Shown here one piece after another: positions 1-64,000 of a stretch of 64,000 nucleotides of DNA (positions within the stretch are counted from its first letter, which is position 1; each line of letters opens with the position of its first letter). The DNA lies in contig CAYGJY010000002.1 of assembly GCA_964350645.1 (NCBI GenBank), forward strand, positions 97,538 through 161,537, in the 5' to 3' direction. The DNA is from an uncultured Candidatus Saccharibacteria bacterium (GTDB lineage Bacteria > Patescibacteriota > Minisyncoccia > Phycocordibacterales > UBA918). The notes beneath the pieces are model-generated. The model did not search any database. It was not told where the DNA came from and saw only the letters and a program-made list of their open reading frames with translations. Both the position numbers and the translations under genes were made by a program.

Positions 1-1
1 C

Positions 2-505
2 CTGATTGATCTTGGGGTTGACTCTCGGGTTATCGGCAGCACCTTTAACATTATTTTAGGGCAACGCTTAGTACGAAAACTCTGCCCAGACTGCAAAGTA
101 CCCCACACACCAACTCCGGCAGAAATAACCTTAATCAAAAATGTTTTAGCGGGCCATCCACACGCACCAACTTTTGCTGAGACTGATCAGATATATGAAC
201 CAGTTGGTTGTGAGGCATGCAACCACTCTGGGTATTCCGGTCGTCAAAGTATTGTTGAAGCAATCATGGTTGACGAAGCAGTTGAAGAAGCAGTGCTCCG
301 TGATCCGCGGGAGCATGTCATTATGGAAGCAGCCCGTCCCCAAGGTATTCCGACGATGGGTGAAGACGGCATCGACAAAGTACTCACTGGTATTACCTCA
401 CTTTCAGAACTACAACGCGTCGTCGACATTACTGACGTCCGCGGCGCTGCCCCAGCAAACGACGCCGGGTTAGCTGATACTGACTTCGCTGCACATATCG
501 TCTAA
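2..505 (+). CDS. Type II/IV secretion-family ATPase (PilB/GspE-like), C-terminal fragment running in from upstream of the window
   Basis: Frame 2 translation ...GQRLVRKLCPDCKVPH...CEACNHSGYSGRQSIVE...ELQRVV carries the C-terminal tetracysteine (CPDC...CEAC) zinc-binding motif typical of PilB/GspE ATPases. The ORF track shows only its tail (266..505). Confidence 0.7.
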   Translation: MIDLGVDSRVIGSTFNIILGQRLVRKLCPDCKVPHTPTPAEITLIKNVLAGHPHAPTFAETDQIYEPVGCEACNHSGYSGRQSIVEAIMVDEAVEEAVLRDPREHVIMEAARPQGIPTMGEDGIDKVLTGITSLSELQRVVDITDVRGAAPANDAGLADTDFAAHIV

Positions 506-511
506 GCACCA

Positions 512-548
512 AAAAGCGCGGCCTGTCGATAGACAGGCCGCGCTTTTT
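512..548 (+). terminator. Rho-independent terminator after the PilB-like gene
   Basis: Perfect inverted repeat gcgcggcctgtc-gata-gacaggccgcgc followed by ttttt. Confidence 0.7.
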
Positions 549-599
549 CCCTTCGGTCAAGAGTGTAAAAAATATTCTTGTGCTACACTCCGAGTACGT

Positions 600-795
600 T
601 GATCTTTGAGAGCTCCAGAGGATAATTCTCTAAGCAAGCTTTCCGCATAGAAAGTGAATGATACGCTAAGGAAATGCTACAGTGCTCTCACTCTAGGGTG
701 AGTACCACAACACCCTCGCAACATCACTCAGGTTGCTTAGAGAATTATCGTCTGGAGTGACACCAAAAAATTGGCACCGATACGGTGCTTTTTGG
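600..795 (+). ncRNA. Candidate structured small RNA (6S-like architecture), about 195 nt
   Basis: An extended -10 promoter (tgcTACACT, 585..593) lies upstream. A 23 nt segment at 611..633 (ccagaggataattctctaagcaa) is complementary, with one mismatch, to 734..756 (ttgcttagagaattatcgtctgg), enclosing about 100 nt. It ends with the hairpin gcaccg-ata-cggtgc plus ttttt at 773..793. No ORF of 60 aa or more covers it on the plus strand. Confidence 0.35.
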
Positions 796-1014
796 CTACC
801 CAAACTTTTATTTGATTGTAAGGAAGGTGCCAGTCAGTGACCGGCGGAACAAGTAATGACAAGATAGTAGCATAGATGAGATATTTGTCAAGTAAGTACC
901 TGCCTGCCACCCTATTATTATGAGCTTGTGCCAACATATGTCCTTGCCCTAAAGCATATCCTGGCCATCGCTACCACACTACTGAAGATTGACTGCCCCA
1001 CCCATTCGCAAAAT

Positions 1015-1023
1015 TGCTATACT
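1015..1023 (+). promoter_or_regulatory. Extended -10 promoter element (TGcTATACT) for ruvB, implying a leaderless or near-leaderless transcript
   Basis: TGnTATACT ends 7 nt before the ruvB ATG at 1030. No Shine-Dalgarno sequence is visible. Confidence 0.35.
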
Positions 1024-1029
1024 TAGATT

Positions 1030-2016
1030 ATGAGCGACACCTCTAAAAAAATCACCAAAGATCACGCTAGTAACCTTGACCAGACTCTCCGCCCCCAGAG
1101 CTGGGAGGAGTATGTCGGTCAGTCTAAGACTAAGGAAAACCTGCGGATTCTTTTAACTGCCGCGCGCGAGCGAGGGCACGCCGCTGAACACGTTCTTTTA
1201 TATGGGCCGCCTGGTTTAGGCAAAACCACACTGGCTCATTTGATCTCAAAAACCCTGGGGACCAACATGAAAACGACTTCCGGTCCGGCGATTGAACGCG
1301 TTGGCGACCTCGCTGCTATTCTCACCAACCTCTCTCCTGGGGATGTGCTGTTTATTGATGAGATTCATCGTCTCAGTAAAAGTATCGAAGAAGTCCTCTA
1401 TCCCGCCATGGAGTCGGGGGTGTTAGATATTATTATTGGTAAAGGCCCGTCAGCGCGCACCGTGCAACTTGAGTTGCCACCGTTTACCTTGGTAGCTGCT
1501 ACCACCCGGATTTCACTTTTATCTTCACCACTGCGTTCTCGTTTTTCCGGTGGAACCTTTCGCTTGGAGTTTTATTCGGAACCGGAAATCGCCCAAATCT
1601 TACAGCGCTCAGCCGGACTGCTCGACATGGCAATTGACGACTCAGTCTTGCATGACATTGCGTCGCGCTGCCGCGCGACGCCACGCACCGCCAACTACCT
1701 CCTCAAGCGCTGTCGTGATATGGCCCAACTCGAAAAAGATTCGCTTACCAAAGATGTCGTGCAACGCACCTTTGCTCTCTTAGAGATCGACACTCTTGGT
1801 CTGACTGCTCCCGACCGCGCCGTCCTTAAAGCTATTATTGGCAAGTTCAACGGCGGACCAGTTGGTTTAAATACTATCGCGGCCGCAACCGGCGAAGAGC
1901 AATCCACCATTGAAGACGTCATCGAGCCCTACCTCATCCGCCAAGGCCTCCTCGAACGCACCCCGCGGGGTCGGGTTGCTTCGGCTGACGCCTACTCACA
2001 TATTCAAAGTCTTTAA
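1030..2016 (+). CDS. ruvB: Holliday junction branch-migration helicase RuvB
   Basis: 328 aa; Walker [18 protein letters not shown], typical RuvB C-terminal winged-helix region. Confidence 0.95.
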
Positions 2017-2747
2017 TCCTCAGTCTGCTCCCACACTAGTTCCAAGAGGGTTCTCATTCCCTGAGCTACTTTTTCACTTTCAATTGACAACGCCATAGTC
2101 TCATCAGTTAATGACGTTATCAATGTAGTGCTGCCGATCACCTCTACATTGATCGGTATTTTTACTCCAGACAAAACTTTGGTGTGACGTCTATCACCAG
2201 CGTCTTTCTCTAGCCATTTTTTATTTCCAGGAGAATCTGTTAAGAGCACCCGCGCTTGCAGACCTTTACGTTCTCGTTTTTTAATATAAGCAGTGAGCCA
2301 CTCATCACCAAGCTTATCTGCAGTAGCGAGATCTGCAGTCCCAAGCGTATCTTCTTCGGCTGTCTTCAGTGCCGCCTCATACAACGACTGAATAGCCGGT
2401 AATGAATCTGCATAGGCCACTAGTGGTTTACCCGGAGATTGGGATGCCAATTTTTGCAATTCGGGAAAGGAATGTTCCAAGGCTGCTTCGCGTTCATTTT
2501 CGATCACTTTCAATTGATTGGGGTGAGCAAACACAAATCGTCGTTTCTTTCCCTTCAACGTCTCCTTTACTAATCCAAACTCAGTAAGCTCATCGAGTAC
2601 AGTGTATACGGTTGTGCGTTTAATCTTAGTTTTAATCGCCAACGCCTGCACAGAAGCAGTACCAAACTCTAATCCAGCCAAATACAACTCAGCTGCTTTA
2701 TCTGAAAGACCCAATTTTATGAGCATTTTTTGTAACTCCATTCCCAA
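2013..2747 (-). CDS. TrmB/MarR-like winged-helix transcriptional regulator
   Basis: 244 aa; N-terminal HTH ([49 protein letters not shown]) resembling TrmB-family sugar regulators. Its stop overlaps the ruvB stop by 4 bp. Confidence 0.5.
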
Positions 2748-2915
2748 ACTATAGCAAAATGCTCTAAAATGTCGACACTTTTGACAAAATAATCTACACC
2801 ATACTATCCTTGTTTTTAAATATATTTTTTATATAAATTAAAAAATGGACGTATTTTTCGACAAAAATTTAAATGTCTTTACTATTAAGATCAGAGTTCT
2901 ATAACAACCTAGCTA

Positions 2916-3362
2916 ATGGAGGCTGCGATGACACGAATCGAAACCTGTGAAGAACGGAATGCGCGTGTAGGAAAAGAGGAGCAGCTGTCATGTCTGACAT
3001 TCGCTTTTACTTTTCTTGCGTCAGCATCATATGCCGTAGCAGTTTGGCAAGTCTATATACCGTACAACCAGGAGATCGCTTCAGCTCTTGATATTGATAG
3101 CGGGAATGAACTTTCTCTTGTCTCTTTAGTATTTGTGGGAATTATTGGGCTATATGGCATAGGCTTTTTTTCCGCTGCGTACGTTGGTGGCTGGTTTTAT
3201 ATAAACAAAATTTTGTTCCTGGCTATTGTGATTATTGCTGGTGCACTGGCTTTCCCTGCAGCAGCAATAACCGTAGCTGGGATTTTGGGTGCCCTGCTTG
3301 CAGCCCTGCTATTTGGCATTTTCCAGGCGGTATGTTGCATCAAAAACTGGTTCTGTGAGTAA
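2916..3362 (+). CDS. Small hydrophobic membrane protein (hypothetical)
   Basis: 148 aa with about 4 predicted TM helices. The likely true start is the ATG at 2928, preceded by aatGGAGG. Terminator hairpin at 3375..3410. Confidence 0.5.
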   Translation: MEAAMTRIETCEERNARVGKEEQLSCLTFAFTFLASASYAVAVWQVYIPYNQEIASALDIDSGNELSLVSLVFVGIIGLYGIGFFSAAYVGGWFYINKILFLAIVIIAGALAFPAAAITVAGILGALLAALLFGIFQAVCCIKNWFCE

Positions 3363-3374
3363 CATCAGTGCTGG

Positions 3375-3410
3375 GGCAGCACCATGGTGCTGCCCTTTTC
3401 TTTTTTTACA
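3375..3410 (+). terminator. Rho-independent terminator
   Basis: gggcagcacc-atg-gtgctgccc followed by ttttcttttttt. Confidence 0.65.
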
Positions 3411-3596
3411 TGAAGTGGCGATGCTCTATCAACTATGTCAGCACACAATAAGTGGGGCGAAGTTAAACACAAAAAACCCTCCTCCGACGCAATGCGCCGG
3501 GGAGAATTTTAGATACCGACTTGAATATGCAAAGTCTCTAATATTTAAAATAATTAAAGCCCGCGGGGAAGTTTGTGATCACGCTGGATCACTCTC

Positions 3597-3652
3597 CTTC
3601 TCCGCGGGGTCGCGTTGCCAGCGCCGACGCCTACTCACACATACAGAAACTA
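3597..3652 (+). pseudogene. Orphan 3'-end fragment of a ruvB homolog (encodes ...[17 protein letters not shown]), GC-rich
   Basis: Directly after an in-frame TAA, the frame reads [33 protein letters not shown]. The last 16 residues match the native RuvB C-terminus ([18 protein letters not shown]) at 15/16, with almost exclusively synonymous, GC-raising third-position differences. It sits 1.6 kb downstream of the intact ruvB. Confidence 0.6.
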
Positions 3653-3699
3653 TAAATAAATGATGCCCGGCGCGAACAGGTCGCGCCGGACAGGTCCGG

Positions 3700-3880
3700 T
3701 CAGAGACGGGACGAACGGATCTGGGGCACCGGCTCCCCGGTGACCAGATCGCGACCGGTGTTGATGGTGACGGTTCCGTCGTCGTTGAACTTCTTGATCG
3801 GCCCTTGCGCTGAAGCGTGATCTCCCGCCAGGGGTATCGTCGCATACTGCTGCTGGTCCGGTTTGATTGGCTCAGTCATC
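3700..3880 (-). CDS. Small GC-rich ORF (59 aa, hypothetical) inside the GC-rich patch
   Basis: Minus-strand ATG with upstream gggagaagaag RBS. Translation: MTEPIKPDQQQYATIPLAGDHASAQGPIKKFNDDGTVTINTGRDLVTGEPVPQIRSSRL. GC3-rich codons. Below the 60 aa ORF-track cutoff. Confidence 0.35.
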
Positions 3881-3951
3881 TTCTTCTCCCTAGCTTGCCT
3901 CTATGGCACAATTAGTTAATACTATTCTGACTAATAAATCAATGGAAAACT

Positions 3952-4491
3952 ATGTCTGGACATAATAAATGGAGTAAAATTAAGCACAAAAAGGCGGCCA
4001 CTGACGCGCAGAAGAGTAAGATTTTCAGCAAGCACGCCTCACTGATCGCCATGGAATCCCGCAAGGCCAACGGGGATGTGAACTCTCCCGGGCTAGCGGC
4101 GGCGATTGATCGGGCGAAGAAAGACTCGATGCCAAAAGATAATATTGATCGGGCGGTGACGAAAGGGAGCGGCGCCTCCGGCGCCGCTCTCGAAGAAGTT
4201 ATGTACGAAGGCTATGGTCCTGGTGGCGTGGCGATGTTGATCGAAGCAGTGACCGATAACAACAACCGCACAGCTCCAGAAATCCGCCACATCTTTACTA
4301 AAGCCGGCCTGGAGCTGGGTACGCCCGGCTCTGCTGCGTGGGCCTTTTCTAAAACTGCCGATGGCTACGTCCCACAAAATCCAATGGAACTTGATGACGC
4401 CACGGGTGAGAAACTGGCTGACTTGATTGAAAAACTTGAAGAAAGTGAGGACGTGACCAACGTCTACACCGCCGCTGACACTCCTGAGTAA
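3952..4491 (+). CDS. yebC: YebC/PmpR-family transcriptional regulator (short form, 179 aa)
   Basis: N-terminus MSGHNKWSKIKHKKAATDAQKSKIFSK and ...YEGYGPGGVAMLIEAVTDNNNRTAPEIRHIFTKAGLELGTPGS match YebC, but the protein is about 60-70 aa shorter than canonical YebC (middle domain missing). Confidence 0.75.
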   Translation: MSGHNKWSKIKHKKAATDAQKSKIFSKHASLIAMESRKANGDVNSPGLAAAIDRAKKDSMPKDNIDRAVTKGSGASGAALEEVMYEGYGPGGVAMLIEAVTDNNNRTAPEIRHIFTKAGLELGTPGSAAWAFSKTADGYVPQNPMELDDATGEKLADLIEKLEESEDVTNVYTAADTPE

Positions 4492-4551
4492 TGTGGGACC
4501 ACATTACCACTAGACAGGCCGCTTCCGTGAAGCAGCCTTTCTTAGTACTAT

Positions 4552-5028
4552 GTGGTTATGCGTGTATTAGCAATTGACCCTGGATACGACCGACTCGGCG
4601 TGGCCGTCATGGAACATGACGGCCAGCGTGAAGTATTAGTGCATTCGGGTTGCATCGCTACTGACAAGACAGCCCCACTACCTGACCGACTATATGATCT
4701 GGGACAACAACTTGAGACCCTTTTTACTACGTACTCCCCCACCTGCGTTGCTGTTGAGACCCTCTTTTTTAATAAAAATGTGACCACTGCCCTTGGGGTA
4801 GCCCATGCACGGGGAATTATTATTTTTCTTGCCAAGCAAGCCAAGGCTGAGGTACGTGAATTTGGCCCCCAGGAAATAAAAGTAGCTGTAACGGGTTACG
4901 GGAAGAGTGACAAGGCAGCGGTAATCGATATGGTGAAGCGCTTAGTTCCAACTGCCCCCAACACCGCTCTTGATGACGAATACGACGCCATTGCTGTCGG
5001 CATCACGGCCCTTGCACATCATCGGTAA
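4552..5028 (+). CDS. ruvC: Crossover junction endodeoxyribonuclease RuvC
   Basis: 158 aa; RVLAIDPGYDRLGVAV..., catalytic acidic residues, C-terminal DDEYDAIAVGITA. Confidence 0.85.
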   Translation: MVMRVLAIDPGYDRLGVAVMEHDGQREVLVHSGCIATDKTAPLPDRLYDLGQQLETLFTTYSPTCVAVETLFFNKNVTTALGVAHARGIIIFLAKQAKAEVREFGPQEIKVAVTGYGKSDKAAVIDMVKRLVPTAPNTALDDEYDAIAVGITALAHHR

Positions 5029-5122
5029 GTAGCTATAATCTTGTCTCGTGCATAGCGCTAGTTGCTAATGTTTGCACTCTTTGATACAAAATTAGTACTA
5101 ACTTATTTAAATGTAAATCCGT

Positions 5123-5395
5123 ATGATCTTTTTTGCACACCTTCGGGACGATGACGAAGAACTTGAAGAAACTGAGGACACAGATGCCAGTCTTGATGAC
5201 GCTGTATTAGAGGAACTAGGTACTGATGACGATGAAGATGACACAACAGAAACAGAAGGCTTCGGACTAATTGATGAAACTGGTGAGGAAGAGGAAGAAG
5301 AAGAAAAAGATGACGAGGAAGATGAAGACGCTGCCCTTGAAGACGATGCTGAGGATGTCGACTACGATACCTTTGATGACATTGATGAAATGTAA
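5123..5395 (+). CDS. Extremely acidic small protein (about 55% D/E), hypothetical
   Basis: 90 aa, e.g. DDDEELEETEDTDASLDDAVLEELGTDDDEDDTTETEGFGLIDETGEEEEEEEKDDEEDEDAALEDDAEDVDYDTFDDIDEM. No clear RBS (possibly leaderless). Followed by a strong terminator. Confidence 0.4.
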   Translation: MIFFAHLRDDDEELEETEDTDASLDDAVLEELGTDDDEDDTTETEGFGLIDETGEEEEEEEKDDEEDEDAALEDDAEDVDYDTFDDIDEM

Positions 5396-5404
5396 GTTTG
5401 GAAA

Positions 5405-5452
5405 AACAAGAAAAGCAGCGGGGCCTTCGGCCCCGCTGCTTTTCTTGTTTTA
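5405..5452. terminator. Bidirectional terminator between the acidic-protein gene and tyrS
   Basis: aaaagcagcggggcc-ttcg-gccccgctgctttt, a perfect 15 bp stem flanked by T/A runs on both strands. Confidence 0.7.
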
Positions 5453-5459
5453 CGACCCC

Positions 5460-6704
5460 TTACGCCAGCACTAACACACAATACTGCTTCTTACCTCGAC
5501 GAAGTAAAGCGATACCAGCCTGCAAATTAACCTCACTAAACGTCATGTCAGTCTCAACTACCTTCTCTCCATTAAGGGATACTGCACCACTTTCAATAAA
5601 CGTTCGCGCTTCACGCTTACTCGAAGCCAAGCCACTTACAACCAGCACGTCCACTAACTGACCCCCTGCAGTAACCGGGCAGTGTGGTGCATTTTCAATC
5701 AAAATAGCTCGGGCTTCGTCTGAAATATCAACAATCGAAGAATCACCAAACAACACTTCGGTCACTGAAGTAACTAACTCAAGTTGCTCAGCCCCATGAA
5801 CAAAAGTAGTCACCTCATCAGCCAAACGCTTCTGTGCAACACGGGCACCCGGGTTAGCTGCAAAATCAGTTTCAATATGATCAATTTCTTCAAGTGATAC
5901 AAAAGTGAAACGTTTTAAAAAATCTATGACGTTTTCATCGGCCGTATTCAACCAAAATTGGTAAAACTGGTACGGACTCGTCTTGGTGGCATCGAGCCAA
6001 ACAGCGTTTCCTTCACTCTTGCCAAATTTCTTTCCAGTCGTTTTATCAATCACGAGCGCTTGCGTGAGGGCGTAGACTGTCTTTTGTTCAACACGCCGAA
6101 TAAGGTCAACTCCAGCAACAATATTTGCCCATTGATCTGAACCCCCTGTCTGAAGGTCACAGCCATACTGGCGGTGCAACATGAGGTAGTCATAGGCTTG
6201 CAATAATGGGTACGCAAACTCAGTGTATGAAATACCCACCTCCGATTCCATTCGGCGAGAAATGGCGTCTTTTTTAATAAGTTCGTTGATAGTGAAATGT
6301 TTTCCAATATCACGTAAGAAATCTATCAAGCCCACCTGTCCAAGCCAATCATTATTGTTTACAAACTCAATATCTGCTGAACCAAGTAGATGCTCCGCTT
6401 GGGCTTTTAGCTTCGTTACATTAACATCAATCACATCAGTCGCAGTTAGTGTACGCTCAGCATCGGGTTTTGGATCGCCAATCCGGCCAGTGCCACCACC
6501 AACCAAAAAAATTATTTTATGGCCGGCATTTGCGAGGTGTCGTAGTAAAATCCATTGTACGAAATTTCCCGCATGTGCTGAGTCTGCACTTGGATCTATC
6601 CCGTGATACACCACCCGTTTATCACCATCAATGATGGCCTCAATACTCTCTCCTGCAATCTGGTTAACGAAGCCTCGTGCTTGTAATTCTTCACTTAGTT
6701 TCAT
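5460..6704 (-). CDS. tyrS: Tyrosine--tRNA ligase
   Basis: 414 aa; class I motifs (HIGH-like AHAGN, KMSKS-like KFGKS), C-terminal S4-like domain. Confidence 0.9.
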   Translation of the reverse strand: MKLSEELQARGFVNQIAGESIEAIIDGDKRVVYHGIDPSADSAHAGNFVQWILLRHLANAGHKIIFLVGGGTGRIGDPKPDAERTLTATDVIDVNVTKLKAQAEHLLGSADIEFVNNNDWLGQVGLIDFLRDIGKHFTINELIKKDAISRRMESEVGISYTEFAYPLLQAYDYLMLHRQYGCDLQTGGSDQWANIVAGVDLIRRVEQKTVYALTQALVIDKTTGKKFGKSEGNAVWLDATKTSPYQFYQFWLNTADENVIDFLKRFTFVSLEEIDHIETDFAANPGARVAQKRLADEVTTFVHGAEQLELVTSVTEVLFGDSSIVDISDEARAILIENAPHCPVTAGGQLVDVLVVSGLASSKREARTFIESGAVSLNGEKVVETDMTFSEVNLQAGIALLRRGKKQYCVLVLA

Positions 6705-6779
6705 ATCGAAATAACTCTACCACACATGCGTAGAACCGAAATATAGACAAACAGTGGTAGAATTGCCATATATAGCTGC

Positions 6780-8990
6780 ATGAAACATAAAACCAAACTA
6801 AAAAAATGGCTCCGTCGCCACTATAAAGACATCTTAATTGACGGCTTTTTAGCTCTATTTGTGATTGGTTTGGTAGTTGCTAGTGGTTTATTTCTCTGGA
6901 TCTCATCTTTAGACATTCCTGATTTATCAGCTTTTGAAGAACGGCGAATTCTCCAATCAACCAAAATCTACGACCGCACGGGTGAGATTTTGCTCTATGA
7001 CCTCCATGAGGACGTCCGACGCACTATTATTCCTTATGAGGATATTAGTCGTAACATTAAAAATGCCACAGTAGCAATTGAGGATGATACTTTTTTTGAA
7101 CACATGGGTGTCCGACCGCTCGCAATTCTACGAGCAGCGTTAGCAAACCTACAAGGGGGTGATCTTCTTGGGGGCCAAGGTGGCTCTACCATCACTCAAC
7201 AAGTAGTTAAGAACTCAATCCTACAACGGGAAAAAACACTTACGCGAAAAGTAAAAGAAGCGATTTTATCAGTGCGTTTAGAGCAAGAACTCACTAAAGA
7301 AGAAATCTTGGGACACTACCTCAACGAATCCCCCTACGGCGGCACTATCTATGGGGTTGAAGAAGCAGCTCAAACTTTTTTTGGCAAATCAGCTACTGAT
7401 GTAACAATGGCTGAAGCCGCGTACCTGGCGGCTTTACCACAATCACCAACACGCTTTTCCCCCTATGGTAACAACGTAGACTTACTCAATGCTCGGCAAA
7501 AGCTCGTCCTTGAGCGGATGCTTGTGAATAATTTTATTAACCAGGAAGAGTATGAAGCTGCCCTTGCTGAAGAAGTAGTCTTTCAACCCCAGGCAGTTAG
7601 TGGTATCCGGGCTCCTCATTTTGTATTTTATGTCCGTGAACAACTTATTGAAAAATATGGCGAAGAAGCTATAGCCGAACGAGGTTTACGGGTTATTTCT
7701 ACCCTTGACTACGAACTCCAAGCTGAAGCAGAACGTATTGTGAAAGAACGAGCAACGTTTAATACTGAAACCTACAACGCTAGCAACGCTGGCTTAGTAG
7801 CTATTGACCCCCAAACCGGTGATGTTTTAGTGATGGTTGGTTCGCGTGATTATTTTGACGAAGAAATTGATGGTAATTTCAACATCACGCTTGCTTCCCG
7901 CCAACCAGGGTCTTCAATCAAACCGATGGTGTACGCTTCAGCTTTTACCAAGGGCTACACCCCAGAAACAATTGTTTATGACGTAAGAACACAGTTCAGC
8001 ACAGCATGTGAACCATGGGAACTTAGTTCTCAATCCCCTTGCTACTCACCAAACAACTACAATAATAAATTTAAAGGCCCCATTACACTCCGCAACGCCC
8101 TTGCACAATCACTTAATATTCCAGCCGTTAAGGTTTTGTACCTAACGAGTTTGCGTGATGCCATCAAACTAACGGGTGACCTTGGTATTACCACGTTAAA
8201 TGATCCAGATCGACTTGGTCTTACCTTAGTACTCGGGGGTGGTGAAGTGAAACTACTCGAACATACTGGTGCTTATGGTGTGTTTGCTAACGAAGGAGTC
8301 CGGGCTGAGCGACGAAGCATTCTTCGAATTGAAGACGCTAAAGGTAATATCCTCGAAGAACCTGAAGTAATTGAAAATCGTGTATTAGATCGTGATGTCG
8401 CCCTCATGATCACTGACATCCTGTCTGACAACGTCGCTCGTACTCCGTTATGGGGAGCTAATTCATTAGTTAATTTCCCTAACCGAGACGTAGCTGCTAA
8501 ATCTGGTAGTACTAATGACCTGCGCGACGCTTGGATTATGGGTTACGCGCCCAACCTAGCTGTCGGTGCCTGGGTAGGTAACAACGACAATAGCCGTATG
8601 GGTGGCGGGCTCTCTGGTTTAATCACAACCCCAATGTGGCGTGAATTTATGGACTTTGCATTAACTAAAATTGAAGTGGAAAATTTTGCTGAAGCACCGG
8701 CAATTGATCAATCAATCAAACCGATCCTACGAGGACAAGTATTTGACACTAGTCGGTTAGTCGAGGAGATGCTCTCTGGCAGCACCACAGCCGATCTAGC
8801 AGGATTAAAAGACAACGTGCATTCTATCCTCTACTACGTCAACAAAAGTACTCCTCGTGGTCCATATCCAAGCAACCCAGAGCAAGATGGGCAATATGAA
8901 AACTGGGAGTATGCTGTTTCAAAATGGAAAGATGAAGAATTTGGAACCCTTCTGCAAGGAATTAATATACCTGGTAGCACTACCCCATAA
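6780..8990 (+). CDS. Class A penicillin-binding protein (bifunctional glycosyltransferase/transpeptidase, PBP1A-type)
   Basis: 736 aa; N-terminal TM. GT51 motifs EDDTFFEHMG, GGSTITQQ, RKVKE. Transpeptidase SSIKP, SLN, KSGST. Confidence 0.9.
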   Translation: MKHKTKLKKWLRRHYKDILIDGFLALFVIGLVVASGLFLWISSLDIPDLSAFEERRILQSTKIYDRTGEILLYDLHEDVRRTIIPYEDISRNIKNATVAIEDDTFFEHMGVRPLAILRAALANLQGGDLLGGQGGSTITQQVVKNSILQREKTLTRKVKEAILSVRLEQELTKEEILGHYLNESPYGGTIYGVEEAAQTFFGKSATDVTMAEAAYLAALPQSPTRFSPYGNNVDLLNARQKLVLERMLVNNFINQEEYEAALAEEVVFQPQAVSGIRAPHFVFYVREQLIEKYGEEAIAERGLRVISTLDYELQAEAERIVKERATFNTETYNASNAGLVAIDPQTGDVLVMVGSRDYFDEEIDGNFNITLASRQPGSSIKPMVYASAFTKGYTPETIVYDVRTQFSTACEPWELSSQSPCYSPNNYNNKFKGPITLRNALAQSLNIPAVKVLYLTSLRDAIKLTGDLGITTLNDPDRLGLTLVLGGGEVKLLEHTGAYGVFANEGVRAERRSILRIEDAKGNILEEPEVIENRVLDRDVALMITDILSDNVARTPLWGANSLVNFPNRDVAAKSGSTNDLRDAWIMGYAPNLAVGAWVGNNDNSRMGGGLSGLITTPMWREFMDFALTKIEVENFAEAPAIDQSIKPILRGQVFDTSRLVEEMLSGSTTADLAGLKDNVHSILYYVNKSTPRGPYPSNPEQDGQYENWEYAVSKWKDEEFGTLLQGINIPGSTTP

Positions 8991-8991
8991 A

Positions 8992-9279
8992 CTACAGTAT
9001 CTCTTTAGGGGCACTCTGTTCACCTAAGCGACCTTTGAGGTGGGTAAGAATTTCTTCTTTATTAAGAGTTATTTCACTTTTTAACGGACCACCACCCTGA
9101 ACCACTAATGTACGCGAACTGGTTGAATAACGAATTGCCTCTTTTTTGATAGTAATACCTAAGACGTCATAGACAACCTCAATAAAAGCGGTAATAACAC
9201 TACCCTGAGGTGCTTTTAGAGTATGTTTATATTTATCAAATAATGAGTTGAGTTTTTTGATTCCTTCACCACGAGACAT
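8992..9279 (-). CDS. DUF721-like small protein downstream of dnaN (hypothetical)
   Basis: 95 aa. Position after dnaA-dnaN and the sequence (FIEVVYDVLGITIKKEAIRYSTSSRTLVVQGGGPLKSEI) are consistent with DUF721, commonly found after dnaN/recF. Confidence 0.4.
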   Translation of the reverse strand: MSRGEGIKKLNSLFDKYKHTLKAPQGSVITAFIEVVYDVLGITIKKEAIRYSTSSRTLVVQGGGPLKSEITLNKEEILTHLKGRLGEQSAPKEIL

Positions 9280-9323
9280 ACGAGTAATTTATTTTAAATG
9301 AATAAATAATTACTTATGAGTGA

Positions 9324-10418
9324 TTATTTATTCATTGGCATCACAAGATAGCGAAGTGTATGGTCATCAACCCCTTCCATCACCATCGGTTTACCAATAC
9401 CTGCAAAGTGTAAAACTAGACTATCACTAGCGATATGTGGCAATGCCTCAGCGACATATCGTTGATTAAAATTAAGTGTTAAATCATCACCCTCAGTTGT
9501 AGCAGTAATGGAGTTGGTAGTAGTTCCAACTTCCCCACTTGTAGCATTAATAGTGACTGATTTTTCTGTCACGTGCATTCCAACTTGGAAAAACTTATTT
9601 AAAAAGATATTAGTTTTTTTCAACGCGTGTACTAAATCGTTTTTAACTAACGTCGAATGTGTAACATATTCCTTAGGAATTATTTGTACATAATCAGGAA
9701 ACGAGCCGGTTGTAAGTCGTGAAGTAACATAGACCCCATCATCAAATTCTAATGAAAATTGATTTTCATTTACTCTCATTACTGGATCAGTATTTTTTAA
9801 ATCACAAATTCGTGATAACTCAATAGCGTTCTTTTGAGGAATTAAAATTGATTCATCAAAGGTAAGGTTTTTTTGAGGGACAGTTTTTTCCATTAAACGA
9901 AATGAGTCTGTTGCCACAAAAGTAAGAGAATGTTCTTTTTTTTGAAAAATATATACACTCCCTAATTCTGGTTTAATCGATGATTGAGAAGCAGCAAATG
10001 CTGCAGTTTTAATTCCTAAAGAAAAAAGTGAATTTGAAACAGTTTGACCAGTCCCAGTTATTTTTGGAATGGTTGGAAACTCATCATGAGGAATACTTTT
10101 TATTTGTGTCTCAGAACCATCAACCTCAACAATCAATGACCCTTCCTCAGCCCGGAGAGTAATAGTTTGTTGTTTAATTAAATTAATTGTCTGTGACAAT
10201 GTTTGGACTGGTACCGCAATCACTCCTTCTTCTTCAATTGTTGCCGTGAGTGCAACTTCAATCCCAAGTTCTAAATTAGTTGCTTTTAATAAAACCTTAC
10301 CCTGTTCAACCACTAATACACCACATTGTAAAACTGGTAGTGTCACATGTTTAGTGCTAATTCTAGAAATTAATTCTAGTTTTGTTTGTAACTCAGTTGT
10401 TTCTAAAGTGATGTGCAT
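9324..10418 (-). CDS. dnaN: DNA polymerase III beta sliding clamp
   Basis: 364 aa, three-domain clamp, located immediately downstream of dnaA. Confidence 0.9.
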   Translation of the reverse strand: MHITLETTELQTKLELISRISTKHVTLPVLQCGVLVVEQGKVLLKATNLELGIEVALTATIEEEGVIAVPVQTLSQTINLIKQQTITLRAEEGSLIVEVDGSETQIKSIPHDEFPTIPKITGTGQTVSNSLFSLGIKTAAFAASQSSIKPELGSVYIFQKKEHSLTFVATDSFRLMEKTVPQKNLTFDESILIPQKNAIELSRICDLKNTDPVMRVNENQFSLEFDDGVYVTSRLTTGSFPDYVQIIPKEYVTHSTLVKNDLVHALKKTNIFLNKFFQVGMHVTEKSVTINATSGEVGTTTNSITATTEGDDLTLNFNQRYVAEALPHIASDSLVLHFAGIGKPMVMEGVDDHTLRYLVMPMNK

Positions 10419-10419
10419 A

Positions 10420-10760
10420 AGTCAGTAGTTCTTTTTTATATTTTAATTATAGCTCTTCTTATTAGCTCTGTGGAACTGTGTAAATCTTAAATCCATGGCT
10501 TAGTACGGGATCTTTTTCGACCTAAAAAATTTAATAACCCGGGGATAGTACAATTTTTATCAGTAATAACGTGGGTACAACTATAACAAATTACTTAAAC
10601 AGTTGATAACTCAAGTATTTGTATGATCTTTTCCACAGACTTTGTATAAAAAATAGCTTTTTATACACAAATAATTCTCACTCATACACTTGTAATTAGT
10701 GCTTTTCCCCAACAAAATAAGTACAAAAAAAATCTAGCATCGCTAGATTTTTTTTGTACT
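10420..10760. promoter_or_regulatory. Candidate oriC segment (dnaA-dnaN intergenic): AT-rich unwinding region plus DnaA-box-like 9-mers
   Basis: AT-rich run 10425..10460. ttttccaca (10629..10637) matches TTATCCACA at 8/9. A weaker tgtggaact is at 10469..10477. The perfect 18 bp inverted repeat gtacaaaaaaaatctagc/gctagattttttttgtac sits at the dnaA 3' end. Confidence 0.35.
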
Positions 10761-12157
10761 TATTTCAAGAGCATTCGTACTTGTGTTACTTCTTCTTCTA
10801 GTTCTGGACTACTCTTAAGTTCATTTTTAATTTTTTCACAAGAGTGGATGACGGTTGTGTGGTCTCGCCCCCCTAGTTTTTGACCAATTGCAGGGTATGA
10901 AACTTGGAAATCCTCTCGCAAGATATACATGATGAGTTGCCGGGGTTTCACGACTTCTTTACGGCGGGTTTTCTCATAAATTGATGATGGGTCTATATCA
11001 AAGTAGCGGGCTACTTTATCTACCACATCTGAAACAGCAAGAGTTTTGCGTGGTCGCGTGCTGTTTTTAATAATTAATTTTACTTCTTCAATTGACAGCG
11101 TGCGTCCTAATAGTTGGGACTGACACATAATGGTATTTAACGCTCCTTCAAGTTCACGTATGTTACCTTCAATCGTATTAGCTAGATGGTCGATGACATC
11201 TTCAGTTAAGGTGATGCTATTTTGAGCGGCTTTAGCACGTAAGATAGCGGCTCGTGATTCCATATCTGGCGCTGGGATATCAACGATCATACCTTGAGCA
11301 AAACGTGATTGGAGTCGTTCCTCGAGACCGGCCAACAGTGCCGGGTGCACGTCACTTGAAAATACAATTTGTTTGTTGTTGTCGTGTAAGGCATTGAACA
11401 GATGAAATAGCTCCTCCTGAGTCTTTTCTTTCTTGGCTAAGAATTGTACATCGTCCATGATAAGAACATCATATTGACGGTATTTGTCTTTAAAATTATT
11501 AGCGGTACCGTTTTGAAGCGAATTAAAATAATCTACCGTGAAGCGCTCACTAGTCACATAGAATACTTTTTTCCCAGTTCGTTTTAACTGATTGCCGACA
11601 GCTTGGATTAAGTGGGTTTTACCATGTCCAGTCTTTCCGTAAATAAATAATGGGTTATACGAGATACCTGGTTTTTCACTCACAGTCTTTGAAGCAGCGT
11701 GAGCTAAGGCATTGAATGGTCCGATCACAAAGTTTTCAAAGGTATATTTTGGATTGAGGTTGTCACTTTTATTAATATAGTACTCCTCAAGTGGTAAAGC
11801 AGCGTTGACAGTTTGTGGTCGGGTATCTTGACGTTTGTCGTTTCGTTGGACTACAGCATATTCGATACTTCGCACGTGGGGTGTGAGGTCGCGGAGTACT
11901 TTTAAGATCATTGATTGGAATTTATCGTTTAACCAATCGCGCACAAAAACACTTGGTACACCAAGAGTAATAGTGCCATCCTCTAGAGATGCAATATGGG
12001 TGTCTTTGAACCAGGTTTTGAAATTGGCAGGAGTAATTGACAGTTCGATGGTAACCAAGGCGTCATCCCATAACTTTTTCACATCGACATGTTCTGTCTG
12101 AACGATGCTGTTTGTGGTAAGAGATGTTTGTGACAATGGATTCATAGAAGTAATCAA
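10760..12157 (-). CDS. dnaA: Chromosomal replication initiator DnaA
   Basis: 465 aa; AAA+ Walker A GKTGHGKTHL, C-terminal DnaA-box-binding domain. Confidence 0.95.
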   Translation of the reverse strand: MITSMNPLSQTSLTTNSIVQTEHVDVKKLWDDALVTIELSITPANFKTWFKDTHIASLEDGTITLGVPSVFVRDWLNDKFQSMILKVLRDLTPHVRSIEYAVVQRNDKRQDTRPQTVNAALPLEEYYINKSDNLNPKYTFENFVIGPFNALAHAASKTVSEKPGISYNPLFIYGKTGHGKTHLIQAVGNQLKRTGKKVFYVTSERFTVDYFNSLQNGTANNFKDKYRQYDVLIMDDVQFLAKKEKTQEELFHLFNALHDNNKQIVFSSDVHPALLAGLEERLQSRFAQGMIVDIPAPDMESRAAILRAKAAQNSITLTEDVIDHLANTIEGNIRELEGALNTIMCQSQLLGRTLSIEEVKLIIKNSTRPRKTLAVSDVVDKVARYFDIDPSSIYEKTRRKEVVKPRQLIMYILREDFQVSYPAIGQKLGGRDHTTVIHSCEKIKNELKSSPELEEEVTQVRMLLK

Positions 12158-12159
12158 TC

Positions 12160-12376
12160 AAGAGGTAGCAAGCATTATACCCTCCCCAGAGTAACTGTAA
12201 ACTTTTTGATAAAAAAATTGAACGACGTGGTATTTTTTGTGTGCAGTCCTGTCAACTGTGTATAACCTGTGCAGAACTTTTTGCGGCTGCTGTAGGTTAG
12301 TCAGAATCTTTGACAGGATTGAAAAAATAACGCAATAGTGTATAGTTGTGCCCACCAATCAACCAATACGTATTTT
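12160..12376. promoter_or_regulatory. dnaA upstream region with a DnaA-box-like site, and the rpmH promoter
   Basis: tgtgtataa at 12257..12265 matches TGTGGATAA at 8/9. Confidence 0.3.
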
Positions 12377-12526
12377 ATGCCAAAACGAACCTATCAACCA
12401 AGTCAAAAGAAGCGTATGACTACGCACGGGTTTCTCGTGCGGGCCGCTTCAAAGGCTGGTGCGAAGATTCTGAAGAATCGACGCCGCAAAGGCCGTGCTG
12501 AACTTGCAGTTCAAAAAAGTAAGTAA
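12377..12526 (+). CDS. rpmH: 50S ribosomal protein L34
   Basis: [49 protein letters not shown]. The ORF-track entry starts 13 codons upstream at a non-plausible Met. Terminator hairpin at 12531..12557. Confidence 0.9.
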
Positions 12527-12587
12527 TAAAAGAGCCGCGCCTGCGGCTCTTTTATTTAGGTATACTTAGTAAGAATCTGTAGCTGAT

Positions 12588-12911
12588 ATGCTTAAAAAAA
12601 ATCAACGATTAACCACTGAAGCGTTTGACCAGTTTTTCAAAACTGGACGACGTTACCATACTCCCCACCTCCAACTTATCTATACTCCCCACCCAGTCTT
12701 TCATGGCTCAGTGGTCGTCGGTAAGAAGGTGTGTAAACGAGCCGTTGACCGCAACCGTTGGCGCCGACGTGCGTATAATGCTCTCTATCAACTAACAAAA
12801 CAAACCAATCAATCTGGTGTCTATATTGTTGTCTTGAAACCAACTGCCATTACCCTCTCATTTGCAGCGCTACGGCAAGAAATAGCTACAGTGGTTGGCC
12901 GGACGCAGTAA
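12588..12911 (+). CDS. rnpA: RNase P protein component
   Basis: 107 aa basic protein in the conserved rpmH-rnpA-yidC arrangement. Confidence 0.85.
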   Translation: MLKKNQRLTTEAFDQFFKTGRRYHTPHLQLIYTPHPVFHGSVVVGKKVCKRAVDRNRWRRRAYNALYQLTKQTNQSGVYIVVLKPTAITLSFAALRQEIATVVGRTQ

Positions 12912-12955
12912 TCAGGGTAGAATGACCCAACTTATTTTTAAGCTTTCATTCAGGC

Positions 12956-13684
12956 ATGTTTAGTTATATTTGGCATTCATTTTTCTTTGACCCGGTGTAT
13001 AACGGTCTCGTATTTTTTATTGATGTGGTTCCTGGTGGCGATGTCGGGATTGCCATAATTCTCATTACGGTGCTAGTAAAAGTTCTCCTCCTCCCGCTTT
13101 CATTAAAGGCAGCTCGAACGCAGCGTTTGATGCGTGAACTTGAGCCAAAACTTAAAGAGATTAAGGAAAAATTCAAAGATAAGCGCGAAGAACAAGCGCG
13201 TGCCATGATGGATTTATATAAAGAAGCCGGCCTGAATCCGTTTGCCAGTATTCTCCTCATTTTTATTCAAATTCCAATTATCATTGCCCTCTACTTGGCG
13301 GTGTATCGTGGTGGGGGTGTACCACTGCCGGATATAAATGTTGATTTACTCTACGCTTTTATTCCGAGTCCTGAGACTGTTAATATGATGTTTGTTGGTC
13401 TCATTGATATGGCTGGCAAAAGTCTGCCGTTGGCGCTACTCGCTGGGGCGACACAATTTGTCCACGCACAACTTTCATTCCCGAAACCAGAACCAAAAAA
13501 AGAAGGGGCTGAAGCTAGCTTTAAAGATGATTTTGCCCGTAGCATGCAAATGCAGATGCGCTATGTTATGCCGCTCATTATTACGGTTGTTGCCTACACT
13601 ATTTCAGCAGCGATCGGTTTGTACTTTGTGGTCAGTAACTTAGTAGCGATTGCTCAAGAGGTGCTGGTAAAGAAGGAAAAATAA
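12956..13684 (+). CDS. yidC: Membrane protein insertase YidC (short monoderm-type)
   Basis: 242 aa; YidC/Oxa1 core helices (PLSLKAARTQRLMRELEPKLKEIKEKF...NPFASILLIFIQIPIIIALY). Confidence 0.8.
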   Translation: MFSYIWHSFFFDPVYNGLVFFIDVVPGGDVGIAIILITVLVKVLLLPLSLKAARTQRLMRELEPKLKEIKEKFKDKREEQARAMMDLYKEAGLNPFASILLIFIQIPIIIALYLAVYRGGGVPLPDINVDLLYAFIPSPETVNMMFVGLIDMAGKSLPLALLAGATQFVHAQLSFPKPEPKKEGAEASFKDDFARSMQMQMRYVMPLIITVVAYTISAAIGLYFVVSNLVAIAQEVLVKKEK

Positions 13685-14587
13685 TTATTCAGGGGTACAA
13701 ACTAGTACTTTATTTCTTTTTGATCCATTTTTAAGTTCAACAATCTCTGGTACACCCGCTTCACCACTGGGCAATAAATCGCCATCTTCACAATCGTCTT
13801 CTTCTTGTCCGCAGACTGATCTGCCACCAAAACTTACTTGGATTTCACATGTCACAGCAATAGTTTCTTCTGTAACGGTGACAGAATCAGGTAATATGCT
13901 TTTTATAGCATCAGAGGTTATTTTTAGTTCTGCCAGTTCAGATGCATCGTCGTCCACTGGATAATAGCATTTTCCACTGTCAAAAATTCCCTTGCCCACC
14001 ATTATGCCACCTCGATTTTCACAAATTGTTTCGCAAATAGCATATGCACCTTCTAGAACAATCGGTATATCAAAACCAGAGCACTCCTCGAGCGCACAAT
14101 TACCAGCTTCAGAAGCACAATATTCAACGAAAGACCGTCTTTCAGTACTATCTAGGTCAATCTCAGTTTCTCTGGTAAGATCCTCAAAAGAAGGTGCGTT
14201 TGGCAAAATACCAAATGAAGTTAGGTCTTTATTAATAGTATTCAGTATAACTACCGCTAAGATAATGATCATGAGGCCAAGAATTGCAGCGTAGATGTCT
14301 TTTTTAGCGTCGGCCTTGTCAGTTACGATGCCACTTAAGACATACTGCACCCCAGCCATGATGAGTTTCACTACTGCTATAAGCGCACCAGCAATAATAG
14401 CCAGACGCAGTAGGGCGTTTAAATAGTCATTAAAACTGAGTTTGTTTATCTCTTCGGTTTTTTCGAGACCTGGTAAACCGACGAGTGGAATAAATCCTTG
14501 AGCTGAGGCGACTGCTGGCAGGATTGTTATCAGCACTATCAGTACGGGTAGAACAGTCGCGCACAATGTTTTAAAGTGTTGTGTCAT
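13685..14587 (-). CDS. Secreted/membrane pilin-like protein with Cys-rich C-terminal domain (hypothetical; possible VirB2/TrbC-like)
   Basis: Likely start at MTQHFKTL (14587; the ORF track extends to 14713). It has a signal peptide, two hydrophobic helices, then a roughly 200 aa tail containing 14 cysteines. First gene (3' end) of the T4SS-like cluster. Confidence 0.4.
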   Translation of the reverse strand: MTQHFKTLCATVLPVLIVLITILPAVASAQGFIPLVGLPGLEKTEEINKLSFNDYLNALLRLAIIAGALIAVVKLIMAGVQYVLSGIVTDKADAKKDIYAAILGLMIIILAVVILNTINKDLTSFGILPNAPSFEDLTRETEIDLDSTERRSFVEYCASEAGNCALEECSGFDIPIVLEGAYAICETICENRGGIMVGKGIFDSGKCYYPVDDDASELAELKITSDAIKSILPDSVTVTEETIAVTCEIQVSFGGRSVCGQEEDDCEDGDLLPSGEAGVPEIVELKNGSKRNKVLVCTPE

Positions 14588-15758
14588 AGAGCCAGAGCGT
14601 ATTATCATTTTTATTACTAAACAAGATTTTTTCACCATTTTGACTAGTTGTGATGCTGAAAACATCGATAGCTCGACCAGCTGTCTGTTGTAGATTAGAA
14701 ACAGATAGTGCACTCATATTATTTAGGTCAATTTTCCATAAAATATCTTCCGATTGACGAGTACCTTGATACCAATCTACTAGTGCATCGCCCCCGTCTG
14801 ACAAGAGTGGTGCAGCACACCACATAATCGAAATGTCGGCATTTGAAACAGTACATTTTTCGGGAATAAATTGAATCGGTAGTGTTTCGCGGGCGTCAGT
14901 TGTCAGACTGGTTATAGTTGAAATACTGTCGCCAGCTCCAGTGTTTGCGGTGGAAAAGACTCGCCCATTATTCACCGTTGCAACCAAGCCATAGGCACTA
15001 GGGATAACTGGCCGCAGCGTGTCACTCACTATTTTATACAATGATCCGGTCATTTGGTCACTCACTCGGTTATACACATAGGGTGTATTTAGAGTGTCAG
15101 CAGAACTGGTGTCCCAGATTGTCCGAACACTTCGAAGAGGAATAGAAAATACTTTAGTGGGTTGGCCGCTGAGGAGATTATAGGTATATCCGTCAGTTCC
15201 CCCGTCCGTCAGTACTGTGTACGCAAGCTGTGAATCAGATACAAAGTTAGTTTCAGTGGTTTGTTGGGGTAGATTAATAAGAGGTGTGTCACTCGCTGAG
15301 CCATCTGCTAAAGACAATAACAGTGTGGCACGGGATCCATCAGTGTCAGTTGTCAGTGTCAGATGTTCAGCATTGGGTGAAAAAGTCGCCTCAAAAACTC
15401 GGGCAACAGTTGTGTTATTGATTTTTGTTTCGGGGGCTGTCGTGGTTGTATCCAATTCATAGACATGGCCCACCCCCCGCTCAACAAACCGTAGTATCGT
15501 GTCGTCGTTACCAATAAAACTGAAACCAGCAACTGGTTTTGTAGTTAGCTGTCTGAGTGCTTTCGTGGGGGCATCGTTTGGTAGCGTTTGGGGTGTAGGC
15601 AAAGTGGGTTCGTTGTTGATAGGACTACTTTCAAATCCGAGGTTTGCAAAGACGTCGTCAGTTTGTTTAGGTGTTCCAAACAATAATAAGTAGACCCAAA
15701 CAGCAATAACGCTGAGGATAACGATGACGCCAATACTAATGATGAGGGTTTTCTTCAC
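14571..15758 (-). CDS. Membrane-anchored extracellular protein, Thr/Ser-rich, beta-rich (hypothetical)
   Basis: 395 aa; N-terminal TM (IISIGVIVILSVIAVWVYLLLF) then a large extracytoplasmic domain. Overlaps the downstream gene by 17 bp (operon-like). Confidence 0.5.
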   Translation of the reverse strand: MKKTLIISIGVIVILSVIAVWVYLLLFGTPKQTDDVFANLGFESSPINNEPTLPTPQTLPNDAPTKALRQLTTKPVAGFSFIGNDDTILRFVERGVGHVYELDTTTTAPETKINNTTVARVFEATFSPNAEHLTLTTDTDGSRATLLLSLADGSASDTPLINLPQQTTETNFVSDSQLAYTVLTDGGTDGYTYNLLSGQPTKVFSIPLRSVRTIWDTSSADTLNTPYVYNRVSDQMTGSLYKIVSDTLRPVIPSAYGLVATVNNGRVFSTANTGAGDSISTITSLTTDARETLPIQFIPEKCTVSNADISIMWCAAPLLSDGGDALVDWYQGTRQSEDILWKIDLNNMSALSVSNLQQTAGRAIDVFSITTSQNGEKILFSNKNDNTLWLYDTTL

Positions 15759-15816
15759 AAATTAATTATAGCAGCAAGCTAGGATTTGAGAGGTACGAAC
15801 TTCCCCAGACAATCAA

Positions 15817-16779
15817 TTAGAAATTAAGGGTAAAGTCAGCTTTACTACCCTGTAATAAATTTTCTAGATTTCTAATGTGTAGTTCGGCCTTAACTGATCC
15901 AGAATTTGCCGTTCGACGGAGAGTAATTTCACGAGGATCTGTCGACGGATTGGTAATGGTCTGATTATTTAATTTCCACTCAATGAGAGGGTCATTTGAA
16001 AAAATAGTACTATCGAGATAATAGGGTTCACCACGAACAGTTATTTCGCTGCTGATTAATAATGTTGGGTTTCGTAGCGTCATGTTTGATAGGCCACGGA
16101 GAGGATTGTTTTCGTAGAATAATATCTCCGGCTCGGCAATTTCAATTTCAGTTAATTTACGAGCTACTGTGCGACCAGAACTATCTGAAACGTTTACACG
16201 CACCAGTACACGAGGTTTTTTGGGTGTCTCAAATGTGGCCACGTTTTTTCCGACTATTGGCCCCCCATAGAGAGGTTTATTATCAACTTGCCAACTATAG
16301 GTTAATTCATTGGGATTAAGGTTAGTGTCGGGGATGGCTATGATGCGCATCATGCTGCCAGCACTTGGGAGCGGCCTCCCCTGATAGTGGTTGGGTACAG
16401 ATGTATCTGCTTCAACAATTATATCCACTCGACTTGGAGCTATTGTTTCAGTTAGGTTAAGGGTTTGACCATTTTTCAAATTAGCCACAACCCGAAGAGT
16501 AATAACCTCTCCCTTACTGCCAGCTAAAAAAGTAAAGGTGCGGGCATTTTTTGCTTCGGGTTGTTCAATTTCATCAAGGTACCAAGTAATGGTAGCGCCA
16601 GTGGTATCGAGGGAGTAAGCATTTAATGAGGCTTTAATTTCCTGGTTGGGTTCTGGATATTGAGGAGAGAGTTCAATTGAAACTGAATCAGGAATTACCC
16701 CCAGTTGAGCATTTATTTGCACAGGGAACAGGATCAGCATTCCAGTAAATAGGCCACTGAAAATAAGCTTTAAATACAT
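15817..16779 (-). CDS. Secreted hypothetical protein
   Basis: 320 aa with an N-terminal signal peptide (LFTGMLILFPVQINAQ). Confidence 0.5.
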   Translation of the reverse strand: MYLKLIFSGLFTGMLILFPVQINAQLGVIPDSVSIELSPQYPEPNQEIKASLNAYSLDTTGATITWYLDEIEQPEAKNARTFTFLAGSKGEVITLRVVANLKNGQTLNLTETIAPSRVDIIVEADTSVPNHYQGRPLPSAGSMMRIIAIPDTNLNPNELTYSWQVDNKPLYGGPIVGKNVATFETPKKPRVLVRVNVSDSSGRTVARKLTEIEIAEPEILFYENNPLRGLSNMTLRNPTLLISSEITVRGEPYYLDSTIFSNDPLIEWKLNNQTITNPSTDPREITLRRTANSGSVKAELHIRNLENLLQGSKADFTLNF

Positions 16780-16834
16780 ATATACCAGTATAAGCTACAG
16801 CTGCTAAGTCCTGCTCTGCAATTGTTCATAATAT

Positions 16835-17581
16835 TTAAGTTTGACTGTCATGATTGATGACATCGATCATCACCACGCCTACCCACGGCGCAATACCGCC
16901 AACAAATGGTATCCAATACCAGGCGGCCATGGCAAAAAATGAGCTACTCAAGTTGCCACCGAAAGGATTAACCCGGTACACGACTGCTGCTGTAACCAAT
17001 TGAGCCCAGCCAAGTAAAGCAGCCATAATAATACCGAACATCGCGATTGATTGGCCAGGAATAAATTCGGCCACTACGACTGCAGCGCCTTCACCAACCA
17101 CTTCCCCAGCAACACTGCCTAGGCTGAAGGCTGTAAGCTCAATAGTAATCCCAGATATTGAAATGAGCCAAAATAAAAATTGGGCAATATATAAGTAGGT
17201 ACAAATTTCAATGATGAGCAGTGTTTCTCGACGGCGGGTAACAATGTTGGCTGGGTTATTTATTCTGGCCGTAAAAAATCCACCAAGTGATTGCGCAGCG
17301 CCTTTTTGCTGGGCTTCTTGGTCGTACCAGGTAGAGTCTGAAAAAGTTTGGTTGTCATTAGCGGCTTCCAGTTTTTCATCAGGATTACCAAATGGATAGC
17401 GATAGCGCTGACTAAAATCCTCATCTATAGTGCTCGGTGAACCGTCCACGCGCTTAGCGGGGGACTGTTTTTGTTGCTGCCGAGCAACATGATTGCGATT
17501 GCGCTGACGTCGGTCGTCAGTATCAGCGCGACGCTTTACACGTACATTTTGAGGTGACGACTGTTGGGCTACTGCTGCCAT
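16835..17581 (-). CDS. Membrane protein with basic/Gln-rich N-terminus and 3-4 C-terminal TM helices (hypothetical T4SS-associated)
   Basis: 248 aa, immediately downstream of the VirB4-like ATPase in the same orientation. Confidence 0.45.
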   Translation of the reverse strand: MAAVAQQSSPQNVRVKRRADTDDRRQRNRNHVARQQQKQSPAKRVDGSPSTIDEDFSQRYRYPFGNPDEKLEAANDNQTFSDSTWYDQEAQQKGAAQSLGGFFTARINNPANIVTRRRETLLIIEICTYLYIAQFLFWLISISGITIELTAFSLGSVAGEVVGEGAAVVVAEFIPGQSIAMFGIIMAALLGWAQLVTAAVVYRVNPFGGNLSSSFFAMAAWYWIPFVGGIAPWVGVVMIDVINHDSQT

Positions 17582-17599
17582 GCAGTAAGTATATCACTG

Positions 17600-19438
17600 C
17601 TATCCCTGGGCAGCCTTGAGGTCGGCTTTAGCGCGCTTAATTTGCAGAATTTGTGATGGATCGGAGGTGATAATTTGGTCTTCAGTGTATGAAGCGATGA
17701 CTTTGATAGCTACGTGTTTGAGGCCAGCAAAGAAGATCCCTTCTCCAACGTTTGATTCTAAGAGCAGTAATTTTTCTTCATCGGTCAGGTTGAATGTTCT
17801 TTGGATGTTGTCGACGGCTGTTGGTGATTGTTTCATCAGTAATTGCAAACTTGAGTTGGTGATCATCGGTACACCATATGGACTCCGTAAAAAGTCGTCT
17901 ACGTCTTGAGTGATGGTCGAAAGGCCAAGGTAGTATTTTCGACCACGCTTAGCGAGCATAAACAGGAATGATGCTGTATCTTCACTTTTCATCATCCACC
18001 AGGCTTCGTCGATAACTAGAAGACGTTTGGTAAGGCGCCGTCGAATTGCACTCCAGATGTGGTTGGTAATAATGTACATGGCGATAGTTTTCAATTCGTC
18101 CTCCATGTCACGAAGAGAAAAGACAATGAACTTCTGGTTGATATCAACGTTAGTTGGCTCATTCATAAAACCAGACCAGGTCCCAGATGTATATTTTTGT
18201 AAACGAGCAATCAATGAAGCGCTACCTTCCATGCCGGCTAAAACCATTTCAAAATCTGACAGTAATGGAGGCTCAAGTTCAGCAAAGTTACTTGCGCCAG
18301 TGATGTCTTTCAAGGCATAGGTTTCGCGAATTGCTTCATCGACGACAGTCTCTTCTTCTGGTGATAGTCCACCAAGCATGAGACGAAATAGTCCCGTCAT
18401 TTCAATAATATGAGAACGCAGCACATCATTAGGGTCCTCATCTTCAAGTGGTGCGGGTAAGTCAAACGGATTAATGTGGTGACTTGAAGACAGTGAGATA
18501 TTAAAGAATCTACCCCCCGTTGCTTCAGCCAGGTATTCGTATTCTCGCTCGGGGTCAATAACGATTACTTCAGTCCCAAACATCAGTGAACGAAGGATTT
18601 CTAATTTTGTTGTATAGGACTTCCCTGCCCCCGAGGTGGCGAATGTTACCGAGTTGTAATTAGTGAGTTGGAAGCGGTCAAATAGTACTAAACTTGAATT
18701 GTGACGGTTAATACCGTAGAGAATCCCTGAGTCAGAAGTTAGGTCAAATGAGGTAAACGGAAAAAAACTTGAGAGAGGTGAAGAATTAAACTTGCTATGT
18801 ACAAAGAGTTCATCGCTCATTGTTGGAATGATGCTTTTGAGCCCCTGTTCTTGCTGAAATAACGCCGGTTTAATATAAATAAGACGCGAATCGAGAATAC
18901 CCTTAATTTCTGTTTCGGATTTATCAAGCTCTTCCTCACTGTCACCATAAATTGAAAGGTATAGACCAACATCAAATAATTTTTCCTCAGCTTGCTGAAG
19001 TTTGTCGCGCAGATCTTCCAGGTTGCGGTAGGCAGACTCAAGTTGTGGATCACGCACCATCCCCTTCTCGGCGTTAATACTCATTTGACTTTGTACCTCG
19101 GCTACCTTCTTTTGGAATTTTTTTAAGGTCTCAGCTGTGTCAATTGGGTGAATCACGATTGAAATATCCATTTCCCGCTCCAGATTCAAAATTGGTTCGA
19201 GCCAACCATCGTTCAGATAGCGTGGATAGGATACAGCGAAAAATACTCGTGAGATTTTGCCGCTGATGTTTACGCTGCGGGGATTGATATTGATTGCTGA
19301 CGGTGAGATAACATCGGCTAAGGTTAGTAACGAGTTCTCAATTGCTGCCTCGTCAGCATCGGTTGGAGTTTTATTTGGTTGTAAGAAATCTAAAAGACCC
19401 ATATTAGTTAGCACCTGGAGCGGAGGTTCCCACTTCAC
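17600..19438 (-). CDS. VirB4/TrbE/CagE-family T4SS ATPase, C-terminal ATPase portion
   Basis: 612 aa; Walker A FATSGAGKSYTTK, DPEREY, Walker B LLVIDEAWWMM, RKYYLGLSTITQ. Overlaps the upstream ORF by 35 bp in a different frame. Confidence 0.8.
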   Translation of the reverse strand: MKWEPPLQVLTNMGLLDFLQPNKTPTDADEAAIENSLLTLADVISPSAININPRSVNISGKISRVFFAVSYPRYLNDGWLEPILNLEREMDISIVIHPIDTAETLKKFQKKVAEVQSQMSINAEKGMVRDPQLESAYRNLEDLRDKLQQAEEKLFDVGLYLSIYGDSEEELDKSETEIKGILDSRLIYIKPALFQQEQGLKSIIPTMSDELFVHSKFNSSPLSSFFPFTSFDLTSDSGILYGINRHNSSLVLFDRFQLTNYNSVTFATSGAGKSYTTKLEILRSLMFGTEVIVIDPEREYEYLAEATGGRFFNISLSSSHHINPFDLPAPLEDEDPNDVLRSHIIEMTGLFRLMLGGLSPEEETVVDEAIRETYALKDITGASNFAELEPPLLSDFEMVLAGMEGSASLIARLQKYTSGTWSGFMNEPTNVDINQKFIVFSLRDMEDELKTIAMYIITNHIWSAIRRRLTKRLLVIDEAWWMMKSEDTASFLFMLAKRGRKYYLGLSTITQDVDDFLRSPYGVPMITNSSLQLLMKQSPTAVDNIQRTFNLTDEEKLLLLESNVGEGIFFAGLKHVAIKVIASYTEDQIITSDPSQILQIKRAKADLKAAQG

Positions 19439-20066
19439 CAGGATTAAAGATGTGATAATACAATTCTACCAGTTCATCATTTTGCAGTTTAGCTGTGCGA
19501 ACACCGATACGGTTAAGACCCTGTTCAACGACGGCCGCCCGCTGCTCAAGTTGTAGGCGGTGCTCTGCAAATTTCTCGTCACTTGGTGGTGTTGATTGGC
19601 TGCCACCAAGGAAACTTGAAAAATTTGACTTGAGGTCAACTCCGATGGGGATATACGGGATGACCACAAAGAAGTTTTTGGTCATGACGTCGACTTCAGT
19701 TGTAAATGTTTTTACAAACGACATGTATTCCCGTAGTTGAATTTGCATGAGATCGTTGTCTTGCTCAGTTTCCCGAGCGGCCAATTTTTGTAAGTATGGG
19801 TTGATGTCCAGTCGACGCGATTGAATGTAGATCTGCAGTGAAAAATCAATGGTATTTAAAAACGACTGAAATTGGTGCAAAATTGCTGTTTGTTCGTCGG
19901 AAGATTTGAGGGCAAAGTTGATTGAAGAAGCGAGCATGACAATATTCATTTGGCCATTTTTAAGAATGACCACGCCGTCTTTGATGTCACGAATGGGAAC
20001 AAAATTTTGGGTTGAAAGATTAGTTTTAGGCATACTATTTTTGTTCTTGGATGGCCTTGAGCTCAA
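19404..20066 (-). CDS. VirB4-family N-terminal domain protein (likely the N-terminal part of the split VirB4)
   Basis: 220 aa. Combined with the downstream 612 aa ORF this gives about 830 aa, the size of an intact VirB4. Positioned directly upstream with a 35 bp frame overlap. Confidence 0.5.
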   Translation of the reverse strand: MSSRPSKNKNSMPKTNLSTQNFVPIRDIKDGVVILKNGQMNIVMLASSINFALKSSDEQTAILHQFQSFLNTIDFSLQIYIQSRRLDINPYLQKLAARETEQDNDLMQIQLREYMSFVKTFTTEVDVMTKNFFVVIPYIPIGVDLKSNFSSFLGGSQSTPPSDEKFAEHRLQLEQRAAVVEQGLNRIGVRTAKLQNDELVELYYHIFNPGEVGTSAPGAN

Positions 20067-20463
20067 GCTGGCGTGAGAGTGAGTTTAAGTTACTTTTACC
20101 CGCTTGAGGTACATGGCTGGCTGCCTCTAGTTGTTCAGGTTGGCCGTGATAAATACCAGAGCCAGTCTTGCGCCATAAATAGAGTTTTGATTTACGAAAA
20201 TAATTTACCATTGACTCAAGATAGATTGAGAAAGGTCGGTTGTTCACTTGGTAGAACGCGAGCAGCACTCCAAGACCCCCAAGAGGGATACCAATAATAG
20301 CAAAGATGAAAATATTGGTAGTCAGAAACAAAACCGCTGCAAATCCAAGTCCGCCACCCAAGAATAAAAATTGCTTCCAGGTAAACGGACCAAAAATTTT
20401 ATCTTCAATCTCAATAAACTGCGGTACTTCAAATCGCATAGTCACATTATACATTGAACCCAC
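20035..20463 (-). CDS. VirB3-like two-TM small membrane protein
   Basis: 142 aa; hydrophobic hairpin FLFLGGGLGFAAVLFLTTNIFIFAIIGIPLGGLGVLLAF; located immediately upstream of the VirB4-like genes, as in monoderm T4SS loci. Confidence 0.45.
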   Translation of the reverse strand: MGSMYNVTMRFEVPQFIEIEDKIFGPFTWKQFLFLGGGLGFAAVLFLTTNIFIFAIIGIPLGGLGVLLAFYQVNNRPFSIYLESMVNYFRKSKLYLWRKTGSGIYHGQPEQLEAASHVPQAGKSNLNSLSRQLELKAIQEQK

Positions 20464-20466
20464 GCA

Positions 20467-21030
20467 CTACTCAGTGGCATGGTTCGATTTATCCCCGCCT
20501 TCGGGGGCTTGGTAGTTTGGTAGACCACTAAGTAAGGGTCGTTTTTCTAGAGTGTCAGCTTGAGAAGTAGCCCTAATGACATGCTCTTCTTCAGATGTGA
20601 AGTGTTCACTGTCCCTGGTGTACCCCACTTGAGGAGTAACTCGAGCTTTTTCAGCGTCAGTCTGCATAGTGCGGACTGGCACTGGAGTACTCATTGGTAA
20701 TTCTGGCTCTGCCCCTCCGGCTGCAGTCGTTATTTGTTGTTGGTCTAAGAATTTTTTAATTTCAATGACTAACTTATCGCTCGCTTCTTTTGGAAGTTTC
20801 AAATCAGTTTCGAGCGTATCAATAATGTCGGCTAGCGAATATAAACGCAGAGCCAAATCTGACACGACTAAAACTAAATCGCGAAATAAGTTTTCAGGCA
20901 AAGCATTGGTTTCAAGAAAGTTAGTCACAAAGGTTGTGATAGTATCGGAATCAATCAGCTGCTTCAGCTCTGGCGGAGCAGCTTTGTAGGCCACGTCAAA
21001 TTCTTCCCACGAGGTGATTTTTTTTATCAT
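20467..21030 (-). CDS. Hypothetical cytoplasmic protein in the T4SS-like cluster
   Basis: Start taken at MIKKITSW to avoid a 61 bp overlap (ORF track 20467..21093); no recognisable motifs. Confidence 0.4.
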   Translation of the reverse strand: MIKKITSWEEFDVAYKAAPPELKQLIDSDTITTFVTNFLETNALPENLFRDLVLVVSDLALRLYSLADIIDTLETDLKLPKEASDKLVIEIKKFLDQQQITTAAGGAEPELPMSTPVPVRTMQTDAEKARVTPQVGYTRDSEHFTSEEEHVIRATSQADTLEKRPLLSGLPNYQAPEGGDKSNHATE

Positions 21031-21032
21031 AG

Positions 21033-23063
21033 TTAGGTATTTTGTAGGTTCAAGCGAGCTGCTAGTGGTGTATGCTTCTCCCAGCTTTGCCATTGTTTCG
21101 TGTAGGCACCAGGACCACTTGGGCTCAATCGATCCAGAAGAATTTGATTGTCAATATTTTTCGACATAGTCTGGAGGTCTGGATCAGCGATTTTACCGTC
21201 TTTCATCTTAGCTTCGACCATAGTTGGCGTGAGATGAGGGGCCATGGCCGCATCAGTGAATACTTCGTCAGGCATTTTGGCAAACTCTTTGCTACCACGT
21301 TGAGCTAAGAGCTGGCGTTGGGTTTGGGTACCCACCATCTGGTTGCCACGCGTGCCCGTAGTGGCTACTTGTTTCATAGCTTTTTTCTTGGCAGTTTTGA
21401 TGTCACCAATTTGTTGGTCAGAGTATTTGCCAGTTTTTTCGAGATCATCAATTTGATCAGCAGAGAGATGCAGGGCTACCTCTTCTTTGGTCAGGATATT
21501 GATATCCATGTCTTTCATTTGTTCGGTTGTTAAGTCACCGATTGCGCTGACCATATCTTTTAGTTGGTCAGCTGTCGGAGTTGTCCCACCAGTAGGATTA
21601 ATAACAGTATCAATGTCAGTCAAGCGTTTATTTTCTGCTGCTTTTTGAGTGGTACGTTTTTGTCGTTCTTCTCTAAAGTTGTCGATATCACCCAAAGAAC
21701 GGTGTAGACCCTCTGGCTTCCAATTTTCCCACATATCGGTATGTTCGAGTACGAGGTGATCAGCCTCTGTGGCTTTAACAGCAGAACGTGCAAAATCCCC
21801 GATTTTACTTCCCGTTCCAGCTGCACTACTACGTGATTGCCAATTTTTGAGACCTTTCCCAACTGCCCCGGCGGTACGTCCAACTGCCCAACGCCGTATT
21901 CCTCGGTCTGGGAAGCGGGCCATATAACTCGCTTGACGCATGATCCGGTCCCCGCCGTTTTTGGTCATGGTGTAGGCGGCGTTGGCACCATAGGCACCCA
22001 TCATTTGAGCGACCTTGAGTGAAGCAACCAGGAAACCAGTTACTAAAAAGAAGTACAAGATGATCATGAATGCTCCATTTGAAGCTGCGTTTTGTTCATA
22101 TGCTTCTGCAAATGTGCCGTTTACTCCAATTCCACTGAGAGCCCAGAGTGAGAGATAGAGCATAAATAAATAGGCCGGCGCTACAAACGCGTATTTTAAA
22201 AATTTTGTCCACCACTCCTTACCCTGCTTGGCGGCCAAAGGAGACATCAGCCCCAAAAACATCATGGGCGAGAGAATCATAAATATAATTAGGGCAATAA
22301 AGCGACCAATCAAAATCACCGCCCCAGAAGCAAAGACAAAGCCAGCAAAAATCATAAAAAACATCATGAGAATACCAAACATGATAAAGCGACCAGAAAT
22401 GAAATCTGTTTCACCGCGGATATTTTCGAGCAATGAGCCGTCGGCGAAAGACGGTAGTTTGGTGGCATTCATAAAAGCGGCGGTCACACTTTTTTGGTCA
22501 GCGCCACCAAACGTGACTGTTGTCGCTCCGCCTTCATCACCACCTGAAACAGTGATAGTGCTGGTATCAGCGGCGACGTTGGCCATCATTGCCGTGTGGA
22601 TTTGAAAAGCAGCAATATTTGAGAAATCGATGATGGCTTTGGTGATGAACAAGCTAAAGTTGATCATCAGCGCGGCAATGATCAGATATCCGAGAGCTTT
22701 TTTGGTACTTGTGTCATTTGAAAATAAAATAGTACGAAAACCGATGTAGATTAAACCAAAAATGAAGAAGATATTAAATAAATCCCTCACTACTACCCAG
22801 AGCTCGTCTACTACTACTCCTAGATTTGCTTCTAGATAATTCCCCATGCCAATGACTAAGTAGATCACCGTGTAATCAAGCAGGCTACCTCCTACCCATA
22901 AAAATAGTCCTCCAAAACCAACACAGATTGTGTACAGAAAAGAACCTACTGATGTGGGAATACTATCTGCATATACAGGTGTGGTGCAGCCGATAATAAG
23001 CACACAACAAAACAGTAGTTTAAGTAGTAGTCGAGTAGTTTTTTTAGAAACAGAAATACGCAT
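21033..23063 (-). CDS. VirB6/TrbL-like polytopic membrane protein with long hydrophilic C-terminal domain
   Basis: 676 aa; signal/TM N-terminus, at least 6 TM helices in the first ~370 aa, then a charged coiled-coil-like tail. This architecture resembles monoderm VirB6 homologs. Confidence 0.55.
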   Translation of the reverse strand: MRISVSKKTTRLLLKLLFCCVLIIGCTTPVYADSIPTSVGSFLYTICVGFGGLFLWVGGSLLDYTVIYLVIGMGNYLEANLGVVVDELWVVVRDLFNIFFIFGLIYIGFRTILFSNDTSTKKALGYLIIAALMINFSLFITKAIIDFSNIAAFQIHTAMMANVAADTSTITVSGGDEGGATTVTFGGADQKSVTAAFMNATKLPSFADGSLLENIRGETDFISGRFIMFGILMMFFMIFAGFVFASGAVILIGRFIALIIFMILSPMMFLGLMSPLAAKQGKEWWTKFLKYAFVAPAYLFMLYLSLWALSGIGVNGTFAEAYEQNAASNGAFMIILYFFLVTGFLVASLKVAQMMGAYGANAAYTMTKNGGDRIMRQASYMARFPDRGIRRWAVGRTAGAVGKGLKNWQSRSSAAGTGSKIGDFARSAVKATEADHLVLEHTDMWENWKPEGLHRSLGDIDNFREERQKRTTQKAAENKRLTDIDTVINPTGGTTPTADQLKDMVSAIGDLTTEQMKDMDINILTKEEVALHLSADQIDDLEKTGKYSDQQIGDIKTAKKKAMKQVATTGTRGNQMVGTQTQRQLLAQRGSKEFAKMPDEVFTDAAMAPHLTPTMVEAKMKDGKIADPDLQTMSKNIDNQILLDRLSPSGPGAYTKQWQSWEKHTPLAARLNLQNT

Positions 23064-23065
23064 AA

Positions 23066-24547
23066 CTAAATTCCATTAAGTAACCGGTCACATCGCGATT
23101 CTTCATTTTGAAGAGCTTCATCAAAATCTCGTAGTTCTACGTCCATGAGAATTATTTCTAAATTGACTTCTGCTTGAGCCACCTCAACTTGCGAAGCAGC
23201 GGCAGTGTCAAACTGAATTTGACGGGCAGCTAGCGTGAGATCGAGTTGAGCTTGCGTCGTCGTCGCTTGATTGTATGCTCGCTGGACCCGCCGTAGGTCG
23301 ACGATTACTTGGTTGATTAGAGGGATGATCTCGACCGCTTCAGTACGGGCATCGGTATAGACAGGTGGTAATTCGGCGTTGAAGCAAACAGGGTACTGCT
23401 CTTCTAGGTCTTCTATGCGAGTTTCTTGGCGATCAACAAAGGCAATGGTTTGGTTCATGACTCGTCGGTAGTTTTGCTGGGTAGTAATTGCATCTTGAAT
23501 CGGGTCGCCACCAGTTGCGACAGCACCGCTTGTTTCAGTCTGCGTTCGTTCAAGGAGGGTCGGTCCGGCGCCACTTTCTCCGCGGTAGGCGTAGGCTGAG
23601 TTTCCGCCAGCGCCAAGTAGACCTCCAACCCCAGTAATCAGCGTACTACCAAATTGTGCCAAGACCGCACCGACAAGTTCATTAAATTCATCAGCAAAGG
23701 CCAATTTCTGACCAGGGATACCTAAATATTGATTAAATTGTGTTTCGACTAAGCCTCCCGGAGTGGTGACTGTACAATTATTGATTGAGCCACTAAGAGA
23801 GACACCTTCCTCACAGATCTGAATATTTTTGAAAAACTTATTGGCTTTGAGAATTTCAAATTCACCATCTCGTGTGCGTAGAACAATCGCGTCACGCTCA
23901 GCACTTGCATTTAAGAAAGCTTTGTTAGGGTCATTGTTAGCCCCTTGGGTTAGTTCAAACCAACCAGCCCAACCGCCTTCAGCAAAGTTTCCGTTAAGGA
24001 AGTTTTCCATATTGCCAACAACATCAGATAAGGTACATTGCGGCTCATAGCCATCTGCACCATAGTATTGCAAGCTGAGCGCGATGCGAATGTCGAGCTC
24101 AAAGGGACTACACAAAAATCCAAGTTCACTACCATTAATAAATCGTCCAACAGCTTCGTCGACAACATCAGTAAGGAAGCCTTCAATGTTGGTGACAAAT
24201 GCCGGACTACCTTGGAAGCCTGAGTTGACCCAGGCAGTCAGCGAGGTCAGCATGTTGGAAATCAAGGCGTTCGCTAGACCCCAGAAGAGTGGGTCTAAAA
24301 TATTTTCTTTAACCCACTCGTCGTATTCGTATATTTGGATAGCCACGTCAGCAATGGCTGAGATAGTTGATTCAACCGAAGTTTTAACGTTGTTAGCAAA
24401 GTTGAGGACATCTTTAACCGTGAAAGCTTCGGCTGGTTCCACGTATACTACTTTGGTATGCGATAAAGGTGAGGCAGCCACCATAATAGCTACCACCAAA
24501 ACTGAAGCAATGTAGGAGGTGACGTTTTTGTAGTGGAAGAGATTCAT
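23066..24547 (-). CDS. Secreted hypothetical protein (signal peptide, C-terminal coiled coil)
   Basis: 493 aa, N-terminal hydrophobic signal VLVVAIMVAASPLS. Confidence 0.5.
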   Translation of the reverse strand: MNLFHYKNVTSYIASVLVVAIMVAASPLSHTKVVYVEPAEAFTVKDVLNFANNVKTSVESTISAIADVAIQIYEYDEWVKENILDPLFWGLANALISNMLTSLTAWVNSGFQGSPAFVTNIEGFLTDVVDEAVGRFINGSELGFLCSPFELDIRIALSLQYYGADGYEPQCTLSDVVGNMENFLNGNFAEGGWAGWFELTQGANNDPNKAFLNASAERDAIVLRTRDGEFEILKANKFFKNIQICEEGVSLSGSINNCTVTTPGGLVETQFNQYLGIPGQKLAFADEFNELVGAVLAQFGSTLITGVGGLLGAGGNSAYAYRGESGAGPTLLERTQTETSGAVATGGDPIQDAITTQQNYRRVMNQTIAFVDRQETRIEDLEEQYPVCFNAELPPVYTDARTEAVEIIPLINQVIVDLRRVQRAYNQATTTQAQLDLTLAARQIQFDTAAASQVEVAQAEVNLEIILMDVELRDFDEALQNEESRCDRLLNGI

Positions 24548-24552
24548 ATGTA

Positions 24553-25461
24553 TTACCAGAGATTAATGAACCCAAAAACTTGGCGGGCTAGGTCATTTTC
24601 TTTATAGGAAATACCCTCCCCTTCGAGGTTGGTGTAGAGATTAACGAGGGCATAGTAGAGACCCTTGGTGTCATCTTGATAGCGTTTCAGTCGTGTCATG
24701 GTGTAAAGCGGATCAGTAAATGATGCTTCCATAGCTGCGATGTCGATCGCTAGCGCATTGTAAGCATTAAGGAGGTAGACGTGATCGTCAGCTAGTGAGC
24801 GAGGAACCTCTAAGGTCAGCATATCGCCAAGCATCCCTTCGTATGATTTTTTAATAGGAGCAAGCTTGGCTAAGGTTTCAGGGTTGTTGCGTTCGACTGC
24901 CTGTTTTGTAATCAGCGCCTCATTCTCAGTTTCAACTGGGACAGCGTGTACCAAAGCAATTTCAGCGACTTTATTGCCGTAAGCAAAGAGTGCTTCGCGG
25001 TTGGTGTCATCAATGACGGCTATGTCCCTAAACGTATATAGGTCGTCAACAGCCGCAGCTTGGATTTGCTTCTCAAAATTATCAACAATCTGACCTTGTT
25101 GTTCATCAAACACACCATACTGCTTAGCTTCGACGGTATCTTTGAAAAGAGCGATTGCCATTTGTCCCGTCAGTGTGTCTGGTGGAGTGTAGGTACCGGC
25201 TGTCGTTGTGCCTGAATCAAGAGAAATTGTTTGCACCGTACGCAGTGTTTCTCGCCAATCAGCAATGCCATTGTTATTTGCGTCAGCGATGGCGATATAA
25301 CTCCGCTCTGGGGCAGCCGCCACTATTACAGCAGCTGATGCCGGAGTACTTTTTTCTGTGACGACACCATAAAGTGAGGCTGAGATCAGACCAGCTCCAA
25401 TAACAAATGCACCTAAAATCTTGGCGTTCATAAACGGTAGTCTCAGTATAACAGTCGCCAC
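24553..25461 (-). CDS. Membrane-anchored extracytoplasmic protein (hypothetical; positional VirB8-like candidate)
   Basis: 302 aa (or start at MNAKILGAF, 25431); one N-terminal TM then a roughly 270 aa soluble domain; first gene of the cluster. Confidence 0.4.
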   Translation of the reverse strand: MATVILRLPFMNAKILGAFVIGAGLISASLYGVVTEKSTPASAAVIVAAAPERSYIAIADANNNGIADWRETLRTVQTISLDSGTTTAGTYTPPDTLTGQMAIALFKDTVEAKQYGVFDEQQGQIVDNFEKQIQAAAVDDLYTFRDIAVIDDTNREALFAYGNKVAEIALVHAVPVETENEALITKQAVERNNPETLAKLAPIKKSYEGMLGDMLTLEVPRSLADDHVYLLNAYNALAIDIAAMEASFTDPLYTMTRLKRYQDDTKGLYYALVNLYTNLEGEGISYKENDLARQVFGFINLW

Positions 25462-25537
25462 TATACATATATATGTATAAAGGTAATAACCTGTGATTAA
25501 CCGTGGGGACAGCTATGTATAGTCTGGGGAACAGCTG

Positions 25538-26347
25538 TTAGGTATTGATCGATTGAAGCTCTTGTACTAACTGTAGCCATATTTCAAGGGATAGGTCTTC
25601 GGCTCGGACATCAAGCGGTAGTGCTAGTGTGGAAAAGATGTGGGTAAGTTGGTTTCGCTCAAAGTGGGCTGCTAAATTACCAAGGAGCTGTTTTCGTTTT
25701 TGGCCAAAACCAAGGTGGAGCATTTCAAAAAAGAAGGTTGGAGAAAGCGATATAAAGTGTTCCTGATTGATATGTTCAATAGAAATGATAGCTGAGTCAA
25801 TCTTTGGCGGGGGTGTGAAGTGCCCTCTCAAAACCGTCGTAACGTAGTGTGGCTGCCCAAATGCCTCAATGGAAAGAGAGAGGAGGGAACTTTTTGTGTC
25901 ACGGGCAATGCGTTTGGCAACCTCTTTCTGAATTAGAAAGACAATTTGGCTTGGTTGTACTTTGTGCTCGAGTAAGGTGCGAAACAGGTATCCGGTTAGG
26001 TAGTATGGGATATTGGCGACTACTTTAAAGTTGTGATTGGTGAAGCTATAGTTAGTTATATCGAGCTCACGGGCGTCACCGTGATGTAGTTCAAGCAATC
26101 CGTCCGCAAGCTCAGTAGGAAATGTTTCTTTGAGAACAGTGATAGCTCGTTCGTCTGCTTCAAGTGCCACGACTTTTGCCCCACGTTGCAAGAGTTCGCG
26201 GGTCAGAGCACCAGTGCCGGGTCCGATTTCGAAAATAGTCTCACCAGTGATGATGTGGGCAGCATCACACATCCAGCCAGGGACAACTGGACTGGTGAGG
26301 AAGTTTTGTCCAAGGCTTTTCTTTTTGTGAAACGTCGATTCAGTCAT
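25538..26347 (-). CDS. rsmA: 16S rRNA (adenine1518/1519-N6)-dimethyltransferase
   Basis: 269 aa; LGQNFL and SAM motif FEIGPGTGALT. Confidence 0.9.
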   Translation of the reverse strand: MTESTFHKKKSLGQNFLTSPVVPGWMCDAAHIITGETIFEIGPGTGALTRELLQRGAKVVALEADERAITVLKETFPTELADGLLELHHGDARELDITNYSFTNHNFKVVANIPYYLTGYLFRTLLEHKVQPSQIVFLIQKEVAKRIARDTKSSLLSLSIEAFGQPHYVTTVLRGHFTPPPKIDSAIISIEHINQEHFISLSPTFFFEMLHLGFGQKRKQLLGNLAAHFERNQLTHIFSTLALPLDVRAEDLSLEIWLQLVQELQSINT

Positions 26348-26448
26348 AAATGAAGCCTACGGTTTTGCAGGTGACTTGGCAAGGGTCTGTATATGAGCAG
26401 CCGACAGAACATTTTGTCACTTTGGCTGCTGCGCATCTTTATGTCCCC

Positions 26449-28413
26449 TCAGTCAATTTCAATAATTGTTTCGTACCCAGAGTTGTTTTCATTACCTCCG
26501 CGTCTGGCATCGTCCCCGTCGATGTAGTCACTATCAAGATCATGCAAAAATGATGAGGGTACGTTAATACGTTGGCTACCGAAAATTGTTCGCATGTGTG
26601 CGTAGGTTAAAAATATTTTTTTCTCAGCTCGAGTTAAGGCGACGTAAAACAGTCGGCGCTCTTCTTCGTGATCGACGCCGCGATCGTCGAGACGTTCATG
26701 CGGAAAGAGACCCTCTTCAAGTCCGGTGATAAACACATAGGGAAACTCGAGTCCTTTGGCAGCGTGGATGGTCATGAGTCTAACGGCATCTTGCTCTTCT
26801 TTAGCTTTGAGTTCATCTTGATCAGACTGCAGCGCAGCGTCTTCAAGAAGGGTGTCGACTGCTTCTTCCGGGTCAAGTTCATCGTAGCGCACTGCAAGGG
26901 TGACAAGCTCACGTAAGTTTTCCAGTCGTTCCATATCCTCTTCAGTTCCAGATTTCCGATAGTCAGCTTCGATGCCAGTGCGCTTCATAATAAACTTCAG
27001 GGTTTCGGAAATGTTACTGGTCCGTGCACTGTCAGCAATATCACTCATCATCTCATCAAAGCGTTCTACTTTTTGTAATGCTGCTCCTGACAAATCTTCT
27101 CGTCTTCCTTCGACTACTTTGAGCATAGTGACTTTACCAATGCCGCGCGTCGGGGTGTTGATGATGCGTGTCAGGTCACTCGTACTGCCTGGGTTTAAGG
27201 CCAGACGCAAAAAAGACAATACATCTTTCACTTCTTTTCGTTCAAAAAATTTAGTGCCTAAGAGTTGGTACGGGACGCCAAAATTTAAAAATGCTTCTTC
27301 GAGAGAGCGTGACTGAAAGTTGGTCCGGTATAGCACAGCAACTCCAGATGGCGCAGCTCCATCAGCGATTAAGCTCTTGGCGGTCATTGCAATGTACTCT
27401 GCTTCGTCTGAACCAGTCATTGCGGCAAACACTGTAATGTTCTCCCCGTCTTGGTTATTGGTGAAAACTGTTTTTTCAACGCGGTTGTGATTCTTCTTGA
27501 TGATGTCGTTACTAGCGGCGATAATCGTTTTTGTTGAACGATAATTTTCTTCCAGCAAGACTGTGTGGGCACCAGGAAATTGTCGTTCAAACTGCAGCAC
27601 GTTTTGGATGTCAGCCCCTCTCCACGAGTAAATGTTTTGATCAATGTCGCCAACAACACAGATATTTTTTTGGTCGCTGGTTAGTTGTTTTGCAATTTCA
27701 AATTGTACCTTGTTAGTGTCTTGGTATTCGTCAACGTGAATATATTTAAATCGTTCACGAAGTGTCGCAGCTACCTGTGGGTGTGCTTCAATCAACCGTA
27801 GAGTTTTTAAAAGGAGATCGTCAAAATCAAGCGCGTGATCGTCCTTCATAATTTTTTCATAGTGCTCCCAGACTTCCCCAGCGACGCGTTCTGGGTAGCT
27901 TGAAGCGTCATCAAGGAATGTAGTACGACTGAGTGCGTCGCCTTTAGCACGCGAAATAATACTGAGCATCTTCCGGGGCTCGAATTGCTTTGGACTGTAG
28001 CCGGCTAGCTCAAGCGATTTTTTAATGGCTCGTACTGAATCACTACGATCGTAAATGACAAAGTGGCGCCGCAAGCCAAGGAGCTCATGGAATTCACGTA
28101 AGGTGCGTACACCAAAAGAGTGGAAGGTAGTGACCACTGGTAATGAGTCAATGAGCGCCCGATCACTCGGAGGATATTTTTTAATCAGAGCTAAAACCCG
28201 CTCACGCATTTCTTTAGCGGCTTTGTTAGTAAAGGTGACGGCAAGAATATTATGGGGAGCGGTGCCCTGGTGAATTAGATGGACGATGCGGTGCGTGATG
28301 ACGCGGGTCTTTCCTGAACCAGCGCCAGCGAGCACAAGCAAAGGGCCGTTAGTGTGGACTACAGCTTCAGTTTGTTTAGCGTTCAGACCTTCGATGTACC
28401 TGGGTGTCTCCAT
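26449..28413 (-). CDS. ATP-dependent DNA helicase, UvrD/PcrA family
   Basis: Walker A AGAGSGKTRVITHRI, helicase motifs throughout. Probable start at METPRYIEGLNAKQTEAV (the ORF track extends to 28512). Confidence 0.85.
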   Translation of the reverse strand: METPRYIEGLNAKQTEAVVHTNGPLLVLAGAGSGKTRVITHRIVHLIHQGTAPHNILAVTFTNKAAKEMRERVLALIKKYPPSDRALIDSLPVVTTFHSFGVRTLREFHELLGLRRHFVIYDRSDSVRAIKKSLELAGYSPKQFEPRKMLSIISRAKGDALSRTTFLDDASSYPERVAGEVWEHYEKIMKDDHALDFDDLLLKTLRLIEAHPQVAATLRERFKYIHVDEYQDTNKVQFEIAKQLTSDQKNICVVGDIDQNIYSWRGADIQNVLQFERQFPGAHTVLLEENYRSTKTIIAASNDIIKKNHNRVEKTVFTNNQDGENITVFAAMTGSDEAEYIAMTAKSLIADGAAPSGVAVLYRTNFQSRSLEEAFLNFGVPYQLLGTKFFERKEVKDVLSFLRLALNPGSTSDLTRIINTPTRGIGKVTMLKVVEGRREDLSGAALQKVERFDEMMSDIADSARTSNISETLKFIMKRTGIEADYRKSGTEEDMERLENLRELVTLAVRYDELDPEEAVDTLLEDAALQSDQDELKAKEEQDAVRLMTIHAAKGLEFPYVFITGLEEGLFPHERLDDRGVDHEEERRLFYVALTRAEKKIFLTYAHMRTIFGSQRINVPSSFLHDLDSDYIDGDDARRGGNENNSGYETIIEID

Positions 28414-28817
28414 ATGCTCGCGCATACTACCGCACTGATTTATATATGTATAGATAAATAAACCGTATAAGTCTGAAGTAGGTATTACAAAACAAGATAT
28501 ATCTTGCGTCAATGGCCCAAAACCGAAGGTTTTGGGCCACCAAAATAGCTTTTTTTCTTTAACGCTGAAAAGTGCACTACGTCAATTGACCGACTCCTTT
28601 GCTCTAGTAGAATTATGCGCATGCCAAAAGATGACCTCGCTTGGAGGTTCGGCCAAATAGATGATTGACCTAATTCCGTAATGCTGATCGGCGGTGAGAC
28701 CATAACCTAAAACGTATTTTATCTACACAAGAGGACACTGACGGATCTAGTATCCCGGAGTTTGTAACTACAAACTCCACCCCGCAGTCGACATATATAC
28801 CTGCTCCATCGTCAAAA

Positions 28818-29813
28818 ATGGTTCGCTTTTTCGTTGAAGCCCTACCGGCACTATTACTGGTAGCAGTGCCGTTCTCTGTTCACGCTGGAGTGTTCAGCTC
28901 GCTTGTTGAAATGTTGCAAGATGATGTGGTGATATACCAGGCTGATCGTCATCATCAATCGGTTGTGGATGTTGCCCTCATGAGTGCTACCGCTAATCCA
29001 GATCCGATCGGTGCGATCGGTGGCGGTGATGTGATAGTTGATGAGGGAGCTTTGGTCGCTGGAGGTACGCTTGGGGCTGACGACATGGCTGCCGCCAAAA
29101 CCTTTACTGGCGAGATTAGTGTCTATGTCGTGCGCGAGGGTGATACCCTCTCACAGATTGCCGAGATGTTTCAGGTCACTACTAACACAATCCGGTGGGC
29201 CAACGAGATTCCTGGGGGCGTGATTCAGCCAGGTGACTCACTTGTAATCTTGCCGATTGCTGGTGTTCGTCATGTCATCAAGTCGGGAGATACAATGAGC
29301 ACGATTGCCAAGAAGTATGATGCTAATATCGAAGAAATTGTAGAGTACAACCAACTGACCGAAGGAGTTGCGCTCGTAGTTGGTGAAACTATTGTGGTAC
29401 CCGGTGGACAAATGGCTGCACCGGTCCGTAGTGCTTCGCCGGTGAAGACATCAGGTTCAGCTGTTGCATCAGTTGGATTTACGCATCCAGCTCCAGGCGC
29501 TATCCGAACTCAAGGAATCCACGGCTACAACGGTGTTGACCTTGGTGGGAGTTACGGTGCACCAATTAAGGCAGCTGCTTCGGGAGAGGTAATTGTCTCA
29601 AAGAGTAGTGGATGGAATGGCGGCTACGGAAACTACATTGTGATTAAACATCCAAACGGTACGCAGACATTATATGCTCACCTGAGCAGCACTGCAGTTG
29701 GTGTCGGCGCGTATGTTGGTGCTGGAGAAGTTATCGGAGGAATGGGAAGTACCGGGAGATCAACGGGAGTGCACCTACACTTCGAAGTTCGAGGAGCCAG
29801 AAACCCTTTCTAA
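28818..29813 (+). CDS. Secreted peptidoglycan hydrolase: 2x LysM domains plus M23 metallopeptidase
   Basis: Signal peptide; two LysM repeats (YVVREGDTLSQIAEMF..., HVIKSGDTMSTIAKKY...); C-terminal M23 motifs HxxxD...HLHFEVR. Confidence 0.85.
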   Translation: MVRFFVEALPALLLVAVPFSVHAGVFSSLVEMLQDDVVIYQADRHHQSVVDVALMSATANPDPIGAIGGGDVIVDEGALVAGGTLGADDMAAAKTFTGEISVYVVREGDTLSQIAEMFQVTTNTIRWANEIPGGVIQPGDSLVILPIAGVRHVIKSGDTMSTIAKKYDANIEEIVEYNQLTEGVALVVGETIVVPGGQMAAPVRSASPVKTSGSAVASVGFTHPAPGAIRTQGIHGYNGVDLGGSYGAPIKAAASGEVIVSKSSGWNGGYGNYIVIKHPNGTQTLYAHLSSTAVGVGAYVGAGEVIGGMGSTGRSTGVHLHFEVRGARNPF

Positions 29814-29821
29814 AGTAAACA

Positions 29822-29858
29822 AAAAACCGGCGGGCACCTTTGGTGCCCGCCGGTTTTT
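29822..29858. terminator. Bidirectional terminator
   Basis: aaaaaaccggcgggcacc-tttg-gtgcccgccggttttttg, perfect stem. Confidence 0.75.
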
Positions 29859-29861
29859 TGA

Positions 29862-30296
29862 TCATAAATCTTGCCAATACGCAGTGTAATTTTTTCCCTT
29901 TGTAAAACCAATATCTACATATCTTTTTTCTAATTCAATGTGATCTATAGGAGCGTACACTAAGACTTGGATATGACCTCGGTTTTGCATTTCTATTTTG
30001 GCTGCGGACCACAGAGCTGTTACTATTTTTGATTGAGATGTTTCTGGTATTGTTGTGCTCACTGCGAAACGATAGAGCCACGCCGCTCGCCCGTCTTCAA
30101 AGAGAGTAACTGTCCCAATAATTTGTCCATTAAGCTCTGCTACTAAAATACTTCCCGGTTTCTCTGTCTCCAATTCAGCTAATTTTTCTTTAGTGTCACG
30201 CGCTGCGTCAAACTGTCCTCCGAAAGTACCGCTGTCTCGATACAACGCTTCGACTCCCGGATAATCAAACTCTGGGTTGTAGTTTCGAATAATCAT
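29862..30296 (-). CDS. GNAT-family N-acetyltransferase
   Basis: 144 aa; GNAT-like beta-strand core (ILVAELNGQIIGTVTL...AWLYRFAV). ATGA start/stop overlap with the upstream gene. Confidence 0.55.
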   Translation of the reverse strand: MIIRNYNPEFDYPGVEALYRDSGTFGGQFDAARDTKEKLAELETEKPGSILVAELNGQIIGTVTLFEDGRAAWLYRFAVSTTIPETSQSKIVTALWSAAKIEMQNRGHIQVLVYAPIDHIELEKRYVDIGFTKGKNYTAYWQDL

Positions 30297-30835
30297 GATG
30301 GTGAATGTGAAGTTTTGGTATGACGGATCTCCTCGCGCACTTGTTTGTCACTGATATAACTGAGCACGTCAGAGTCGGGATTATAAAGCTCAATCATGTC
30401 GAGCCGTGCTTCTGGAAAAATGCGCGCGTCAGGACACTGACCGGTGGCAACAGATTGTTTCAGTTCTGAATACTCTGCCTTAGGTAAATAGAAATCAATA
30501 TCCCCTACGTGGTGTCGGTACGGGTCAGGTTTCCGGATATAGAGGTATTCATACCTAGCAGCTGGAGTAGCTTCTTCCTGGGGAATCACGATTGGCTCAT
30601 GCAATTTAAAATATTTCTGATTCCAGTTGTTAGCGGTATCAGTTAGCTCCTCTCGCAGTCTGGTAAGAAATTCATATTCATCTTGATAATGACAAAAGAT
30701 ACCAATATTTCCTGGTACTGGTAAGTAGCGACCCAGGCTGGTGTAGCATTGTTGGTGCGCTTCACGATGTAGATGATGAATTGCCTGCAGCAATTCATCA
30801 TGTGACTCTATGGGGCTAAAGCGGTAGAGTTTCAT
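30293..30835 (-). CDS. Hypothetical protein (180 aa), translationally coupled to the GNAT gene
   Basis: No recognisable motif; His-rich N-terminus. Confidence 0.4.
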   Translation of the reverse strand: MKLYRFSPIESHDELLQAIHHLHREAHQQCYTSLGRYLPVPGNIGIFCHYQDEYEFLTRLREELTDTANNWNQKYFKLHEPIVIPQEEATPAARYEYLYIRKPDPYRHHVGDIDFYLPKAEYSELKQSVATGQCPDARIFPEARLDMIELYNPDSDVLSYISDKQVREEIRHTKTSHSPS

Positions 30836-30870
30836 TTTTTACTCTGCAGTTAATTAATCATAACAGAAAA

Positions 30871-32388
30871 TTATACCTTCACGCGGTACTGGAGGGCCTC
30901 AAAAACATGTGCTGGTTCGATGGTTTCTTTTTGGTCGAGGTCAGCAATCGTGCGGGCAACTTTGATGAGCCGATGATAGCTGCGTGGTGAGAGATTAAGT
31001 TTTTGTGAGGAAGTTTTTAGAAGATCTTTAACATCATCACTGAGATCGATAGTTTCTTCTAAGTCGCGGGCAGACATTTCGGCGTTGGTGTTGGCACCGC
31101 GCTTAGCGAGGCGCGCAAGCTGCTGCGCACGCGCTGCAGCGATCTGCGTTCGGGCAGTTTCTGTTTCCCCAGTCTTCTTTTCTAAGTTAGTTAGCGTGTC
31201 ATAGTCAACGTGTGGTACTTCAAGCCAGAGGTCAATCCGGTCGAGGATTGGTCCAGAAACTTTTTGTTTGTAGGTATCAGCCATGGCGCCAGCGTAGTCG
31301 CTTGTACCATCTTCACTGCCTCGGTATGGATTCATGGCCGCAATTAAAATAAAATCTGCTGGGAACAAAGCACTTCCCTGCACACGCGAGATCGCCACCA
31401 CTCGATCTTCAAGTGGCTGGCGGAGCGCATCAATCGAGCGGCGTTCAAATTCTGGAAATTCATCCATGAACAATACTCCTTTATGTGCGAGGGTGACTTC
31501 ACCTGGTTTTGGATGGGCGCCGCCACCGACTAAGCTGGTGTGACTTGCGGTATGGTGTGGTGCTCGAAACGGTGGGCAAGAAGAAATCTCTTCTGAGAGA
31601 GCTCCGGCAATTGAATGAATCGCCGTGACTGCCAAAGCTTCATCGTGGGTAAGGGGTGGCAATATTCCTTGAAAAGCCCGCGCCAGCATGGTCTTGCCGG
31701 TACCGGGTGGGCCAACCAAGATAACATTATGTCGCCCAGCTGCTGCGATTAAAAGTCCGCGCTTAGCACTCTCCTGCCCCTTAATATCTTCTAATGATAT
31801 GTGGGTGTCGACCCAAGTGTGTGGAATGGTAGTAACTGCTTCTGCTGTTAACGCAGCGTGATCTTCACGGGTGCTATCAACATGCTGGACAACTTCGAGT
31901 AAGTTTTTTGCCCCAAAGACAGTAATGTCAGACACCAACGCTGCTTCTTTTGTATTTTCAGTAGGTACAACTACGTAAGCAAAACCAGCATCTCGGGCTG
32001 CGGTCACTGAGGCTAAGACACCGCGCACTGGCTGAAGGCTGCCATCAAGGGCGAGTTCACCCAGAAAAATAGTGTCAGTTGGATTGGTTTTTAGTTCAGC
32101 CGCTGCGTATAGGTACGCAATGGCGATCGGGAGATCAAACAGCGGCCCCTCTTTCTTTACATCAGCCGGGGCGAGCGAGATGACAATTTTGTGGTTTTTA
32201 CTTTTAGGCGACGGAAACCCAGAATTTTTAATAGCTGCACTCACTCGATCTTTTGATTCTTCAACGGCTTTTCCGGCTAAGCCAACAAGCGAAAAAGAAT
32301 GCAGACCTCGTGAAAGGTCAGCTTCAATCGTCACGATCGTACCGGTCAAAACTCCTGGTTGGGCAGTGAAGATACGAGCGACGGCCAT
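30871..32388 (-). CDS. comM: Mg-chelatase-like AAA+ ATPase YifB/ComM
   Basis: 505 aa; N-terminal Lon-like domain, Walker A VGPPGTGKTMLA, C-terminal ComM helix-rich domain. Confidence 0.85.
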   Translation of the reverse strand: MAVARIFTAQPGVLTGTIVTIEADLSRGLHSFSLVGLAGKAVEESKDRVSAAIKNSGFPSPKSKNHKIVISLAPADVKKEGPLFDLPIAIAYLYAAAELKTNPTDTIFLGELALDGSLQPVRGVLASVTAARDAGFAYVVVPTENTKEAALVSDITVFGAKNLLEVVQHVDSTREDHAALTAEAVTTIPHTWVDTHISLEDIKGQESAKRGLLIAAAGRHNVILVGPPGTGKTMLARAFQGILPPLTHDEALAVTAIHSIAGALSEEISSCPPFRAPHHTASHTSLVGGGAHPKPGEVTLAHKGVLFMDEFPEFERRSIDALRQPLEDRVVAISRVQGSALFPADFILIAAMNPYRGSEDGTSDYAGAMADTYKQKVSGPILDRIDLWLEVPHVDYDTLTNLEKKTGETETARTQIAAARAQQLARLAKRGANTNAEMSARDLEETIDLSDDVKDLLKTSSQKLNLSPRSYHRLIKVARTIADLDQKETIEPAHVFEALQYRVKV

Positions 32389-32391
32389 AGG

Positions 32392-32790
32392 CTAGATATT
32401 TAAGTCCGATTCGTCGTTGATGTGCTCCTTGCAAGTGCGCGCCGCTGGATTAGCTTCAAGTCGATCAGCTTCGATTTCTTTCTGACACAGTTCGCATCTT
32501 CCGAAGGTGCCGATAGTGATTTTTTCGAGAGCTCGGTTGAGGTTGGTGTAGCGTGCTTCGAGCACATCGAGTGTGCCGCGGCGTTCTTGCCATTCTTCTG
32601 AACGATCAGCTAGATCATTAGGGTCGGACTCAGCGTGCGCTGCATTAAGTGGTGTAGGAATCCAGTCGCCTGGGGCAGTGGGATTTTCAACACCGAGTGA
32701 CTGAAGCTCATTGGTTACCAGATCAAGTTCTGTTTCAAGCTTGGTTTTGAATATGTCGAGCTGTGTGATCATAGAATTGTATTGTAGCAC
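32392..32790 (-). CDS. DksA/TraR-family C4 zinc-finger protein
   Basis: C-terminal CELCQKEI...ARTCKEH CxxC-x17-CxxC, preceded by a coiled-coil region. Confidence 0.6.
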   Translation of the reverse strand: MLQYNSMITQLDIFKTKLETELDLVTNELQSLGVENPTAPGDWIPTPLNAAHAESDPNDLADRSEEWQERRGTLDVLEARYTNLNRALEKITIGTFGRCELCQKEIEADRLEANPAARTCKEHINDESDLNI

Positions 32791-32809
32791 GCAGCCAACG
32801 AGAGTGACT

Positions 32810-34699
32810 TTAGCGCACTAATGGAGCAACGGCTGAAAAGGTATTGCGATTAGGGGCAATCAGTAGCGTGTTTCTGGTAATGAATCCGTACACTAACACG
32901 TCTTCGTTTTGTGGGTTTGATAAAACACGAACATCGCGATTATTAACTCTTGAATCGAGGGTGGTGGTGATAGTTGCCGGTCCAAACAATGGTGCTAGAT
33001 CGCTACTCATACTATTCTCCCATGCGAGCATACCGGCAAACATCGTGTCAAAAGAGGTGAAGCGCATGACAATTACTGGATCAGTTGCATCATAGCCGCC
33101 AAAGCTAATTGACGTCACAGCTCGCTGCATACTCCCTGGAGCATTAATTGCCATAGTACTTAAAACTAATTCGGCTGTGGCGGTGCCTTCACCTATAGTT
33201 GGATAAAATTCTGATAGTCCACTTGAACCACCCTGTAGAGCAGTTTCGACTGCGTTGTACAGTAATGTGCGGTTTCCGGGTAGGGGTAGTGGAGTTGCCT
33301 TTGGAGATTCAAGGAGTGTGTCAGTTGGGACAGTAGATGTCACAATGGTTGGCTCGATGGTGCGTGTGAAGAACCAGACTGACACACCGGTACCCAGAAT
33401 AATCGCTACAATGATAACTGCCGCTAGCGTGAGGTACGGTGTCCCTTGTTTTTTTGGTACTGGGCGACCAAGTTTGTTGAGACGATATTCTGGGATAGGA
33501 TTTCGATTGAATCGAGGATTTGACTCACTAGTATTTTGTTCAGCTGTACTGAGGATTCTTGTTTGCTGTGGGGGAACGACTTCTGGGACTGGGACTTCAG
33601 GTTTTTCGTCAACTTCTAAATCGGTCGGCTCAACTATGGGAACAACTTCTTCTGACTTTGGTGGAGCAGTTTCAGGTAGTGTTGTGGGTGAAGGGATTTC
33701 CAGCTTATCGGCCTCTTCGTCACCGACGTAATGTTGCCAGCCAGTTAGTTGTGCCGGGGTTTGTACAGGCTTTGGCTCTAGTTCAGGTGTAGCTGGTTCA
33801 GGTTCTGGTGGCACGTCAGGTTCAGCCAGAGGTTCAGGAATTTCTGGGGCAAGGACTTCTGCAGGCAGTTCAACTTCAGGGGTCAAAGTATTTTCTGGAT
33901 CATTTGAAGGACTCCAGGTCGGTGTTTGCTCGGGTAAGGGCTCAGTTATTGAAATTGTATCTGTTGTGGATGTTTCTCGTTCCTGAGTTTTGAGTCGCTT
34001 GGTAGTACTTTCGTAATCATCTTCAGGGACAAGTTTTGCGTTGGCTGCGGCGGCTTGGATGACTGACTCACGTTGGTCGATGTTTGTGACTGTGGGTGAG
34101 GTCTTTTGTTGATGTTGTAGTTTATCTTTAGTTTCGGTAAACCAGTTTTTGATTGATTGAACAATTGCCGGTACTAATTTAAAGCGGTTTCGTTTTTGGT
34201 CAGTTACAATCATGCCTTCTTCGAGTTCTTGGATACTGTCCTCGCTGTTGAAGGTTTCTTTCTTCTTGTTTTTTAAAGAAGCTGGTTGTGGGATATACGG
34301 CTTTATACTCTCAGACTTAATATCCAATGTTGGTTCCTGGATAGGAGGTGCTTTGGTAGGCTGCTTTAGCGTGTGGGCATCGTCCAACATTACTTTTTCA
34401 TCAGTGTAATCGGACGCAATTGCACTCGTTTCTCGTAAATAGTGGAATGGAGGAATTTCTGCGTCAGCTGTTGCAGCATCAAGTTCAGCTTCGAGTGAGT
34501 CAATTTTTTCAGCTGCTGTTTCAGAACGTAGGCCCGTCTGTTCAACTGCAATCGGAGTTGTTGTTTGCGGTGGTCTAGGTGGTGTTTGAGGGAGATCAGT
34601 TGCTTGTGCTTTTGCCAGGTTTTGTTCAGCTCGGGCACGATTAACATCATCAGCAAAAGTGCGTAAACGTTGTAGGGGGGCTGGTTTATGATCGGCCAT
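32810..34699 (-). CDS. Pro/Glu/Thr-rich bitopic membrane protein (hypothetical)
   Basis: 629 aa. A roughly 420 aa low-complexity N-terminal region with PE/PEP repeats (PEIPEPLAEPDVPPEPEPATPELEPKP), a single TM (LTLAAVIIVAIILGTGVSVWFF), and a roughly 190 aa C-terminal domain. Confidence 0.5.
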   Translation of the reverse strand: MADHKPAPLQRLRTFADDVNRARAEQNLAKAQATDLPQTPPRPPQTTTPIAVEQTGLRSETAAEKIDSLEAELDAATADAEIPPFHYLRETSAIASDYTDEKVMLDDAHTLKQPTKAPPIQEPTLDIKSESIKPYIPQPASLKNKKKETFNSEDSIQELEEGMIVTDQKRNRFKLVPAIVQSIKNWFTETKDKLQHQQKTSPTVTNIDQRESVIQAAAANAKLVPEDDYESTTKRLKTQERETSTTDTISITEPLPEQTPTWSPSNDPENTLTPEVELPAEVLAPEIPEPLAEPDVPPEPEPATPELEPKPVQTPAQLTGWQHYVGDEEADKLEIPSPTTLPETAPPKSEEVVPIVEPTDLEVDEKPEVPVPEVVPPQQTRILSTAEQNTSESNPRFNRNPIPEYRLNKLGRPVPKKQGTPYLTLAAVIIVAIILGTGVSVWFFTRTIEPTIVTSTVPTDTLLESPKATPLPLPGNRTLLYNAVETALQGGSSGLSEFYPTIGEGTATAELVLSTMAINAPGSMQRAVTSISFGGYDATDPVIVMRFTSFDTMFAGMLAWENSMSSDLAPLFGPATITTTLDSRVNNRDVRVLSNPQNEDVLVYGFITRNTLLIAPNRNTFSAVAPLVR

Positions 34700-34800
34700 G
34701 AATACTCATAGTATCTCATGTTTTTGAGCTTTGTTTCTAGTTCAGTACACAGGAAAACAGGCGGCACACACTAAGTGAGTGCCGCCTGTTTTTCAACTCC

Positions 34801-36936
34801 CTACTCTTTTATGGTTGGCGCTTTGAGTCCTTTGTTCGCTGCCCACTCACTGTCGGCTTGTTTGATAGATAGACCAATCTTTCCTTCTGCTACTTTGCTA
34901 ATAATGACCGGTACCTGGTCGCCTTCCTTTAGTATCCCGTCCATGCTCTCAATTCGAAACGGCGCAATTTCAGAGATATGGATTAGACCTTCGTTTAAAT
35001 CATCAATTCGCGCAAATGCTCCAAAGTCTGCAATGCGAGTTACGGTAGCGGTCAATCGTTCACCAACGGTATAGACTTTTGTGAGGGCAGCGATTCGTGC
35101 TTCAGCTGCCTCAGCAGTGCCATTCTTTCCCGAGATAAAGACAGTACCGTCATCTTCAATAGAGATTTCCTCAACTCCGGTGTCGTCTTTAATGCCGTTG
35201 ATAGTTTTACCCCCACCACCGATGACGAGACCAATTTGTTCCGGCATGATTTTCATCACAATAATCTTCGGTGCTCGTGGTGAAATATCTGCCCGCGGAG
35301 TAGCAATTTCCGCTTCCATCACATCCAGAATCTGTAAGCGGGCGGCTTTGGCCTTTTCAAGCGCTGCGGTCAAAATTTCAACCGAAACGCCGTCTACTTT
35401 TACATCCATCTGAATCGCCGTAATCCCCTCTCGTGTTCCAGCTACCTTAAAGTCCATGTCGCCATGTTCATCTTCAGGACCTTGAATGTCAGTCAAGAGG
35501 GCGTGTTGATCACCAACGATCATTACACCTGAAGCAATCCCGGCTACAGGCCGCTTGATCGGGACGCCGCCATCCATCAACGCTAAGGTTGAGCCACAGA
35601 CCGATCCCATTGAACTTGAACCATTACTCGACATCGTTTCCGATACCAAACGAATGGTGTAAGGAAATTCTTCTTTACTCGGTATCACTGGTAACACTGC
35701 TTTTTCTGCCAGCGCACCATGGCCAATCATACGGCGATTGAATCCACCCACGCGACCAGTTTCGCCAACTGAAAACGGCGGAAAGTTGTAATGATGAATA
35801 TAGCGTTTCTTAGCTTCTTGTTCTTCCATGGTGTCGATAAGTTGCGCTGCTTCAGGGCCACCAAGCGTCAGCGCCGTGAAGATATGCGTACCACCACGAT
35901 AAAAAATCCCCGAGCCGTGCAAGACTGGTGAAATACCGCCAGCTTGCGCGTAGAGCTCTCGCACGTCATCCATGCCGCGGCCGTCGGCTCGCTTGCCGTC
36001 TTCAATAGCTCCACGATGGAGTTCTTTGTCGACCTCATGTTCGAAGAAGTCACCGGCATGAGCGAGGTTGAGGTCTTCGATCACTTCTTTGGCGGCTGTT
36101 AGGAATTCATCTTTTAGATCATGAATGTGATCTTTTCCGGCCTTGCCAGAAAATATAACGTCGGTAAGTTTGTTTTGAAATTTCTCAGCGAAAAATGTTG
36201 CTAGCTCTGGTGGTAATTCGCGGACACCCGCTGCTCGCTTTGTTTTGCCAATCTGAGCGATGATCTCAGCTTGAAACGATTCAATTTGTTGATGGACGTT
36301 GAGACTCGCCTCGAGAATAGTGGTAACGGTTTTTTCGTCAATTTCATTCGCGGCGGTTTCAACCATGTTAATCTTGCCGTCTTTACCACAAGCGAGTACT
36401 TCGAAGGTGAGTAGATCAGTTTCTCGTTGGCTGTAGGTTGGGTTAATGAGAATCTCACCGCTGGCTTTGTCTTGTCCAATGCGGACGGCCCCGACGGGGC
36501 CGTCCCATGGAATATCCGATACACCCAGTGCAAGACTGGCTCCAATAATACCCAGTACATCTGGATCGTCCTCCCCCATCGCCAAGACGGTGATGACTAC
36601 CTGGATGTCATTACGGATGTGATGATTAAACAATGGTCGAATGGTGCGGTCGACAATACGTGCTGACAAGACCGCCTCGTCACTTGGGCGTCCTTCGCGA
36701 CGCATAAATCGACTGCCGAGGATTTGTCCCGCCGCATAAAACTTCTCTTCAAATTCAACCGACAAGGGGAAAAATGGCAAGGCTGCATTTTCTCGACTGC
36801 TCATCACAGCCGTGACTAAGATTGCAGTTTCGCCATAACGAAGAATAACTGAGCCATTGGCTTGGCTGGTGAGGTCGGTGAAGTCGGCGGTCAGGGTTTT
36901 GCCCGCGAGCTCCATCGAAAATGATTGTTTTTGCAT
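34801..36936 (-). CDS. pnp: Polyribonucleotide nucleotidyltransferase (PNPase)
   Basis: 711 aa; two RNase PH domains, KH and S1 domains. Confidence 0.95.
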   Translation of the reverse strand: MQKQSFSMELAGKTLTADFTDLTSQANGSVILRYGETAILVTAVMSSRENAALPFFPLSVEFEEKFYAAGQILGSRFMRREGRPSDEAVLSARIVDRTIRPLFNHHIRNDIQVVITVLAMGEDDPDVLGIIGASLALGVSDIPWDGPVGAVRIGQDKASGEILINPTYSQRETDLLTFEVLACGKDGKINMVETAANEIDEKTVTTILEASLNVHQQIESFQAEIIAQIGKTKRAAGVRELPPELATFFAEKFQNKLTDVIFSGKAGKDHIHDLKDEFLTAAKEVIEDLNLAHAGDFFEHEVDKELHRGAIEDGKRADGRGMDDVRELYAQAGGISPVLHGSGIFYRGGTHIFTALTLGGPEAAQLIDTMEEQEAKKRYIHHYNFPPFSVGETGRVGGFNRRMIGHGALAEKAVLPVIPSKEEFPYTIRLVSETMSSNGSSSMGSVCGSTLALMDGGVPIKRPVAGIASGVMIVGDQHALLTDIQGPEDEHGDMDFKVAGTREGITAIQMDVKVDGVSVEILTAALEKAKAARLQILDVMEAEIATPRADISPRAPKIIVMKIMPEQIGLVIGGGGKTINGIKDDTGVEEISIEDDGTVFISGKNGTAEAAEARIAALTKVYTVGERLTATVTRIADFGAFARIDDLNEGLIHISEIAPFRIESMDGILKEGDQVPVIISKVAEGKIGLSIKQADSEWAANKGLKAPTIKE

Positions 36937-37153
36937 TAAGAAATTGTCTTATGAGAGACAAACAGTACAGATTTCAATTCATATTTTGAAATCTTTGGCT
37001 GTGTGCCCCTCGCTAGTATGTTAGAAGAATACCCCACCACGCAGGGCGGACGCAAGCACCCGCCCTACTCCACCATACTTAACACAAAAAATTGATTTTT
37101 AAGTAAATATGTGTTATAATAATAAATAGAAAACTTTTGTATTTGGGGGTTGT

Positions 37154-37345
37154 ATGTCTCGACGAGAAATGAAAGCACGGCGACGGTCCAATCGCCTGGC
37201 AGTGGTACTTATAAGTATTTGTACCATTCTGCTCGCGGTATTCATTCTTTACTGGATCAGGGATCTTCTCATTGAAAGTCCGATCAGTGAAATGAATAGC
37301 ACATTTGAGAGCATTGGCCAGCTCTCGGTCCCGCAGCGACCTTAA
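37154..37345 (+). CDS. Small single-TM protein (hypothetical)
   Basis: 63 aa; RBS-like ttGGGGGttgt before the ATG; basic N-terminus then a TM helix; GC-rich hairpin plus T-run downstream. Confidence 0.3.
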   Translation: MSRREMKARRRSNRLAVVLISICTILLAVFILYWIRDLLIESPISEMNSTFESIGQLSVPQRP

Positions 37346-37416
37346 ACACTGCACTAAAAAGCGCCCCTCCGGGATCTAATCTCGGGCGGGCGTTCTTTCT
37401 TTACATACTCGCGTGC

Positions 37417-38043
37417 TCACATTTCGTCTGTGTCAGTCCCGACTACTTTTTTGATTTGGTCGAGGAGGCCACCATCAGATTTTTTTTGATTGGTTTTCTG
37501 ATGATTTTGTTTTTTATTGCGAGCAGTGCGTCCACCACGGTATCCGATCAAGAAAGTATTTGGGTCTTCGTCCATGTCAATGAAGTCATCAACGGCTGCC
37601 TTCAGGCCTGAGCTAGCGCTCCGTCCAAACGTAATCGCTTCTACCTGGCAACCCTGACTTTTAATGTATTCAACAGCTGGGATGAAGTCCCCGTCACCAG
37701 TTGCGAACACAATCGCATCAACTTTGTGTGAGAGCTTGATAGCGTCGACTACCATCCCAACGTCCCAGTCGGCTTTCTTGGCACCACCGTAGAAAATTTG
37801 CAGGTCTTTGGTTTTGATTTCAATGCCAACCTTTTCGAGAGCTTCAAAGAAAGGTTGTTCTTCCCCGCTTTCGGTGTTGACTACGTAGGAAATGGCGCGA
37901 ATAAGTTTACGGTCGCCAAGCGCCGCGGCAACCACTTCCGCAAAGTTTACTTTTGACTTGTAGAGATTTTTGGCACTGTGATATAGGTTTTGTGTGTCGA
38001 TAATCATCGCCACACGTTGTTCTTCGTGTCGTATAACTGACAT
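37417..38043 (-). CDS. NYN/LabA-like (PIN-fold) domain protein
   Basis: 208 aa; MIIDTQNLY..., DWDVGMVVDAI, FATGDGDF typical of NYN/LabA family; basic C-terminal tail. Confidence 0.6.
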   Translation of the reverse strand: MSVIRHEEQRVAMIIDTQNLYHSAKNLYKSKVNFAEVVAAALGDRKLIRAISYVVNTESGEEQPFFEALEKVGIEIKTKDLQIFYGGAKKADWDVGMVVDAIKLSHKVDAIVFATGDGDFIPAVEYIKSQGCQVEAITFGRSASSGLKAAVDDFIDMDEDPNTFLIGYRGGRTARNKKQNHQKTNQKKSDGGLLDQIKKVVGTDTDEM

Positions 38044-38136
38044 ATTTTATATTAAAATTAGGTACTAAAGTAACTAGGGAGCACTATGAAAAAAGTGGAA
38101 AATAAGTAGCCCGCGCCAAAGGCGCGGGCAGACTAC

Positions 38137-38403
38137 TTATTTCTTCAAACCAAGCTTCTTAAGCAGTGCAGCGTATGACTTGTCGTCTTTGCGCTGAAGA
38201 TACTTCAAGTGCTTGCGGCGGTCGGCTACCATCTGGAGAAGTCCGCGTCGTGAGTGAAAATCTTTAGCGTTCTTCTTGAGGTGAGAGGCCAGTTCGTTGA
38301 TACGTCGGGTCAAGAGCGCTACTTGCGCTTCTGGTGATCCGGTATCAGCGTCGTGACGTTTCACGTCGGTGATAGCGTTGGCTTTTTGTCGTTTGCTTAA
38401 CAT
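38137..38403 (-). CDS. rpsO: 30S ribosomal protein S15
   Basis: 88 aa; ...AQVALLTRRINELASHLKKNAKDFHSRRGLLQMVADRRKHLKYL... Confidence 0.9.
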   Translation of the reverse strand: MLSKRQKANAITDVKRHDADTGSPEAQVALLTRRINELASHLKKNAKDFHSRRGLLQMVADRRKHLKYLQRKDDKSYAALLKKLGLKK

Positions 38404-38617
38404 AACGGCAATCTAGTTAAAAATGTGAGTTTGTCGCGGTAGATACTACTTTCTATATGAAAATATCCGTCTCAAACTCAACTGGTAATCTGCGAAGATT
38501 GTTACAACTATAGCATAAAAATTCAATTTTGCAAGTTCTACGATAGAGATGGCTGGTTGTCAAAAGTACGAACGGCCGGCCACGAGCAAAAGCTCTATGC
38601 GGCCGGCCGGGTTCTAC

Positions 38618-38977
38618 TCAGTCTTCGACTGCCCCATAGATTGCCTCACGCTCCTCTTTAAATGCAAAGAGGATGAGTAGTCTTGTTTTTTTCTCAAAGT
38701 GAAATCCTCGCTTGTAGAAAAAGCCTGGCGGTGCAGTAACTGGAGTAGTGAAAAATACTCGGCCATAGCACTGGGCCTGCTCGGCGCCTTGGACGGGTAG
38801 ATGGTACCCGTCCATCCGCATCTCTCCAAATGAGTCACCTCCGCATTGCCGCTGACCTTCGGCGATTGCGGCGTTTAGGTGTTTCATGCCGATCGCCATG
38901 AACTCGGGGGGCTCAGCGGCTACTTGAGCAACTGATGACATGACTGTCACCAGCATCATCGCACCAAAAATTTTCAT
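38618..38977 (-). CDS. Small secreted protein (hypothetical)
   Basis: 119 aa; signal peptide MKIFGAMMLVTVMSSVAQVAA; 2 Cys; GC-rich hairpin (ggccggcc-containing) terminator at 38564..38610. Confidence 0.45.
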   Translation of the reverse strand: MKIFGAMMLVTVMSSVAQVAAEPPEFMAIGMKHLNAAIAEGQRQCGGDSFGEMRMDGYHLPVQGAEQAQCYGRVFFTTPVTAPPGFFYKRGFHFEKKTRLLILFAFKEEREAIYGAVED

Positions 38978-39088
38978 CGTTCCTTCTCTCCTGTTTGAGT
39001 GCCTCTTTAACCCGTCTTCCGCGGGTTCTACTTTCTACAATGCCACAACTATATAAAAAATCAATAGCTTCACTCTTTAAATATGAAA

Positions 39089-39133
39089 GTGACGACCCGA
39101 TCTGTTGTTACACAGATACTAGTGGGTCGCCAC
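39089..39133. other. Imperfect 45 bp palindrome immediately upstream of the lone Xer recombinase gene; candidate dif-like site
   Basis: gtgacgaccc gatctgt tgttac acagata ctagt gggtcgccac: outer 10 bp arms (1 mismatch) plus inner 7 bp arms around a 6 bp spacer. Confidence 0.25.
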
Positions 39134-39325
39134 GTTGTTGATGGGTCGATGTCGCAGATGGTGCTTTTCATTAGACCGTCTGCCCGGCAGTGTTGACCCC
39201 TTGAGCAACTTCCTCAACCGCTTCAGAGGCGTAGACTCTTGGATCGTAGAACACTGCCCAAAATTCCACTACCGTATCCGCCGGCCTTTGTTTTGCGACT
39301 CATGTAAAGTGCTACAATTATTACG

Positions 39326-40240
39326 ATGAAACTCAGTCAGTTACAACGCCAATTTATGGAGTACTTGGAGATTGAACGAGGTCGGAGCCTTAAGACTGTT
39401 GAGAACTATGATCGGTATTTGACGAAGTTTCTACAGTTTGCCAAGACTGATGATCCGAAGAAACTAACTGAAGATATGGTGCGCGAGTTTCGACTGTGGC
39501 TCAATCGACAAGATGGTACGAAGGTGGGCTCACGGATGGAACCAATGAAACGCCGTACGCAGAACTACTACTTGATTGCACTACGCGCTTTTTTGAAGTA
39601 TCTGCGTAAGCGTGACGTTGAGTCACTCAACCCTGAGCGGATTGAACTGGCGAAAGTCCCCGAACGTTCGCTTGATCTTATCTCTCCCCAAGAACTCGAT
39701 CGTCTCATGAAAGCGCCTGACCTTGGAACAATTCAAGGCTTGCGTGATCGAGCAATTTTGGAATTACTCTTTTCGACTGGCCTGCGTATCTCTGAGCTGA
39801 CTAACCTGTCAACTGATGATGTCGATTTGAGTCGCGACGAGTTCTCGGTGCGAGGGAAAGGAGACAAAATTCGGGTGGTGTTTCTTTCAGACACAGCTAA
39901 GGCAGCTATCAAAGCGTATCTCAAAGAGCGGAAGGATATGAGTGATGCACTTTTCGTGCAGTATGGGAAAAATGCCAAAGGGGCGAAAGACTTACGTCTT
40001 TCGCCCCGGGCGGTACAGCGTATGTTGAAAGCCTGTGCGATTCAAGCCGGTATCACCCGTAAGGTCACGCCACATGTGATTCGTCACAGCTTCGCCACTG
40101 ACTTACTCAGTAATGGCGCAGACTTGCGTTCGGTACAGGCTTTGCTTGGCCATGCCAATATCGGCACCACACAAGTCTACACCCACGTAACCGACAAGCA
40201 TTTGCGCGATGTCCATAAAAAATTCCACGGGAAGAAATAA
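39326..40240 (+). CDS. Tyrosine site-specific recombinase XerC/XerD family
   Basis: 304 aa; N-terminal core-binding domain; catalytic region ...VTPHVIRHSFATDLLSNGADLRSVQALLGHANIGTTQVYTHV. Extended -10 TGcTACAAT at 39310..39318 suggests a leaderless start. Confidence 0.85.
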   Translation: MKLSQLQRQFMEYLEIERGRSLKTVENYDRYLTKFLQFAKTDDPKKLTEDMVREFRLWLNRQDGTKVGSRMEPMKRRTQNYYLIALRAFLKYLRKRDVESLNPERIELAKVPERSLDLISPQELDRLMKAPDLGTIQGLRDRAILELLFSTGLRISELTNLSTDDVDLSRDEFSVRGKGDKIRVVFLSDTAKAAIKAYLKERKDMSDALFVQYGKNAKGAKDLRLSPRAVQRMLKACAIQAGITRKVTPHVIRHSFATDLLSNGADLRSVQALLGHANIGTTQVYTHVTDKHLRDVHKKFHGKK

Positions 40241-40248
40241 GAAAATCT

Positions 40249-41121
40249 ATGACGGGAACTATCTTTTTAATTGCGCTGATTCCGTTACTGTTGTTTGGGA
40301 TTGGTGACGCCATCGCTGCTATTCCAGGCCGACGTCTCTCACCCATCACCATGACATTTATCATGGACTGCTGTAGTTTTGTTCTGTTTGGTGTTTTGGG
40401 ATTTTTCTTTTGGCATCTGTATATCTTTGATCAGACGCTACTGTTTGCATTTCTGGCCGGTGTGGCTGGGTACACTGGATTTTTGATGTATGTGTACTCC
40501 CTACGTCTCGGTGATGTTGGAGTGACGGCAGCAATTGCAAACTCCTACCCACTGCTAACCCTCGTCTATGGGTATGTAGTATTACAGGAAGTGATCGCGC
40601 CCGGGCAACTAGTGGCTGTAGCTTTGATATTACTGGGTATCTTTGGCATCTCTACTCAATTTTCTCTACAAAGTTTTACGGATAACCGAATTAGGAACAC
40701 CAGTATTATTTTAGCTTTTGGTGCTGCACTGATGTGGGCAGCACACGTACTCTTAAGTAGTATTGCACTCGCAACTTTGCCTCCAATCCAAACTATTCAT
40801 TTTTCAGCTATTGGGTCATTTGTACTGGGGCTTGTGGTATTTAGTTTTAAACGAGGGCGACTGAACGAGCTATTGCAAGCCAGTAAAATCGATGTTGGCA
40901 CATCGATATTGACCAGCTTGCTGTATTTTAGCGGCATGTTTGCCCTGTACAGTGCTCTAAAATTTGGATCGGTGGGACTTGTGTCGACAGTAGCGGCGGC
41001 ATCACCATTTGTCTCTGCAGTGTTTGCGTATTGTTTTTTCAAGGAACAACTGTTGCGGGCTGAGTGGTTGGCGATTGCGATTGTAGTACTTGGACTGGTG
41101 GGGCTTGGAGTATCATTCTGA
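40249..41121 (+). CDS. EamA/DMT-family transporter
   Basis: 290 aa, 10 TM with two EamA-like repeats. Confidence 0.6.
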   Translation: MTGTIFLIALIPLLLFGIGDAIAAIPGRRLSPITMTFIMDCCSFVLFGVLGFFFWHLYIFDQTLLFAFLAGVAGYTGFLMYVYSLRLGDVGVTAAIANSYPLLTLVYGYVVLQEVIAPGQLVAVALILLGIFGISTQFSLQSFTDNRIRNTSIILAFGAALMWAAHVLLSSIALATLPPIQTIHFSAIGSFVLGLVVFSFKRGRLNELLQASKIDVGTSILTSLLYFSGMFALYSALKFGSVGLVSTVAAASPFVSAVFAYCFFKEQLLRAEWLAIAIVVLGLVGLGVSF

Positions 41122-41127
41122 AAGTAA

Positions 41128-41175
41128 AAACACAAAAGGCCGGCGAACAGAGCTCGCCGGCCTTTTGTGTTTTGA
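41128..41175. terminator. Bidirectional terminator
   Basis: aaaacacaaaaggccggcga-acagagc-tcgccggccttttgtgtttt, a 20 bp perfect stem. Confidence 0.75.
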
Positions 41176-41181
41176 GTAGTA

Positions 41182-42087
41182 CTACTCCCCTGCTTTGTAT
41201 TGTTCTAAGATTGCCATCGTACCAGCTAGGTTTCTCCCCCACTCGATACTGGCTGCAGCTTCCAACTCAACCGTGACAGCCGGGATACCGATTGACGCGA
41301 GCCATCCTTCTGCATCACCAGTGACTGGATAGGCAGTCCACAGTCCAGCTGCCTCATACCCAGAGGCTCCGGCATAGGTGTTCATAAGTACCGTTGTGCC
41401 CGGAAGAACTCCCTCACCGCACTCACTTTCAAATACAGCATTACCAATACTGTGCCAAAAGACAGCAGCAGTTGGTTGGTTTACAGCAACCCAGTCACGT
41501 AAGGCAGCTGCCTCTGGTTCAGAGAAAGCAGCGCTTCCCGCTGACACAACCGCGCCACGCCAAGTACTTTCTGGTGCCCATCTACAATCAAAGTTGCGGT
41601 TGAGGTCGACACCATTGGCGTTAAAGCGACCGTCGGCCAGTCGGGTGCTTGGGTCGGTGATGTCACTGATAGTGAATACACCATCTTTGCCAGTCACCAA
41701 AGCGGTTCCGTCTGGATTTAGGTTGGGAATAATCGTGACAGTTTGGTTGTCTGGAATTAATTCAGGATTTGTGATCAGATGGTCAATCATTTCGTAAGCG
41801 AGCAATGACGTGTTCCATTCATAGCCACCGTGTATTCCGCCGACAAAGAGAAGTGTCGTATCGCCGTCGCCAAATGAGTACGCCTCAATTGGTCGGCCAG
41901 TAACTGAGTTGCCGATAGTCGTGCTACTCATTGCGTAGACGACTAGCTCTGGCTCAGCTTCGACCTCTGGTTCAATAATCGCTGCAGGCTCGGGCACGGG
42001 CCAAAAGATCAAGGCTGTAATCAGACCGATGATGATGGCCGCACCACCAAAGACAATCGCTGCTTGGATTGTGGTGAAACGAAGCAT
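41182..42087 (-). CDS. M14-family zinc carboxypeptidase (MpaA/gamma-D-Glu-DAP peptidase-like), membrane-anchored
   Basis: 301 aa; N-terminal TM; FVGGIHGGYEWNT (HxxE Zn site), DLNRNFDC, VTVELE. Confidence 0.7.
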   Translation of the reverse strand: MLRFTTIQAAIVFGGAAIIIGLITALIFWPVPEPAAIIEPEVEAEPELVVYAMSSTTIGNSVTGRPIEAYSFGDGDTTLLFVGGIHGGYEWNTSLLAYEMIDHLITNPELIPDNQTVTIIPNLNPDGTALVTGKDGVFTISDITDPSTRLADGRFNANGVDLNRNFDCRWAPESTWRGAVVSAGSAAFSEPEAAALRDWVAVNQPTAAVFWHSIGNAVFESECGEGVLPGTTVLMNTYAGASGYEAAGLWTAYPVTGDAEGWLASIGIPAVTVELEAAASIEWGRNLAGTMAILEQYKAGE

Positions 42088-42093
42088 GGGTAA

Positions 42094-42978
42094 CTATTCA
42101 GCTGAAACAGATTGCAATACCGCTTCGAGGCCGGCTTTATTTTTGGCAAACTCACTACCGGTGTAGTCAGACAAGAGAACTCCGATGGCTGGTACGCCAA
42201 CTTTAGCCATCCAGTTGGTTGCGTCACCGCTGATCTTGTATGAATCAAACTCTTCATTAGCAGTGTAGCCAGACGCATCGGCATAGATACTAGTGAGAGC
42301 AGCTACATCAGCATCAAGTGCACCGCCACAGTTTGAGGCGTACACACCACCGTCTGCAGCGTAATACACTACAGCTGCAGCAATGGAATTAGCAGTTGCG
42401 TAGTCGCGCAGCGCTGCAGCTTCTGGTTCTGAGAAGGCCGCTGTCCCGCCGCTGACTGGGGTTGATCGCCAGACGCCTTCTGCGTCCCATTCACAATCAA
42501 AGTTACGGTTGAGGTCAACGTCGTCAGCATTCAAGCGAGCTGCTAAGGTATTGGCAGTGCCACGTGCGTCAGGGTTGAGGTTTGGGATAATGGTCACTTT
42601 TACATTCTCGGGTACGGTAATACTTCCAGCATCAAGAGCGGCCATGAGTTCTTCAGCGACAGTAACAGTGTTGGGAGCAAAAGCGCTATGGATTCCTCCG
42701 ACAACTAGGACTTCCCTGTCACCAGTACCAAAGTGATAGGCTGTGATGGTAGCTCCGTCAACTGATTGGCCAATGGCTACTTCAGTTTGTCGTTCGAGGA
42801 CTGAGAATGGGGTTGGCGGCTCAGCACCGTCACCAATGCCATTGTCTGGTTCTACTGGCATACGTTCAGTGTTTTCAGTATCGGTCGGGGTTGGCGCTTC
42901 TGCTTGGTCTGATAAGAGAAAGAATGCACCCGCACCAACGGCGAGGAGAGCGATGATTCCAATGATAATATTTTTCAT
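42094..42978 (-). CDS. M14-family zinc carboxypeptidase, tandem paralog
   Basis: 294 aa; VVGGIHSAFAPNT, DLNRNFDCEW, AFSEPEAAALRDY shared with its neighbour. Confidence 0.7.
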   Translation of the reverse strand: MKNIIIGIIALLAVGAGAFFLLSDQAEAPTPTDTENTERMPVEPDNGIGDGAEPPTPFSVLERQTEVAIGQSVDGATITAYHFGTGDREVLVVGGIHSAFAPNTVTVAEELMAALDAGSITVPENVKVTIIPNLNPDARGTANTLAARLNADDVDLNRNFDCEWDAEGVWRSTPVSGGTAAFSEPEAAALRDYATANSIAAAVVYYAADGGVYASNCGGALDADVAALTSIYADASGYTANEEFDSYKISGDATNWMAKVGVPAIGVLLSDYTGSEFAKNKAGLEAVLQSVSAE

Positions 42979-43068
42979 GGGTATAGATTTGTTACGGACA
43001 ATAATACTCCTAGTATATCTGACTAATGAAGGTTTGATAATTATGGCTTACTTGAGAGGTCTCTCAGC

Positions 43069-46000
43069 CTATTCTTGGGTTAAATATTCCTTATGATGTT
43101 TAGGAATGAAGTGTTTGAGACCGCCGATGTGTTGTGAGTATTCGATGGCATCGATGAAAGCGCGTGCTAGTTTTATGTCATTAATAAGAGTGATGCCCGC
43201 ATCGACTGATTTGCGACGGATGGCAAAGCCATCCGTCTTTTCCTTCCGATTACGCTTGTTATGAGTATTGATGACCAAATCAATCGTGCCGGATTCAATT
43301 AGTGAAATGGTGTGGGGCTCCCCTTCAGATAATTTGTTGATGCAAAGTGCTTGCACAGCATGCTCACCAAGGACACGACAAGTGCCGTGAGTTGCGTAGA
43401 TTGGAAGTTTAAGCGTGTTTAGTTTTTTGGCGTATTTTACAAACTCAAGTTTTTCTTCATCTTCCCCGAGTGAAATAAGAACTCCTTTTTTAGGTAGCGG
43501 ATTGCCGGCTGCGACAAAGGCGTGCAAAAAAGCTTCTTGTTTGGTGTCACCAAAAGCAGCGACTTCACCAGTTGAGGCCATCTCAACTCCTAAGGTTGGG
43601 TCAGCTCCTTTCAAACGAGAGAAAGAGAACTGTGGCACTTTGATCCCAACGTGATCGAGATCGATTGTGTGGTAACGGCCTGAGATATCGATCCCCAGAA
43701 AAGCCTGTGTCGCCAGGTCGATAAAGTTGTAACCGGTTACCTTGCTGACAAAGGGAAAAGAGCGACTGGCACGTAAGTTACACTCAATCACTTTGATGTT
43801 GTTATCTCGAGCGAGAAACTGAATATTGAATGGTCCGGTGATATTGAGTTCTTTGACGATTTTCTTAGCAGCCGTTTTTATTTGACGCATGGTTTCAACG
43901 TAGATTTGCTGGGGTGGCAACATCACTGAAGCATCGCCCGAGTGTACGCCAGCATTTTGAATGTGTTCACTGATAGCGTAAATCTGCAACTTGCCATTTT
44001 GGGCGACGCCGTCGATTTCAATTTCCTTGGCACCGTCTTCAAACTTAGAAACTACCACTGGGTGCTCTTTTGAAACATCGCCAGCTTTCTCAAGAAAGCC
44101 TTGAAGTTCACTTTCTGAATAACAAATGCGCATAGCAGCACCAGAGAGTACGTAGGAGGGTCGGACAATTACTGGATACCCTACTCGTTTAGCAAAATCG
44201 AAAGATGTTTTGGTTGAGGTTGACTCAGCCCAAAGTGGTTGATCGATCTCGAGTGTATCTAAGAGGGCTGAGAATTTATTGCGGTTCTCAGCACGGTCAA
44301 TGTCATCAGCATCAGTTCCCATGATCGGAATACCGGCCGCCTTAAGCTTGGTAGCGATATTGTTGGCCACTTGTCCACCCATGCTGATGACGACGCCGTC
44401 TGGTTTTTCAGCTTCGCAAATATCTCGGATGCGCTCGACACTAATCTCATCAAAATACAGGGAGTCGCACATGTCGTAGTCAGTTGAGACGGTCTCAGGG
44501 TTGTAGTTGAGCATGATGGTGCTATGGCCGAGTCGCGTCAGGGTTTTGACGACGTTCACACATGACCAGTCAAACTCAACTGATGAACCAATACAGTAGG
44601 GTCCCGAACCAATTACCATGATTTTTTGCTTCCCTTTTTTGGGGCTAGTCGGAGTGATATCGTGTTCGCTCGCTTGATAGGTGCTGTAGAGGTAGTTGGT
44701 TTTAGCTGGGAATTCAGCAGCGAGGGTGTCGATTTGTTTGATGGCTGGTAGTAGGTTTTGCTTGCGTCGCTTTTGGTAGACTTGCTCTTCAGTATGGCTA
44801 GTCAGTTCACTGATGCGGCGGTCAGAAAAACCAGTTTGTTTGGCTTCTAGTAAAAGTGTTGCTGAAAGTGTCTTAGCATTGGCTAACTTTTCCTTCACGA
44901 CATATATATGATGCAGTTTTTCCAAAAACCACCGATCAATCTTCGTGAGCTTATAAATATCTTCTACACTCATTCCTTCTTCAAATCCACGAGCAATCGC
45001 AAACATCCGTTTGTGGGTTGGTTCAGACAAAGCTTTTTTGAGGTTAGGTGCATTGTAGGTGAGATCGGTAAAGCCATCGGCACCAATCTGGAGACAGCGG
45101 ATTGCTTTTTGGATGGCTTCTTCGAAGTTACGACCAATCGCCATTACCTCTCCGACTGATTTCATTTCGGTGCCGATGCGCGCATCAACCGCGTCAAATT
45201 TTTCTAAGTCCCAACGTGGGTACTTCACTACTAAATAGTCGAGTGATGGTTCGAAAAAAGAATTGGTTTCTTTGGTGATGGCGTTTGGGATGTCTTTCAT
45301 CAGATAGCCAAGCCCGATCTTCGCTGCGACAAACGCGAGTGGATAGCCGGTGGCTTTTGAGGCCAAGGCTGAAGAGCGTGAGAGACGGGCATTGAGCTCG
45401 ATTACTTTGTATTGGCGTGAATGAGGATCTAAGGTGAACTGTACATTACACTCCCCGACAATCCCAAAGTGCCGCACGATTTTGAGTGCAGCAGAACGCA
45501 ACATGTGATACTCGTGGTTGTCTAAGGTTTGTGATGGTGAGACAACGATACTCTCGCCAGTGTGAATGCCGAGCGGGTCAAAGTTTTCCATGTTACAGAC
45601 CGCGATCGCGTTGTCGTCTTTATCACGCACGAGTTCATATTCAAGTTCTTTCCAGCCAGTCAGGTTTTCTTCGACCAACACTTGCGGTGAGTGAGAAAAC
45701 GCTTTATCTAAAATTGCTCCGAGTTCAGTCTCATTGTCTGCCCGACCAGAACCAAGTCCGCCAAGTGCAAAGGCAGCGCGGATCAAGACTGGATACCCCA
45801 TTTTCTCCACTGCCTTCATGGCAGCCGCTTTGTTACGACACGGAATACTCTTTGGAAATGGAATGCCGATCTTCTTTAGCTCAGCATTAAATTTCTTCCG
45901 ATCTTCCGTCGCGTCAATTACAGCGACTGGCGTGCCTAAGACAGTGACGTTATATTTTTTGAGAATACCCTTCTTCTCGAGTTCAATGCCACAATTGAGG

Positions 46001-46299
46001 GCGGTTTGTCCACCAAAAGAGAGAAAAATTCCTTCTGGTCTTTCTCGTTCAATAACCTTCGTTACATACTCAAGCGTGACCGGAAGAAAGTACACTTTGT
46101 CGGCGAAGTCGGGGTCAGTCTGGACGGTCGCGATGTTCGGGTTGATGACGACCCCTTCAATGCCTTCTTCTTTTAAGGCTTTGAGAGCTTGGCTACCCGA
46201 GTAATCAAACTCCCCCGCTTGGCCGATCCGTAAACCACCTGATCCCAAGACGAGCACTTTCTTGATGTTTTTTGGAATCGTGTAGGCGGTCTTTTGCAT
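43069..46299 (-). CDS. carB: Carbamoyl-phosphate synthase large subunit
   Basis: 1076 aa, duplicated ATP-grasp halves, MGS-like C-terminus. Confidence 0.95.
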   Translation of the reverse strand: MQKTAYTIPKNIKKVLVLGSGGLRIGQAGEFDYSGSQALKALKEEGIEGVVINPNIATVQTDPDFADKVYFLPVTLEYVTKVIERERPEGIFLSFGGQTALNCGIELEKKGILKKYNVTVLGTPVAVIDATEDRKKFNAELKKIGIPFPKSIPCRNKAAAMKAVEKMGYPVLIRAAFALGGLGSGRADNETELGAILDKAFSHSPQVLVEENLTGWKELEYELVRDKDDNAIAVCNMENFDPLGIHTGESIVVSPSQTLDNHEYHMLRSAALKIVRHFGIVGECNVQFTLDPHSRQYKVIELNARLSRSSALASKATGYPLAFVAAKIGLGYLMKDIPNAITKETNSFFEPSLDYLVVKYPRWDLEKFDAVDARIGTEMKSVGEVMAIGRNFEEAIQKAIRCLQIGADGFTDLTYNAPNLKKALSEPTHKRMFAIARGFEEGMSVEDIYKLTKIDRWFLEKLHHIYVVKEKLANAKTLSATLLLEAKQTGFSDRRISELTSHTEEQVYQKRRKQNLLPAIKQIDTLAAEFPAKTNYLYSTYQASEHDITPTSPKKGKQKIMVIGSGPYCIGSSVEFDWSCVNVVKTLTRLGHSTIMLNYNPETVSTDYDMCDSLYFDEISVERIRDICEAEKPDGVVISMGGQVANNIATKLKAAGIPIMGTDADDIDRAENRNKFSALLDTLEIDQPLWAESTSTKTSFDFAKRVGYPVIVRPSYVLSGAAMRICYSESELQGFLEKAGDVSKEHPVVVSKFEDGAKEIEIDGVAQNGKLQIYAISEHIQNAGVHSGDASVMLPPQQIYVETMRQIKTAAKKIVKELNITGPFNIQFLARDNNIKVIECNLRASRSFPFVSKVTGYNFIDLATQAFLGIDISGRYHTIDLDHVGIKVPQFSFSRLKGADPTLGVEMASTGEVAAFGDTKQEAFLHAFVAAGNPLPKKGVLISLGEDEEKLEFVKYAKKLNTLKLPIYATHGTCRVLGEHAVQALCINKLSEGEPHTISLIESGTIDLVINTHNKRNRKEKTDGFAIRRKSVDAGITLINDIKLARAFIDAIEYSQHIGGLKHFIPKHHKEYLTQE

Positions 46300-46303
46300 A
46301 AAA

Positions 46304-47443
46304 TTATTTGGCTAAGGAATCAATAAATGTTTGGAATAAATACTGAGCATCTTCTGGACCAGGGAAACTTTCTGGATGAAACTGCACAGCGCGAGCTGGT
46401 CGGTCAGTAAACTGCACGCCCTCGATTGATTCATCATGTAAATTGATGAACCACGGTTTGATGTTTTTCGGTAAGGTTTTTTCTTGCACCGCAAAACCGT
46501 GGTTTTGTGAGGTGATGATGCAGTGCTTGGTGTCGACATCCATGCAGGGCTGGTTTTGCCCGCGGTGTCCGTATGGTAGCTTGGCGGTTTTAGCACCACC
46601 GGCGAGTGAGAGGATTTGGTTCCCAAGGCAAATGCCAAAGATTGGTAGCTTCGCTTCAAGTGCTTTAGCTACTTCTTTGATCAGCGGTGTGTTCATCGCT
46701 GGGTTCCCTGGTCCGTTCGGGAGAAAGAGGGCGTCGAACCGGAGCACACCTGATTGTCGCTCCTCCATAAAGTGATAATCAGACGGCACACGGATGATGG
46801 TTGTATCAAACTTTAGCAGGTTACGGATGATATTGAGCTTCACGCCGGTGTCAGGGAGACAGATTCTAATGTTGCCGCTGCCGTACTCAGTCACTTCTTT
46901 GATTGAGACTTGGCTAACCAAATCTTCAGTGTCAGTATTGCGTACCCATTTTTGTTGAACGGTTTTACTTGGTAGTTTCCCCACATAGATTTTCCCTGGC
47001 ATTGCCCCAGTCTCCCGAATCTTTTGCACAATCGTTCGGGTATCAATCCCGCTGATGGCGGGTACCTGGTGTTCTTTGAGCCAGTCGCCAAGAGATTGTT
47101 CTTCAGTAAAGTGACTAGGGGTGTTTTGGTATTCGCTCACTACCAGTCCAGTGACATGAATCTCGTCTGATTCAAAGTATTCGCGGAGGCCAAACGCAGA
47201 AACGGCATTCCAATCAGGAATGCCGTAGGTGCCTTGGAGTGGATACGTCGTGACGAGGATTTGCCCACGGTACGACGGGTCGGTCAGTGTCTCTGGGTAA
47301 CCGGCCATGCCAGTGTTGAAAACTACCTCCCCCTCCACGCCATCCTTTGGAGAATAACCAAAGCTAGTACCCTCATAGGTTGTTCCGTCTTTCAGTACCA
47401 GCCAAGCGCGACTCATTAAGTCCCAAGTATAGCGTAGGGGCAA
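46304..47443 (-). CDS. carA: Carbamoyl-phosphate synthase small subunit (glutamine amidotransferase)
   Basis: 379 aa; GATase GICLGNQ, HPE. Confidence 0.9.
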   Translation of the reverse strand: MPLRYTWDLMSRAWLVLKDGTTYEGTSFGYSPKDGVEGEVVFNTGMAGYPETLTDPSYRGQILVTTYPLQGTYGIPDWNAVSAFGLREYFESDEIHVTGLVVSEYQNTPSHFTEEQSLGDWLKEHQVPAISGIDTRTIVQKIRETGAMPGKIYVGKLPSKTVQQKWVRNTDTEDLVSQVSIKEVTEYGSGNIRICLPDTGVKLNIIRNLLKFDTTIIRVPSDYHFMEERQSGVLRFDALFLPNGPGNPAMNTPLIKEVAKALEAKLPIFGICLGNQILSLAGGAKTAKLPYGHRGQNQPCMDVDTKHCIITSQNHGFAVQEKTLPKNIKPWFINLHDESIEGVQFTDRPARAVQFHPESFPGPEDAQYLFQTFIDSLAK

Positions 47444-47458
47444 AAAGATGCAAAATAT

Positions 47459-48847
47459 TTAATCTATATTCGGTAGGTGTACTGATATTACTGATGGTAC
47501 TGGCCTTCCCTTGCGCGACCACAAGTATTGGTGTTCACCCTCAGCGTCTAAAAGCCCCTGACCACTTTTATGTCGCTCATGTAAACGTAAATACTGGGTA
47601 TTTCCATTAGCTCCAATATCACCAGTTTTCGGGTCATTAACATAGGTGATACGGGAAGATTGACCTCCATCAAGGAACACAGCCCACTTTACATTTTTTG
47701 GTATATTTTTAGCTGCCTCATGAGGCGTGACCCCCTTCATATATTGAGATCGAGGTACTGCATCAAAAACAACAAAATGAAAAAAGCCATCGGTGTCCTC
47801 ATAAGCAATTGATCGAGCGTAGCGTTGGTTTGGTGAAAATGGTGGAAATGTACCTAATGATTGGTCATGGTTAATGTCATGGTCACTATTCTCCAAAAAA
47901 TGATGCACTGAAGGACCAACAGTAATAGCTGATGCTACGTCACTGAGTCTAACGTCATCAATAAATGTTGGTTCAACTACCGATCCAACTTTCACTAAAT
48001 GAGAATTTTGTTTGTTTGTCTGTAAAATAAATGTTCCCTTAAAAAAATCCGTTCCACCACCTTCATTAATTTCTGAAATGTAGAGTTCGCCGTTATCTGG
48101 GTTGACGCTTACTACAAGGTCGTCCACCCCTTCTCGAATAGGTGTTTGATTTAAGTCTTTGCGCAGGCGCCGAAGGCTCTTTTTATCCTTAGGATCATCA
48201 TAGGCAATAGTGCAGCAAGCTGAGTTAAAAAGAATTGTTGTATTACTGTCTGCATATTCCGAAATGTCTGTCCGTCTATGTGCAACAGCTTCCCCGCCAA
48301 CCCAGTCGATGTCATTGTTACATATTTGGATACTGCCTCTGGCAAGTAATTTTTTTGCTTGCAGTTTCCCGTCCAAATTAACCATGATCGCTTCGCGAGA
48401 AGCCGATGGTAGGCCAATAACTTTACCGTTTCTAATATTTAGGTTGTACATCAATTCTTGGGGAGCGTTTTCAGTTTTTTCATCTTCTAAATAAAAGAAA
48501 GGTCCGTTGATGACTGCTGCAGGCGTTCCGTACTGGATAGAGTTTCTGTTTTTTGGATGAAAAAGTCGATGCTGGTAGAAAAAATCAGTACCGGTAATAA
48601 TGTTTGCACGAGAATCGACCCCAAATTTGAGATCATATTTGTTGGCGAAATGGCCTTCGCCAAGTTCAATAGTCTCTTGGGTAAGTTCCAACCCAGGTTG
48701 TAATTCACGACTTTCGGCCTCAATTCTTTTTGCAAATGTTTCAGGATCCTTAATTAATTTTTCAGCTTCATCGTAACTTACCGCCTCACCTTCAGTGAGA
48801 TGTTTCATTGCCATTGTTAAGTTGGCGTCTTTGAGTATTTTCTCCAT
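47459..48847 (-). CDS. Hypothetical protein with C-terminal phosphodiester-glycosidase-like (DUF2233/NAGPA-like) region
   Basis: 462 aa; C-terminal ...AVFLDGGQSSRITYV... resembles the LDGGGSS motif of the NAGPA/DUF2233 family. A weak call. Confidence 0.3.
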   Translation of the reverse strand: MEKILKDANLTMAMKHLTEGEAVSYDEAEKLIKDPETFAKRIEAESRELQPGLELTQETIELGEGHFANKYDLKFGVDSRANIITGTDFFYQHRLFHPKNRNSIQYGTPAAVINGPFFYLEDEKTENAPQELMYNLNIRNGKVIGLPSASREAIMVNLDGKLQAKKLLARGSIQICNNDIDWVGGEAVAHRRTDISEYADSNTTILFNSACCTIAYDDPKDKKSLRRLRKDLNQTPIREGVDDLVVSVNPDNGELYISEINEGGGTDFFKGTFILQTNKQNSHLVKVGSVVEPTFIDDVRLSDVASAITVGPSVHHFLENSDHDINHDQSLGTFPPFSPNQRYARSIAYEDTDGFFHFVVFDAVPRSQYMKGVTPHEAAKNIPKNVKWAVFLDGGQSSRITYVNDPKTGDIGANGNTQYLRLHERHKSGQGLLDAEGEHQYLWSRKGRPVPSVISVHLPNID

Positions 48848-48974
48848 GTTTACATATATAGCACAGATTAAATGTTTACCTAAATAGGATTTGTTATCAG
48901 TATAGTTTATAAAACCGGTACCTCATGAGGAATGATTTCCTGAAACGTCATCAAACTTCTGTTATAGTATTTTA

Positions 48975-49781
48975 ATGAAAATCTACTCGTGGAACGTGAA
49001 TGGGATTCGGGCGGTGCAGAAGAAGGGTTTGTTTGAGCCGTTTATAGCTAAACATCAACCTGATGTGCTCTGTATTCAGGAAACCAAGGCGCAGCCAGAG
49101 CAGGTGGAGGAAGAAATGGCTGAATTATTCCCCGAATATGAGCAACATTGGCACTCAGCAGAGAAAAAAGGCTACTCTAGTACGGCGATTTTCACTAAAA
49201 TAGCCCCAGAAGACGTCATGGTTGGTCTACCAGAAGACGTGAAACAGGCCTATAAACTCGAGGATTCTTATGGGGATACCACGAAAGAAGGTCGGGTAAT
49301 GGTGGCTGAATACGAGCATTTTTATATTTCTACTGTCTATACACCTAATGCCAAAGATGATTTGAGTCGTATACCCATGCGTCAAGCCTGGGATCCGGCG
49401 TACTTGGAATACATGAAACAGCTCCAGAGTAAGAAACCGGTCATCTTCTGCGGCGACTTCAACGTGGCACACACGGAACTGGACCTTGCGAGACCAAAAG
49501 AGAACCGTGGGAAGAAGGGATTTACCGATGAAGAGCGAGCGGGCTTCGATGCCATGCTTGCAGCTGGGTTTGTGGACACACTTCGAGTGAAACATCCAGA
49601 CACACCGGATCTCTATACGTGGTGGAGCCACTGGGGTGGTGCGCGTGAGAGAAATGTTGGTTGGCGGATCGACTATGTGATGGTCAGCGAATCACTCCAG
49701 AGTGTTCTTACGGATGCAAAAATTCACCCAGAAGTACTAGGTAGTGATCACTGCCCTGTTTCGGTAGATTTGGCAATTTAA
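48975..49781 (+). CDS. xth: Exodeoxyribonuclease III (AP endonuclease)
   Basis: 268 aa; MKIYSWNVNGIRA..., QETK, ...DHCPV. Confidence 0.9.
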   Translation: MKIYSWNVNGIRAVQKKGLFEPFIAKHQPDVLCIQETKAQPEQVEEEMAELFPEYEQHWHSAEKKGYSSTAIFTKIAPEDVMVGLPEDVKQAYKLEDSYGDTTKEGRVMVAEYEHFYISTVYTPNAKDDLSRIPMRQAWDPAYLEYMKQLQSKKPVIFCGDFNVAHTELDLARPKENRGKKGFTDEERAGFDAMLAAGFVDTLRVKHPDTPDLYTWWSHWGGARERNVGWRIDYVMVSESLQSVLTDAKIHPEVLGSDHCPVSVDLAI

Positions 49782-49815
49782 ACAATCACACGAAAGCTAT
49801 TTATGTCAAGACATT

Positions 49816-49840
49816 AAAACGGCTCTACAGAGCCGTTTTA
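49816..49840. terminator. Terminator after xth
   Basis: aaaacggctct-ac-agagccgtttt. Confidence 0.6.
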
Positions 49841-49843
49841 ATG

Positions 49844-49861
49844 TGTCTTTTATAAAGGACA
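49844..49861. repeat. Copy 1 of 18 bp palindromic motif TGTCyTTTATAAAGGACA
   Basis: tgtcttttataaaggaca. Confidence 0.5.
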
Positions 49862-49895
49862 ATAACAAAAAGTTTTCCCCAGTTATACACACGTC

Positions 49896-49923
49896 TGTCC
49901 TTTACACTACCCTATAAAGGACA
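49896..49923. promoter_or_regulatory. Split copy of the palindromic motif (tgtccttta-N10-tataaaggaca) overlapping a consensus-like sigma70 promoter
   Basis: -35 TTTACA (49901..49906), 17 bp spacer, -10 TACTAT (49924..49929). The palindrome halves bracket the -35 and spacer, an operator-like arrangement. Confidence 0.45.
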
Positions 49924-49936
49924 TACTATATTGGTA

Positions 49937-50385
49937 GGCCCAGCAAGGGCGAGCACAGTACTCCAGAGTTTTGCCAAGAAGAACGTTCGAAGCAAAACTC
50001 TGGAGGAATGTCTTAAAGAGCACATTCAAAATAATAGAGGACGAAAGTCCTCACAGAGATAATACCTCCATCTCTAAAAGTTCATAACATTCCCACCTAA
50101 TTGACTCGACTTACCTATGAGTCGCGAAGAGGACCGAAGTGTAGAGCCTTCGATTCTCCTCACGACTCATAGATAAGAAGTTAAGTTAAAACTTATCTAA
50201 ACGAGTCACAAAAGAGTAAAAATAGCGGAATCCTCGTCAACAACCTTCCACAGTTGAAGACAAGAAAAGGAGACCACTGAGGCAATTGCCTCTCTACTCT
50301 ATATCAAAGACCTGTCGGGGTCTCGGCAGTTAATCACCTTCACCACTGATTGACTTCCAAGATCCCCGCGGGTCTTTTTTTATGG
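49937..50385 (+). ncRNA. Candidate novel structured ncRNA (about 450 nt) running from the promoter to an intrinsic terminator
   Basis: No ORF of 60 aa or more on the plus strand. Consecutive perfect hairpins: ccagagtttt/aaaactctgg (49955..49995), gaggac-GAAA-gtcctc, gagat/atctc, and ctatgagtcg...cgactcatag (50115..50171) with nested cgaag/cttcg. Ends at tccccgcgggtcttttttt (50362..50385). Confidence 0.35.
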
Positions 50386-50590
50386 AATTAAGAAGCAGCA
50401 AAGCTGCGACTATATTTCCATTATGCAAACACCCAGTAGTTTCGACCCTCATAGGGAGAAAATACGCGGTGTCTTGCCTAGTAGTTCAAACTTATCTAAA
50501 CTCTCTATACGCAGTGATCAAGCCATCAAAAGGCGAATACGCACTAGTGTCTTGCCAGGTAATCCGTATTTTTTATATTCAAGTTACATA

Positions 50591-50640
50591 CCCGCCTAAA
50601 AGGGCAGAAATACTTTGTATTTCTGCCCTTTTAGCGTCCA
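50591..50640. terminator. Bidirectional terminator at the cca 3' end
   Basis: aaaagggcagaaata-ctttg-tatttctgcccttttag, perfect 15 bp stem. Confidence 0.7.
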
Positions 50641-50649
50641 CATGATCGT

Positions 50650-52128
50650 TTAGCCTACCTTATGTTCCCATTCGATCGCTTTGATAGCGGCCGCTTCTTC
50701 TTCGGCTTGTTTAGCACGGCCTTTTTGTGCCAAAGCTTCAAGCTCTGAAATATCCATAGCTAGCAAGGCTTTTGTACGGTTATCCAGGTATTCTTCAGTG
50801 TTTTTCCCTGGGTCTTCCAACACCTCTTCCAACAGTGCATGCAGTAGATATCCTAGCTTTTTCCCCGGCTTTTCCCCATACTTATCCATAATTCTATCCC
50901 CATTGGTCTTTAAGAGCTTCACGGAGATTGGGTCACGCAGCGCCTGATCAACCATCGCCTTGTATTTGCGGAAGCGAAAGGGTTGTTCTTTTGGTCTCCC
51001 GGTCCCAATCCGGTCACAGACGCGTAAATTGAGTAAATCTTCAATGTTTTCTTCGCCAATGCGAACAATGGTACGCCGGACCGCTGAGAGGGTGATTTCG
51101 TCTGGGTCTGAAAAAAACATGTGCCAGCGTACCAGTTTTTCGACTTTTTCGCTCATTTCACGCGGCATTTTCAGGCGTTTCATGATTTTCCGGGCCATTT
51201 TGGCACCCACTACCTCATGACCAAAGAAGGTATAGCGTTTGTTTTTGCCGCCTTCCCTACGAGTGGCTGGTTTGCCGATGTCGTGCAACAAGGCGGCATA
51301 GCGCATCTCAAGTGAGAAATCTTTGTCAGCCGCTGCTTGGCAAGTACGTAACAAGTGTTCGAATACATCATACGCGTGAATGCCGCCTTGTTCGCAGCCT
51401 TTGCTTGGGAGAATTTCGGGCAGGACATATTCAAGCATCTCCAGGCGATCCAAGAAGGCAATACCTTGCATTGGGGCGGCTGAAGCCATAATCTTAGAGA
51501 ACTCCTCAGCGATTCGTTCGATCGATATATGGCCCAAACGTTCACTATTTTTAACAATAGAACTCATGGTTTCGGCATCAATGGCAAAGTTGAGCTCAGT
51601 AGCTAGCCTCACAGCACGCATCATGCGGAGGGCGTCTTCGCCAAAGCGTTCATCTGGTTCGCCGACAGTTTTAAGGCGTTTTTTCTTAATATCCTCTTGT
51701 CCAGTAAATAAATCAACTACTTTCTCATCTTTTAAACGAAAGGCGATGGCATTGACGGTAAAATCACGACGCTTGAGGTCTTCTTCTAATGAAACACCAA
51801 ACGAGACTGAATCTGGTCGGCGACTGTCTGAGTAGCCACTTTCGCTACGGTATGGAGTCACTTCCACCACTTTCAAACGTTCATCATCGGTTGCTTCGTT
51901 CACAACCCCGACAGTGCCATAGTCGTTATTGCAGAATGTTTCTTCTTCGGTCCATAGCGCTCGGATCTGTTCAGGGTGGGCGTTGGTGGTAAGGTCCCAG
52001 TCCTTCGGGGTTTTGCCTATTAAAAGATCGCGTACACAGCCACCCACTAAGTAGGCTTCAAAACCGGCTTTTTCTAAGGTGTCAGCTACCTGTTGAACTT
52101 CGACTGGAACGTCAGAGCGAGTAATCAT
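50650..52128 (-). CDS. cca: CCA-adding enzyme / tRNA nucleotidyltransferase with HD domain
   Basis: 492 aa; GGCVRDLLIGKTPKDWDLTT polymerase-beta head; HDIGK HD motif. Confidence 0.85.
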   Translation of the reverse strand: MITRSDVPVEVQQVADTLEKAGFEAYLVGGCVRDLLIGKTPKDWDLTTNAHPEQIRALWTEEETFCNNDYGTVGVVNEATDDERLKVVEVTPYRSESGYSDSRRPDSVSFGVSLEEDLKRRDFTVNAIAFRLKDEKVVDLFTGQEDIKKKRLKTVGEPDERFGEDALRMMRAVRLATELNFAIDAETMSSIVKNSERLGHISIERIAEEFSKIMASAAPMQGIAFLDRLEMLEYVLPEILPSKGCEQGGIHAYDVFEHLLRTCQAAADKDFSLEMRYAALLHDIGKPATRREGGKNKRYTFFGHEVVGAKMARKIMKRLKMPREMSEKVEKLVRWHMFFSDPDEITLSAVRRTIVRIGEENIEDLLNLRVCDRIGTGRPKEQPFRFRKYKAMVDQALRDPISVKLLKTNGDRIMDKYGEKPGKKLGYLLHALLEEVLEDPGKNTEEYLDNRTKALLAMDISELEALAQKGRAKQAEEEAAAIKAIEWEHKVG

Positions 52129-52300
52129 TGAGGTAATTGTATACCATCTAATCTATATTTACTTGCAGATTTATGCGATAAAAACATTGCGTTTTGTCTG
52201 ATTGCGACGTATAGTATTTGCCACTAGCGCTGTATGCAAAGCATACAGACGCTCGTTAGAAAAAAATATAAGTGCTAGCATTTCTATTATTTTCTCAATC

Positions 52301-52372
52301 GCGCCTGTAGTGAAATGGATATCACAACTGACTTCGGATCAGTTATTCTGGGTTCGAGTCCTGGCAGGCGCA
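52301..52372 (+). tRNA. tRNA-Arg (anticodon TCG)
   Basis: Manual fold: acceptor GCGCCTG/CAGGCGC, D-stem GTGA/TCAC, anticodon stem ACTGA/TCAGT with loop CTTCGGA, T-arm CTGGG-TTCGAGT-CCTGG, discriminator A; CCA not encoded. Confidence 0.7.
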
Positions 52373-52379
52373 CAGCCGC

Positions 52380-52418
52380 AAAAGCCCCAAATGAAGAAGT
52401 CTTTTGGGGCTTTTGTTA
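52380..52418 (+). terminator. Terminator after tRNA-Arg
   Basis: aaaagccccaaa-tgaagaagtc-ttttggggctttt. Confidence 0.6.
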
Positions 52419-52431
52419 TACTATTTCCATC

Positions 52432-52716
52432 ATGGAATTATCTGAACGATATTTACAGCAGTTAGAAAAAGAAGGCTTTGCCCGAGTCTATGACGATAGT
52501 GATGAACCCGGGACCGCCTATAAGCCGCATAGTCATCGAGGTAAGGTAACGCTGTGGCTGACTGACGGTGAGCTCGAGATAACTATCGCTGGTGAAACCA
52601 AGCATTATAAAGCTGGTGATCGAATCAATATCCCAGCGGGTGTAGAGCATAGTACCGTGGTGGGCAGTCAATCGCTTAACTATGTGGTCGCTGAGGAGAT
52701 TGTTGGTGATGCCTAG
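52432..52716 (+). CDS. Cupin-domain small protein
   Basis: About 95 aa from MELSERYLQQ...; cupin_2-like HSH...G...E...H pattern (PHSHRGKVTLWLTDGELEITIAGETKHYKAGDRINIPAGVEHS). The ORF track extends upstream across the tRNA. Confidence 0.55.
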   Translation: MELSERYLQQLEKEGFARVYDDSDEPGTAYKPHSHRGKVTLWLTDGELEITIAGETKHYKAGDRINIPAGVEHSTVVGSQSLNYVVAEEIVGDA

Positions 52717-52937
52717 TGGTATACTATCTGCATATGAAATCATATAAATCATTGGGCCTGGTCATGTTTTCACTGTTGGTGTTAATTGCAGCGATGCTGG
52801 GGCTATTGCTTATTCTTAAGGCTATCTCTTGGGCGGATGTGCTAGCTGCTACAGTGAGTATTTTTGCCGTCTTGGCACTCATCACTGCGGTGTCAGCAGC
52901 GTTTATTTTCATTAGTAAATCTTCCAAATCTGAGTAA
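52716..52937 (+). CDS. Small two-TM membrane protein (hypothetical)
   Basis: 73 aa, hydrophobic; possible later start at 52734. Confidence 0.3.
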   Translation: MVYYLHMKSYKSLGLVMFSLLVLIAAMLGLLLILKAISWADVLAATVSIFAVLALITAVSAAFIFISKSSKSE

Positions 52938-53041
52938 GCTCTGGTTGGGGTAATAAAAAGCTGGTCTGAGTGATTGGACTGGCTTTTTACATTGATAACT
53001 TTCATTCTGAACACTATTATAGTATATAATATACATACAAT

Positions 53042-53704
53042 ATGGTTCGAGATGAAGAAAAGTACCAGTTAGCAACGTATTATCGCAAACGCGGTTTTAC
53101 CTATGCTGAGATAGCTAAAATATGTAACGTATCTAAAGGAACCGTGAGTACCTGGTTGGCTAAAAAAGCTTTTTCTAAGAAAGTAAAAAAAGATAATCTT
53201 GTTCGTGCGGGTAAAGATAATGCTAAGCGGGTTAGCCTTCTCAATAAAGCACGCCAAACCGAACGCGCTGCCCGCTATAAAGAAGCAGAGCGATCAGCAG
53301 TGACAGAATACCGACACTATAAGAGTGACCCCTTTTTCATGGCGGCCTTGATGATTTACGACTTGTCAGGCGATACAAGAGATCTCTCGCGGATTCGTCT
53401 GACTTGTAAATCAATGTCAGCTCATCGCATTTTTATAAAGTTTCTACACCAATATCTTGGGGTAGAAAAAAATTTGGTTACGTGCTGGTTGATCATTCCG
53501 GCTAATGTGTCAGAGAAAACTGCATTATTTGCTTGGCAGAAGGTTACTAAGTTACCAGCCAGTCAGTTTGGTAAAACACAAATTTTGAAACAGACTGCCA
53601 ATACGTTGCACAATGGCACGGGAAATACTATAATCGGCAACACTGTTTTGAAGCGCAAGCTAGTAACATGGCTTGAATTAGCGACAAAAGAGCTCAGTAA
53701 ATAA
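53042..53704 (+). CDS. HTH-domain DNA-binding protein (hypothetical)
   Basis: 220 aa; N-terminal HTH YYRKRGFTYAEIAKICNVSKGTVSTWL; ends 2 bp before tRNA-Gly. Confidence 0.45.
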   Translation: MVRDEEKYQLATYYRKRGFTYAEIAKICNVSKGTVSTWLAKKAFSKKVKKDNLVRAGKDNAKRVSLLNKARQTERAARYKEAERSAVTEYRHYKSDPFFMAALMIYDLSGDTRDLSRIRLTCKSMSAHRIFIKFLHQYLGVEKNLVTCWLIIPANVSEKTALFAWQKVTKLPASQFGKTQILKQTANTLHNGTGNTIIGNTVLKRKLVTWLELATKELSK

Positions 53705-53706
53705 AC

Positions 53707-53777
53707 GCGGCCATGGTTAAGTGGTATAACGGGTCCTTGCCAAGGATCAGTCGGGGTTTCGATTACCCCTGGCCGCA
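53707..53777 (+). tRNA. tRNA-Gly (anticodon GCC)
   Basis: Manual fold: acceptor GCGGCCA/TGGCCGC, D-stem GTTA/TAAC, anticodon loop TTGCCAA, T-arm GGGGT-TTCGATT-ACCCC; terminator hairpin at 53788..53815. Confidence 0.7.
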
Positions 53778-53887
53778 CACATTGAAAAAGATCAGGATTT
53801 GTCCTGGTCTTTTTCATTTCTGGCCGGCAATCGAAAATTAAACATAATGTAACCATCTGTAAGTAGATCTGGTATTATGATACGACT

Positions 53888-55039
53888 ATGGCTCGAGTTG
53901 CAATTACGGAGTATGCCGCCAAAAAATTGATATTTGGTGATGATTATCACGGGCTGACAGTTACCCCGAACACCGCTGATGATCTTAAGGTACCAACCGG
54001 AAAATACATTGTAAAAATCGATGTTGGGATCAAAAAACGCGGAAAACAAGGCTTAGTTCGACTTAACGTAGCTGCAGAAGATGTGCCTTCAGCAGCTAAT
54101 GAGCTTTTTGCGCTTGGCTACGATCGTTGTGTCGTGGAGGTGATGGTGCCACATGAAACAGATGAGGAGCGATATCTTTCGCTTGATGTGCACCGGACTG
54201 GCTTGCAGTTGATCCACTCTGAAAAAGGCGGGGTTGAGATTGAGGCGGCGGCTGAAGCTGATATCAAGCGGACGCTCGTGGCTTTGCAGGAATTTTTGAG
54301 CGGCACACCGTCGATCTCGATCGACGGTGTGCCGCTCCCCTACTTACTCGAAAAAATGGCAGAGCATCATTTTTCTTTTTTAGAGATAAATCCCTACCTG
54401 GTTGTAGAAGACAAGCTGGTAGCGCTTGATATGGCGGTTGAGATTGATTCAACTAAAGAAAACAAGCTGCCAGCGTGGGTGCATGAACATATTTTGCATA
54501 AAAAAGCGGCGAGTGAACAAGAAGCGCGCGTACTCGAACAAGATGCGCGCACCCAAGCCGCCCTTAATTTACATACCCTTAATCCAAATGGTTCGATTTT
54601 AACGTTACTCTCTGGCGGTGGCGCGAGCTTAGTTGGGCTCGATTCTCTCGTCACTGCTGGTCTGCAAGATCAGGTGATCAATTACAGTGAGTATAGTGGC
54701 GCTCCAACCCGGGATGAAACCGCTGTATACGTTGCTACGTTACTTGAAGTACTTTTCAATTCTACCTCTAAAAATAAGGTTATTTTGGTCGCCGGCGGGG
54801 TCGCAAACTTTACCGATGTACTTGCGACCTTCCAGGGAATTGTCGATGCGTTTACTGACAATCTTGAACAATTACAGGCGCAAAACGTGTACGTCTGTGT
54901 CCGACGTGGTGGTCCAAATCAAGAGAATGGCCTGGCTCATCTACGCGACTGGCTTGATCAGCATGATATTCCTAATGATGTCCACGACCCTTCCCTCTCG
55001 CTCGGTGAAGTCGGTAATTTAGTAACAAAACATCTATGA
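53888..55039 (+). CDS. aclB: ATP-citrate lyase beta (small, ATP-grasp) subunit
   Basis: 383 aa; matches ACL/SucC-like N-terminal half of ACLY: YLEINPYLVV, LLSGGGASLV, NYSEYSGAP, VAGGVANFTDVLATFQGI, VRRGGPNQENGL. Confidence 0.8.
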   Translation: MARVAITEYAAKKLIFGDDYHGLTVTPNTADDLKVPTGKYIVKIDVGIKKRGKQGLVRLNVAAEDVPSAANELFALGYDRCVVEVMVPHETDEERYLSLDVHRTGLQLIHSEKGGVEIEAAAEADIKRTLVALQEFLSGTPSISIDGVPLPYLLEKMAEHHFSFLEINPYLVVEDKLVALDMAVEIDSTKENKLPAWVHEHILHKKAASEQEARVLEQDARTQAALNLHTLNPNGSILTLLSGGGASLVGLDSLVTAGLQDQVINYSEYSGAPTRDETAVYVATLLEVLFNSTSKNKVILVAGGVANFTDVLATFQGIVDAFTDNLEQLQAQNVYVCVRRGGPNQENGLAHLRDWLDQHDIPNDVHDPSLSLGEVGNLVTKHL

Positions 55040-56760
55040 TCAACGACATTCGCACTAGTGAGCCGAAGATTTTAGTAGCCGGTAATCACGTCAAGATCAT
55101 TCAATCGATGCTGGATTTTGACTACGCTGCAGGGAAAGAATCACCGAGTGTGGTGGGGATTATTTCGGCCGGCCGTAAAACTCAAAAGTTTTTCTGGGGC
55201 GATGGTGAGATCTTGGTGCCGGTAGTGCCCGACGTTGAGGCAGCAAAAAAGGCTTCATTTGAGCCAGATTTCCTGCTTTGTATCACTTCGGCTTCGAGTA
55301 CACCACGGATGGTCGAGGCATTTTTTGCTGCGTTCCCAGCAGCTGTCGGCGCCCATCTCTTCGCTGAAGGGGTGGCCGAGCGCGATGCGCTTCAGTTGAT
55401 CGAAGCGTATGGCGAAGAGAAGCTTATTCTCGGTGCTTCGGGGGTTGGTCTTTGTGTACCAGGCAGCCTTAAACTAGGCGCTATTGGCGGTATTCTGGGT
55501 CCACGACTGGCTGAACTAGGTCGAACTCGTGGTCACACGGCGGTGATTTGCAGTTCTGGTGGTATGGTCAACGAACTTATGTACCAGGTCGTTGCTGCCG
55601 GCAGTGGGATTAGTTTTGCGGCTTGTTACGGAGGCGACCGTTTCCCTGTCACTTCCCCGCTACAGTGGCTTACACAAGCTCAAAACGACCCGGAGACCAA
55701 AGATATTGTCTACTTTGGGGAATTGGGTGGTGACGATGAGTATACGCTTCGAGACGCCATTAAGGCTGGCAATATCACTAAGCCAGTCTATGCCTATATT
55801 GCTGGCCGCTACGAAAGTCAGGATGAAACAATCCAGTTTGGCCATGCTAAAGCCCTCGCTAAAGCAGAATCAGAGACAGCGGCGGCTAAAATGGCTGCTT
55901 TGGCTGCTGTCGGAGTGAACGTCAGCGATACATTTAATGATTTTATGGCTACGTTCGCCTCGCTTTCACGTGAAACTAGCGTTGGCGAGTCAGTTCGGGA
56001 CTGGAATGAACGCCCGGCTCATCTACAGCCGACTGTCTATTCTGCCCCGGCGTATACTGGCGCCCATGCGGCCAGCTTTACCGAAGGTATTTTGGCTCGC
56101 ATTCTCGGTCGCAGCAGTGTTTCACGGGAAACCGCTGACTTTGCTGACTTGATCTTTGCGCAGTTGATCGACCATGGACCACATGTGTCTGGAGCGGTAA
56201 ATACTATGATTACTACTCGAGCTGGCCGTGACCTAAGCTCGGCCCTGGCTACGGGTGTCCTGACAGTTGGTGATCGCTTTGGTGGCGCTATCAATGGTGC
56301 CGCTCAGATTTGGCACGATGCTGTTTCACGTGGCATCACTGCCGATGAGCTGGTGGCAGACTACAGCCAGCAGCGCCAGTATATTTTAGGCATTGGACAC
56401 CGAAAATACTCAGTGTATAAGCCAGATCCGCGCGTACAAGCCTTGATTGAGCATGGTAAAAATGTTCTACGTGAAACACCTCACCTTGATTTTGCCCTGT
56501 CAGTGGAGACAATCACCGCTAAAAAGCGCGCTAACCTGATTTTAAATGTAGATGGTGTTATTTCAGCTCTATTTACGGACTATTTGATTGCCAAAGAAGA
56601 CTTTACTGCTGAAGACATTGCTGAACTTATCGATATTGAGTTTTATAATGCTCTGTTCCTCATTCCTCGTTCGGTGGGGTTTGTCGGAAATTATCTCGAT
56701 CAAAAACGCATTGACGAAGGATTGTTTCGTTTGGGCGACAAAGATAGCTATAATTTTTAG
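55036..56760 (+). CDS. aclA: ATP-citrate lyase alpha (large) subunit: CoA-binding/phospho-His domain plus citrate-synthase-like domain
   Basis: 574 aa; catalytic-His loop ETIQFGHAKALAKAESETAAAKMAAL (cf. ACLY [25 protein letters not shown]); C-terminal LGIGHRKYSVYKPDPRVQAL (cf. GFGHRVKSINNPDMRVQIL). ATGA overlap with aclB. Confidence 0.8.
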   Translation: MINDIRTSEPKILVAGNHVKIIQSMLDFDYAAGKESPSVVGIISAGRKTQKFFWGDGEILVPVVPDVEAAKKASFEPDFLLCITSASSTPRMVEAFFAAFPAAVGAHLFAEGVAERDALQLIEAYGEEKLILGASGVGLCVPGSLKLGAIGGILGPRLAELGRTRGHTAVICSSGGMVNELMYQVVAAGSGISFAACYGGDRFPVTSPLQWLTQAQNDPETKDIVYFGELGGDDEYTLRDAIKAGNITKPVYAYIAGRYESQDETIQFGHAKALAKAESETAAAKMAALAAVGVNVSDTFNDFMATFASLSRETSVGESVRDWNERPAHLQPTVYSAPAYTGAHAASFTEGILARILGRSSVSRETADFADLIFAQLIDHGPHVSGAVNTMITTRAGRDLSSALATGVLTVGDRFGGAINGAAQIWHDAVSRGITADELVADYSQQRQYILGIGHRKYSVYKPDPRVQALIEHGKNVLRETPHLDFALSVETITAKKRANLILNVDGVISALFTDYLIAKEDFTAEDIAELIDIEFYNALFLIPRSVGFVGNYLDQKRIDEGLFRLGDKDSYNF

Positions 56761-56779
56761 TTCGGTACTAGCAATACTG

Positions 56780-56823
56780 CCACGTGAAATGGCCGGAAGC
56801 TTTGCTTCCGGCCATTTCACGTG
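56780..56823. terminator. Long perfect hairpin between convergent aclA and def. Its arms are parS half-site-like (CACGTGAAAT/ATTTCACGTG).
   Basis: ccacgtgaaatggccggaagc-ttt-gcttccggccatttcacgtgg. Confidence 0.6.
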
Positions 56824-56831
56824 TAACTCCC

Positions 56832-57353
56832 CTATTTCCCCCGCACGTGCTTAAGGTAGTATTCACGACTTACTAAACTCTGTGGATCAGCTAAGTCAGT
56901 AAAAAGAATTCCATTGAGGTGATTAACTTCATGTTGGATTACTCGAGCGAGCAAACCAGTAGCAGACATTTCACGTGAAACGCCTTTTTGGTCTAAATAT
57001 TTCAAAGTAATAGCAATGGATCGCTCAACTTTTCCAAATAAGCCAGGAATTGAGCCACATCCTTCCCAGTCAAGCGTTGTTTCACGTGAAAAGTCGGTAA
57101 TTTCTGGATTTATATACACCCGAAGTTCGTCAGTTATTCCCTTGCGAAACTTAGTTTCACGAATTTCTGTGACAATAATCTGCTTCGATACATTAAGCTG
57201 GGGCGCAGACAGTCCGATCAACTCTTCTCCTCGCATCGTATCAACAAGATCAGTAATGTAAGACTGAATTTTATCGGAATCTTGATTTGAAACTTCCTTA
57301 GCTGTTTCACGTAGAACCGCTTCACCAATTAGAACGCTAGGTTTAATAGACAT
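56832..57353 (-). CDS. def: Peptide deformylase
   Basis: 173 aa; GLSAPQ, EGCGSIPG, QHEVNHLNG (HExxH). Confidence 0.85.
   Translation of the reverse strand: MSIKPSVLIGEAVLRETAKEVSNQDSDKIQSYITDLVDTMRGEELIGLSAPQLNVSKQIIVTEIRETKFRKGITDELRVYINPEITDFSRETTLDWEGCGSIPGLFGKVERSIAITLKYLDQKGVSREMSATGLLARVIQHEVNHLNGILFTDLADPQSLVSREYYLKHVRGK
56967..56982. promoter_or_regulatory. parS-like site (13/16 to TGTTTCACGTGAAACA), inside def
   Basis: cattTCACGTGAAACg. Confidence 0.6.
57078..57093. promoter_or_regulatory. parS-like site (14/16), inside def
   Basis: TGTTTCACGTGAAAag. Confidence 0.65.
57303..57318. promoter_or_regulatory. parS-like site (13/16), inside the def 5' region
   Basis: TGTTTCACGTagAACc. 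Confidence 0.55.
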
Positions 57354-57406
57354 ATTCGGAGTATAACAAACTTTCTATCTTGATGTTTCCCGTGTAACAT
57401 AAGGAT

Positions 57407-58081
57407 ATGCTGAGCTTGTTAGCGGTAGTAATCATATATACGTTTGTCTTTGGTGTTGATTATTTGCGCTACCGGTCCAACCCGCTGACCTACCAGTATG
57501 TTTCACGTAGAACATACCTACTGTTTTTAGTCGGTATTCTCCCGATCATATACCTATTTTATACTGATTTTGAATCTTTTTTTGAGCATATTTATACTGA
57601 AATAGCCTTAATATCGCTATTACTAGCAATGATGTTGTTATTTAGCTATCTACTCAGCCGTGAGAGACTGCTTGTGTGTCATACATCGTCACGTACAGAA
57701 CGATGCTTAACGGCAGGTTATGTCCTTACTAAAGGTAAAGAGATTATGTTTCAACAGTTTTGTTACGCTGGGGTAGCCTTTTCTTTGGTTACTCTACTCG
57801 GGAGTGGTTTTTGGACCTACGTAGGCTATATAGTAATACTACTTATCATGCACACTCCTGTTATTTTGAGCATGAATGTTTCGGCAGCTAGTCGCCTAAC
57901 ATTAGGGATTCTAGTAATGGCCGCCCCACTTTTCTATATATTTATAGAGGTCCAACACTTTTGGCCCTCTATGTATTTACACGCATTGCTGTACGTATTT
58001 CTGTGGTTAACCTTTGCCGACTGGGAAGGAAAAATCATTCATGTTTCACATGAAACTAATAAAGTGGATAAGTGGGGATAA
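57407..58081 (+). CDS. Polytopic membrane protein (hypothetical)
   Basis: 224 aa, about 6 TM helices; contains two parS-like sites in its coding sequence. Confidence 0.5.
   Translation: MLSLLAVVIIYTFVFGVDYLRYRSNPLTYQYVSRRTYLLFLVGILPIIYLFYTDFESFFEHIYTEIALISLLLAMMLLFSYLLSRERLLVCHTSSRTERCLTAGYVLTKGKEIMFQQFCYAGVAFSLVTLLGSGFWTYVGYIVILLIMHTPVILSMNVSAASRLTLGILVMAAPLFYIFIEVQHFWPSMYLHALLYVFLWLTFADWEGKIIHVSHETNKVDKWG
57499..57514. promoter_or_regulatory. parS-like site (14/16)
   Basis: TGTTTCACGTagAACA. Confidence 0.6.
58043..58058. promoter_or_regulatory. parS-like site (14/16)
   Basis: TGTTTCACaTGAAACt. Confidence 0.6.
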
Positions 58082-58191
58082 CTGCGGGGATAGGTGGATA
58101 AAGGACAGTACTTAACAATACGAGTATTATACAAATACGCTTTAAAATATAGGTTTTAGTTATTTAATTCAGTCTTTTTAACAAAAACATA

Positions 58192-58207
58192 CGTTTCACG
58201 TGAAACA
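58192..58207. promoter_or_regulatory. parS site (15/16), intergenic upstream of yraN
   Basis: cGTTTCACGTGAAACA. Confidence 0.7.
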
Positions 58208-58254
58208 TCTATAATCAAGCCAGAGTTGATAAAATATGGCTAATAATATAGCTT

Positions 58255-58659
58255 ATGAGTAAAAAAGAACAAAATAAACAGATTGGGGATTATGGTGAGA
58301 AAATTACCCAAAACTACCTTAAAAGGCAAGGTTTTCAGATATTAGACACAAACTATCTTAAAAAGTGGGGAGAACTCGATATTGTGGCTAAAAATAAGGG
58401 TATTATACACTTTATTGAGGTTAAAACCTTAGCATATGATACAAAACTGGCTCTTGATAGGGCAGTAGGCACTGATTCTTGGCGTCCAGAAGAACAGGTG
58501 CATCAGTTTAAACTTAAACAGATATATAAAGCATTGGAATCGTGGTTGTTGGAGCATCACTATGAAGGAGAGTGGCAGATTGATGTGGCAGCTGTACGCT
58601 TAGTGGTGAGTGAAAAGTACGCTACTGTAAAACTTATCCAAAATGTCATCGAGGGCTAG
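58255..58659 (+). CDS. yraN: YraN-family (UPF0102) endonuclease-like protein
   Basis: 134 aa; GEKITQNYLKRQGFQIL...WGELDIVAKNKGIIHFIEVKT. Confidence 0.7.
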   Translation: MSKKEQNKQIGDYGEKITQNYLKRQGFQILDTNYLKKWGELDIVAKNKGIIHFIEVKTLAYDTKLALDRAVGTDSWRPEEQVHQFKLKQIYKALESWLLEHHYEGEWQIDVAAVRLVVSEKYATVKLIQNVIEG

Positions 58660-58670
58660 AAATATAGATA

Positions 58671-58707
58671 TGTCCTTTATAAAGGACTCTGTCTTTTATA
58701 TGAGACA
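58671..58707. repeat. Copy 3 of the TGTCCTTTATAAAGGAC palindrome plus an adjacent half-copy (tgtcttttata...gagacag)
   Basis: tgtcctttataaaggact ctgtcttttatatgagacag, directly after the yraN stop. Confidence 0.5.
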
Positions 58708-58828
58708 GGGTTGAGATTAGTTTTAGTAGTTATCGGCACAGTACAGTTTATTTGTTAGTTTGCCAGGTACAGTGTGAACAAAAGATGACGCCAACCTTAG
58801 AAGGTTGGCGTCATCTTTTGTATGAATG

Positions 58829-58899
58829 TCGGGGAGCCGGGAATCGAACCCGGACCACACGGTCCCAAACCGCGTACACTACCACTATGCTACACCCCG
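58829..58899 (-). tRNA. tRNA-Pro (anticodon TGG)
   Basis: Manual fold on the minus strand: acceptor CGGGGTG/CTCCCCG (one T-T mismatch), D-arm GCAT/GTGT (two G-U), anticodon stem CGCGG/CCGTG with loop TTTGGGA, T-arm CCGGG-TTCGATT-CCCGG. Confidence 0.6.
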
Positions 58900-58928
58900 A
58901 GGCAGTGAGGGTCGTGGTGTGCTAGGCC

Positions 58929-58986
58929 AACAAAATAATGAGCAGAAAATCAAAGATTTCTTTTATTTTCTGCTCATTGTTTTGTT
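58929..58986. other. 22 bp-stem hairpin between tRNA-Pro and the GC-rich island
   Basis: aacaaaataatgagcagaaaat-caaagatttctttt-attttctgctcattgttttgtt (1 mismatch). Confidence 0.5.
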
Positions 58987-59217
58987 GGTGCAAGTGAAGC
59001 TTGCGGCAGACCGTGACCGAACAACGAGAGGGTGCAAGCTTCGCTTACAGCCGTCAACCTAACTTAATTAGGTAATTGAATGTGAATCCAATTTCGCGTG
59101 CCAAATAATACCATAGCAGTATAAAATTGCGAGTCTATCTATTGTGTTATGTAAAAGTAATGGTATTGTTCGTTCGACGCTCAGAGTGGGCGTTGAACAA
59201 CGATTAGGAGACTAACT

Positions 59218-59637
59218 ATGAATTACCGAGGTTTTAACTTCACCACCGACGGCGAGAATCCGGCGGTGGTCCCCAACAGCGAGGCGGCCGCCTCGCAGTT
59301 GGGCTACAGCGGTGTAGAGGAGGTCTGCATCGCGGGTATCACCATCACCGTCGGAGACGGTGAATCGACCTGGTTCGAGAAAGTCGGGGATGGCAAGTAT
59401 CGCTCTGCAGTCTTCGTCGAGGCAATGCTAGCCTACCGCGGACATTCGCGTGGGTTAATGTCCAAGATCGTCGTCGACGAAGTCTTCATGTTGGCCCTTC
59501 GGGGCTACATGGGCGAACGAGTCTGGGCAGAAGCCACGGACTCGAATGGCGAAAAGCACGGCTTTATCCGCGCGCTTCTGCGCGGGCAGGGTAAGGACGT
59601 CACCATCGACGTTACTTGGAAGAAACCGGCCGCGTAG
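59218..59637 (+). CDS. Hypothetical protein (139 aa) in the GC-rich (about 60%) island
   Basis: Strong RBS tAGGAGactaact-ATG. GC3-rich codon usage unlike the surrounding genes. No recognisable motif. Confidence 0.5.
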   Translation: MNYRGFNFTTDGENPAVVPNSEAAASQLGYSGVEEVCIAGITITVGDGESTWFEKVGDGKYRSAVFVEAMLAYRGHSRGLMSKIVVDEVFMLALRGYMGERVWAEATDSNGEKHGFIRALLRGQGKDVTIDVTWKKPAA

Positions 59638-59679
59638 CGGCCAGCAACCGCCCTGAATAGGGCAGAGAGGAAGGTCATC

Positions 59680-60516
59680 ATGGCCGATAAACAACGTGCG
59701 GCTCTGGAAGCCGCCATCGAAGCTGCATGGGAAGCCCGCGATACGATCACCCCCGCCACAAGGGGCGATCAGCGCGACGCCATCGAGGCAACGCTGGAGG
59801 CGCTGGACAAGGGCGCGCTGCGTGTCGCGGAACGTCAGGCGGACGGCACATGGCATGTGAACCAGTGGGCCAAGAAGGCCGTTCTGCTGGGGTTCCGGAT
59901 CAAGGACATGGAAATGCAGTCCGGCGGCCCGCAGGGCGGCGGCTGGTGGGACAAGGTCGACAGCAAGTTTGCCGGATGGGGCGATGCGCAGTGGAAATCC
60001 GCCGGGTTCCGTGCCGTTCCCAACTGCATCGTGCGCAAGTCCGCCTATATCGCCAAGGGCGTGGTTCTGATGCCGTCTTTCGTCAATCTCGGCGCCCATG
60101 TCGGCGAGGGGACGATGGTCGACACCTGGGCCACGGTCGGGTCTTGCGCGCAGATCGGCAAGAATGTGCATCTGTCCGGCGGTGTCGGCATCGGCGGGGT
60201 GCTGGAGCCGATGCAGGCCGGGCCGACGATCATCGAGGACAACTGTTTCATCGGTGCGCGGTCCGAGGTTGTCGAAGGCTGCATCGTGCGCGAGGGATCG
60301 GTGCTCGGCATGGGCGTCTATATCGGCCAGTCCACCAAGATCGTTGACCGGGAAACCGGCAAATTCACTTATGGCGAGGTGCCCGCCGGGTCTGTCGTCG
60401 TGTCCGGCTCACTGCCGTCCAAGAACGGTGTGAACCTTTATTGCGCGGTGATCGTGAAGCGGGTGGATGCGCAGACCCGGTCGAAAACTTCGATCAACGA
60501 GCTACTGCGCGACTGA
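59680..60516 (+). CDS. dapD: 2,3,4,5-tetrahydropyridine-2,6-dicarboxylate N-succinyltransferase, alphaproteobacterial type
   Basis: 278 aa; about 65% GC. N-terminus [21 protein letters not shown]...[23 protein letters not shown]... and hexapeptide-repeat left-handed beta-helix region. Strongly resembles Rhodobacterales-type DapD. Confidence 0.8.
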
Positions 60517-60574
60517 GCGCAGGAGCGGTGGCCGAGCGATAGCGAGGCCACCCATGTTCTTCCGTTCTTTGGAG

Positions 60575-60612
60575 GATCCTTCCGCCCGCCCTTGCGATAG
60601 CTTGGGCGGGCG
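60575..60612 (+). terminator. GC-rich terminator at the 3' boundary of the GC-rich island
   Basis: ccgcccgccc-ttgcgatagctt-gggcgggcgg followed by cttctattttt. Confidence 0.6.
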
Positions 60613-60616
60613 GCTT

Positions 60617-61015
60617 CTATTTTTCTAAACTATCTAAAATCTCTTCAATAGAATCAACCCAGATAGCTGCTGGGTGGTAGTTGAACATAGCACAATCTTT
60701 TTGGTCGCCGAGGATAAAGATTTTCGGACTGCCGGTTTTGAGGTAGGTAGCGACTGCTGCGCCATACTCGACATACATGCCAGTACCCTCAGGGTGGGGC
60801 AGGAGGACAAAGAAATCGGCTTCAATAGCACCGTTGAAGGCACGTTCGGCGGTGTGAGCCGTCTTGGTTGGATCTGCATCGTAGGGCTTTACGTCTTCAC
60901 CATTCATCCAGTCAAAGGTCATGGTGTGACCAGCAGCTTCGAATTCAGCTTTTAAGGCTAAGGCTTTTTGGCGCAAGGGTTCGTCACTAAAACGAGTAGC
61001 CAGGTAGAATTTCAT
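60617..61015 (-). CDS. Nucleoside 2-deoxyribosyltransferase-like protein
   Basis: 132 aa; YLATRFSDE...FDW...ADFFVLLPHPEGTGMYVEYGAAVA... typical of the NDT family. Confidence 0.5.
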   Translation of the reverse strand: MKFYLATRFSDEPLRQKALALKAEFEAAGHTMTFDWMNGEDVKPYDADPTKTAHTAERAFNGAIEADFFVLLPHPEGTGMYVEYGAAVATYLKTGSPKIFILGDQKDCAMFNYHPAAIWVDSIEEILDSLEK

Positions 61016-61082
61016 AGCGTCATAATACTAAATCATAGCAACTAGTCCATATGTGTAATAAATTTGGTATGATAGCGGCATT

Positions 61083-62006
61083 ATGATTACTCATTATTTC
61101 CGGACCCTTAAAGATAGTGAGCTGAAGCAAGTCGAGGCGGTGCGTAGTGGTGTTTGGACACACGTAGTAGAACCGACTGAGGCTGAACTCGCTCAGGTGG
61201 TGAAAGACTTTGTGCTTGATGAGGCGATTGTTGAGGATATTCAAGACTTTTTTGAGGTGCCACGTATGGAACGCTCACATGGCGCCAGCTATTTCTTTAC
61301 TCGATACCCGTTTGGACAAAGTAAAGAGGATATTGAAACAGCGCCACTCTTGATTGTTATGGGGGAGTCCTTTGTACTAACAATCGCGCAGCGTGAAGTA
61401 CCTGGCTTTAAGCCGTTTATCGATGGGCGTGAAGAAATTTTTACTACGCAAAAAACCAAGTTGTTTATTACTATCATGGCGACGGTGACCAAAGCCTATG
61501 AACGACAGCTGGTTCGCACGAGGCGGGCAGTACAGAAGGATCGAACCCAGCTGCGTTCAATTGGACCAAAAGAAATCGCTCGACTTGTGCAATACGAACA
61601 TGAGCTCAATGATCTTTTGGCGGCGGTAGTGCCGACGAATGCTTGGTTGCAGCAGGTGACCAAGAGCAATAGCATGCAGCTCTTCAATGAAGATGTTGAA
61701 CTGATGGAGGACTTGATGATTGCAAATGCCCAGTTGATCGAATCATCACGCTCAGTTTTGCGGACAATCCAAAATGTACGCAGTGCAACTGAAGCGATTC
61801 TCACGAGTAACTTGAACGTCACAATTAAAACCCTTACTGTCATCACGATTTTGCTTACCATTCCAACCTTAGTGTCTTCGCTCTTTGGGATGAATGTGGT
61901 GGTACCACTTGGTGAACATATGCATGCCTTTTGGTTAATCATTACGCTAATTTTGGCTTCGGTCTCAATGTTGGTCTGGTACTTTAAAAGAATTAATTGG
62001 CTCTAG
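61083..62006 (+). CDS. corA: CorA-family Mg2+/Co2+ transporter
   Basis: 307 aa; two C-terminal TM helices with the LFGMNVV signature. Confidence 0.75.
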   Translation: MITHYFRTLKDSELKQVEAVRSGVWTHVVEPTEAELAQVVKDFVLDEAIVEDIQDFFEVPRMERSHGASYFFTRYPFGQSKEDIETAPLLIVMGESFVLTIAQREVPGFKPFIDGREEIFTTQKTKLFITIMATVTKAYERQLVRTRRAVQKDRTQLRSIGPKEIARLVQYEHELNDLLAAVVPTNAWLQQVTKSNSMQLFNEDVELMEDLMIANAQLIESSRSVLRTIQNVRSATEAILTSNLNVTIKTLTVITILLTIPTLVSSLFGMNVVVPLGEHMHAFWLIITLILASVSMLVWYFKRINWL

Positions 62007-62016
62007 GCACACAGGT

Positions 62017-62961
62017 ATGTATACTCCAAAACCATTTCATGAAGGTTATTTACCAGAACAAGACGGTCATAAAGTGTATTTTGCGCAGTATGGTAACCCT
62101 GATGGGGAGGTGATTGTGAGTTTGCATGGTGGGCCAGGATCTGCGAGTAAATCATCGCACCCAACTCGGTTTGACTTAGAGACATACCAAGTAGTAGTGT
62201 TTGACCAGCGGGGCGCTGGCAAAAGTGAACCGACTGGCTTACTCGAGCACAATACAACTGACGCGTTGATTACAGACATTGAACGACTTCGTGAACAACT
62301 GGGGATAGAAAGCTGGTTTGTGTCGGGTACCAGCTGGGGTTCAACATTGTCGTTATTATATGCTGAAGCCTATCCTGAGCGGGTGAAAGGATTATTGCTT
62401 TCAGCGATCTTTTTGGCTGATACTGCATCATGGGAATGGATGTCGACGACGCCTGATGGCGCAGGGCAGCTGTATACTGATCTCTGGGCAGAGCGTATGC
62501 GGGTGTTTGAAAAGTATGGTGCAACCGCAGAAAATGCCGCCCAGATTTTCTATGACAAACTACTCGGTGCTACACCAGAGGAAGCGCAGGAGATCACCGC
62601 TGACTACCTCAATTGGGAGAAGAATTTACTGGTGGCAGACAATCTCTCTTTGATGAATCCGTCAGAGGTGAGCGATAACCACATCACGTACGTCAAGATA
62701 TTTTTACACTACGAAGTTAATAATTGTTTTATTGAAGATAATCAGATACTCAAGAATGTTTCTAAGATAACAGATATTCCAGTGGTTTTGATACATGGAC
62801 GACACGATGTGGTTTGTCCATTTGACGGTGCGTGGCGGTTGCACCGGGCTTTGCCACAATCAAAACTTGTAGCTTTGCCGCAGAGTAACCATGCGTTCAC
62901 TCCAGATGGAGAAATGGCGCGGTATTGGGCCTATAAAGCGTTTTTGGCTGGATTGCAGTAG
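62017..62961 (+). CDS. pip: Proline iminopeptidase (alpha/beta hydrolase, S33)
   Basis: 314 aa; HGGPG, nucleophile elbow GTSWGS, catalytic-triad spacing. Confidence 0.8.
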   Translation: MYTPKPFHEGYLPEQDGHKVYFAQYGNPDGEVIVSLHGGPGSASKSSHPTRFDLETYQVVVFDQRGAGKSEPTGLLEHNTTDALITDIERLREQLGIESWFVSGTSWGSTLSLLYAEAYPERVKGLLLSAIFLADTASWEWMSTTPDGAGQLYTDLWAERMRVFEKYGATAENAAQIFYDKLLGATPEEAQEITADYLNWEKNLLVADNLSLMNPSEVSDNHITYVKIFLHYEVNNCFIEDNQILKNVSKITDIPVVLIHGRHDVVCPFDGAWRLHRALPQSKLVALPQSNHAFTPDGEMARYWAYKAFLAGLQ

Positions 62962-63054
62962 GGGAGTGAGATGGGGCGCAAAAGGGTCGGAAAAGCTTCG
63001 CTTTTCCGACCCTTTTGCCAATTTCAGTATTATATTGCCAAATCCTAACTAGCT

Positions 63055-63696
63055 GTGAAAGAAAAGGCTAATTCGCCCGTCTTCACGTATAATGGTTCTT
63101 GCATGGCAGGTCCGAAACAGACAGGCAATATACGCGAGAGCCACGAACAGCGTTTCCTAGCAGCGTTTGAAGAGTACGGTGATGCTCTTTTTCGCCACGC
63201 GACGTTACGTGTAAGTGATCGAGAACGAGCCATTGATATCGTGCACGACACGTATGCCAAAGTATGGACATACGTGCGTAACGGTCACGAAATCGAGCAG
63301 TTTCGCCCTTTTTTATACAAGGTACTCAATAATTTGATTATTGATGAATACCGGAAGCATAAAGAAACGTCGCTCGATGCGCTCTTTGAAAAAGACGGCG
63401 TGGATGATGGCTCATTTGATGAGTTGTCAGAAAACACCGTTGATTCCCTCGCTGCGACTATCGACGGTCGCAAGGCCTTCGCAGTGGTCGACAAGCTTCC
63501 CGATGTCTATCGAGAAGTTATTATCCTCCGCTTTATCGATGAGCTTGGACCAAAGGAGATTAGTGAGCTGATTGAAGAGTCAGAAAACGTCGTTTCGGTT
63601 CGCTTGCATCGTGGTCTTAAATTACTTCGCGATACCATGGCGGCCGAAGAAAAAGCCCTTACTGCTCAAAAAACAACCACCAAAAACACCACATAA
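63055..63696 (+). CDS. ECF-type RNA polymerase sigma-70 factor
   Basis: Region 2 (FLAAFEEYGDALFRHATLRVSDRERAIDIVHDTYAKVW) and region 4 HTH (PKEISELIEESENVVSVRLHRGLKLLRD). True start may be MAGPKQ at 63103. Confidence 0.75.
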   Translation: MKEKANSPVFTYNGSCMAGPKQTGNIRESHEQRFLAAFEEYGDALFRHATLRVSDRERAIDIVHDTYAKVWTYVRNGHEIEQFRPFLYKVLNNLIIDEYRKHKETSLDALFEKDGVDDGSFDELSENTVDSLAATIDGRKAFAVVDKLPDVYREVIILRFIDELGPKEISELIEESENVVSVRLHRGLKLLRDTMAAEEKALTAQKTTTKNTT

Positions 63697-63701
63697 ACCA
63701 C

Positions 63702-64000
63702 ATGAAACGCTTTGCCGAACAACTAAAGAAACAATCAGCCACCGTACGATTACGGGCGGCTGAAAAACGTGAACTCAAAGAGCGTCTTGTAGCGTATATG
63801 GAGTATCATCCGTTGCCGCAAACTATGGCTGTGCCACCTGCAACCGAACGTCTTCAGTCTGAACCATTCTCACTGTTGAATTTAAATACGTTTGAGATTC
63901 GTTCGCTCTTGGGTACCTTTGCAGTATTGTTACTCATCTTTGTGCCTGTGGTAGCAGAACGTTCAGTGCCGGGTGATGTGCTCTATCCAGTGAAGGTTAA
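63702..64000 (+). CDS. Putative anti-sigma factor / single-TM protein, partial (runs off the window end)
   Basis: ATG 6 bp after the sigma gene stop. MKRFAEQLKKQSATVRLRAAEKRELKERLVAYMEYHP... then TM LLGTFAVLLLIFVPVVA. Not in the ORF track because no stop codon lies within the window. Confidence 0.45.
   Translation, partial: MKRFAEQLKKQSATVRLRAAEKRELKERLVAYMEYHPLPQTMAVPPATERLQSEPFSLLNLNTFEIRSLLGTFAVLLLIFVPVVAERSVPGDVLYPVKV

Follow-up and report, generated by a model that had tools for sequence, protein, structure and literature searches.

The stretch of DNA analysed here, referred to as the window, comprises 64,000 nucleotides with a mean GC content of 45.6% and belongs to a genome of the Patescibacteria (CPR). 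It carries an intact ruvB gene on the plus strand (1030..2016), identified from the list of open reading frames and by Pfam, that encodes 328 aa and whose closest homologues are 82–99% identical. The gene converges with that of a TrmB-family regulator on the minus strand (2013..2747, Pfam PF01978), the stop codons of the two overlapping by 4 nt. Next to the regulator lies an orphan open reading frame for a membrane protein of 148 aa (2916..3362, plus strand), followed on the same strand by an intrinsic terminator that folding predicts as a hairpin with a U-tract (3373..3406). The membrane-protein frame has no family match in Pfam, PHROGs or NCBIfam and no DNA relative among 167 other fetched loci. 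At the right-hand end of the locus, the yebC promoter and leader (3894..3951, plus strand), whose CTTGCC...TTAGTTAATACT layout is common to the window and the sister strain L083, precede an intact yebC (3952..4491, plus strand) that was recognised from the list of reading frames and by Pfam and NCBIfam as a short form of 179 aa. YebC proteins of this clade have 176–180 aa as compared with model lengths of about 240; both Pfam domains match, and the score stays below the NCBIfam cut-offs. Exact-sequence look-ups of the TrmB protein and of YebC returned nothing and thus added no further alleles.

Between the terminator of the membrane-protein gene and yebC, the first-pass annotation had reported an additional 3′ end of ruvB, and this is borne out by the comparison of the sequences. 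The remnant (3599..3655, plus strand, stop codon at 3653–3655) is the third ruvB remnant listed along the locus, and its positions 3602–3655 agree with the native copy of the repeated terminus (1963..2016, plus strand, delimited by sequence comparison) in 17 of 18 codons including the stop. The frame that holds it does open directly after a stop codon, as had been described (TAA at 3551–3553, open from 3554). The copy had also been called synonymously diverged, which is correct: 42 of the 54 bases match (78%), 9 of the 12 base differences fall on third codon positions, the sole residue change relative to the native end is from S to K, and when the native ruvB tail was mutated at random, at least 17 residues were kept in 0 of 20,000 trials. 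The longest exact runs between the two copies measure 11 nt (CCGCGGGGTCG) and 14 nt (GACGCCTACTCACA). In a blastn search of a 571-nt query against the window, the best 44 nt of the repeat aligned with 82% identity (E = 1.4e-6), and the repeat also appeared, with E = 1.6e-4, in a search of the window against itself that, over all 64 kb, returned no more than a handful of dispersed direct repeats. That the remnant otherwise differs only synonymously indicates that it diverged under purifying selection and that it was, until recently, the working ruvB end of another lineage. As the first-pass annotation had noted, the two ruvB ends bracket the TrmB-family gene and the small membrane-protein gene; the genes neighbouring the bracketed segment are pilB, yebC and ruvC.

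Besides this copy, the same interval contains two further gene remnants and a terminator remnant that had been missed in the first reading. A partly decayed 5′ remnant of yebC (MSAHNKWGEVKHKKPSSDAMRRGEF, 25 codons and then a stop; 3435..3512, plus strand) matches the start of the intact yebC at 3952 with 80% identity over 45 nt (blastn, E = 1.7e-5) and in 13 of 25 residues (tblastn). It is recognised by the YebC profile (E = 1.6e-7), was also picked up by the repeat search as repeat family D3 and, although heavily diverged, has in a decay test preserved a larger number of residues than expected from random change (P = 1.5e-4). A longer, frame-shifted version of this stub reaching as far as the residues KARGEV (3557–3574) was considered and rejected, the YebC profile supporting residues 1–25 only. 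The yebC remnant is followed by a second, decayed 3′ remnant of ruvB, DTDLNMQSL and stop, which represents the last 10 codons including the stop codon (3512..3541, plus strand) and matches the native end in 22 of 30 nt. Its changes fit neutral decay. The repeat search had independently found the ruvB end as the three-copy repeat family D2. All three fragments, the flagged ruvB copy, this decayed one and that of yebC, are scars without function.

Directly downstream of the decayed ruvB stub, and in the register expected from L083, lies what remains of the intrinsic terminator of ruvB (T_A, about 3553..3609, plus strand), identified by homology to L083 and by folding. Positions 3536–3608 of the window share 88% identity with the stretch downstream of ruvB in L083 (L083 3277–3347), where a hairpin of -39.8 kcal/mol and the subsequent UUUUCUUUUC make up a standard intrinsic terminator. 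The window has kept the hairpin (-36.9 kcal/mol), but where the U-tract would follow, it has the ruvB codons of the flagged fragment. The homology to L083 ends at 3608 and the homology to ruvB starts at 3602, so that the two meet in a microhomology of CCGCGGG(G) (3602..3609, plus strand) that is common to the 3′ arm of the terminator and to the Pro-Arg-Gly codons of ruvB. Two further copies of the octamer lie at 1963–1970 and 3561–3568. Read along the plus strand, the locus therefore has the order ruvB, TrmB (minus strand), membrane-protein frame, terminator, yebC 5′ stub, ruvB stub, terminator remnant, flagged ruvB stub, hairpin, orf59 (minus strand) and yebC. In all, three ruvB termini and two yebC starts are found at the locus, in the permuted order of a yebC 5′ end followed by a ruvB 3′ end.

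The flagged copy lies in a GC-rich patch whose GC content was given as 63% in the first reading; it amounts to 59.8% over 3555–3890 and reaches about 61% at most in windows of 200 nt. The convergent, GC3-rich frame of 59 aa reported within the patch is real. This frame, orf59 (3700..3879, minus strand), has a GC content of 0.62/0.47/0.73 by codon position and a GGGAG ribosome-binding site, and a GC-rich hairpin found by folding and as the inverted repeat I14 (3664..3692, minus strand) is its predicted terminator. The patch is thus composite, with the terminator remnant and a ruvB tail whose composition is ordinary lying next to orf59 and its terminator, and it owes its high GC content to the two GC-rich hairpins and the foreign-looking orf59. 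A word-indexed protein search with orf59 matched only orf59 itself, and an exhaustive search yielded a single credible homologue, namely P0129, a hypothetical protein of 99 aa from Paracoccus pacificus (50% identical over 48 aa). Four other matches of the exhaustive search (a PPR protein, a cadherin-like protein, a tandem-repeat protein and P0127) were regarded as summed weak repeat matches and set aside. When P0129 was itself used as the query, the search recovered no other protein, an exact look-up of it returned nothing, and the search of viral contigs found no relative of orf59. To judge from its sequence, orf59 appears to be a small, foreign-looking cassette gene that was acquired. The possibility that the patch is a structured RNA or a piece of a phage was dropped after the Rfam and viral-contig searches: at gathering scores, Rfam recognised only three tRNAs in the whole window, none of them in the patch, and at E values of up to 10 it gave only chance-level matches over 3300–4000.

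Comparison with the sister strain L083 reveals how the locus differs between close relatives. The window and L083 show 3 mismatches in positions 1–1679 and then 61 in the following 337 nt; correspondingly, the first 650 nt of ruvB are 100% identical and the remainder is 82% identical. The 3′ segment of ruvB (1680..2016, plus strand) is hence recombinant, being 18% diverged from L083 with nearly all differences at third codon positions, and a homologous-recombination breakpoint lies inside ruvB at about 1680. Given this sharp change of identity within the gene, the two strains differ by an allele swap with its left crossover in ruvB. On the right flank, homology to L083 resumes at 3906 with 97.7% identity. 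The spacer of L083 contains neither the TrmB gene nor the membrane-protein gene and instead holds an intact terminator and an unrelated reading frame on the minus strand, orf66. The latter (L083 3368–3568, minus strand) encodes 66 aa at 58% GC, has a strong AAGGAGG site and no family match, and sits exactly where orf59 does, equally far from the yebC promoter.

The same variability is seen throughout the close family, defined here by RuvB identities of 87–99% (L083, L084, L085, L086, L168 and L169), in that the spacer content differs in every genome. In L084 the spacer holds TrmB (minus strand) and a different membrane-protein frame, in L085 orf123 (plus strand) and in L086 orf63 (minus strand), a large insert in L168 encodes a methyltransferase and TrmB, and the spacer of L169 measures only 31 nt; the ruvB end is duplicated neither in L084 nor in L168. 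No mutual similarity was found among orf59, orf66, orf63 and orf123. The TrmB orthologues are 71% identical in L084, which has the same 4-nt overlap of stop codons, and 64% identical in L168, and in view of these identities TrmB is an old neighbour of ruvB and no recent arrival. A gene of L084 called as 231 aa (L084 2108–2803) contains in-frame TGA and TAA stops under genetic code 11, which points either to a mis-call or to the use of another genetic code in calling it. Among the relatives in which both genes were located, the gap between ruvB and yebC ranges from -4 to 4458 nt; it is below about 30 nt in 17 of 39 (including L003, L004, L005, L013–L015, L017 and L018 as well as L169) and 76 to 4458 nt in the remaining ones. 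Tight linkage of ruvB and yebC is the ancestral state, and in this CPR lineage the spacer between them is a hypervariable slot. A metagenome scan with RuvB gave at least 3 relatives above 80% identity among the matches listed. The comparison of orthologous loci proposed in the first-pass annotation, where a shared gene order with a fragment of host-like GC would have spoken for an ancient arrangement, found no genome of the close family that repeats the order of the window, the spacers there all being different. With the exception of a weak candidate in L086, ruvB or yebC stubs are absent from the spacers of 22 other relatives, and scarring is thus rare and not a rule among them.

The candidate in L086, a strain whose RuvB is 92% identical, is a possible decayed yebC 5′ stub (MRGGNRWRGFSQKKDAVRSTLPSFF and stop; L086 1883–1957) located 82 nt upstream of the intact yebC. 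Its identity of 38 out of 75 nt was equalled by 6 of 1000 shuffles, and it stops at codon 25, as the yebC stub of the window does. If this stub is real, the junction between yebC and ruvB remnants may be old or recurrent.

From the observed anatomy, the breakpoint, the microhomology at the joint and the variability of the slot we infer a route of uptake, an order of events and a set of donors. The explanation we consider likely is a head-to-tail stacking of three alleles of the spacer through two illegitimate joins, combined with homologous exchange in the flanks. Strains would ordinarily swap the contents of the slot by homologous recombination in ruvB and yebC. In the window, a first module (M1) would consist of the ruvB 3′ end, TrmB, the membrane-protein frame, its terminator and the first 25 codons of yebC, a second (M2) of the last 10 codons of ruvB and the ruvB terminator without its U-tract, and a third (M3) of the final 19 ruvB codons, orf59 with its terminator, and the intact yebC with its promoter. 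The join of M2 and M3 falls within the GC-rich microhomology of 7–8 nt, CCGCGGG(G) at 3602–3609, and that of M1 and M2 (about 3510–3512) has at most 2–3 nt of possible overlap and no clear microhomology. DNA of a related strain would have been taken up, anchored at one end by homology in ruvB or yebC and joined illegitimately at the other. M3 probably arrived last, anchored on the yebC side, since its ruvB stub has not yet decayed, and the junction of the yebC stub with the decayed ruvB stub would be older than the arrival of the orf59 module, an order and direction of events that are read from the decay state of very short stubs (10–25 codons). The scars and the breakpoint at 1680 need not stem from one event, since the latter could have arisen in an ordinary allelic replacement at a later time. 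The first-pass suggestion of a recombination scar left by a higher-GC relative is in essence retained as far as the scar is concerned and abandoned for the donor, which need not have a higher GC content because the composition of the ruvB tail of the flagged stub is normal for a ruvB gene. Donor alleles with a single module, i.e., M3 alone or M1 with a diverged yebC start, were not recovered among the loci compared. Stacking predicts that an allele with M3 alone would read ruvB ending in HIQKL and stop, 8 nt, the hairpin GCCCGGCGCGAACAGGTCGCGCCGG, orf59 and yebC, and that one with M1 alone would read membrane-protein frame, its terminator and a yebC starting with MSAHNKWGEV.

A precedent for such joins is homology-facilitated illegitimate recombination (HFIR) in transformable bacteria, in which one homologous anchor and a microhomology of 3–10 bp serve to join foreign DNA (PMC6382021, citing de Vries & Wackernagel, 2002; Prudhomme, 2002; Meier & Wackernagel, 2003). 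HFIR products in Acinetobacter baylyi, Streptococcus pneumoniae and Pseudomonas stutzeri have their crossover in a conserved flanking gene, as is seen here in ruvB at about 1680, and the 7–8-nt GC-rich joint of the window falls into the reported 3–10 bp range (PMC6382021). They also share with the window that non-homologous DNA has been brought in between, which for the window is read from the sequence. In contrast to HFIR, the joins in the window duplicate gene ends instead of deleting recipient DNA, and one of the two junctions lacks clear microhomology. With regard to natural transformation, only the gene of a pilB-like ATPase was seen, at the start of the window.

Flexible genomic islands and islets of the replacement type are hypervariable loci between core genes whose contents are swapped by recombination in the flanks. 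The locus resembles them in its strain-specific, unrelated content, in the breakpoint within a flanking gene and in the occurrence of its alleles in sequencing runs with adjacent accession numbers. It differs from them in that the slot is very small (a few hundred bases to about 2 kb) and holds mostly single orphan frames, and in that its alleles have been stacked and not cleanly replaced, which has left legible scars.

Three other explanations have to be weighed against stacking. Phage e14 and phage 21 integrate at the 3′ end of a protein-coding gene, icd, and carry a substitute for the end they displace. The first-pass annotation had proposed an integration of this type, with attL/attR-like repeats, in which a site-specific element carrying TrmB and the membrane-protein gene would have entered the 3′ end of ruvB and supplied a replacement terminus. 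In its favour, the direct repeat of the ruvB 3′ end shows the mostly synonymous differences known from icd, contains exact runs of 11 and 14 nt, brackets 1.6 kb and places a displaced pseudo-end downstream of the inserted DNA, and the sister strain L083 is without the segment. We nevertheless give this explanation next to no chance. Pfam, PHROGs and NCBIfam detect no integrase, recombinase or excisionase in the bracketed segment and no signs of mobile elements or defence systems, the sole match among the TrmB-like protein, the 148-aa membrane protein and orf59 being the TrmB winged helix. Furthermore, L083 does not offer a clean empty site, as its ruvB 3′ end is 18% diverged and followed by its own terminator and orf66. 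The cargo of 1.6 kb consists of ordinary neighbourhood genes, with TrmB being a long-standing neighbour of ruvB in L084 and L168, both of which lack the duplicated ruvB end. The supposed element would also have to include a terminator remnant as well as a stub of the downstream gene yebC and a further ruvB stub, two stubs that an att model does not predict and that set the locus apart from icd, and a phage origin is unsupported by the viral-contig and PHROGs searches.

An intrachromosomal tandem duplication that spans the ruvB 3′ end, the spacer and the yebC 5′ start and is followed by allele replacement is less easily dismissed, although it too is unlikely. The illegitimate joins themselves would then have formed without foreign DNA, and the resulting anatomy would be the same as that expected from stacking. 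Such a duplication creates exactly a junction of a yebC 5′ end with a ruvB 3′ end, and the population clearly does replace ruvB 3′ ends by homologous recombination. However, the contents of the modules and the three ruvB ends are unrelated or strongly diverged, the two separate junctions would require two duplications, and the flagged stub with its synonymous-only changes needs at least one import from another lineage in any case. The remaining alternative, also raised in the first-pass annotation, is that the assembler concatenated co-occurring strain variants of the locus. Both types of allele are indeed found in runs with adjacent accession numbers (L083 is from ERR3534978, the allele of the window from ERR3534981 and ERR3534985), and the ends of one of the matching contigs at 1935 and 3941 would fit a branching of the assembly graph where strains share k-mers. 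On the other hand, two Logan contigs, L001 (ERR3534981) and L002 (ERR3534985), are 100% identical to the window, so that three assemblies agree, and L002 spans 1935–3941 and crosses both junctions. With the junctions reproduced in independent assemblies from different runs, an artefact is unlikely, and a microhomology of 7–8 nt and repeats of 73–82% identity would probably offer too little for a mistaken joining in the graph; the chance we leave to it is very small.

Stacking of spacer alleles, the explanation we favour, describes an event of an ordinary and known kind and no new system, in an unusually legible form and in a lineage where little of it has been documented. It would mean that the change of a core-gene spacer in a CPR genome is recorded here at base level, with swaps through the flanks, occasional stacking and dead gene ends left behind. 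For annotation it implies that the stubs should be treated as pseudogene fragments and not as the att site of a mobile element. The locus would furthermore mark strain-level recombination within the population and lend a little support to the view that organisms of this kind gain DNA without the help of integrases.

A more far-reaching and rather improbable proposal is that the interval between ruvB and yebC is a preferred capture site, at which a naturally competent CPR bacterium would repeatedly take in small cassettes by a homologous anchor and microhomology. These cassettes would include genes from outside the CPR, possibly of host or neighbour origin, for which the resemblance of orf59 to a protein of the alphaproteobacterium Paracoccus pacificus could be an example; another patch rich in GC (about 65%), which carries dapD, is situated at 59.2–60.5 kb. 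If this were true, the scars would be a direct trace of gene gain by an episymbiotic CPR organism without mobile-element machinery.

Several observations were made elsewhere in the window. Downstream of ruvC, an extremely acidic frame of 90 aa (5123–5395, plus strand) belongs to no Pfam family; a gene of 88–90 aa is called at its position in L083–L086 and L169, and a similar protein is encoded in L004. In the 525-nt spacer between pilB and ruvB, positions 613–762 (plus strand) form a candidate structured RNA of about 150 nt without a match in Rfam. Relatives match it at 70–83% identity, as compared with only about 75% for their ruvB DNA. Its consensus fold (n=7) contains 42 pairs and has a closing stem of 26 bp and three hairpins, with CCUCGCAAC as a conserved unpaired stretch; 95.6% of the cells are paired, and compensatory changes are found at 16 pairs as compared with 1–4 in slid controls, a level of covariation reached in 0 of 500 shuffles. 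Invariant G-U pairs point to the plus strand. A second patch of about 65% GC (59200–60520) adjoins a tRNA-Pro gene (58828–58899, minus strand) and encodes a complete DapD, which scores above the cut-off of NCBIfam TIGR00965, together with an orphan frame of 139 aa; by its composition, this dapD patch looks foreign for a CPR genome of 45.6% GC.

Follow-up and report, generated by a model that had tools for sequence, protein, structure and literature searches.

Patescibacteria form a very large and diverse group of bacteria that depend on host cells, and the T4SS encoded near their replication origin is among the few envelope machines that epibiotic growth has been shown to require, namely in Saccharibacteria. 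S. epibionticum requires the T4SS together with its pilins but can dispense with comEC (PMC10633639; PMC12857230), and the function of the Patescibacteria T4SS has been termed 'completely unknown' (PMC11665869). For Paceibacteria, Quinonero-Coronel et al. (2025; PMC12102498) describe the same component set as found here, without relaxase and in a dnaA/rnpA/ksgA neighbourhood.

The locus presented here lies in a 64-kb stretch of DNA, hereafter called the window, and is a further copy of this published origin-adjacent, relaxase-free T4SS (2023-2025), not a new system. We are highly confident that it represents a chromosomal T4SS of the Patescibacteria clade, derived from the MPF-FATA conjugation machinery of monoderms and carried by a genome that is of Paceibacteria type going by the labels of the nearest MAGs, and that it forms an operon-like unit of 11 genes adjoining the replication origin; that this identification best explains the cluster as a whole is a judgement we hold with good confidence. 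With the Patescibacteria-clade systems, as presented by Quinonero-Coronel et al. (2025; PMC12102498) and, for S. epibionticum SEML1_0006-0019, by Wang et al. (2023; PMC10633639), the locus shares VirB4, TrsD, PrgI/VirB3, VirB6 and a VirB2-like pilin; both are chromosomal, with no relaxase or coupling protein nearby and no recognisable VirB8, and there is no essential difference between them. In place of the pilin array of Saccharimonadia, the cluster encodes just one pilin, which is greatly extended at its C-terminus. Six accessory families of the cluster are not discussed in the main-text passages, supplements aside, of PMC12102498 and PMC10633639.

A first-pass annotation of this DNA had read the cluster as a chromosomal, monoderm-style and non-conjugative T4SS-like apparatus; this core reading, with a probable part in interaction with a host or episymbiont, is supported by HMM memberships, the absence of relaxase and T4CP from the 64 kb, synteny across 80 species and the literature (PMC12102498; PMC10633639; PMC12857230). 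Its description of the components as largely uncharacterised has been overtaken by the publications of 2023-2025 (PMC12102498; PMC10633639).

Layout and Conservation of the Cluster

The cluster occupies positions 13685-25461 of the minus strand and is filled by 11 co-directional ORFs with spacings between about -60 and +58 nt (table 1). The same 11 genes emerge from an independent gene call on the identical locus in another assembly. On one side the cluster is flanked by rpmH-rnpA-yidC/dnaA-dnaN and on the other by rsmA-pcrA; this chromosomal position beside dnaA, dnaN, rnpA, rpmH and ksgA is the pattern reported for Paceibacteria in PMC12102498. The GC content equals that of the neighbouring DNA. 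A promoter and terminator scan gave counts equal to the shuffled expectation and is uninformative.

Table 1. Features of the T4SS cluster and of other genes in the window.
Feature	Position	Strand	Evidence
g01, VirB2-like T4SS pilin	13685-14713	-	PF18895 in window protein (below cut-off) and orthologues
g02, N-anchored extracytoplasmic TolB-like beta-propeller	14571-15758	-	Family profile vs TolB structures
g03, secreted, signal peptide, tandem Ig-like domains (triple-Ig)	15817-16779	-	Family profile vs Hoc
g04, membrane protein, basic N-tail and 3-4 TM helices	16835-17581	-	Positional-orthologue HMM
g05, VirB4 ATPase, short form of ~600 aa without N-domain	17600-19438	-	NF045971, PF19044, Walker motifs
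g06, TrsD-like, stand-alone equivalent of VirB4 N-terminal domain	19404-20066	-	VirB4 model N-termini, NF041427, PF26593
g07, PrgI/VirB3-family small membrane protein	20035-20463	-	PF12666
g08, soluble protein, ~187-208 aa, without convincing TM segment	20467-21093	-	Positional-orthologue HMM
g09, 'extended' VirB6/TrbL homologue, 676 aa	21033-23063	-	Orthologue profile vs TrwI; PF04610 in orthologues
g10, 493 aa, N-anchored or secreted, large unannotated family	23066-24547	-	Conserved motif core
g11, first cluster gene, N-anchored, predicted extracytoplasmic four-helix bundle	24553-25461	-	AlphaFold model
LysM and M23 peptidoglycan peptidase, 3.3 kb past cluster	28818-29813	+	PF01551, PF01476
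ComM	30871-32388		
XerC/D-type recombinase	39326-40240		

Eighty species-level genomes share the order pcrA-rsmA-[11 genes]-yidC-rnpA-dnaA-dnaN, and the locus is therefore a vertically inherited core locus instead of an ICE. These 80 loci were picked via VirB4 peptide patterns, which biases the comparison of conservation; in this set, conservation of VirB4 exceeds that of DnaN, PcrA, RsmA, YidC and RnpA in every compared locus. The surface components reach an identity of just ~26-36% between orthologues.

Core Components

The VirB4/TrbE-family ATPase recognised in the first reading passes the HMM threshold: it scores 374.6 bits with NF045971 (conju_CD1110; cut-off 325), aligned over model positions 165-733, and 92.2 bits with PF19044 (cut-off 25.8), with intact Walker A (FATSGAGKSY) and Walker B (VIDEAWWMM) motifs. 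A match to the CedB domain is weak (38 bits, far under the cut-off). The best 120 homologues listed have 82-100% identity and ~600 aa, those with names being labelled Patescibacteria or unclassified MAGs, while the closest plasmid relatives reach ~35% identity at best; by similarity, rather than by a tree, the protein would thus belong to the Patescibacteria clade. Its true start is probably at 19402.

The N-terminal domain missing from this VirB4 corresponds to the separate TrsD-like protein, which aligns with the N-terminal part of two VirB4 models, NF045975 (E 1.3e-11) and NF045971, and also matches NF041427 TrsD at an E value of 5.7e-6 that falls under the curated cut-off; a protein identical to it carries a precomputed match to PF26593 (TraC-like). 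The split does not reflect a frameshift, since the TrsD-like gene is a separate ORF in 79/80 loci. Its probable true start is 20033. The first-pass annotation overlooked this gene and placed a VirB3-like protein directly upstream of VirB4; the VirB3 identity holds, with 36.8 bits for PF12666 PrgI (cut-off 27) and PrgI/VirB3 present in 76-77/80 loci, but the adjacency does not, the TrsD-like gene sitting between the two.

The polytopic protein with a long charged tail, initially described as VirB6/TrbL-like, has ~7 TM segments followed by a charged C-terminal tail of ~320 aa. The window protein by itself matched no Pfam model. A profile of the TM domain from 59 orthologues matches TrwI, the VirB6 of R388 (7o3v_F), with an E value of 7.6e-6, and 10 of these 59 match PF04610 TrbL (best E 2e-8), confirming the assignment.

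The two-helix protein noted at first as pilin-like can now be specified as a VirB2-like pilin. It has a signal peptide, a two-TM hairpin and an extracytoplasmic, Cys-rich C-terminal extension of ~175 aa with 10 Cys, and probably starts at 14608 or 14587. The window protein scores 24.5-24.8 bits with PF18895, just short of the cut-off of 26.6, and the same model is found in 49/61 orthologues (TrbC/VirB2 in 3/61). Extensions of at least 100 aa occur in 38 of the 61.

Accessory Families

Six further proteins of the cluster, g02, g03, g04, g08, g10 and g11, are conserved. The N-anchored g11 had been proposed as a positional VirB8 candidate, an assignment that we reject: its AlphaFold model predicts an all-alpha four-helix bundle and not the VirB8 fold. 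Besides the N-terminal membrane anchor, g11 has a degenerate TSP3-like Ca-binding motif (DANNNGIADW). A VirB8-like bitopic protein is expected in monoderm T4SSs and usually goes undetected in Patescibacteria; at this cluster, too, no such protein (NTF2-fold) was found.

The g10 protein, whose large family comprises 5797 clusters (50% identity, E<=1e-3), has a conserved core that contains Cys (WxNSGFxGxPxF ... CSPF ... GGW), followed by a helical bundle at the C-terminus; some orthologues have extra Ig, fn3 or F5/8-C domains. Neither Pfam nor NCBIfam gave a match for g10, and tblastn found no homologues on plasmids. The AF2 model has a mean pLDDT of 64.7, with residues 350-490 above 90 and the conserved core at low confidence (about 40-78), the models having been built on shallow MSAs (36 and 16 sequences) despite thousands of g10 relatives. 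Fold assignment failed, as the core is modelled with low confidence, Foldseek against PDB retrieved nothing at E<0.1 (and coiled-coil noise only at E>0.1) and the PDB profile search was empty.

Two other extracytoplasmic families could be related to known folds. The family profile of g03, present in 75/80 loci, matches phage Hoc (3shs_A) with an E value of 2.7e-7, together with weak Ig_3 and BiPBP_C matches; that of g02, present in 69/80 loci, matches TolB structures (E 8e-6), with a TM-like segment at residues 9-27.

The families of g04 and g08 are recognised as conserved across loci by position and HMM only. A disordered, basic cytoplasmic N-tail of ~119 aa precedes the TM helices of g04, which end in a conserved P-W motif; the net charge of the tail is positive in 29/39 orthologues, and g04 is the single window ORF matching its positional-orthologue HMM (E 1.4e-13). 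As a second, long-leader pilin g04 is unsupported (TrbC/VirB2 chain in PDB, E 0.37; hhalign probability 2.4%). In the presumably cytoplasmic g08, which probably starts at 21030, a linker follows a helical N-domain, and the short motif P-x-RT(M/F)xxD is conserved; an HMM of 64 positional orthologues, with the window sequence left out, retrieved g08 as the single matching window ORF (E 2.4e-15), and Pfam and PDB hold no relative. Kinship of g08 with a 629-aa membrane protein (32810-34699) was rejected, BLASTP and hhalign giving nothing and only the short RT(F/M)xxD motif being common.

Relation to Conjugative and Other T4SS

Among the MPF-FATA systems of Firmicutes, the CD1110/CTn2 type represented by C. 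perfringens pSXP-169_2 has a VirB4 of the same CD1110 family, the window protein being ~32% identical to the clostridial one. Both loci have PrgI upstream of VirB4 and, as monoderm systems, are without VirB7, VirB9 and VirB10. Only the clostridial locus contains MobC, a relaxase, a VirD4-like T4CP, a full-length VirB4, to the N-terminus of which g06 matches, and an SLT hydrolase directly downstream, whereas the VirB2-like pilin is found only in the window. A separate TrsD is shared with the pGO1 trs subclass, TrsC-TrsD-TrsE, as described in PMC12102498.

The best non-CPR match of VirB4, with 35% identity, lies on the megaplasmid of Pontibacillus sp. ALD_SL1 (NZ_CP062975, 351-361 kb). This locus likewise combines a short VirB4, a separate TrsD-like gene (E 2e-25), PrgI and an M23 peptidase, and our profile of the pilin family detects two pilins in it (E 5e-16 and 9e-10). 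The annotation shows neither a relaxase nor a T4CP over the 9 kb on each side of its VirB4, and the plasmid is classed as non-mobilizable in PLSDB. In contrast to the window, it does not lie at a replication origin and the six accessory families are undetected.

The ComB system of H. pylori and the archaeal Ced resemble the present locus in having a VirB4-type ATPase and no coupling protein. The likeness ends there, with no homology past VirB4 and a generic core, and ComB, a system of diderms, includes VirB7-10.

The relation to conjugative systems raises the alternative of a conjugative element of the usual kind, be it an ICE or an integrated plasmid, with its relaxase, T4CP and integrase encoded beyond the cluster or beyond the window. 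The CD1110/MPF-FATA family of its VirB4, the tyrosine recombinase listed in table 1 and the presence of relaxases in a few Patescibacteria (PMC12102498) speak for it, but it is effectively refuted by the remaining evidence. Relaxase, T4CP and MobC are absent by Pfam from window ORFs of at least 100 aa, and phmmer with the clostridial relaxase, MobC and CD1115 VirD4-like queries retrieved nothing among window ORFs of at least 60 aa (relaxase and MobC, E<=10), the extra clostridial-locus genes having no relative in the 64 kb by this search; canonical relatives hold relaxase, VirD4, PrgI, VirB4 and hydrolase together. The housekeeping flanks (dnaA, dnaN, rpmH, rnpA, yidC and rsmA, pcrA) keep their order in the 80 species, the GC content offers no contrast with neighbouring DNA, att-like repeats around the cluster amount to short chance-level matches, no mobile-element border occurs in the 64 kb, and the recombinase is of XerC/D size and 14 kb off. 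The first-pass annotation had itself named flanking att sites or an integrase as the marks of an ICE; its statement that VirD4, relaxase and integrase are missing is correct for the first two throughout the 64 kb and needs amendment for the third, given the recombinase.

Proposed Function and Its Alternatives

From these components, the split ATPase (TrsD-like N-domain protein and short VirB4) would dock on PrgI/VirB3 and on the VirB6 channel in the cytoplasmic membrane. VirB4, the sole ATPase present, would pull the Sec-exported VirB2-like pilin out of the membrane and drive its polymerisation on VirB6, which would yield a pilus or conduit. The fast-evolving extracytoplasmic g10, g11, g03 and g02, with the Cys-rich domain of the pilin, may build or decorate a wall-spanning, host-contacting part, the architecture of which is guesswork because the g10 core is not confidently modelled. 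Classical recruitment of cytoplasmic DNA or effectors seems unlikely, given the lack of a coupling protein, a relaxase and VirB11.

We tentatively favour contact-dependent import of host macromolecules, e.g. nucleic acids, a reading in which host attachment is integral. Import has been proposed for the Patescibacteria T4SS, with ComB and Ced cited as precedent, in PMC11665869 and PMC12102498. Uptake of host RNA is reported for a cultivated parasite of the Minisyncoccota, in which tubular structures at the parasite-host interface may be T4SS pili (bioRxiv 10.64898/2026.06.21.733656). Against import, many patescibacterial genomes encode T4CP homologues at other sites (PMC12102498), and Wang et al. 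favour protein export or another role, the Se T4SS in their words being one that 'may instead export proteins' (PMC10633639).

Such an exporter would deliver proteins of the epibiont, either toxins or effectors that manipulate the host, to the surface or interior of the host cell. In place of a canonical coupling protein, substrates would be recognised for instance by g08, by the basic g04 tail or by the long tail of VirB6. Effector delivery is mentioned as speculation in PMC11665869, and T4CP-less T4SSs that secrete proteins do exist, namely Ptl and Brucella VirB (PMC12857230; PMC12102498). The conserved g08 and the large charged cytoplasmic tails would suit this role; however, the cited exporters are diderm systems, no effector, chaperone or secretion signal emerged as a candidate and no T4CP occurs in the 64 kb, which makes export rather unlikely in our estimation. 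The substrate of Ptl, moreover, is taken from the periplasm, a compartment missing in monoderms, and this counts further against it. Lower still is the probability that we give to an organelle of attachment only, in which VirB4, VirB3 and VirB6 assemble a VirB2-type pilus with variable adhesin domains that tethers the cell to its host and transports nothing. The variable Cys-rich extension of 38/61 pilins, the Ig, propeller, fn3 and F5/8-C surface proteins typical of adhesion and the tubes at the parasite-host interface (bioRxiv 10.64898/2026.06.21.733656) agree with tethering, but adhesion and motility of Patescibacteria are already served by type IV pili (PMC12857230; PMC11665869), and the retention of g04, g08 and a VirB6 with a long tail would suggest more than a filament.

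Within import, the Paceibacteria version might even constitute a distinct sub-architecture, an idea that we regard as improbable: the pilin would be fused to a variable, disulfide-rich host-recognition domain, the six accessory families, as lineage-specific proteins, would replace the missing VirB8, VirB1 and T4CP functions, nucleic acid brought in from the host would pass to g08 and/or the basic g04 tail, and the whole would be an essential feeding tube for nucleic acid, not a secretion system. The window yields no new kind of system, but its component map could guide experiments or structural work on host feeding: an 11-gene conserved module, a VirB6 confirmed by profile, a rejected VirB8 candidate, six accessory families, pilins with variable Cys-rich extensions and a VirB4 that is more conserved than DnaA in 41/58 loci of the set picked via VirB4 patterns.

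Other Genes in the Window

ComM, mentioned in the first-pass annotation, is present in the window. As for the PilB-type ATPase that had been invoked beside it in support of a DNA-uptake envelope, scans of the window ORFs of at least 100 aa revealed no ATPase of the PilB/GspE type. The XerC/D-type recombinase is unrelated to the T4SS cluster.

The LysM/M23 peptidase is possibly a VirB1-type wall-opening enzyme that would belong to the T4SS. VirB1-type proteins with M23 or LysM domains, and VirB1 homologues associated with VirB4 in Paceibacteria, are noted in PMC12102498. The window protein resembles the M23 protein directly after VirB4 in the Pontibacillus locus (E 7e-13), and the peptidase was detected beside pcrA in about 10 loci.

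Organization of the Cluster and Its T4SS Core

The cluster at positions 13685-25461 consists of 11 minus-strand open reading frames (ORFs), in which neighbors are either a short gap apart or overlap slightly (see table). Since the same 11 genes are found in an independent gene call for the identical locus of another public assembly (Logan ERR3534979; 302, 493, 677, 208, 134, 209, 600, 248, 320, 395 and 307 aa), the contiguous co-directional unit of ten to eleven genes described in the first-pass annotation is sustained.

Features discussed in the text, in window coordinates
Feature	Position	Strand	Assignment
Pilin (g01)	13685-14713	minus	Last gene of cluster; PF18895 T4SS_pilin
g02	14571-15758	minus	N-anchored TolB-like beta-propeller
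g03	15817-16779	minus	Secreted, Ig-like repeats
g04	16835-17581	minus	Positional-orthologue HMM
VirB4 (g05)	17600-19438	minus	NF045971 and P-loop_TraG matches
TrsD-like protein (g06)	19404-20066	minus	Supplies VirB4 N-terminal part absent from g05
PrgI/VirB3 (g07)	20035-20463	minus	PF12666, 36.8 bits vs. cut-off 27
g08	20467-21093	minus	Positional-orthologue HMM
VirB6 (g09)	21033-23063	minus	676 aa; orthologue profile match
g10	23066-24547	minus	Large unannotated family, conserved Cys-containing core
g11	24553-25461	minus	All-alpha AlphaFold model
RuvB	1030-2016		AAA+ protein
DnaA	10760-12157		AAA+ protein
LysM + M23 peptidase	28818-29813		Possible VirB1-type hydrolase
ComM	30871-32388		AAA+ protein
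629-aa membrane protein	32810-34699		Unannotated, single-pass
PNPase	34801-36936
CarAB	43069-47443
ATP-citrate-lyase-like gene pair	53888-56760
DapD-type succinyltransferase	59680-60516		Inside local GC peak

The assignment of g05 to the VirB4/TrbE family of ATPases stands, because its product exceeds the cut-off of the NCBIfam model NF045971 (VirB4-like, CD1110 family; 374.6 bits vs. 325) and has intact Walker A (SGAGKS) and Walker B (VIDEAWW) motifs; it also matches Pfam P-loop_TraG with 92 bits. Its alignment to NF045971 is limited to model positions 165-733. [quoted passage not shown] This split is not a frameshift, because VirB4 homologues are ~600 aa throughout among the matches listed and distinct ORFs encode the TrsD-like protein and VirB4 in 79 of the 80 related loci. 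PrgI/VirB3 does lie upstream of VirB4, as previously proposed, but one gene further away, with the TrsD-like gene intervening.

The window VirB6 protein by itself matched no model. However, 10 of its 59 orthologues match the TrbL/VirB6 model, and the membrane-domain profile of these 59 sequences retrieves TrwI, the VirB6 of plasmid R388 (7o3v_F; E 7.6e-6). In the protein, ~7 hydrophobic segments are followed by a charged tail of ~320 aa, in agreement with the polytopic VirB6/TrbL-like protein with a long charged tail that had been suggested, the identity of which is now confirmed at the profile level, an addition of this work.

The pilin-like protein noticed earlier is likewise retained: g01 scores 24.5 bits against PF18895, slightly below the cut-off of 26.6, and 49 of its 61 orthologues match this family (three match TrbC/VirB2). 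The window pilin carries a C-terminal extension of ~175 aa with 10 Cys. Extensions of at least 100 aa are present in 38 of the 61 orthologues (median 136, maximum 350) and are not conserved in sequence, their Cys count being even in nearly all cases; one orthologue matches a Peptidase_S8 (subtilase) domain. Variable Cys-rich C-terminal domains are thus common on Paceibacteria pilins, a further addition of this work; to our knowledge, canonical VirB2 pilins have no such domains.

Accessory Families

Beside the T4SS core we define six conserved accessory families, their definition being an addition of this work. The family profile of g02 matches TolB structures (E 8e-6), and g03 matches phage Hoc (E 2.7e-7). 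The AlphaFold model of g11 (pTM 0.62; pLDDT 85-96 over residues 140-290) is all-alpha, and the protein is rejected as the VirB8 candidate that had been proposed on the basis of position; 7 of 43 g11 orthologues contain bacterial TSP3 calcium-binding repeats. The g10 family comprises 5797 clusters at 50% identity with E<=1e-3, 2943 of them with E<=1e-30. Its Cys-containing core has a low-confidence structure prediction, and neither the fold search nor the profile search with g10 gave a match; some orthologues have added Ig, fn3 or F5/8-C domains, and surface exposure therefore fits.

BLAST across the related loci finds neither g04 nor g08. ORFs occupy the g04 position in 43 loci and the g08 position in 64, and HMMs made from these positional ORFs, with the window sequence left out, match solely g04 (E 1.4e-13) and g08 (E 2.4e-15) among window genes. 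In g04, a basic disordered N-tail precedes 3-4 TM helices. The g08 protein shows no convincing TM segment, is presumably cytoplasmic and contains a short conserved RT(M/F)xxD motif. The pattern [LIVMP]RT[FM]xxD followed by (K/R)AR occurs in two copies only among the six-frame ORFs of at least 60 aa in the window, one in g08 (PVPVRTMQTDAEKAR) and the other at the N-terminus of the 629-aa membrane protein (LQRLRTFADDVNRAR). The two proteins have no similarity beyond RT(F/M)xxD, which could represent a shared binding motif or chance.

Genomic Position and Inheritance

The cluster is flanked on one side by yidC, rnpA and rpmH, then dnaA and dnaN, and on the other by rsmA/ksgA and pcrA/uvrD; its GC content (0.42-0.46) is the same as that of the flanks. 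Scanning one genome per GTDB species yielded at least 544 related loci, the best 80 of which have VirB4 identities of 68-84% and MAG labels of Kaiserbacteria, Paceibacteria, Nomurabacteria, Parcubacteria and similar. On every contig of sufficient length, these 80 loci keep the order pcrA-rsmA-g11-g10-VirB6-(g08)-PrgI-TrsD-VirB4-(g04)-g03-{g02, pilin}-yidC-rnpA-dnaA-dnaN, so that the genes are clustered in related genomes too. The cluster is inherited vertically at the replication origin.

The cumulative GC-skew minimum falls at ~9-11 kb, near dnaA and dnaN, and together with the dnaA/dnaN/rpmH arrangement it places oriC at ~10-12.5 kb. The T4SS operon with rsmA and pcrA (~15 kb) would then be transcribed in the direction of the origin and meet the rightward replication fork head-on; all related loci share this orientation with respect to dnaA.

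Within the same genome pairs, VirB4 exceeds DnaA in conservation in 41 of 58 loci (median difference +11.6 identity points) and exceeds DnaN, PcrA, RsmA, YidC and RnpA in all loci where they were compared; choosing the loci by VirB4 peptide patterns biases this comparison. So high a conservation is not usual among 'secretion' genes and is consistent with an essential role. The extracytoplasmic proteins show 26-36% identity between orthologues. A conserved VirB4 combined with variable surfaces is what would be expected if an essential cytoplasmic motor were coupled to rapidly evolving surfaces for host contact.

Relationships with Conjugative and Other Known Systems

No att-like repeats surround the cluster, the closest tRNA genes are >25 kb away and the sole recombinase, of XerC/D size, lies 14 kb from it. 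Pfam scans of all ORFs of at least 100 aa in the 64-kb window detect no relaxase, type IV coupling protein (T4CP) or VirB11, and phmmer searches with a clostridial relaxase, MobC, VirD4-like protein and SLT hydrolase return nothing at E<=10. An integrative conjugative element is therefore excluded. The reported lack of VirD4 and relaxase is borne out, and components, synteny and these results together support the original core reading of a monoderm-style, chromosomal and non-conjugative T4SS-like apparatus. Of the two further proteins reported in the window, ComM is present, whereas the PilB-type ATPase was not found, no ORF of at least 100 aa matching T2SSE/GspE; the AAA+ proteins are RuvB, DnaA and ComM.

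The cluster is another instance of a published, already known system. According to a recent survey (Quinonero-Coronel et al. 2025, PMC12102498), VirB4 occurs in 2417 of 3035 Patescibacteria genomes, mostly as a monophyletic clade nested in MPF-FATA, accompanied by TrsD, PrgI/VirB3, VirB6 and VirB2-like pilins; the same text describes relaxase and nearby T4CP as missing from most loci, VirB8 as almost never detected and the Paceibacteria locus as adjoining dnaA, dnaN, rnpA, ksgA and rpmH.

The nearest plasmid VirB4 (35% identity) is encoded on the megaplasmid of the Firmicutes bacterium Pontibacillus sp. ALD_SL1 (NZ_CP062975, 351-361 kb). Its T4SS-like locus also encodes PrgI, a TrsD-like protein separate from the short VirB4, a pair of pilins, a protein of 779 aa and an M23 peptidase, the latter directly following VirB4 and similar to the LysM + M23 protein of the window (E 7e-13). 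Over 9 kb on either side of this VirB4 the annotation lists neither a relaxase nor a T4CP, in contrast to the canonical conjugative layout of a clostridial plasmid (MobC, relaxase, VirD4, PrgI, full-length VirB4 and SLT hydrolase). The Pontibacillus locus, which adjoins flagellar and chemotaxis genes and has none of the six accessory families detectable, may be the nearest relative that the patescibacterial system has outside the CPR.

Possible Function

In reviews, the function of this T4SS is described as 'completely unknown', the suggestions being effector delivery or the import of DNA or other macromolecules (PMC11665869, PMC12857230). A Tn-seq study showed that S. epibionticum requires its T4SS and T4SS pilins for epibiotic growth, comEC being dispensable (Wang et al. 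2023, PMC10633639). A cultivated Minisyncoccota parasite feeds on host RNA, and tubular structures at the parasite-host interface may be T4SS pili (bioRxiv 10.64898/2026.06.21.733656); PNPase and VirB4 have been linked to host-RNA feeding in the phylum (2026 preprint).

Signal peptides and membrane anchors assign g01, g02, g03, g10 and g11 to the outside of the cell. If solved Gram-negative T4SSs are a guide, the TrsD+VirB4 ATPase would be seated on VirB3 and VirB6, dislocate the pilin from the membrane and polymerize it into a pilus or conduit, with the accessory proteins forming the wall-crossing and host-contact part. The LysM-M23 peptidase may open the wall and is a possible VirB1-type hydrolase of the system; its gene lies just past pcrA, 3.3 kb from the cluster, and has the same position in ~10 related loci.

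Patescibacteria must get nucleotides from their hosts. Given this need and the missing canonical substrate receptor, we tentatively place contact-dependent import ahead of the other readings of this apparatus. Export of effectors through the same conduit is conceivable but rather unlikely on these grounds, a pilus serving for attachment only seems less probable still, and conjugation is highly improbable.

Other Genes of the Window

The PNPase gene is located 9 kb from the T4SS. The window also carries CarAB, an ATP-citrate-lyase-like gene pair and a DapD-type succinyltransferase, which are somewhat unexpected in a reduced patescibacterial genome. The last of these lies inside a local GC peak (0.575 at 59-61 kb vs. 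~0.45 elsewhere) that might correspond to acquired DNA.

Follow-up and report, generated by a model that had tools for sequence, protein, structure and literature searches.

A predicted stand-alone structured RNA of an undescribed family between xth and a cca-like gene of Patescibacteria

In the 64-kb stretch of DNA analyzed here (the window), the interval between xth and a CCA-tRNA-nucleotidyltransferase-like gene (cca-like) probably encodes a real, new and independently transcribed structured RNA, whose transcript is inferred in the absence of expression data. We propose that it represents a stand-alone gene of an undescribed family of structured non-coding RNAs, which would be transcribed rightwards from a predicted promoter, from approximately position 49936 to approximately position 50381. 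The predicted RNA of ~446 nt (49936..50381, plus strand) would begin with A49936, 7 nt after the -10 region, and end in the U-tract of a terminator; neither end has been mapped. Conservation, covariation, strand, a fixed gene order and the lack of a match to any known family are all borne by the evidence. The initial annotation had suspected an uncharacterised lineage-specific structured RNA at this site, which is still the best reading in view of the missing known family, the conservation and the covariation of the 5′ domain.

Conservation, covariation and strand

A gene-free interval had been claimed for this region, and this held true. Between the stop codons of xth (49781, plus strand), the left flank of the unit, and of the convergent cca-like gene on the right (50650, minus strand), only ORFs of 30 to 87 aa exist, and inside the RNA itself none exceeds 43 aa. 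The upstream boundary of the unit is formed by a bidirectional terminator hairpin after xth with perfect arms of 16 nt (49811..49844). At the other side, the last ~265 nt of the interval (50386-50650) consist of a non-conserved spacer with internal short direct repeats (50386..50595), which lies outside the RNA, and of the perfect terminator hairpin of the cca-like gene with 18-nt arms (50596..50634).

The promoter-to-terminator unit was found in 61 out of 80 related Patescibacteria genome loci, which had been anchored on cca and were scored by the presence of the 5′ 20-mer with at most four mismatches, and in more than 120 metagenome contigs. Thus, the conservation in relatives that the initial annotation had named as a check does exist. 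All loci and contigs with the unit have the same gene order, xth being followed by the RNA and by cca in convergent orientation. More than 120 metagenome contigs contain the exact 20-mer, while the proteins encoded on both sides are only 55-80% identical to those of the window. Since the first 20 nt stayed identical while the flanking proteins drifted to this extent, selection seems to be comparable to that on housekeeping RNAs. When the interval was compared by BLASTN with the 80 loci, positions 49850-50030 matched 25 to 63 of them, the body of the RNA (50100-50385) only one or two. At the level of sequence, the RNA is conserved only in its first ~160 nt and in its terminator.

A covariance model of the 5′ domain (R1) gave exactly one strong match per locus, which in the window covers positions 49936-50097 of the plus strand (87.4 bits, E ~1e-21). 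In the 61 sequences of the 5′ domain, 94.7% of the cells were paired compared to 76.5% in shuffled alignments, none of which (0/500) reached the observed value; slid controls yielded 30-54%. Double-sided changes were detected at 27 of the 32 model pairs (273 cells), and the column pairs with the highest mutual information all belong to the model. Beyond it, mutual information did not disclose any pseudoknots in the 5′ domain. This main count was made on an alignment fitted to the model, a weakness that is mitigated by the mutual information and by RNAalifold: applied to an independently made MAFFT alignment, the latter again found the helices P1 and P2, each pair having 10-20 double changes. 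The significance of the shuffle test is overstated because the sequences stem from one clade of ultra-small Patescibacteria. Covariation had also been suggested as a check, and compensatory variation within the 5′ domain is indeed strong.

The sequence 49936-50385 folds with -165.5 kcal/mol (shuffles, -98.4 +/- 4.9; z = -13.7). The minus strand reaches an even lower absolute energy (-191.5 kcal/mol; z = -11.5) and, as it folds about equally well, the folding energy alone does not allow a verdict on the strand. However, the orientation of the promoter and of the U-tract points rightwards, G.U pairs outnumber A.C oppositions by 105:36 in the 5′ domain and by 40:3 in the outer terminator stem, and antisense matches of the covariance model are restricted to the P2 hairpin. 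On these grounds a minus-strand RNA was rejected. Two observations run counter to the plus-strand reading: four of the five mismatches in a 68-nt hairpin of the window are A.C on the plus strand, corresponding to G.U on the minus strand, and A.C opposition is also common in P2 (24/43 sequences).

Architecture of the predicted RNA

According to the proposed structure, the 5′ domain would consist of the mini-hairpin P1, the long hairpin P2, the single strand CCCUUAAAGAG, the hairpin P3 presenting UACCUCCA, and the single strand GUUCAUAAC..CCCACC. Next would come helical domains that vary with the lineage, one or two in number, and finally the conserved terminator hairpin in three tiers, again with a loop rich in C and A. 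Four elements of the RNA are invariant or near-invariant, namely the 5′ 20-mer AGGCCCAGARAGGGCGAGCA, CCCUUAAAGAG, the hairpin loop UACCUCCA, and GUUCAUAAC..CCCACC. In the window, the near-invariant 20-mer reads AGGCCCAGCAAGGGCGAGCA (49936..49955, plus strand, as are all elements of the RNA given below) and includes P1, whose strands GCCC (49938-41) and GGGC (49947-50) enclose the loop AGCAA. P1 exhibits one compensatory change from C-G to U-A, in the homologue L073. P2 (49951..50014) varies in length and has arms at about 49956-74 and 49992-50010, with GAG (49951-53) pairing to CUU (50012-14). Its arms, taken as 49955-74/49992-50011, are complementary at 90%; double changes occur in 7 to 21 sequences at most pairs, and a G.U closing pair is conserved in 53 of the 61 sequences. 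The following conserved single strand J2/3, UCUUAAAGAGCACAUUCAAAAUAAU (50011..50035), corresponds to the family consensus CCCUUAAAGAG.UC.UUC. P3 (50055..50075; helix 5) is made up of AGAGAU and AUCUCU and carries the loop AAUACCUCC with the invariant UACCUCC(A). Double changes were found at all five pairs (5/5) of this helix, and ACCUCC is present in 56/56 RNAs. The domain is completed by the conserved single strand J3/4, AAAAGUUCAUAACAUUCCCACC (50076..50097).

Two further interactions were considered. A conformational switch in which the P3 loop would pair with the 3′ strand of P2 (UGGAGGUA) was rejected, the complementarity existing in some lineages only. A long-range helix between AAAGAG or GAGC of J2/3 and (A/G)CUC in front of the terminator showed no covariation; the motif closes a local 3′ domain (GAGCUUU/AAAGCUC).

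The hairpins that had attracted attention in the initial annotation are real, as judged by complementary arms and folding at P2, at the GAAA hairpin, at the hairpin with 30-nt arms and at the terminator. Two of the most conspicuous ones, though, do not belong to the core of the family. The hairpin GAGGAC-GAAA-GUCCUC (50037..50052) is an insertion that the window shares only with its closest relative L001, and leads the covariance model to misalign P3 of the window. The hairpin described as 57 nt long lies in the lineage-variable middle (50098..50305), which comprises a three-way junction closed by GACUCG...CGAGUC (50103-50209) and a second domain closed by AGAGUA/UACUCU. Within the junction resides the 68-nt hairpin (50110-50177) with arms of 30 nt (50110-39/50148-77). 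The sequence of the middle is kept only in L001, while its architecture recurs in subgroups. An intrinsic terminator had been placed at 50362-85; it is present, but this span is merely the tip of a much longer stem. The three-tier hairpin extends from about 50306 to 50381, with arms at 50306-36 and 50347-77, the C/A-rich apical loop CACCUUCACCAC and a U7 tract (50375-81). In nearly all homologues a hairpin with a folding energy of -25 to -44 kcal/mol and a U-run behind it is located 280-480 nt past the start (median ~365 nt), and the outer terminator stem is paired at 98.5%. The descriptions of the middle and the 3′ domains are based on MAFFT/RNAalifold and inspection, not on the covariance model.

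The promoter and its upstream DNA module

The promoter proposed earlier, TTTACA (-35, 49901-06) and TACTAT (-10, 49924-29) separated by 17 bp (49901..49929, plus strand), is present and conserved. Taken alone, such a match is no better than chance (three sites against 2.3 expected), and the site owes its weight to conservation among homologues rather than to the match in a single sequence. In 151 distinct homologous upstream sequences, TTTAC of the -35 region is kept at ~96% and TAnnAT of the -10 region at ~97% (96-97% for T-12, A-11 and T-7). With conserved -35 and -10 regions, 17-bp spacing and a GC-rich hairpin followed by a U-tract, the unit satisfies what is expected of a sigma-70-type transcription unit at the sequence level.

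Beyond the initial annotation, the DNA directly upstream of and through the promoter (49844-49929) emerged as highly conserved regulatory DNA. At its outer end (49844..49861, about -92 to -75) the alignment and a motif census revealed the palindrome TGTCTTTTATAAAGGACA (family consensus TGTCCTTTATAAAGGACA); in many relatives TGTCCTTTATAAAGGACA is the tip of a longer perfect palindrome with covarying flanks. The 18-nt palindrome was also encountered in six viral contigs, which is approximately the chance level by our own estimate, and the RNA is absent there. The palindrome is followed by two tandem DnaA-box-like 9-mers on the plus strand, TTTTCCCCA (49873-81) and TTATACACA (49883-91), which are 10 bp apart at -63 and -53. 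Defined as sequences with no more than one mismatch to TTATNCACA at these positions, and identified by this similarity only, at least one box occurs in 143 and both in 79 of the 151 distinct upstream sequences. The region thereby shows the boxes at conserved positions near a promoter that a DnaA-controlled promoter should have, binding of DnaA itself being inferred only. The variant TTATACACA is also found in the spacer between dnaA and dnaN.

An operator-like inverted repeat, TGTCCTTTA-N10-TAAAGGACA (49896..49923), overlaps the -35 region and occupies the spacer as far as the -10 region. TGTCCTTTA is located at -40 in 59 of ~60 loci, TAAAGGACA at -25 in 38. Because some lineages carry two direct copies, we regard the repeat as a DNA site; an RNA hairpin was ruled out by these direct repeats and by a ~67-fold enrichment of the motif across the DNA of the clade. 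A similar module composed of four DnaA-like boxes and TAAAGGACA adjoins the parS cluster at 58.0-58.2 kb. That the promoter sits among DnaA boxes in tandem and TGTCCTTTA/TAAAGGACA repeats, all of them conserved, suggests regulated transcription. The output of RNA may be under the control of DnaA and of an unknown factor binding to the TAAAGGACA repeats, an inference for which there are neither binding nor transcription data. The combination of DnaA boxes and TAAAGGACA would give a first entry point for studying how these organisms control transcription.

Possible functions and relation to known systems

We suggest that the RNA may bind protein or form part of an RNP, acting in trans in a housekeeping or a sequestering role. 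Recognition would rely on the invariant hairpin at the 5′ end together with the three C/A-rich elements that are exposed (UACCUCCA, CCCACC and CACCAC), the variable helices serving as a scaffold. That the RNA works by binding a protein rather than by base pairing with G-rich RNA targets is only a tentative preference, which falls somewhat short of an even chance, and the partner is entirely hypothetical. More doubtful still is a further-reaching idea, namely that the RNA, restricted to Paceibacteria-type CPR, is the core of an unknown RNP or else has a catalytic or housekeeping function, that it is essential in these minimal genomes with largely leaderless mRNAs, that it is controlled by DnaA and thus by the replication status, and that the invariant hairpin at its 5′ end, along with the elements similar to the anti-Shine-Dalgarno (SD) sequence and to tRNA 3′-ends (UACCUCCA, CCCACC, CCACCA), engages the machinery of translation or tRNA maturation. 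If true, such a role could explain the fixed site beside the gene of the CCA-adding enzyme.

The C-rich loops could instead pair with G-rich mRNA sites, the RNA then being a trans-acting regulator that occludes SD sequences in the manner of RsaE/RoxS. In agreement with this, UACCUCCA is invariant and always located in a hairpin loop, as a C-rich unpaired motif should be, CCCACC and CACCAC reside in regions predicted to be unpaired, and the RNA is poor in G (G 19%, C 24%, A 34%). Suitable targets are not apparent, however. GGAGG occurred in none (0/48) and GAGG in only one (1/48) of the regions upstream of ORFs, and many genes look leaderless, TAnnnT being found 3-12 nt before the ATG in 24/53 ORFs compared to 15% at random positions. 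As the host is essentially devoid of SD sequences, the obvious class of targets does not exist, which also undermines an anti-SD mimic blocking ribosome-binding sites and makes the invariant ACCUCC loop especially puzzling. When duplexes with 53 ORF starts were predicted, no target was convincing, and there was only one unverified outlier (-18.2 kcal/mol, ORF 24553-25431). Moreover, an invariant structured 5′ end of 20 nt and a scaffold of 300-450 nt are atypical of seed-based sRNAs. We therefore consider such a base-pairing regulator improbable.

Scarcely better founded, and in our estimation even a little less probable, is a diverged universal housekeeping RNA (RNase P RNA, tmRNA, 6S/Ms1-like or SRP RNA) that present models fail to recognize. 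The length of 280-480 nt overlaps with those of RNase P RNA and tmRNA, the conservation is nearer to that of housekeeping RNAs than to that of typical sRNAs, and the promoter is strong and conserved. Furthermore, the window encodes RnpA (12588-12911), so that the genome must contain the matching RNase P RNA at some site, yet no recognizable rnpB, ssrA or ffs was found in the 64 kb. This absence means little, the window covering only ~10% of such a genome. Against this kind of origin, Rfam 15 yielded no match at the gathering score; with permissive filters and E<=10, neither the window nor, in any consistent manner, 13 homologous loci matched a family, and the RNase P, tmRNA, SRP and 6S models matched none of these sequences. 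The initial annotation had likewise been unable to match the motifs of RNase P RNA, tmRNA and SRP RNA, in agreement with the negative results of Rfam and ARAGORN. RNase P RNA is characterized by the P4 strands GGAAAGUCCGGGC and ACAGAA.CCGGCUUA and by a P1 pairing of the 5′ and 3′ ends; neither RNaseP_bact_a nor RNaseP_bact_b matched (E<=10, window and 13 homologues), the P4 sequences are missing from the invariant segments, and the 5′ end forms a local hairpin instead of pairing with the 3′ end. A tmRNA possesses a tRNA-like domain built from its 5′ and 3′ ends and a reading frame for the tag, neither of which shows in the invariant segments; ARAGORN was negative for positions 49000-51000 and for the whole window, and Rfam gave no match. 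The hallmark of SRP RNA is the domain IV hairpin with a GNRA loop and conserved symmetric and asymmetric loops. Its motif is lacking in the invariant segments, Rfam was negative, and in place of a GNRA loop the long 3′ hairpin ends in an apical loop that is C/A-rich and variable. Finally, 6S RNA adopts a rod-like fold of ~180 nt with a closing stem, a large central bubble and a terminal hairpin, while the consensus described here, again without Rfam match, is a multi-hairpin, multi-domain structure of 280-480 nt whose 5′ end lies in a local hairpin.

The conserved element might also be DNA and not RNA, i.e., a secondary DnaA-box cluster, an origin-like or a regulatory region with cruciform-prone palindromes, in which the downstream hairpins are incidental. 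The tandem DnaA boxes and the TGTCCTTTA/TAAAGGACA repeats rank with the best-conserved columns, the repeat, inverted or direct, is a DNA site with a similar module near the parS cluster, and by z-score both strands fold equally. But conservation runs ~160 nt downstream of the -10 region, the helices covary, tolerate G.U as counted above and vary freely in length with pairing kept, and the unit ends, in nearly every homologue, at a conserved terminator with a U-tract. Besides, dnaA/dnaN and the minimum of the cumulative GC skew are ~38 kb away. An oriC was ruled out, since dnaA (10760-12157), dnaN (9324-10418), rnpA, yidC and the skew minimum are located near 10-13 kb and only two DnaA boxes exist here. 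We regard the DNA explanation as very improbable; the upstream module makes more sense as the RNA's promoter and operator. Least credible is transcription of the minus strand (as read-through from the cca-like gene or as its long 3′ UTR) or a small-protein gene, as the lower minus-strand energy, the A.C mismatches of the 68-nt hairpin and the mere existence of ORFs of 30-87 aa are outweighed by the perfect terminator separating cca from the element, by promoter, U-tract, G.U bias and antisense model matches limited to P2, and by ORFs that share no conserved ATG or reading frame across homologues (A-runs vary in length and indels are not multiples of three), the 87-aa ORF in the xth-cca gap having no Pfam match.

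A large part of bacterial diversity is accounted for by CPR/Patescibacteria, whose genomes are tiny and in which very few regulators have been characterized. In the literature searched, we found neither an RNA of the kind proposed here nor any lineage-specific non-coding RNA described for this group. The structured RNA would provide a tractable new class for structural and biochemical studies and a marker of the clade. It resembles the universal RNase P RNA and tmRNA (300-400 nt) in its size, its very high conservation, its strong promoter and its occurrence as one copy per genome region, but it is devoid of their defining motifs and folds. Like the RsaE/RoxS-type sRNAs of Firmicutes it exhibits exposed C-rich motifs, one of which (ACCUCC) has the same sequence as the anti-Shine-Dalgarno core, a low G content and a Rho-independent terminator; unlike them, it is three to five times longer, has no Rfam match and belongs to a host practically without Shine-Dalgarno targets. 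Known DnaA-regulated promoters and secondary DnaA-box clusters include the DnaA-box clusters of B. subtilis and datA/DARS of E. coli. The upstream module resembles them in its tandem phased boxes, in its location in an origin-proximal intergenic region and directly upstream of a promoter. It differs in that there are only two boxes with inferred binding, that the driven gene is non-coding and that a second, unknown repeat (TAAAGGACA) is present. The covariance models of OLE, ROOL, GOLLD, HEARO and raiA gave no match. Nevertheless, these RNAs share with the RNA of the window a stand-alone gene of several hundred nucleotides, a covarying multi-domain fold, invariant nucleotides in single strands and loops, restriction to a lineage and an unknown function, from which the window RNA is set apart by its Paceibacteria/Kaiserbacteria-type Patescibacteria host, by its own DnaA-box promoter and by its large lineage-variable middle.

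Genomic setting of the predicted RNA locus

The interval 49800-50650 is flanked on the left by xth (48975-49781, + strand), encoding exodeoxyribonuclease III (NCBIfam equivalog above cutoff), and on the right by the gene of a 492-aa CCA-tRNA-nucleotidyltransferase-like protein with an HD domain (cca; 52128-50650, - strand), the two genes being convergent. Relatives of the cca protein put the window in the Patescibacteria (CPR). The best 80 cca loci came from Kaiserbacteria-, Paceibacteria- or Parcubacteria-type MAGs (57-79% protein identity), and the conserved block was situated between cca and xth in every case. By BLASTN against these loci, 49870-49950 was matched by 55-63 of them and the sequence up to 50030 by about 25; the hairpin-rich body (50100-50385) was matched in only one or two (closest relative L001).

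Metagenome contigs were also scanned with a 20-mer of the RNA itself, a query independent of cca, which identified at least 120 contigs. Among the matches listed, a cca-like gene lay convergently downstream of the RNA in 91 of the 92 contigs with enough sequence, and xth was found on the same strand within 600 nt upstream of the RNA start in 104 of 108. As the flanking proteins of the matches listed shared only 55-80% identity with those of the window, the 5' end of the RNA is under much stronger constraint than the genes around it. The clade has a fixed gene order, xth > RNA > < cca. At more remote cca loci (L062, L064, L072, L078 and others) the promoter module was kept, and the RNA was diverged yet recognisable; that of L064 contains GGCC-AUAAA-GGCU, a UUCG hairpin, GUUCUUUCCACA and AAGUAAUACCUCCAAAUUACUU. 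The RNA was not found in IMG/VR viral contigs.

Promoter module and related DNA motifs

The promoter-like site TTTACA-17-TACTAT described in the initial annotation was confirmed at 49901-49929, a match that is not significant alone (three sites versus 2.3 expected by chance). At each locus the elements from a palindrome to the RNA start (about 49936) followed in identical order on the + strand: the palindrome TGTCCTTTATAAAGGACA furthest upstream, a tandem pair of 9-mers that fit the DnaA box TTATNCACA, TGTCCTTTACA including the -35, a second TAAAGGACA (in some lineages a second TGTCCTTTA in direct orientation instead), the -10 TAnnAT and, seven nucleotides past it, AGGCCCAGARAGGGCGAGCA. Of 151 distinct upstream sequences, about 96% retained the -35 TTTAC, 96-97% retained T-12/A-11/T-7 of the -10, and 143 had DnaA boxes at -63 and/or -53. 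Two phased DnaA boxes immediately precede the -35, from which we infer that synthesis of the RNA may be DnaA-responsive; the overlap of the TGTCCTTTA/TAAAGGACA sites with the core promoter would suggest that an unidentified factor binding this DNA acts on it as well.

The 9-mer TAAAGGACA/TGTCCTTTA was enriched about 67-fold in the 610 kb of the 80 loci (313 copies versus 4.7 expected), 180 copies residing at the RNA promoter. In the window it occurs at 49853, 49896, 49915, 58099 and 58671. Outside the RNA promoter it often directly follows stop codons, examples being the copies behind cca in L026, L037 and L050 and the one behind the UPF0102 gene at 58672-58689. Such copies are often palindromic, with flanks that covary to give perfect palindromes as long as 38 bp.

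The same building blocks as in the RNA promoter occur in a second conserved non-coding module at 58060-58215, where four phased DnaA-box-like repeats (GTGGATAA GTGGGGATAA .. GGGGATAG GTGGATAAAGGACA), fused to a TAAAGGACA motif, precede an AT-rich stretch and a parS site. Syntenic sites exist in L026, L029, L037, L039, L042, L043, L053 and others. The module could represent a secondary locus of DnaA binding or belong to the origin machinery. Ten parS-like sites (TGTTTCACGTGAAACA, up to three mismatches; 0.39 expected by chance) were located within 55962-58207, the best at 58192-58207. This cluster, covering a citrate-synthase-like gene, def and an unknown gene, probably serves as a centromere on which ParB is loaded. 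The segment 9324-13684 carries the canonical genes of an origin region (dnaN, 9324-10418; dnaA, 10760-12157; rnpA; yidC). DnaA-box variants (TTTTCCACA, TTATACACA) are present in the AT-rich dnaA-dnaN spacer (10419-10759), near which the cumulative GC skew has its minimum, and the region is the probable oriC as judged from its sequence. A dnaA-linked origin at the RNA locus was rejected, since these genes lie about 38 kb to its left, at the skew minimum.

Structure of the predicted RNA

The 450 nt following the promoter do not contain any ORF of more than 43 aa, in line with the ORF-poor stretch reported initially. Common to the homologues is a 5' domain composed of P1, a 4-bp hairpin (GCCC/GGGC, loop ARNRA); P2, a hairpin of 6 bp up to about 25 bp with GAG...CUU closure; the single strand CCCUUAAAGAG.(U/A)C.UUC; P3, a hairpin always exposing UACCUCC(A) in its loop; and the single strand J3/4, (C)GUUCAUAAC(A)..CCCACC. 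A covariance model built from 12 sequences with hand-checked structure gave exactly one strong match in each of 61 sources, that of the window at 49936-50097 (+ strand, 87.4 bits). In the 61-sequence alignment, standard pairs occupied 94.7% of the cells (column shuffles: 76.5%), both sides had changed in 27 of 32 pairs (273 cells), and sliding the 3' partners by 1-3 columns lowered pairing to 30-54%. These figures overstate significance, because related sequences were used and their alignment was guided by the model. RNAalifold recovered P1 and P2 from a plain MAFFT alignment with 10-20 double changes per pair, and the column pairs of highest mutual information all fell inside the model. A lineage-specific GAGGAC-GAAA-GUCCUC hairpin (50037-52, + strand) causes the model to misalign P3 of the window, which was assigned to 50055-75 (AGAGAU/AUCUCU, + strand) by the minimum-energy fold and inspection.

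The middle of the RNA is variable in sequence, with helical domains recurring within subgroups; in the window, a 68-nt hairpin lies in a three-way junction, and a short helix closes a second domain. Besides the GAAA hairpin, the hairpins at 49955-74/49992-50011 (20-nt arms) and 50110-39/50148-77 (30-nt arms), both on the + strand, were found at the positions reported initially. The terminator proposed there is indeed present at the end of the unit; its true stem is, however, much longer than noted (arms 50306-36/50347-77, followed by T7 at 50375-81, + strand). Nearly every homologue ends in a hairpin of -25 to -44 kcal/mol and a U-run, 280-480 nt from the RNA start (median about 365 nt; window 446 nt). 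A three-tier layout recurs in the terminator hairpin, AAGGCCUGAGGG-AUCGG-...-CCGAU-CCCUCAGGCC-U6, with compensatory substitutions in all tiers and a C/A-rich apical loop, frequently CCACCA or CACCAC.

A 28-nt direct repeat (50079-50106 and 50328-50355, 75% identical) joins J3/4 (AGUUCAUAACAUUCCCACCUAAUUGACU) to the apical part of the terminator (AGUUAAUCACCUUCACCACUGAUUGACU); therefore, the same C-rich element is displayed twice. CCACC-type loops occur in the terminator of relatives too. The non-conserved spacer between the RNA and cca terminators (50386-50595) harbors short direct repeats (AGTT.AAACTTATCTAAAC, also at 50184; GTGTCTTGCC twice), a promoter-like site (50552-79) and an 87-aa ORF without a Pfam match, and is probably neutral DNA.

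Full RNAs are rich in A (34%) and poor in G (19%). The folding energy of the 450 nt was -165.5 kcal/mol versus -98.4 +/- 4.9 in dinucleotide shuffles (z = -13.7). The reverse strand folded at z = -11.5, so that the strand cannot be told from folding energy by itself. Four lines of evidence speak for the + strand: the direction of the conserved promoter and U-tract, a G.U closing pair conserved in 53 of 61 sequences, G.U:A.C ratios of 105:36 (5' domain) and 40:3 (outer terminator stem), and antisense model matches confined to the P2 hairpin. Against this call, four of the five mismatches in the 68-nt hairpin of the window are A.C on the + strand. One 1x1 position of P2 (columns 35/91 of A5, an alignment of homologues) has 24 A.C and 14 A-U among 43 sequences, and a GAAGAG/CUCCUC segment with an A.C mismatch (50123-50130/50157-50164) recurs in the window, L001, L073 and L075. 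These oppositions, still unexplained, may reflect protonation to A+.C pairs or serve in recognition.

Identity and putative function

The data reveal a structured unit, bounded by a terminator and conserved together with its promoter module; we infer that it is transcribed as a stand-alone RNA. Rfam 15 at gathering thresholds identified only three tRNAs in the whole window and, at E<=10, nothing but spurious miRNA-type hairpin matches in the interval; no family recurred at the element in a permissive scan of 13 homologous loci. ARAGORN detected no tmRNA in the window, and the literature that could be searched yielded no account of such an RNA. Thus, being conserved in the clade with covarying helices and without an Rfam 15 match, it fits the uncharacterised lineage-specific RNA suspected in the initial annotation. 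A protein-coding reading was rejected, since neither a frame nor a start is conserved and the A-runs differ in length. With no gene behind it on its strand, the element is not a riboswitch or leader either.

We favour an action by protein binding or within an RNP, inferred without binding data from the invariant structured 20-nt 5' end, several single strands that do not vary and a long scaffold that does. The main alternative is base-pairing with a G-rich RNA. There is also a small chance of a radically diverged housekeeping RNA, a reading kept open by rnpA in the window, the presence of which implies an RNase P RNA gene elsewhere in the genome; against it, no defining feature of RNase P RNA, tmRNA, SRP RNA (the three already unmatched initially) or 6S RNA was met. 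The obvious idea that the ACCUCC loop mimics an anti-Shine-Dalgarno sequence and blocks ribosome-binding sites is undermined, as Shine-Dalgarno sequences are essentially absent from the genome: such motifs are almost lacking before start codons, with GGAGG in 0 of 48 ORF upstream regions of the window. A -10-like TAnnnT box ends 3-12 nt before the ATG of 24 of 53 ORFs (15% at random positions), so that many genes are probably leaderless; in the window, these promoters showed no evident -35 consensus. Judged from these motifs, the genome appears to use mostly leaderless mRNAs.

We place the RNA in a new family among the large structured ncRNAs of bacteria that are orphan and lineage-specific; its conservation, size, CPR host and unusual promoter merit experimental follow-up. 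As to the favoured protein-binding or RNP role, its constrained 5' end, single strands and scaffold bring it closer to RNP or protein-binding RNAs than to seed-type sRNAs.
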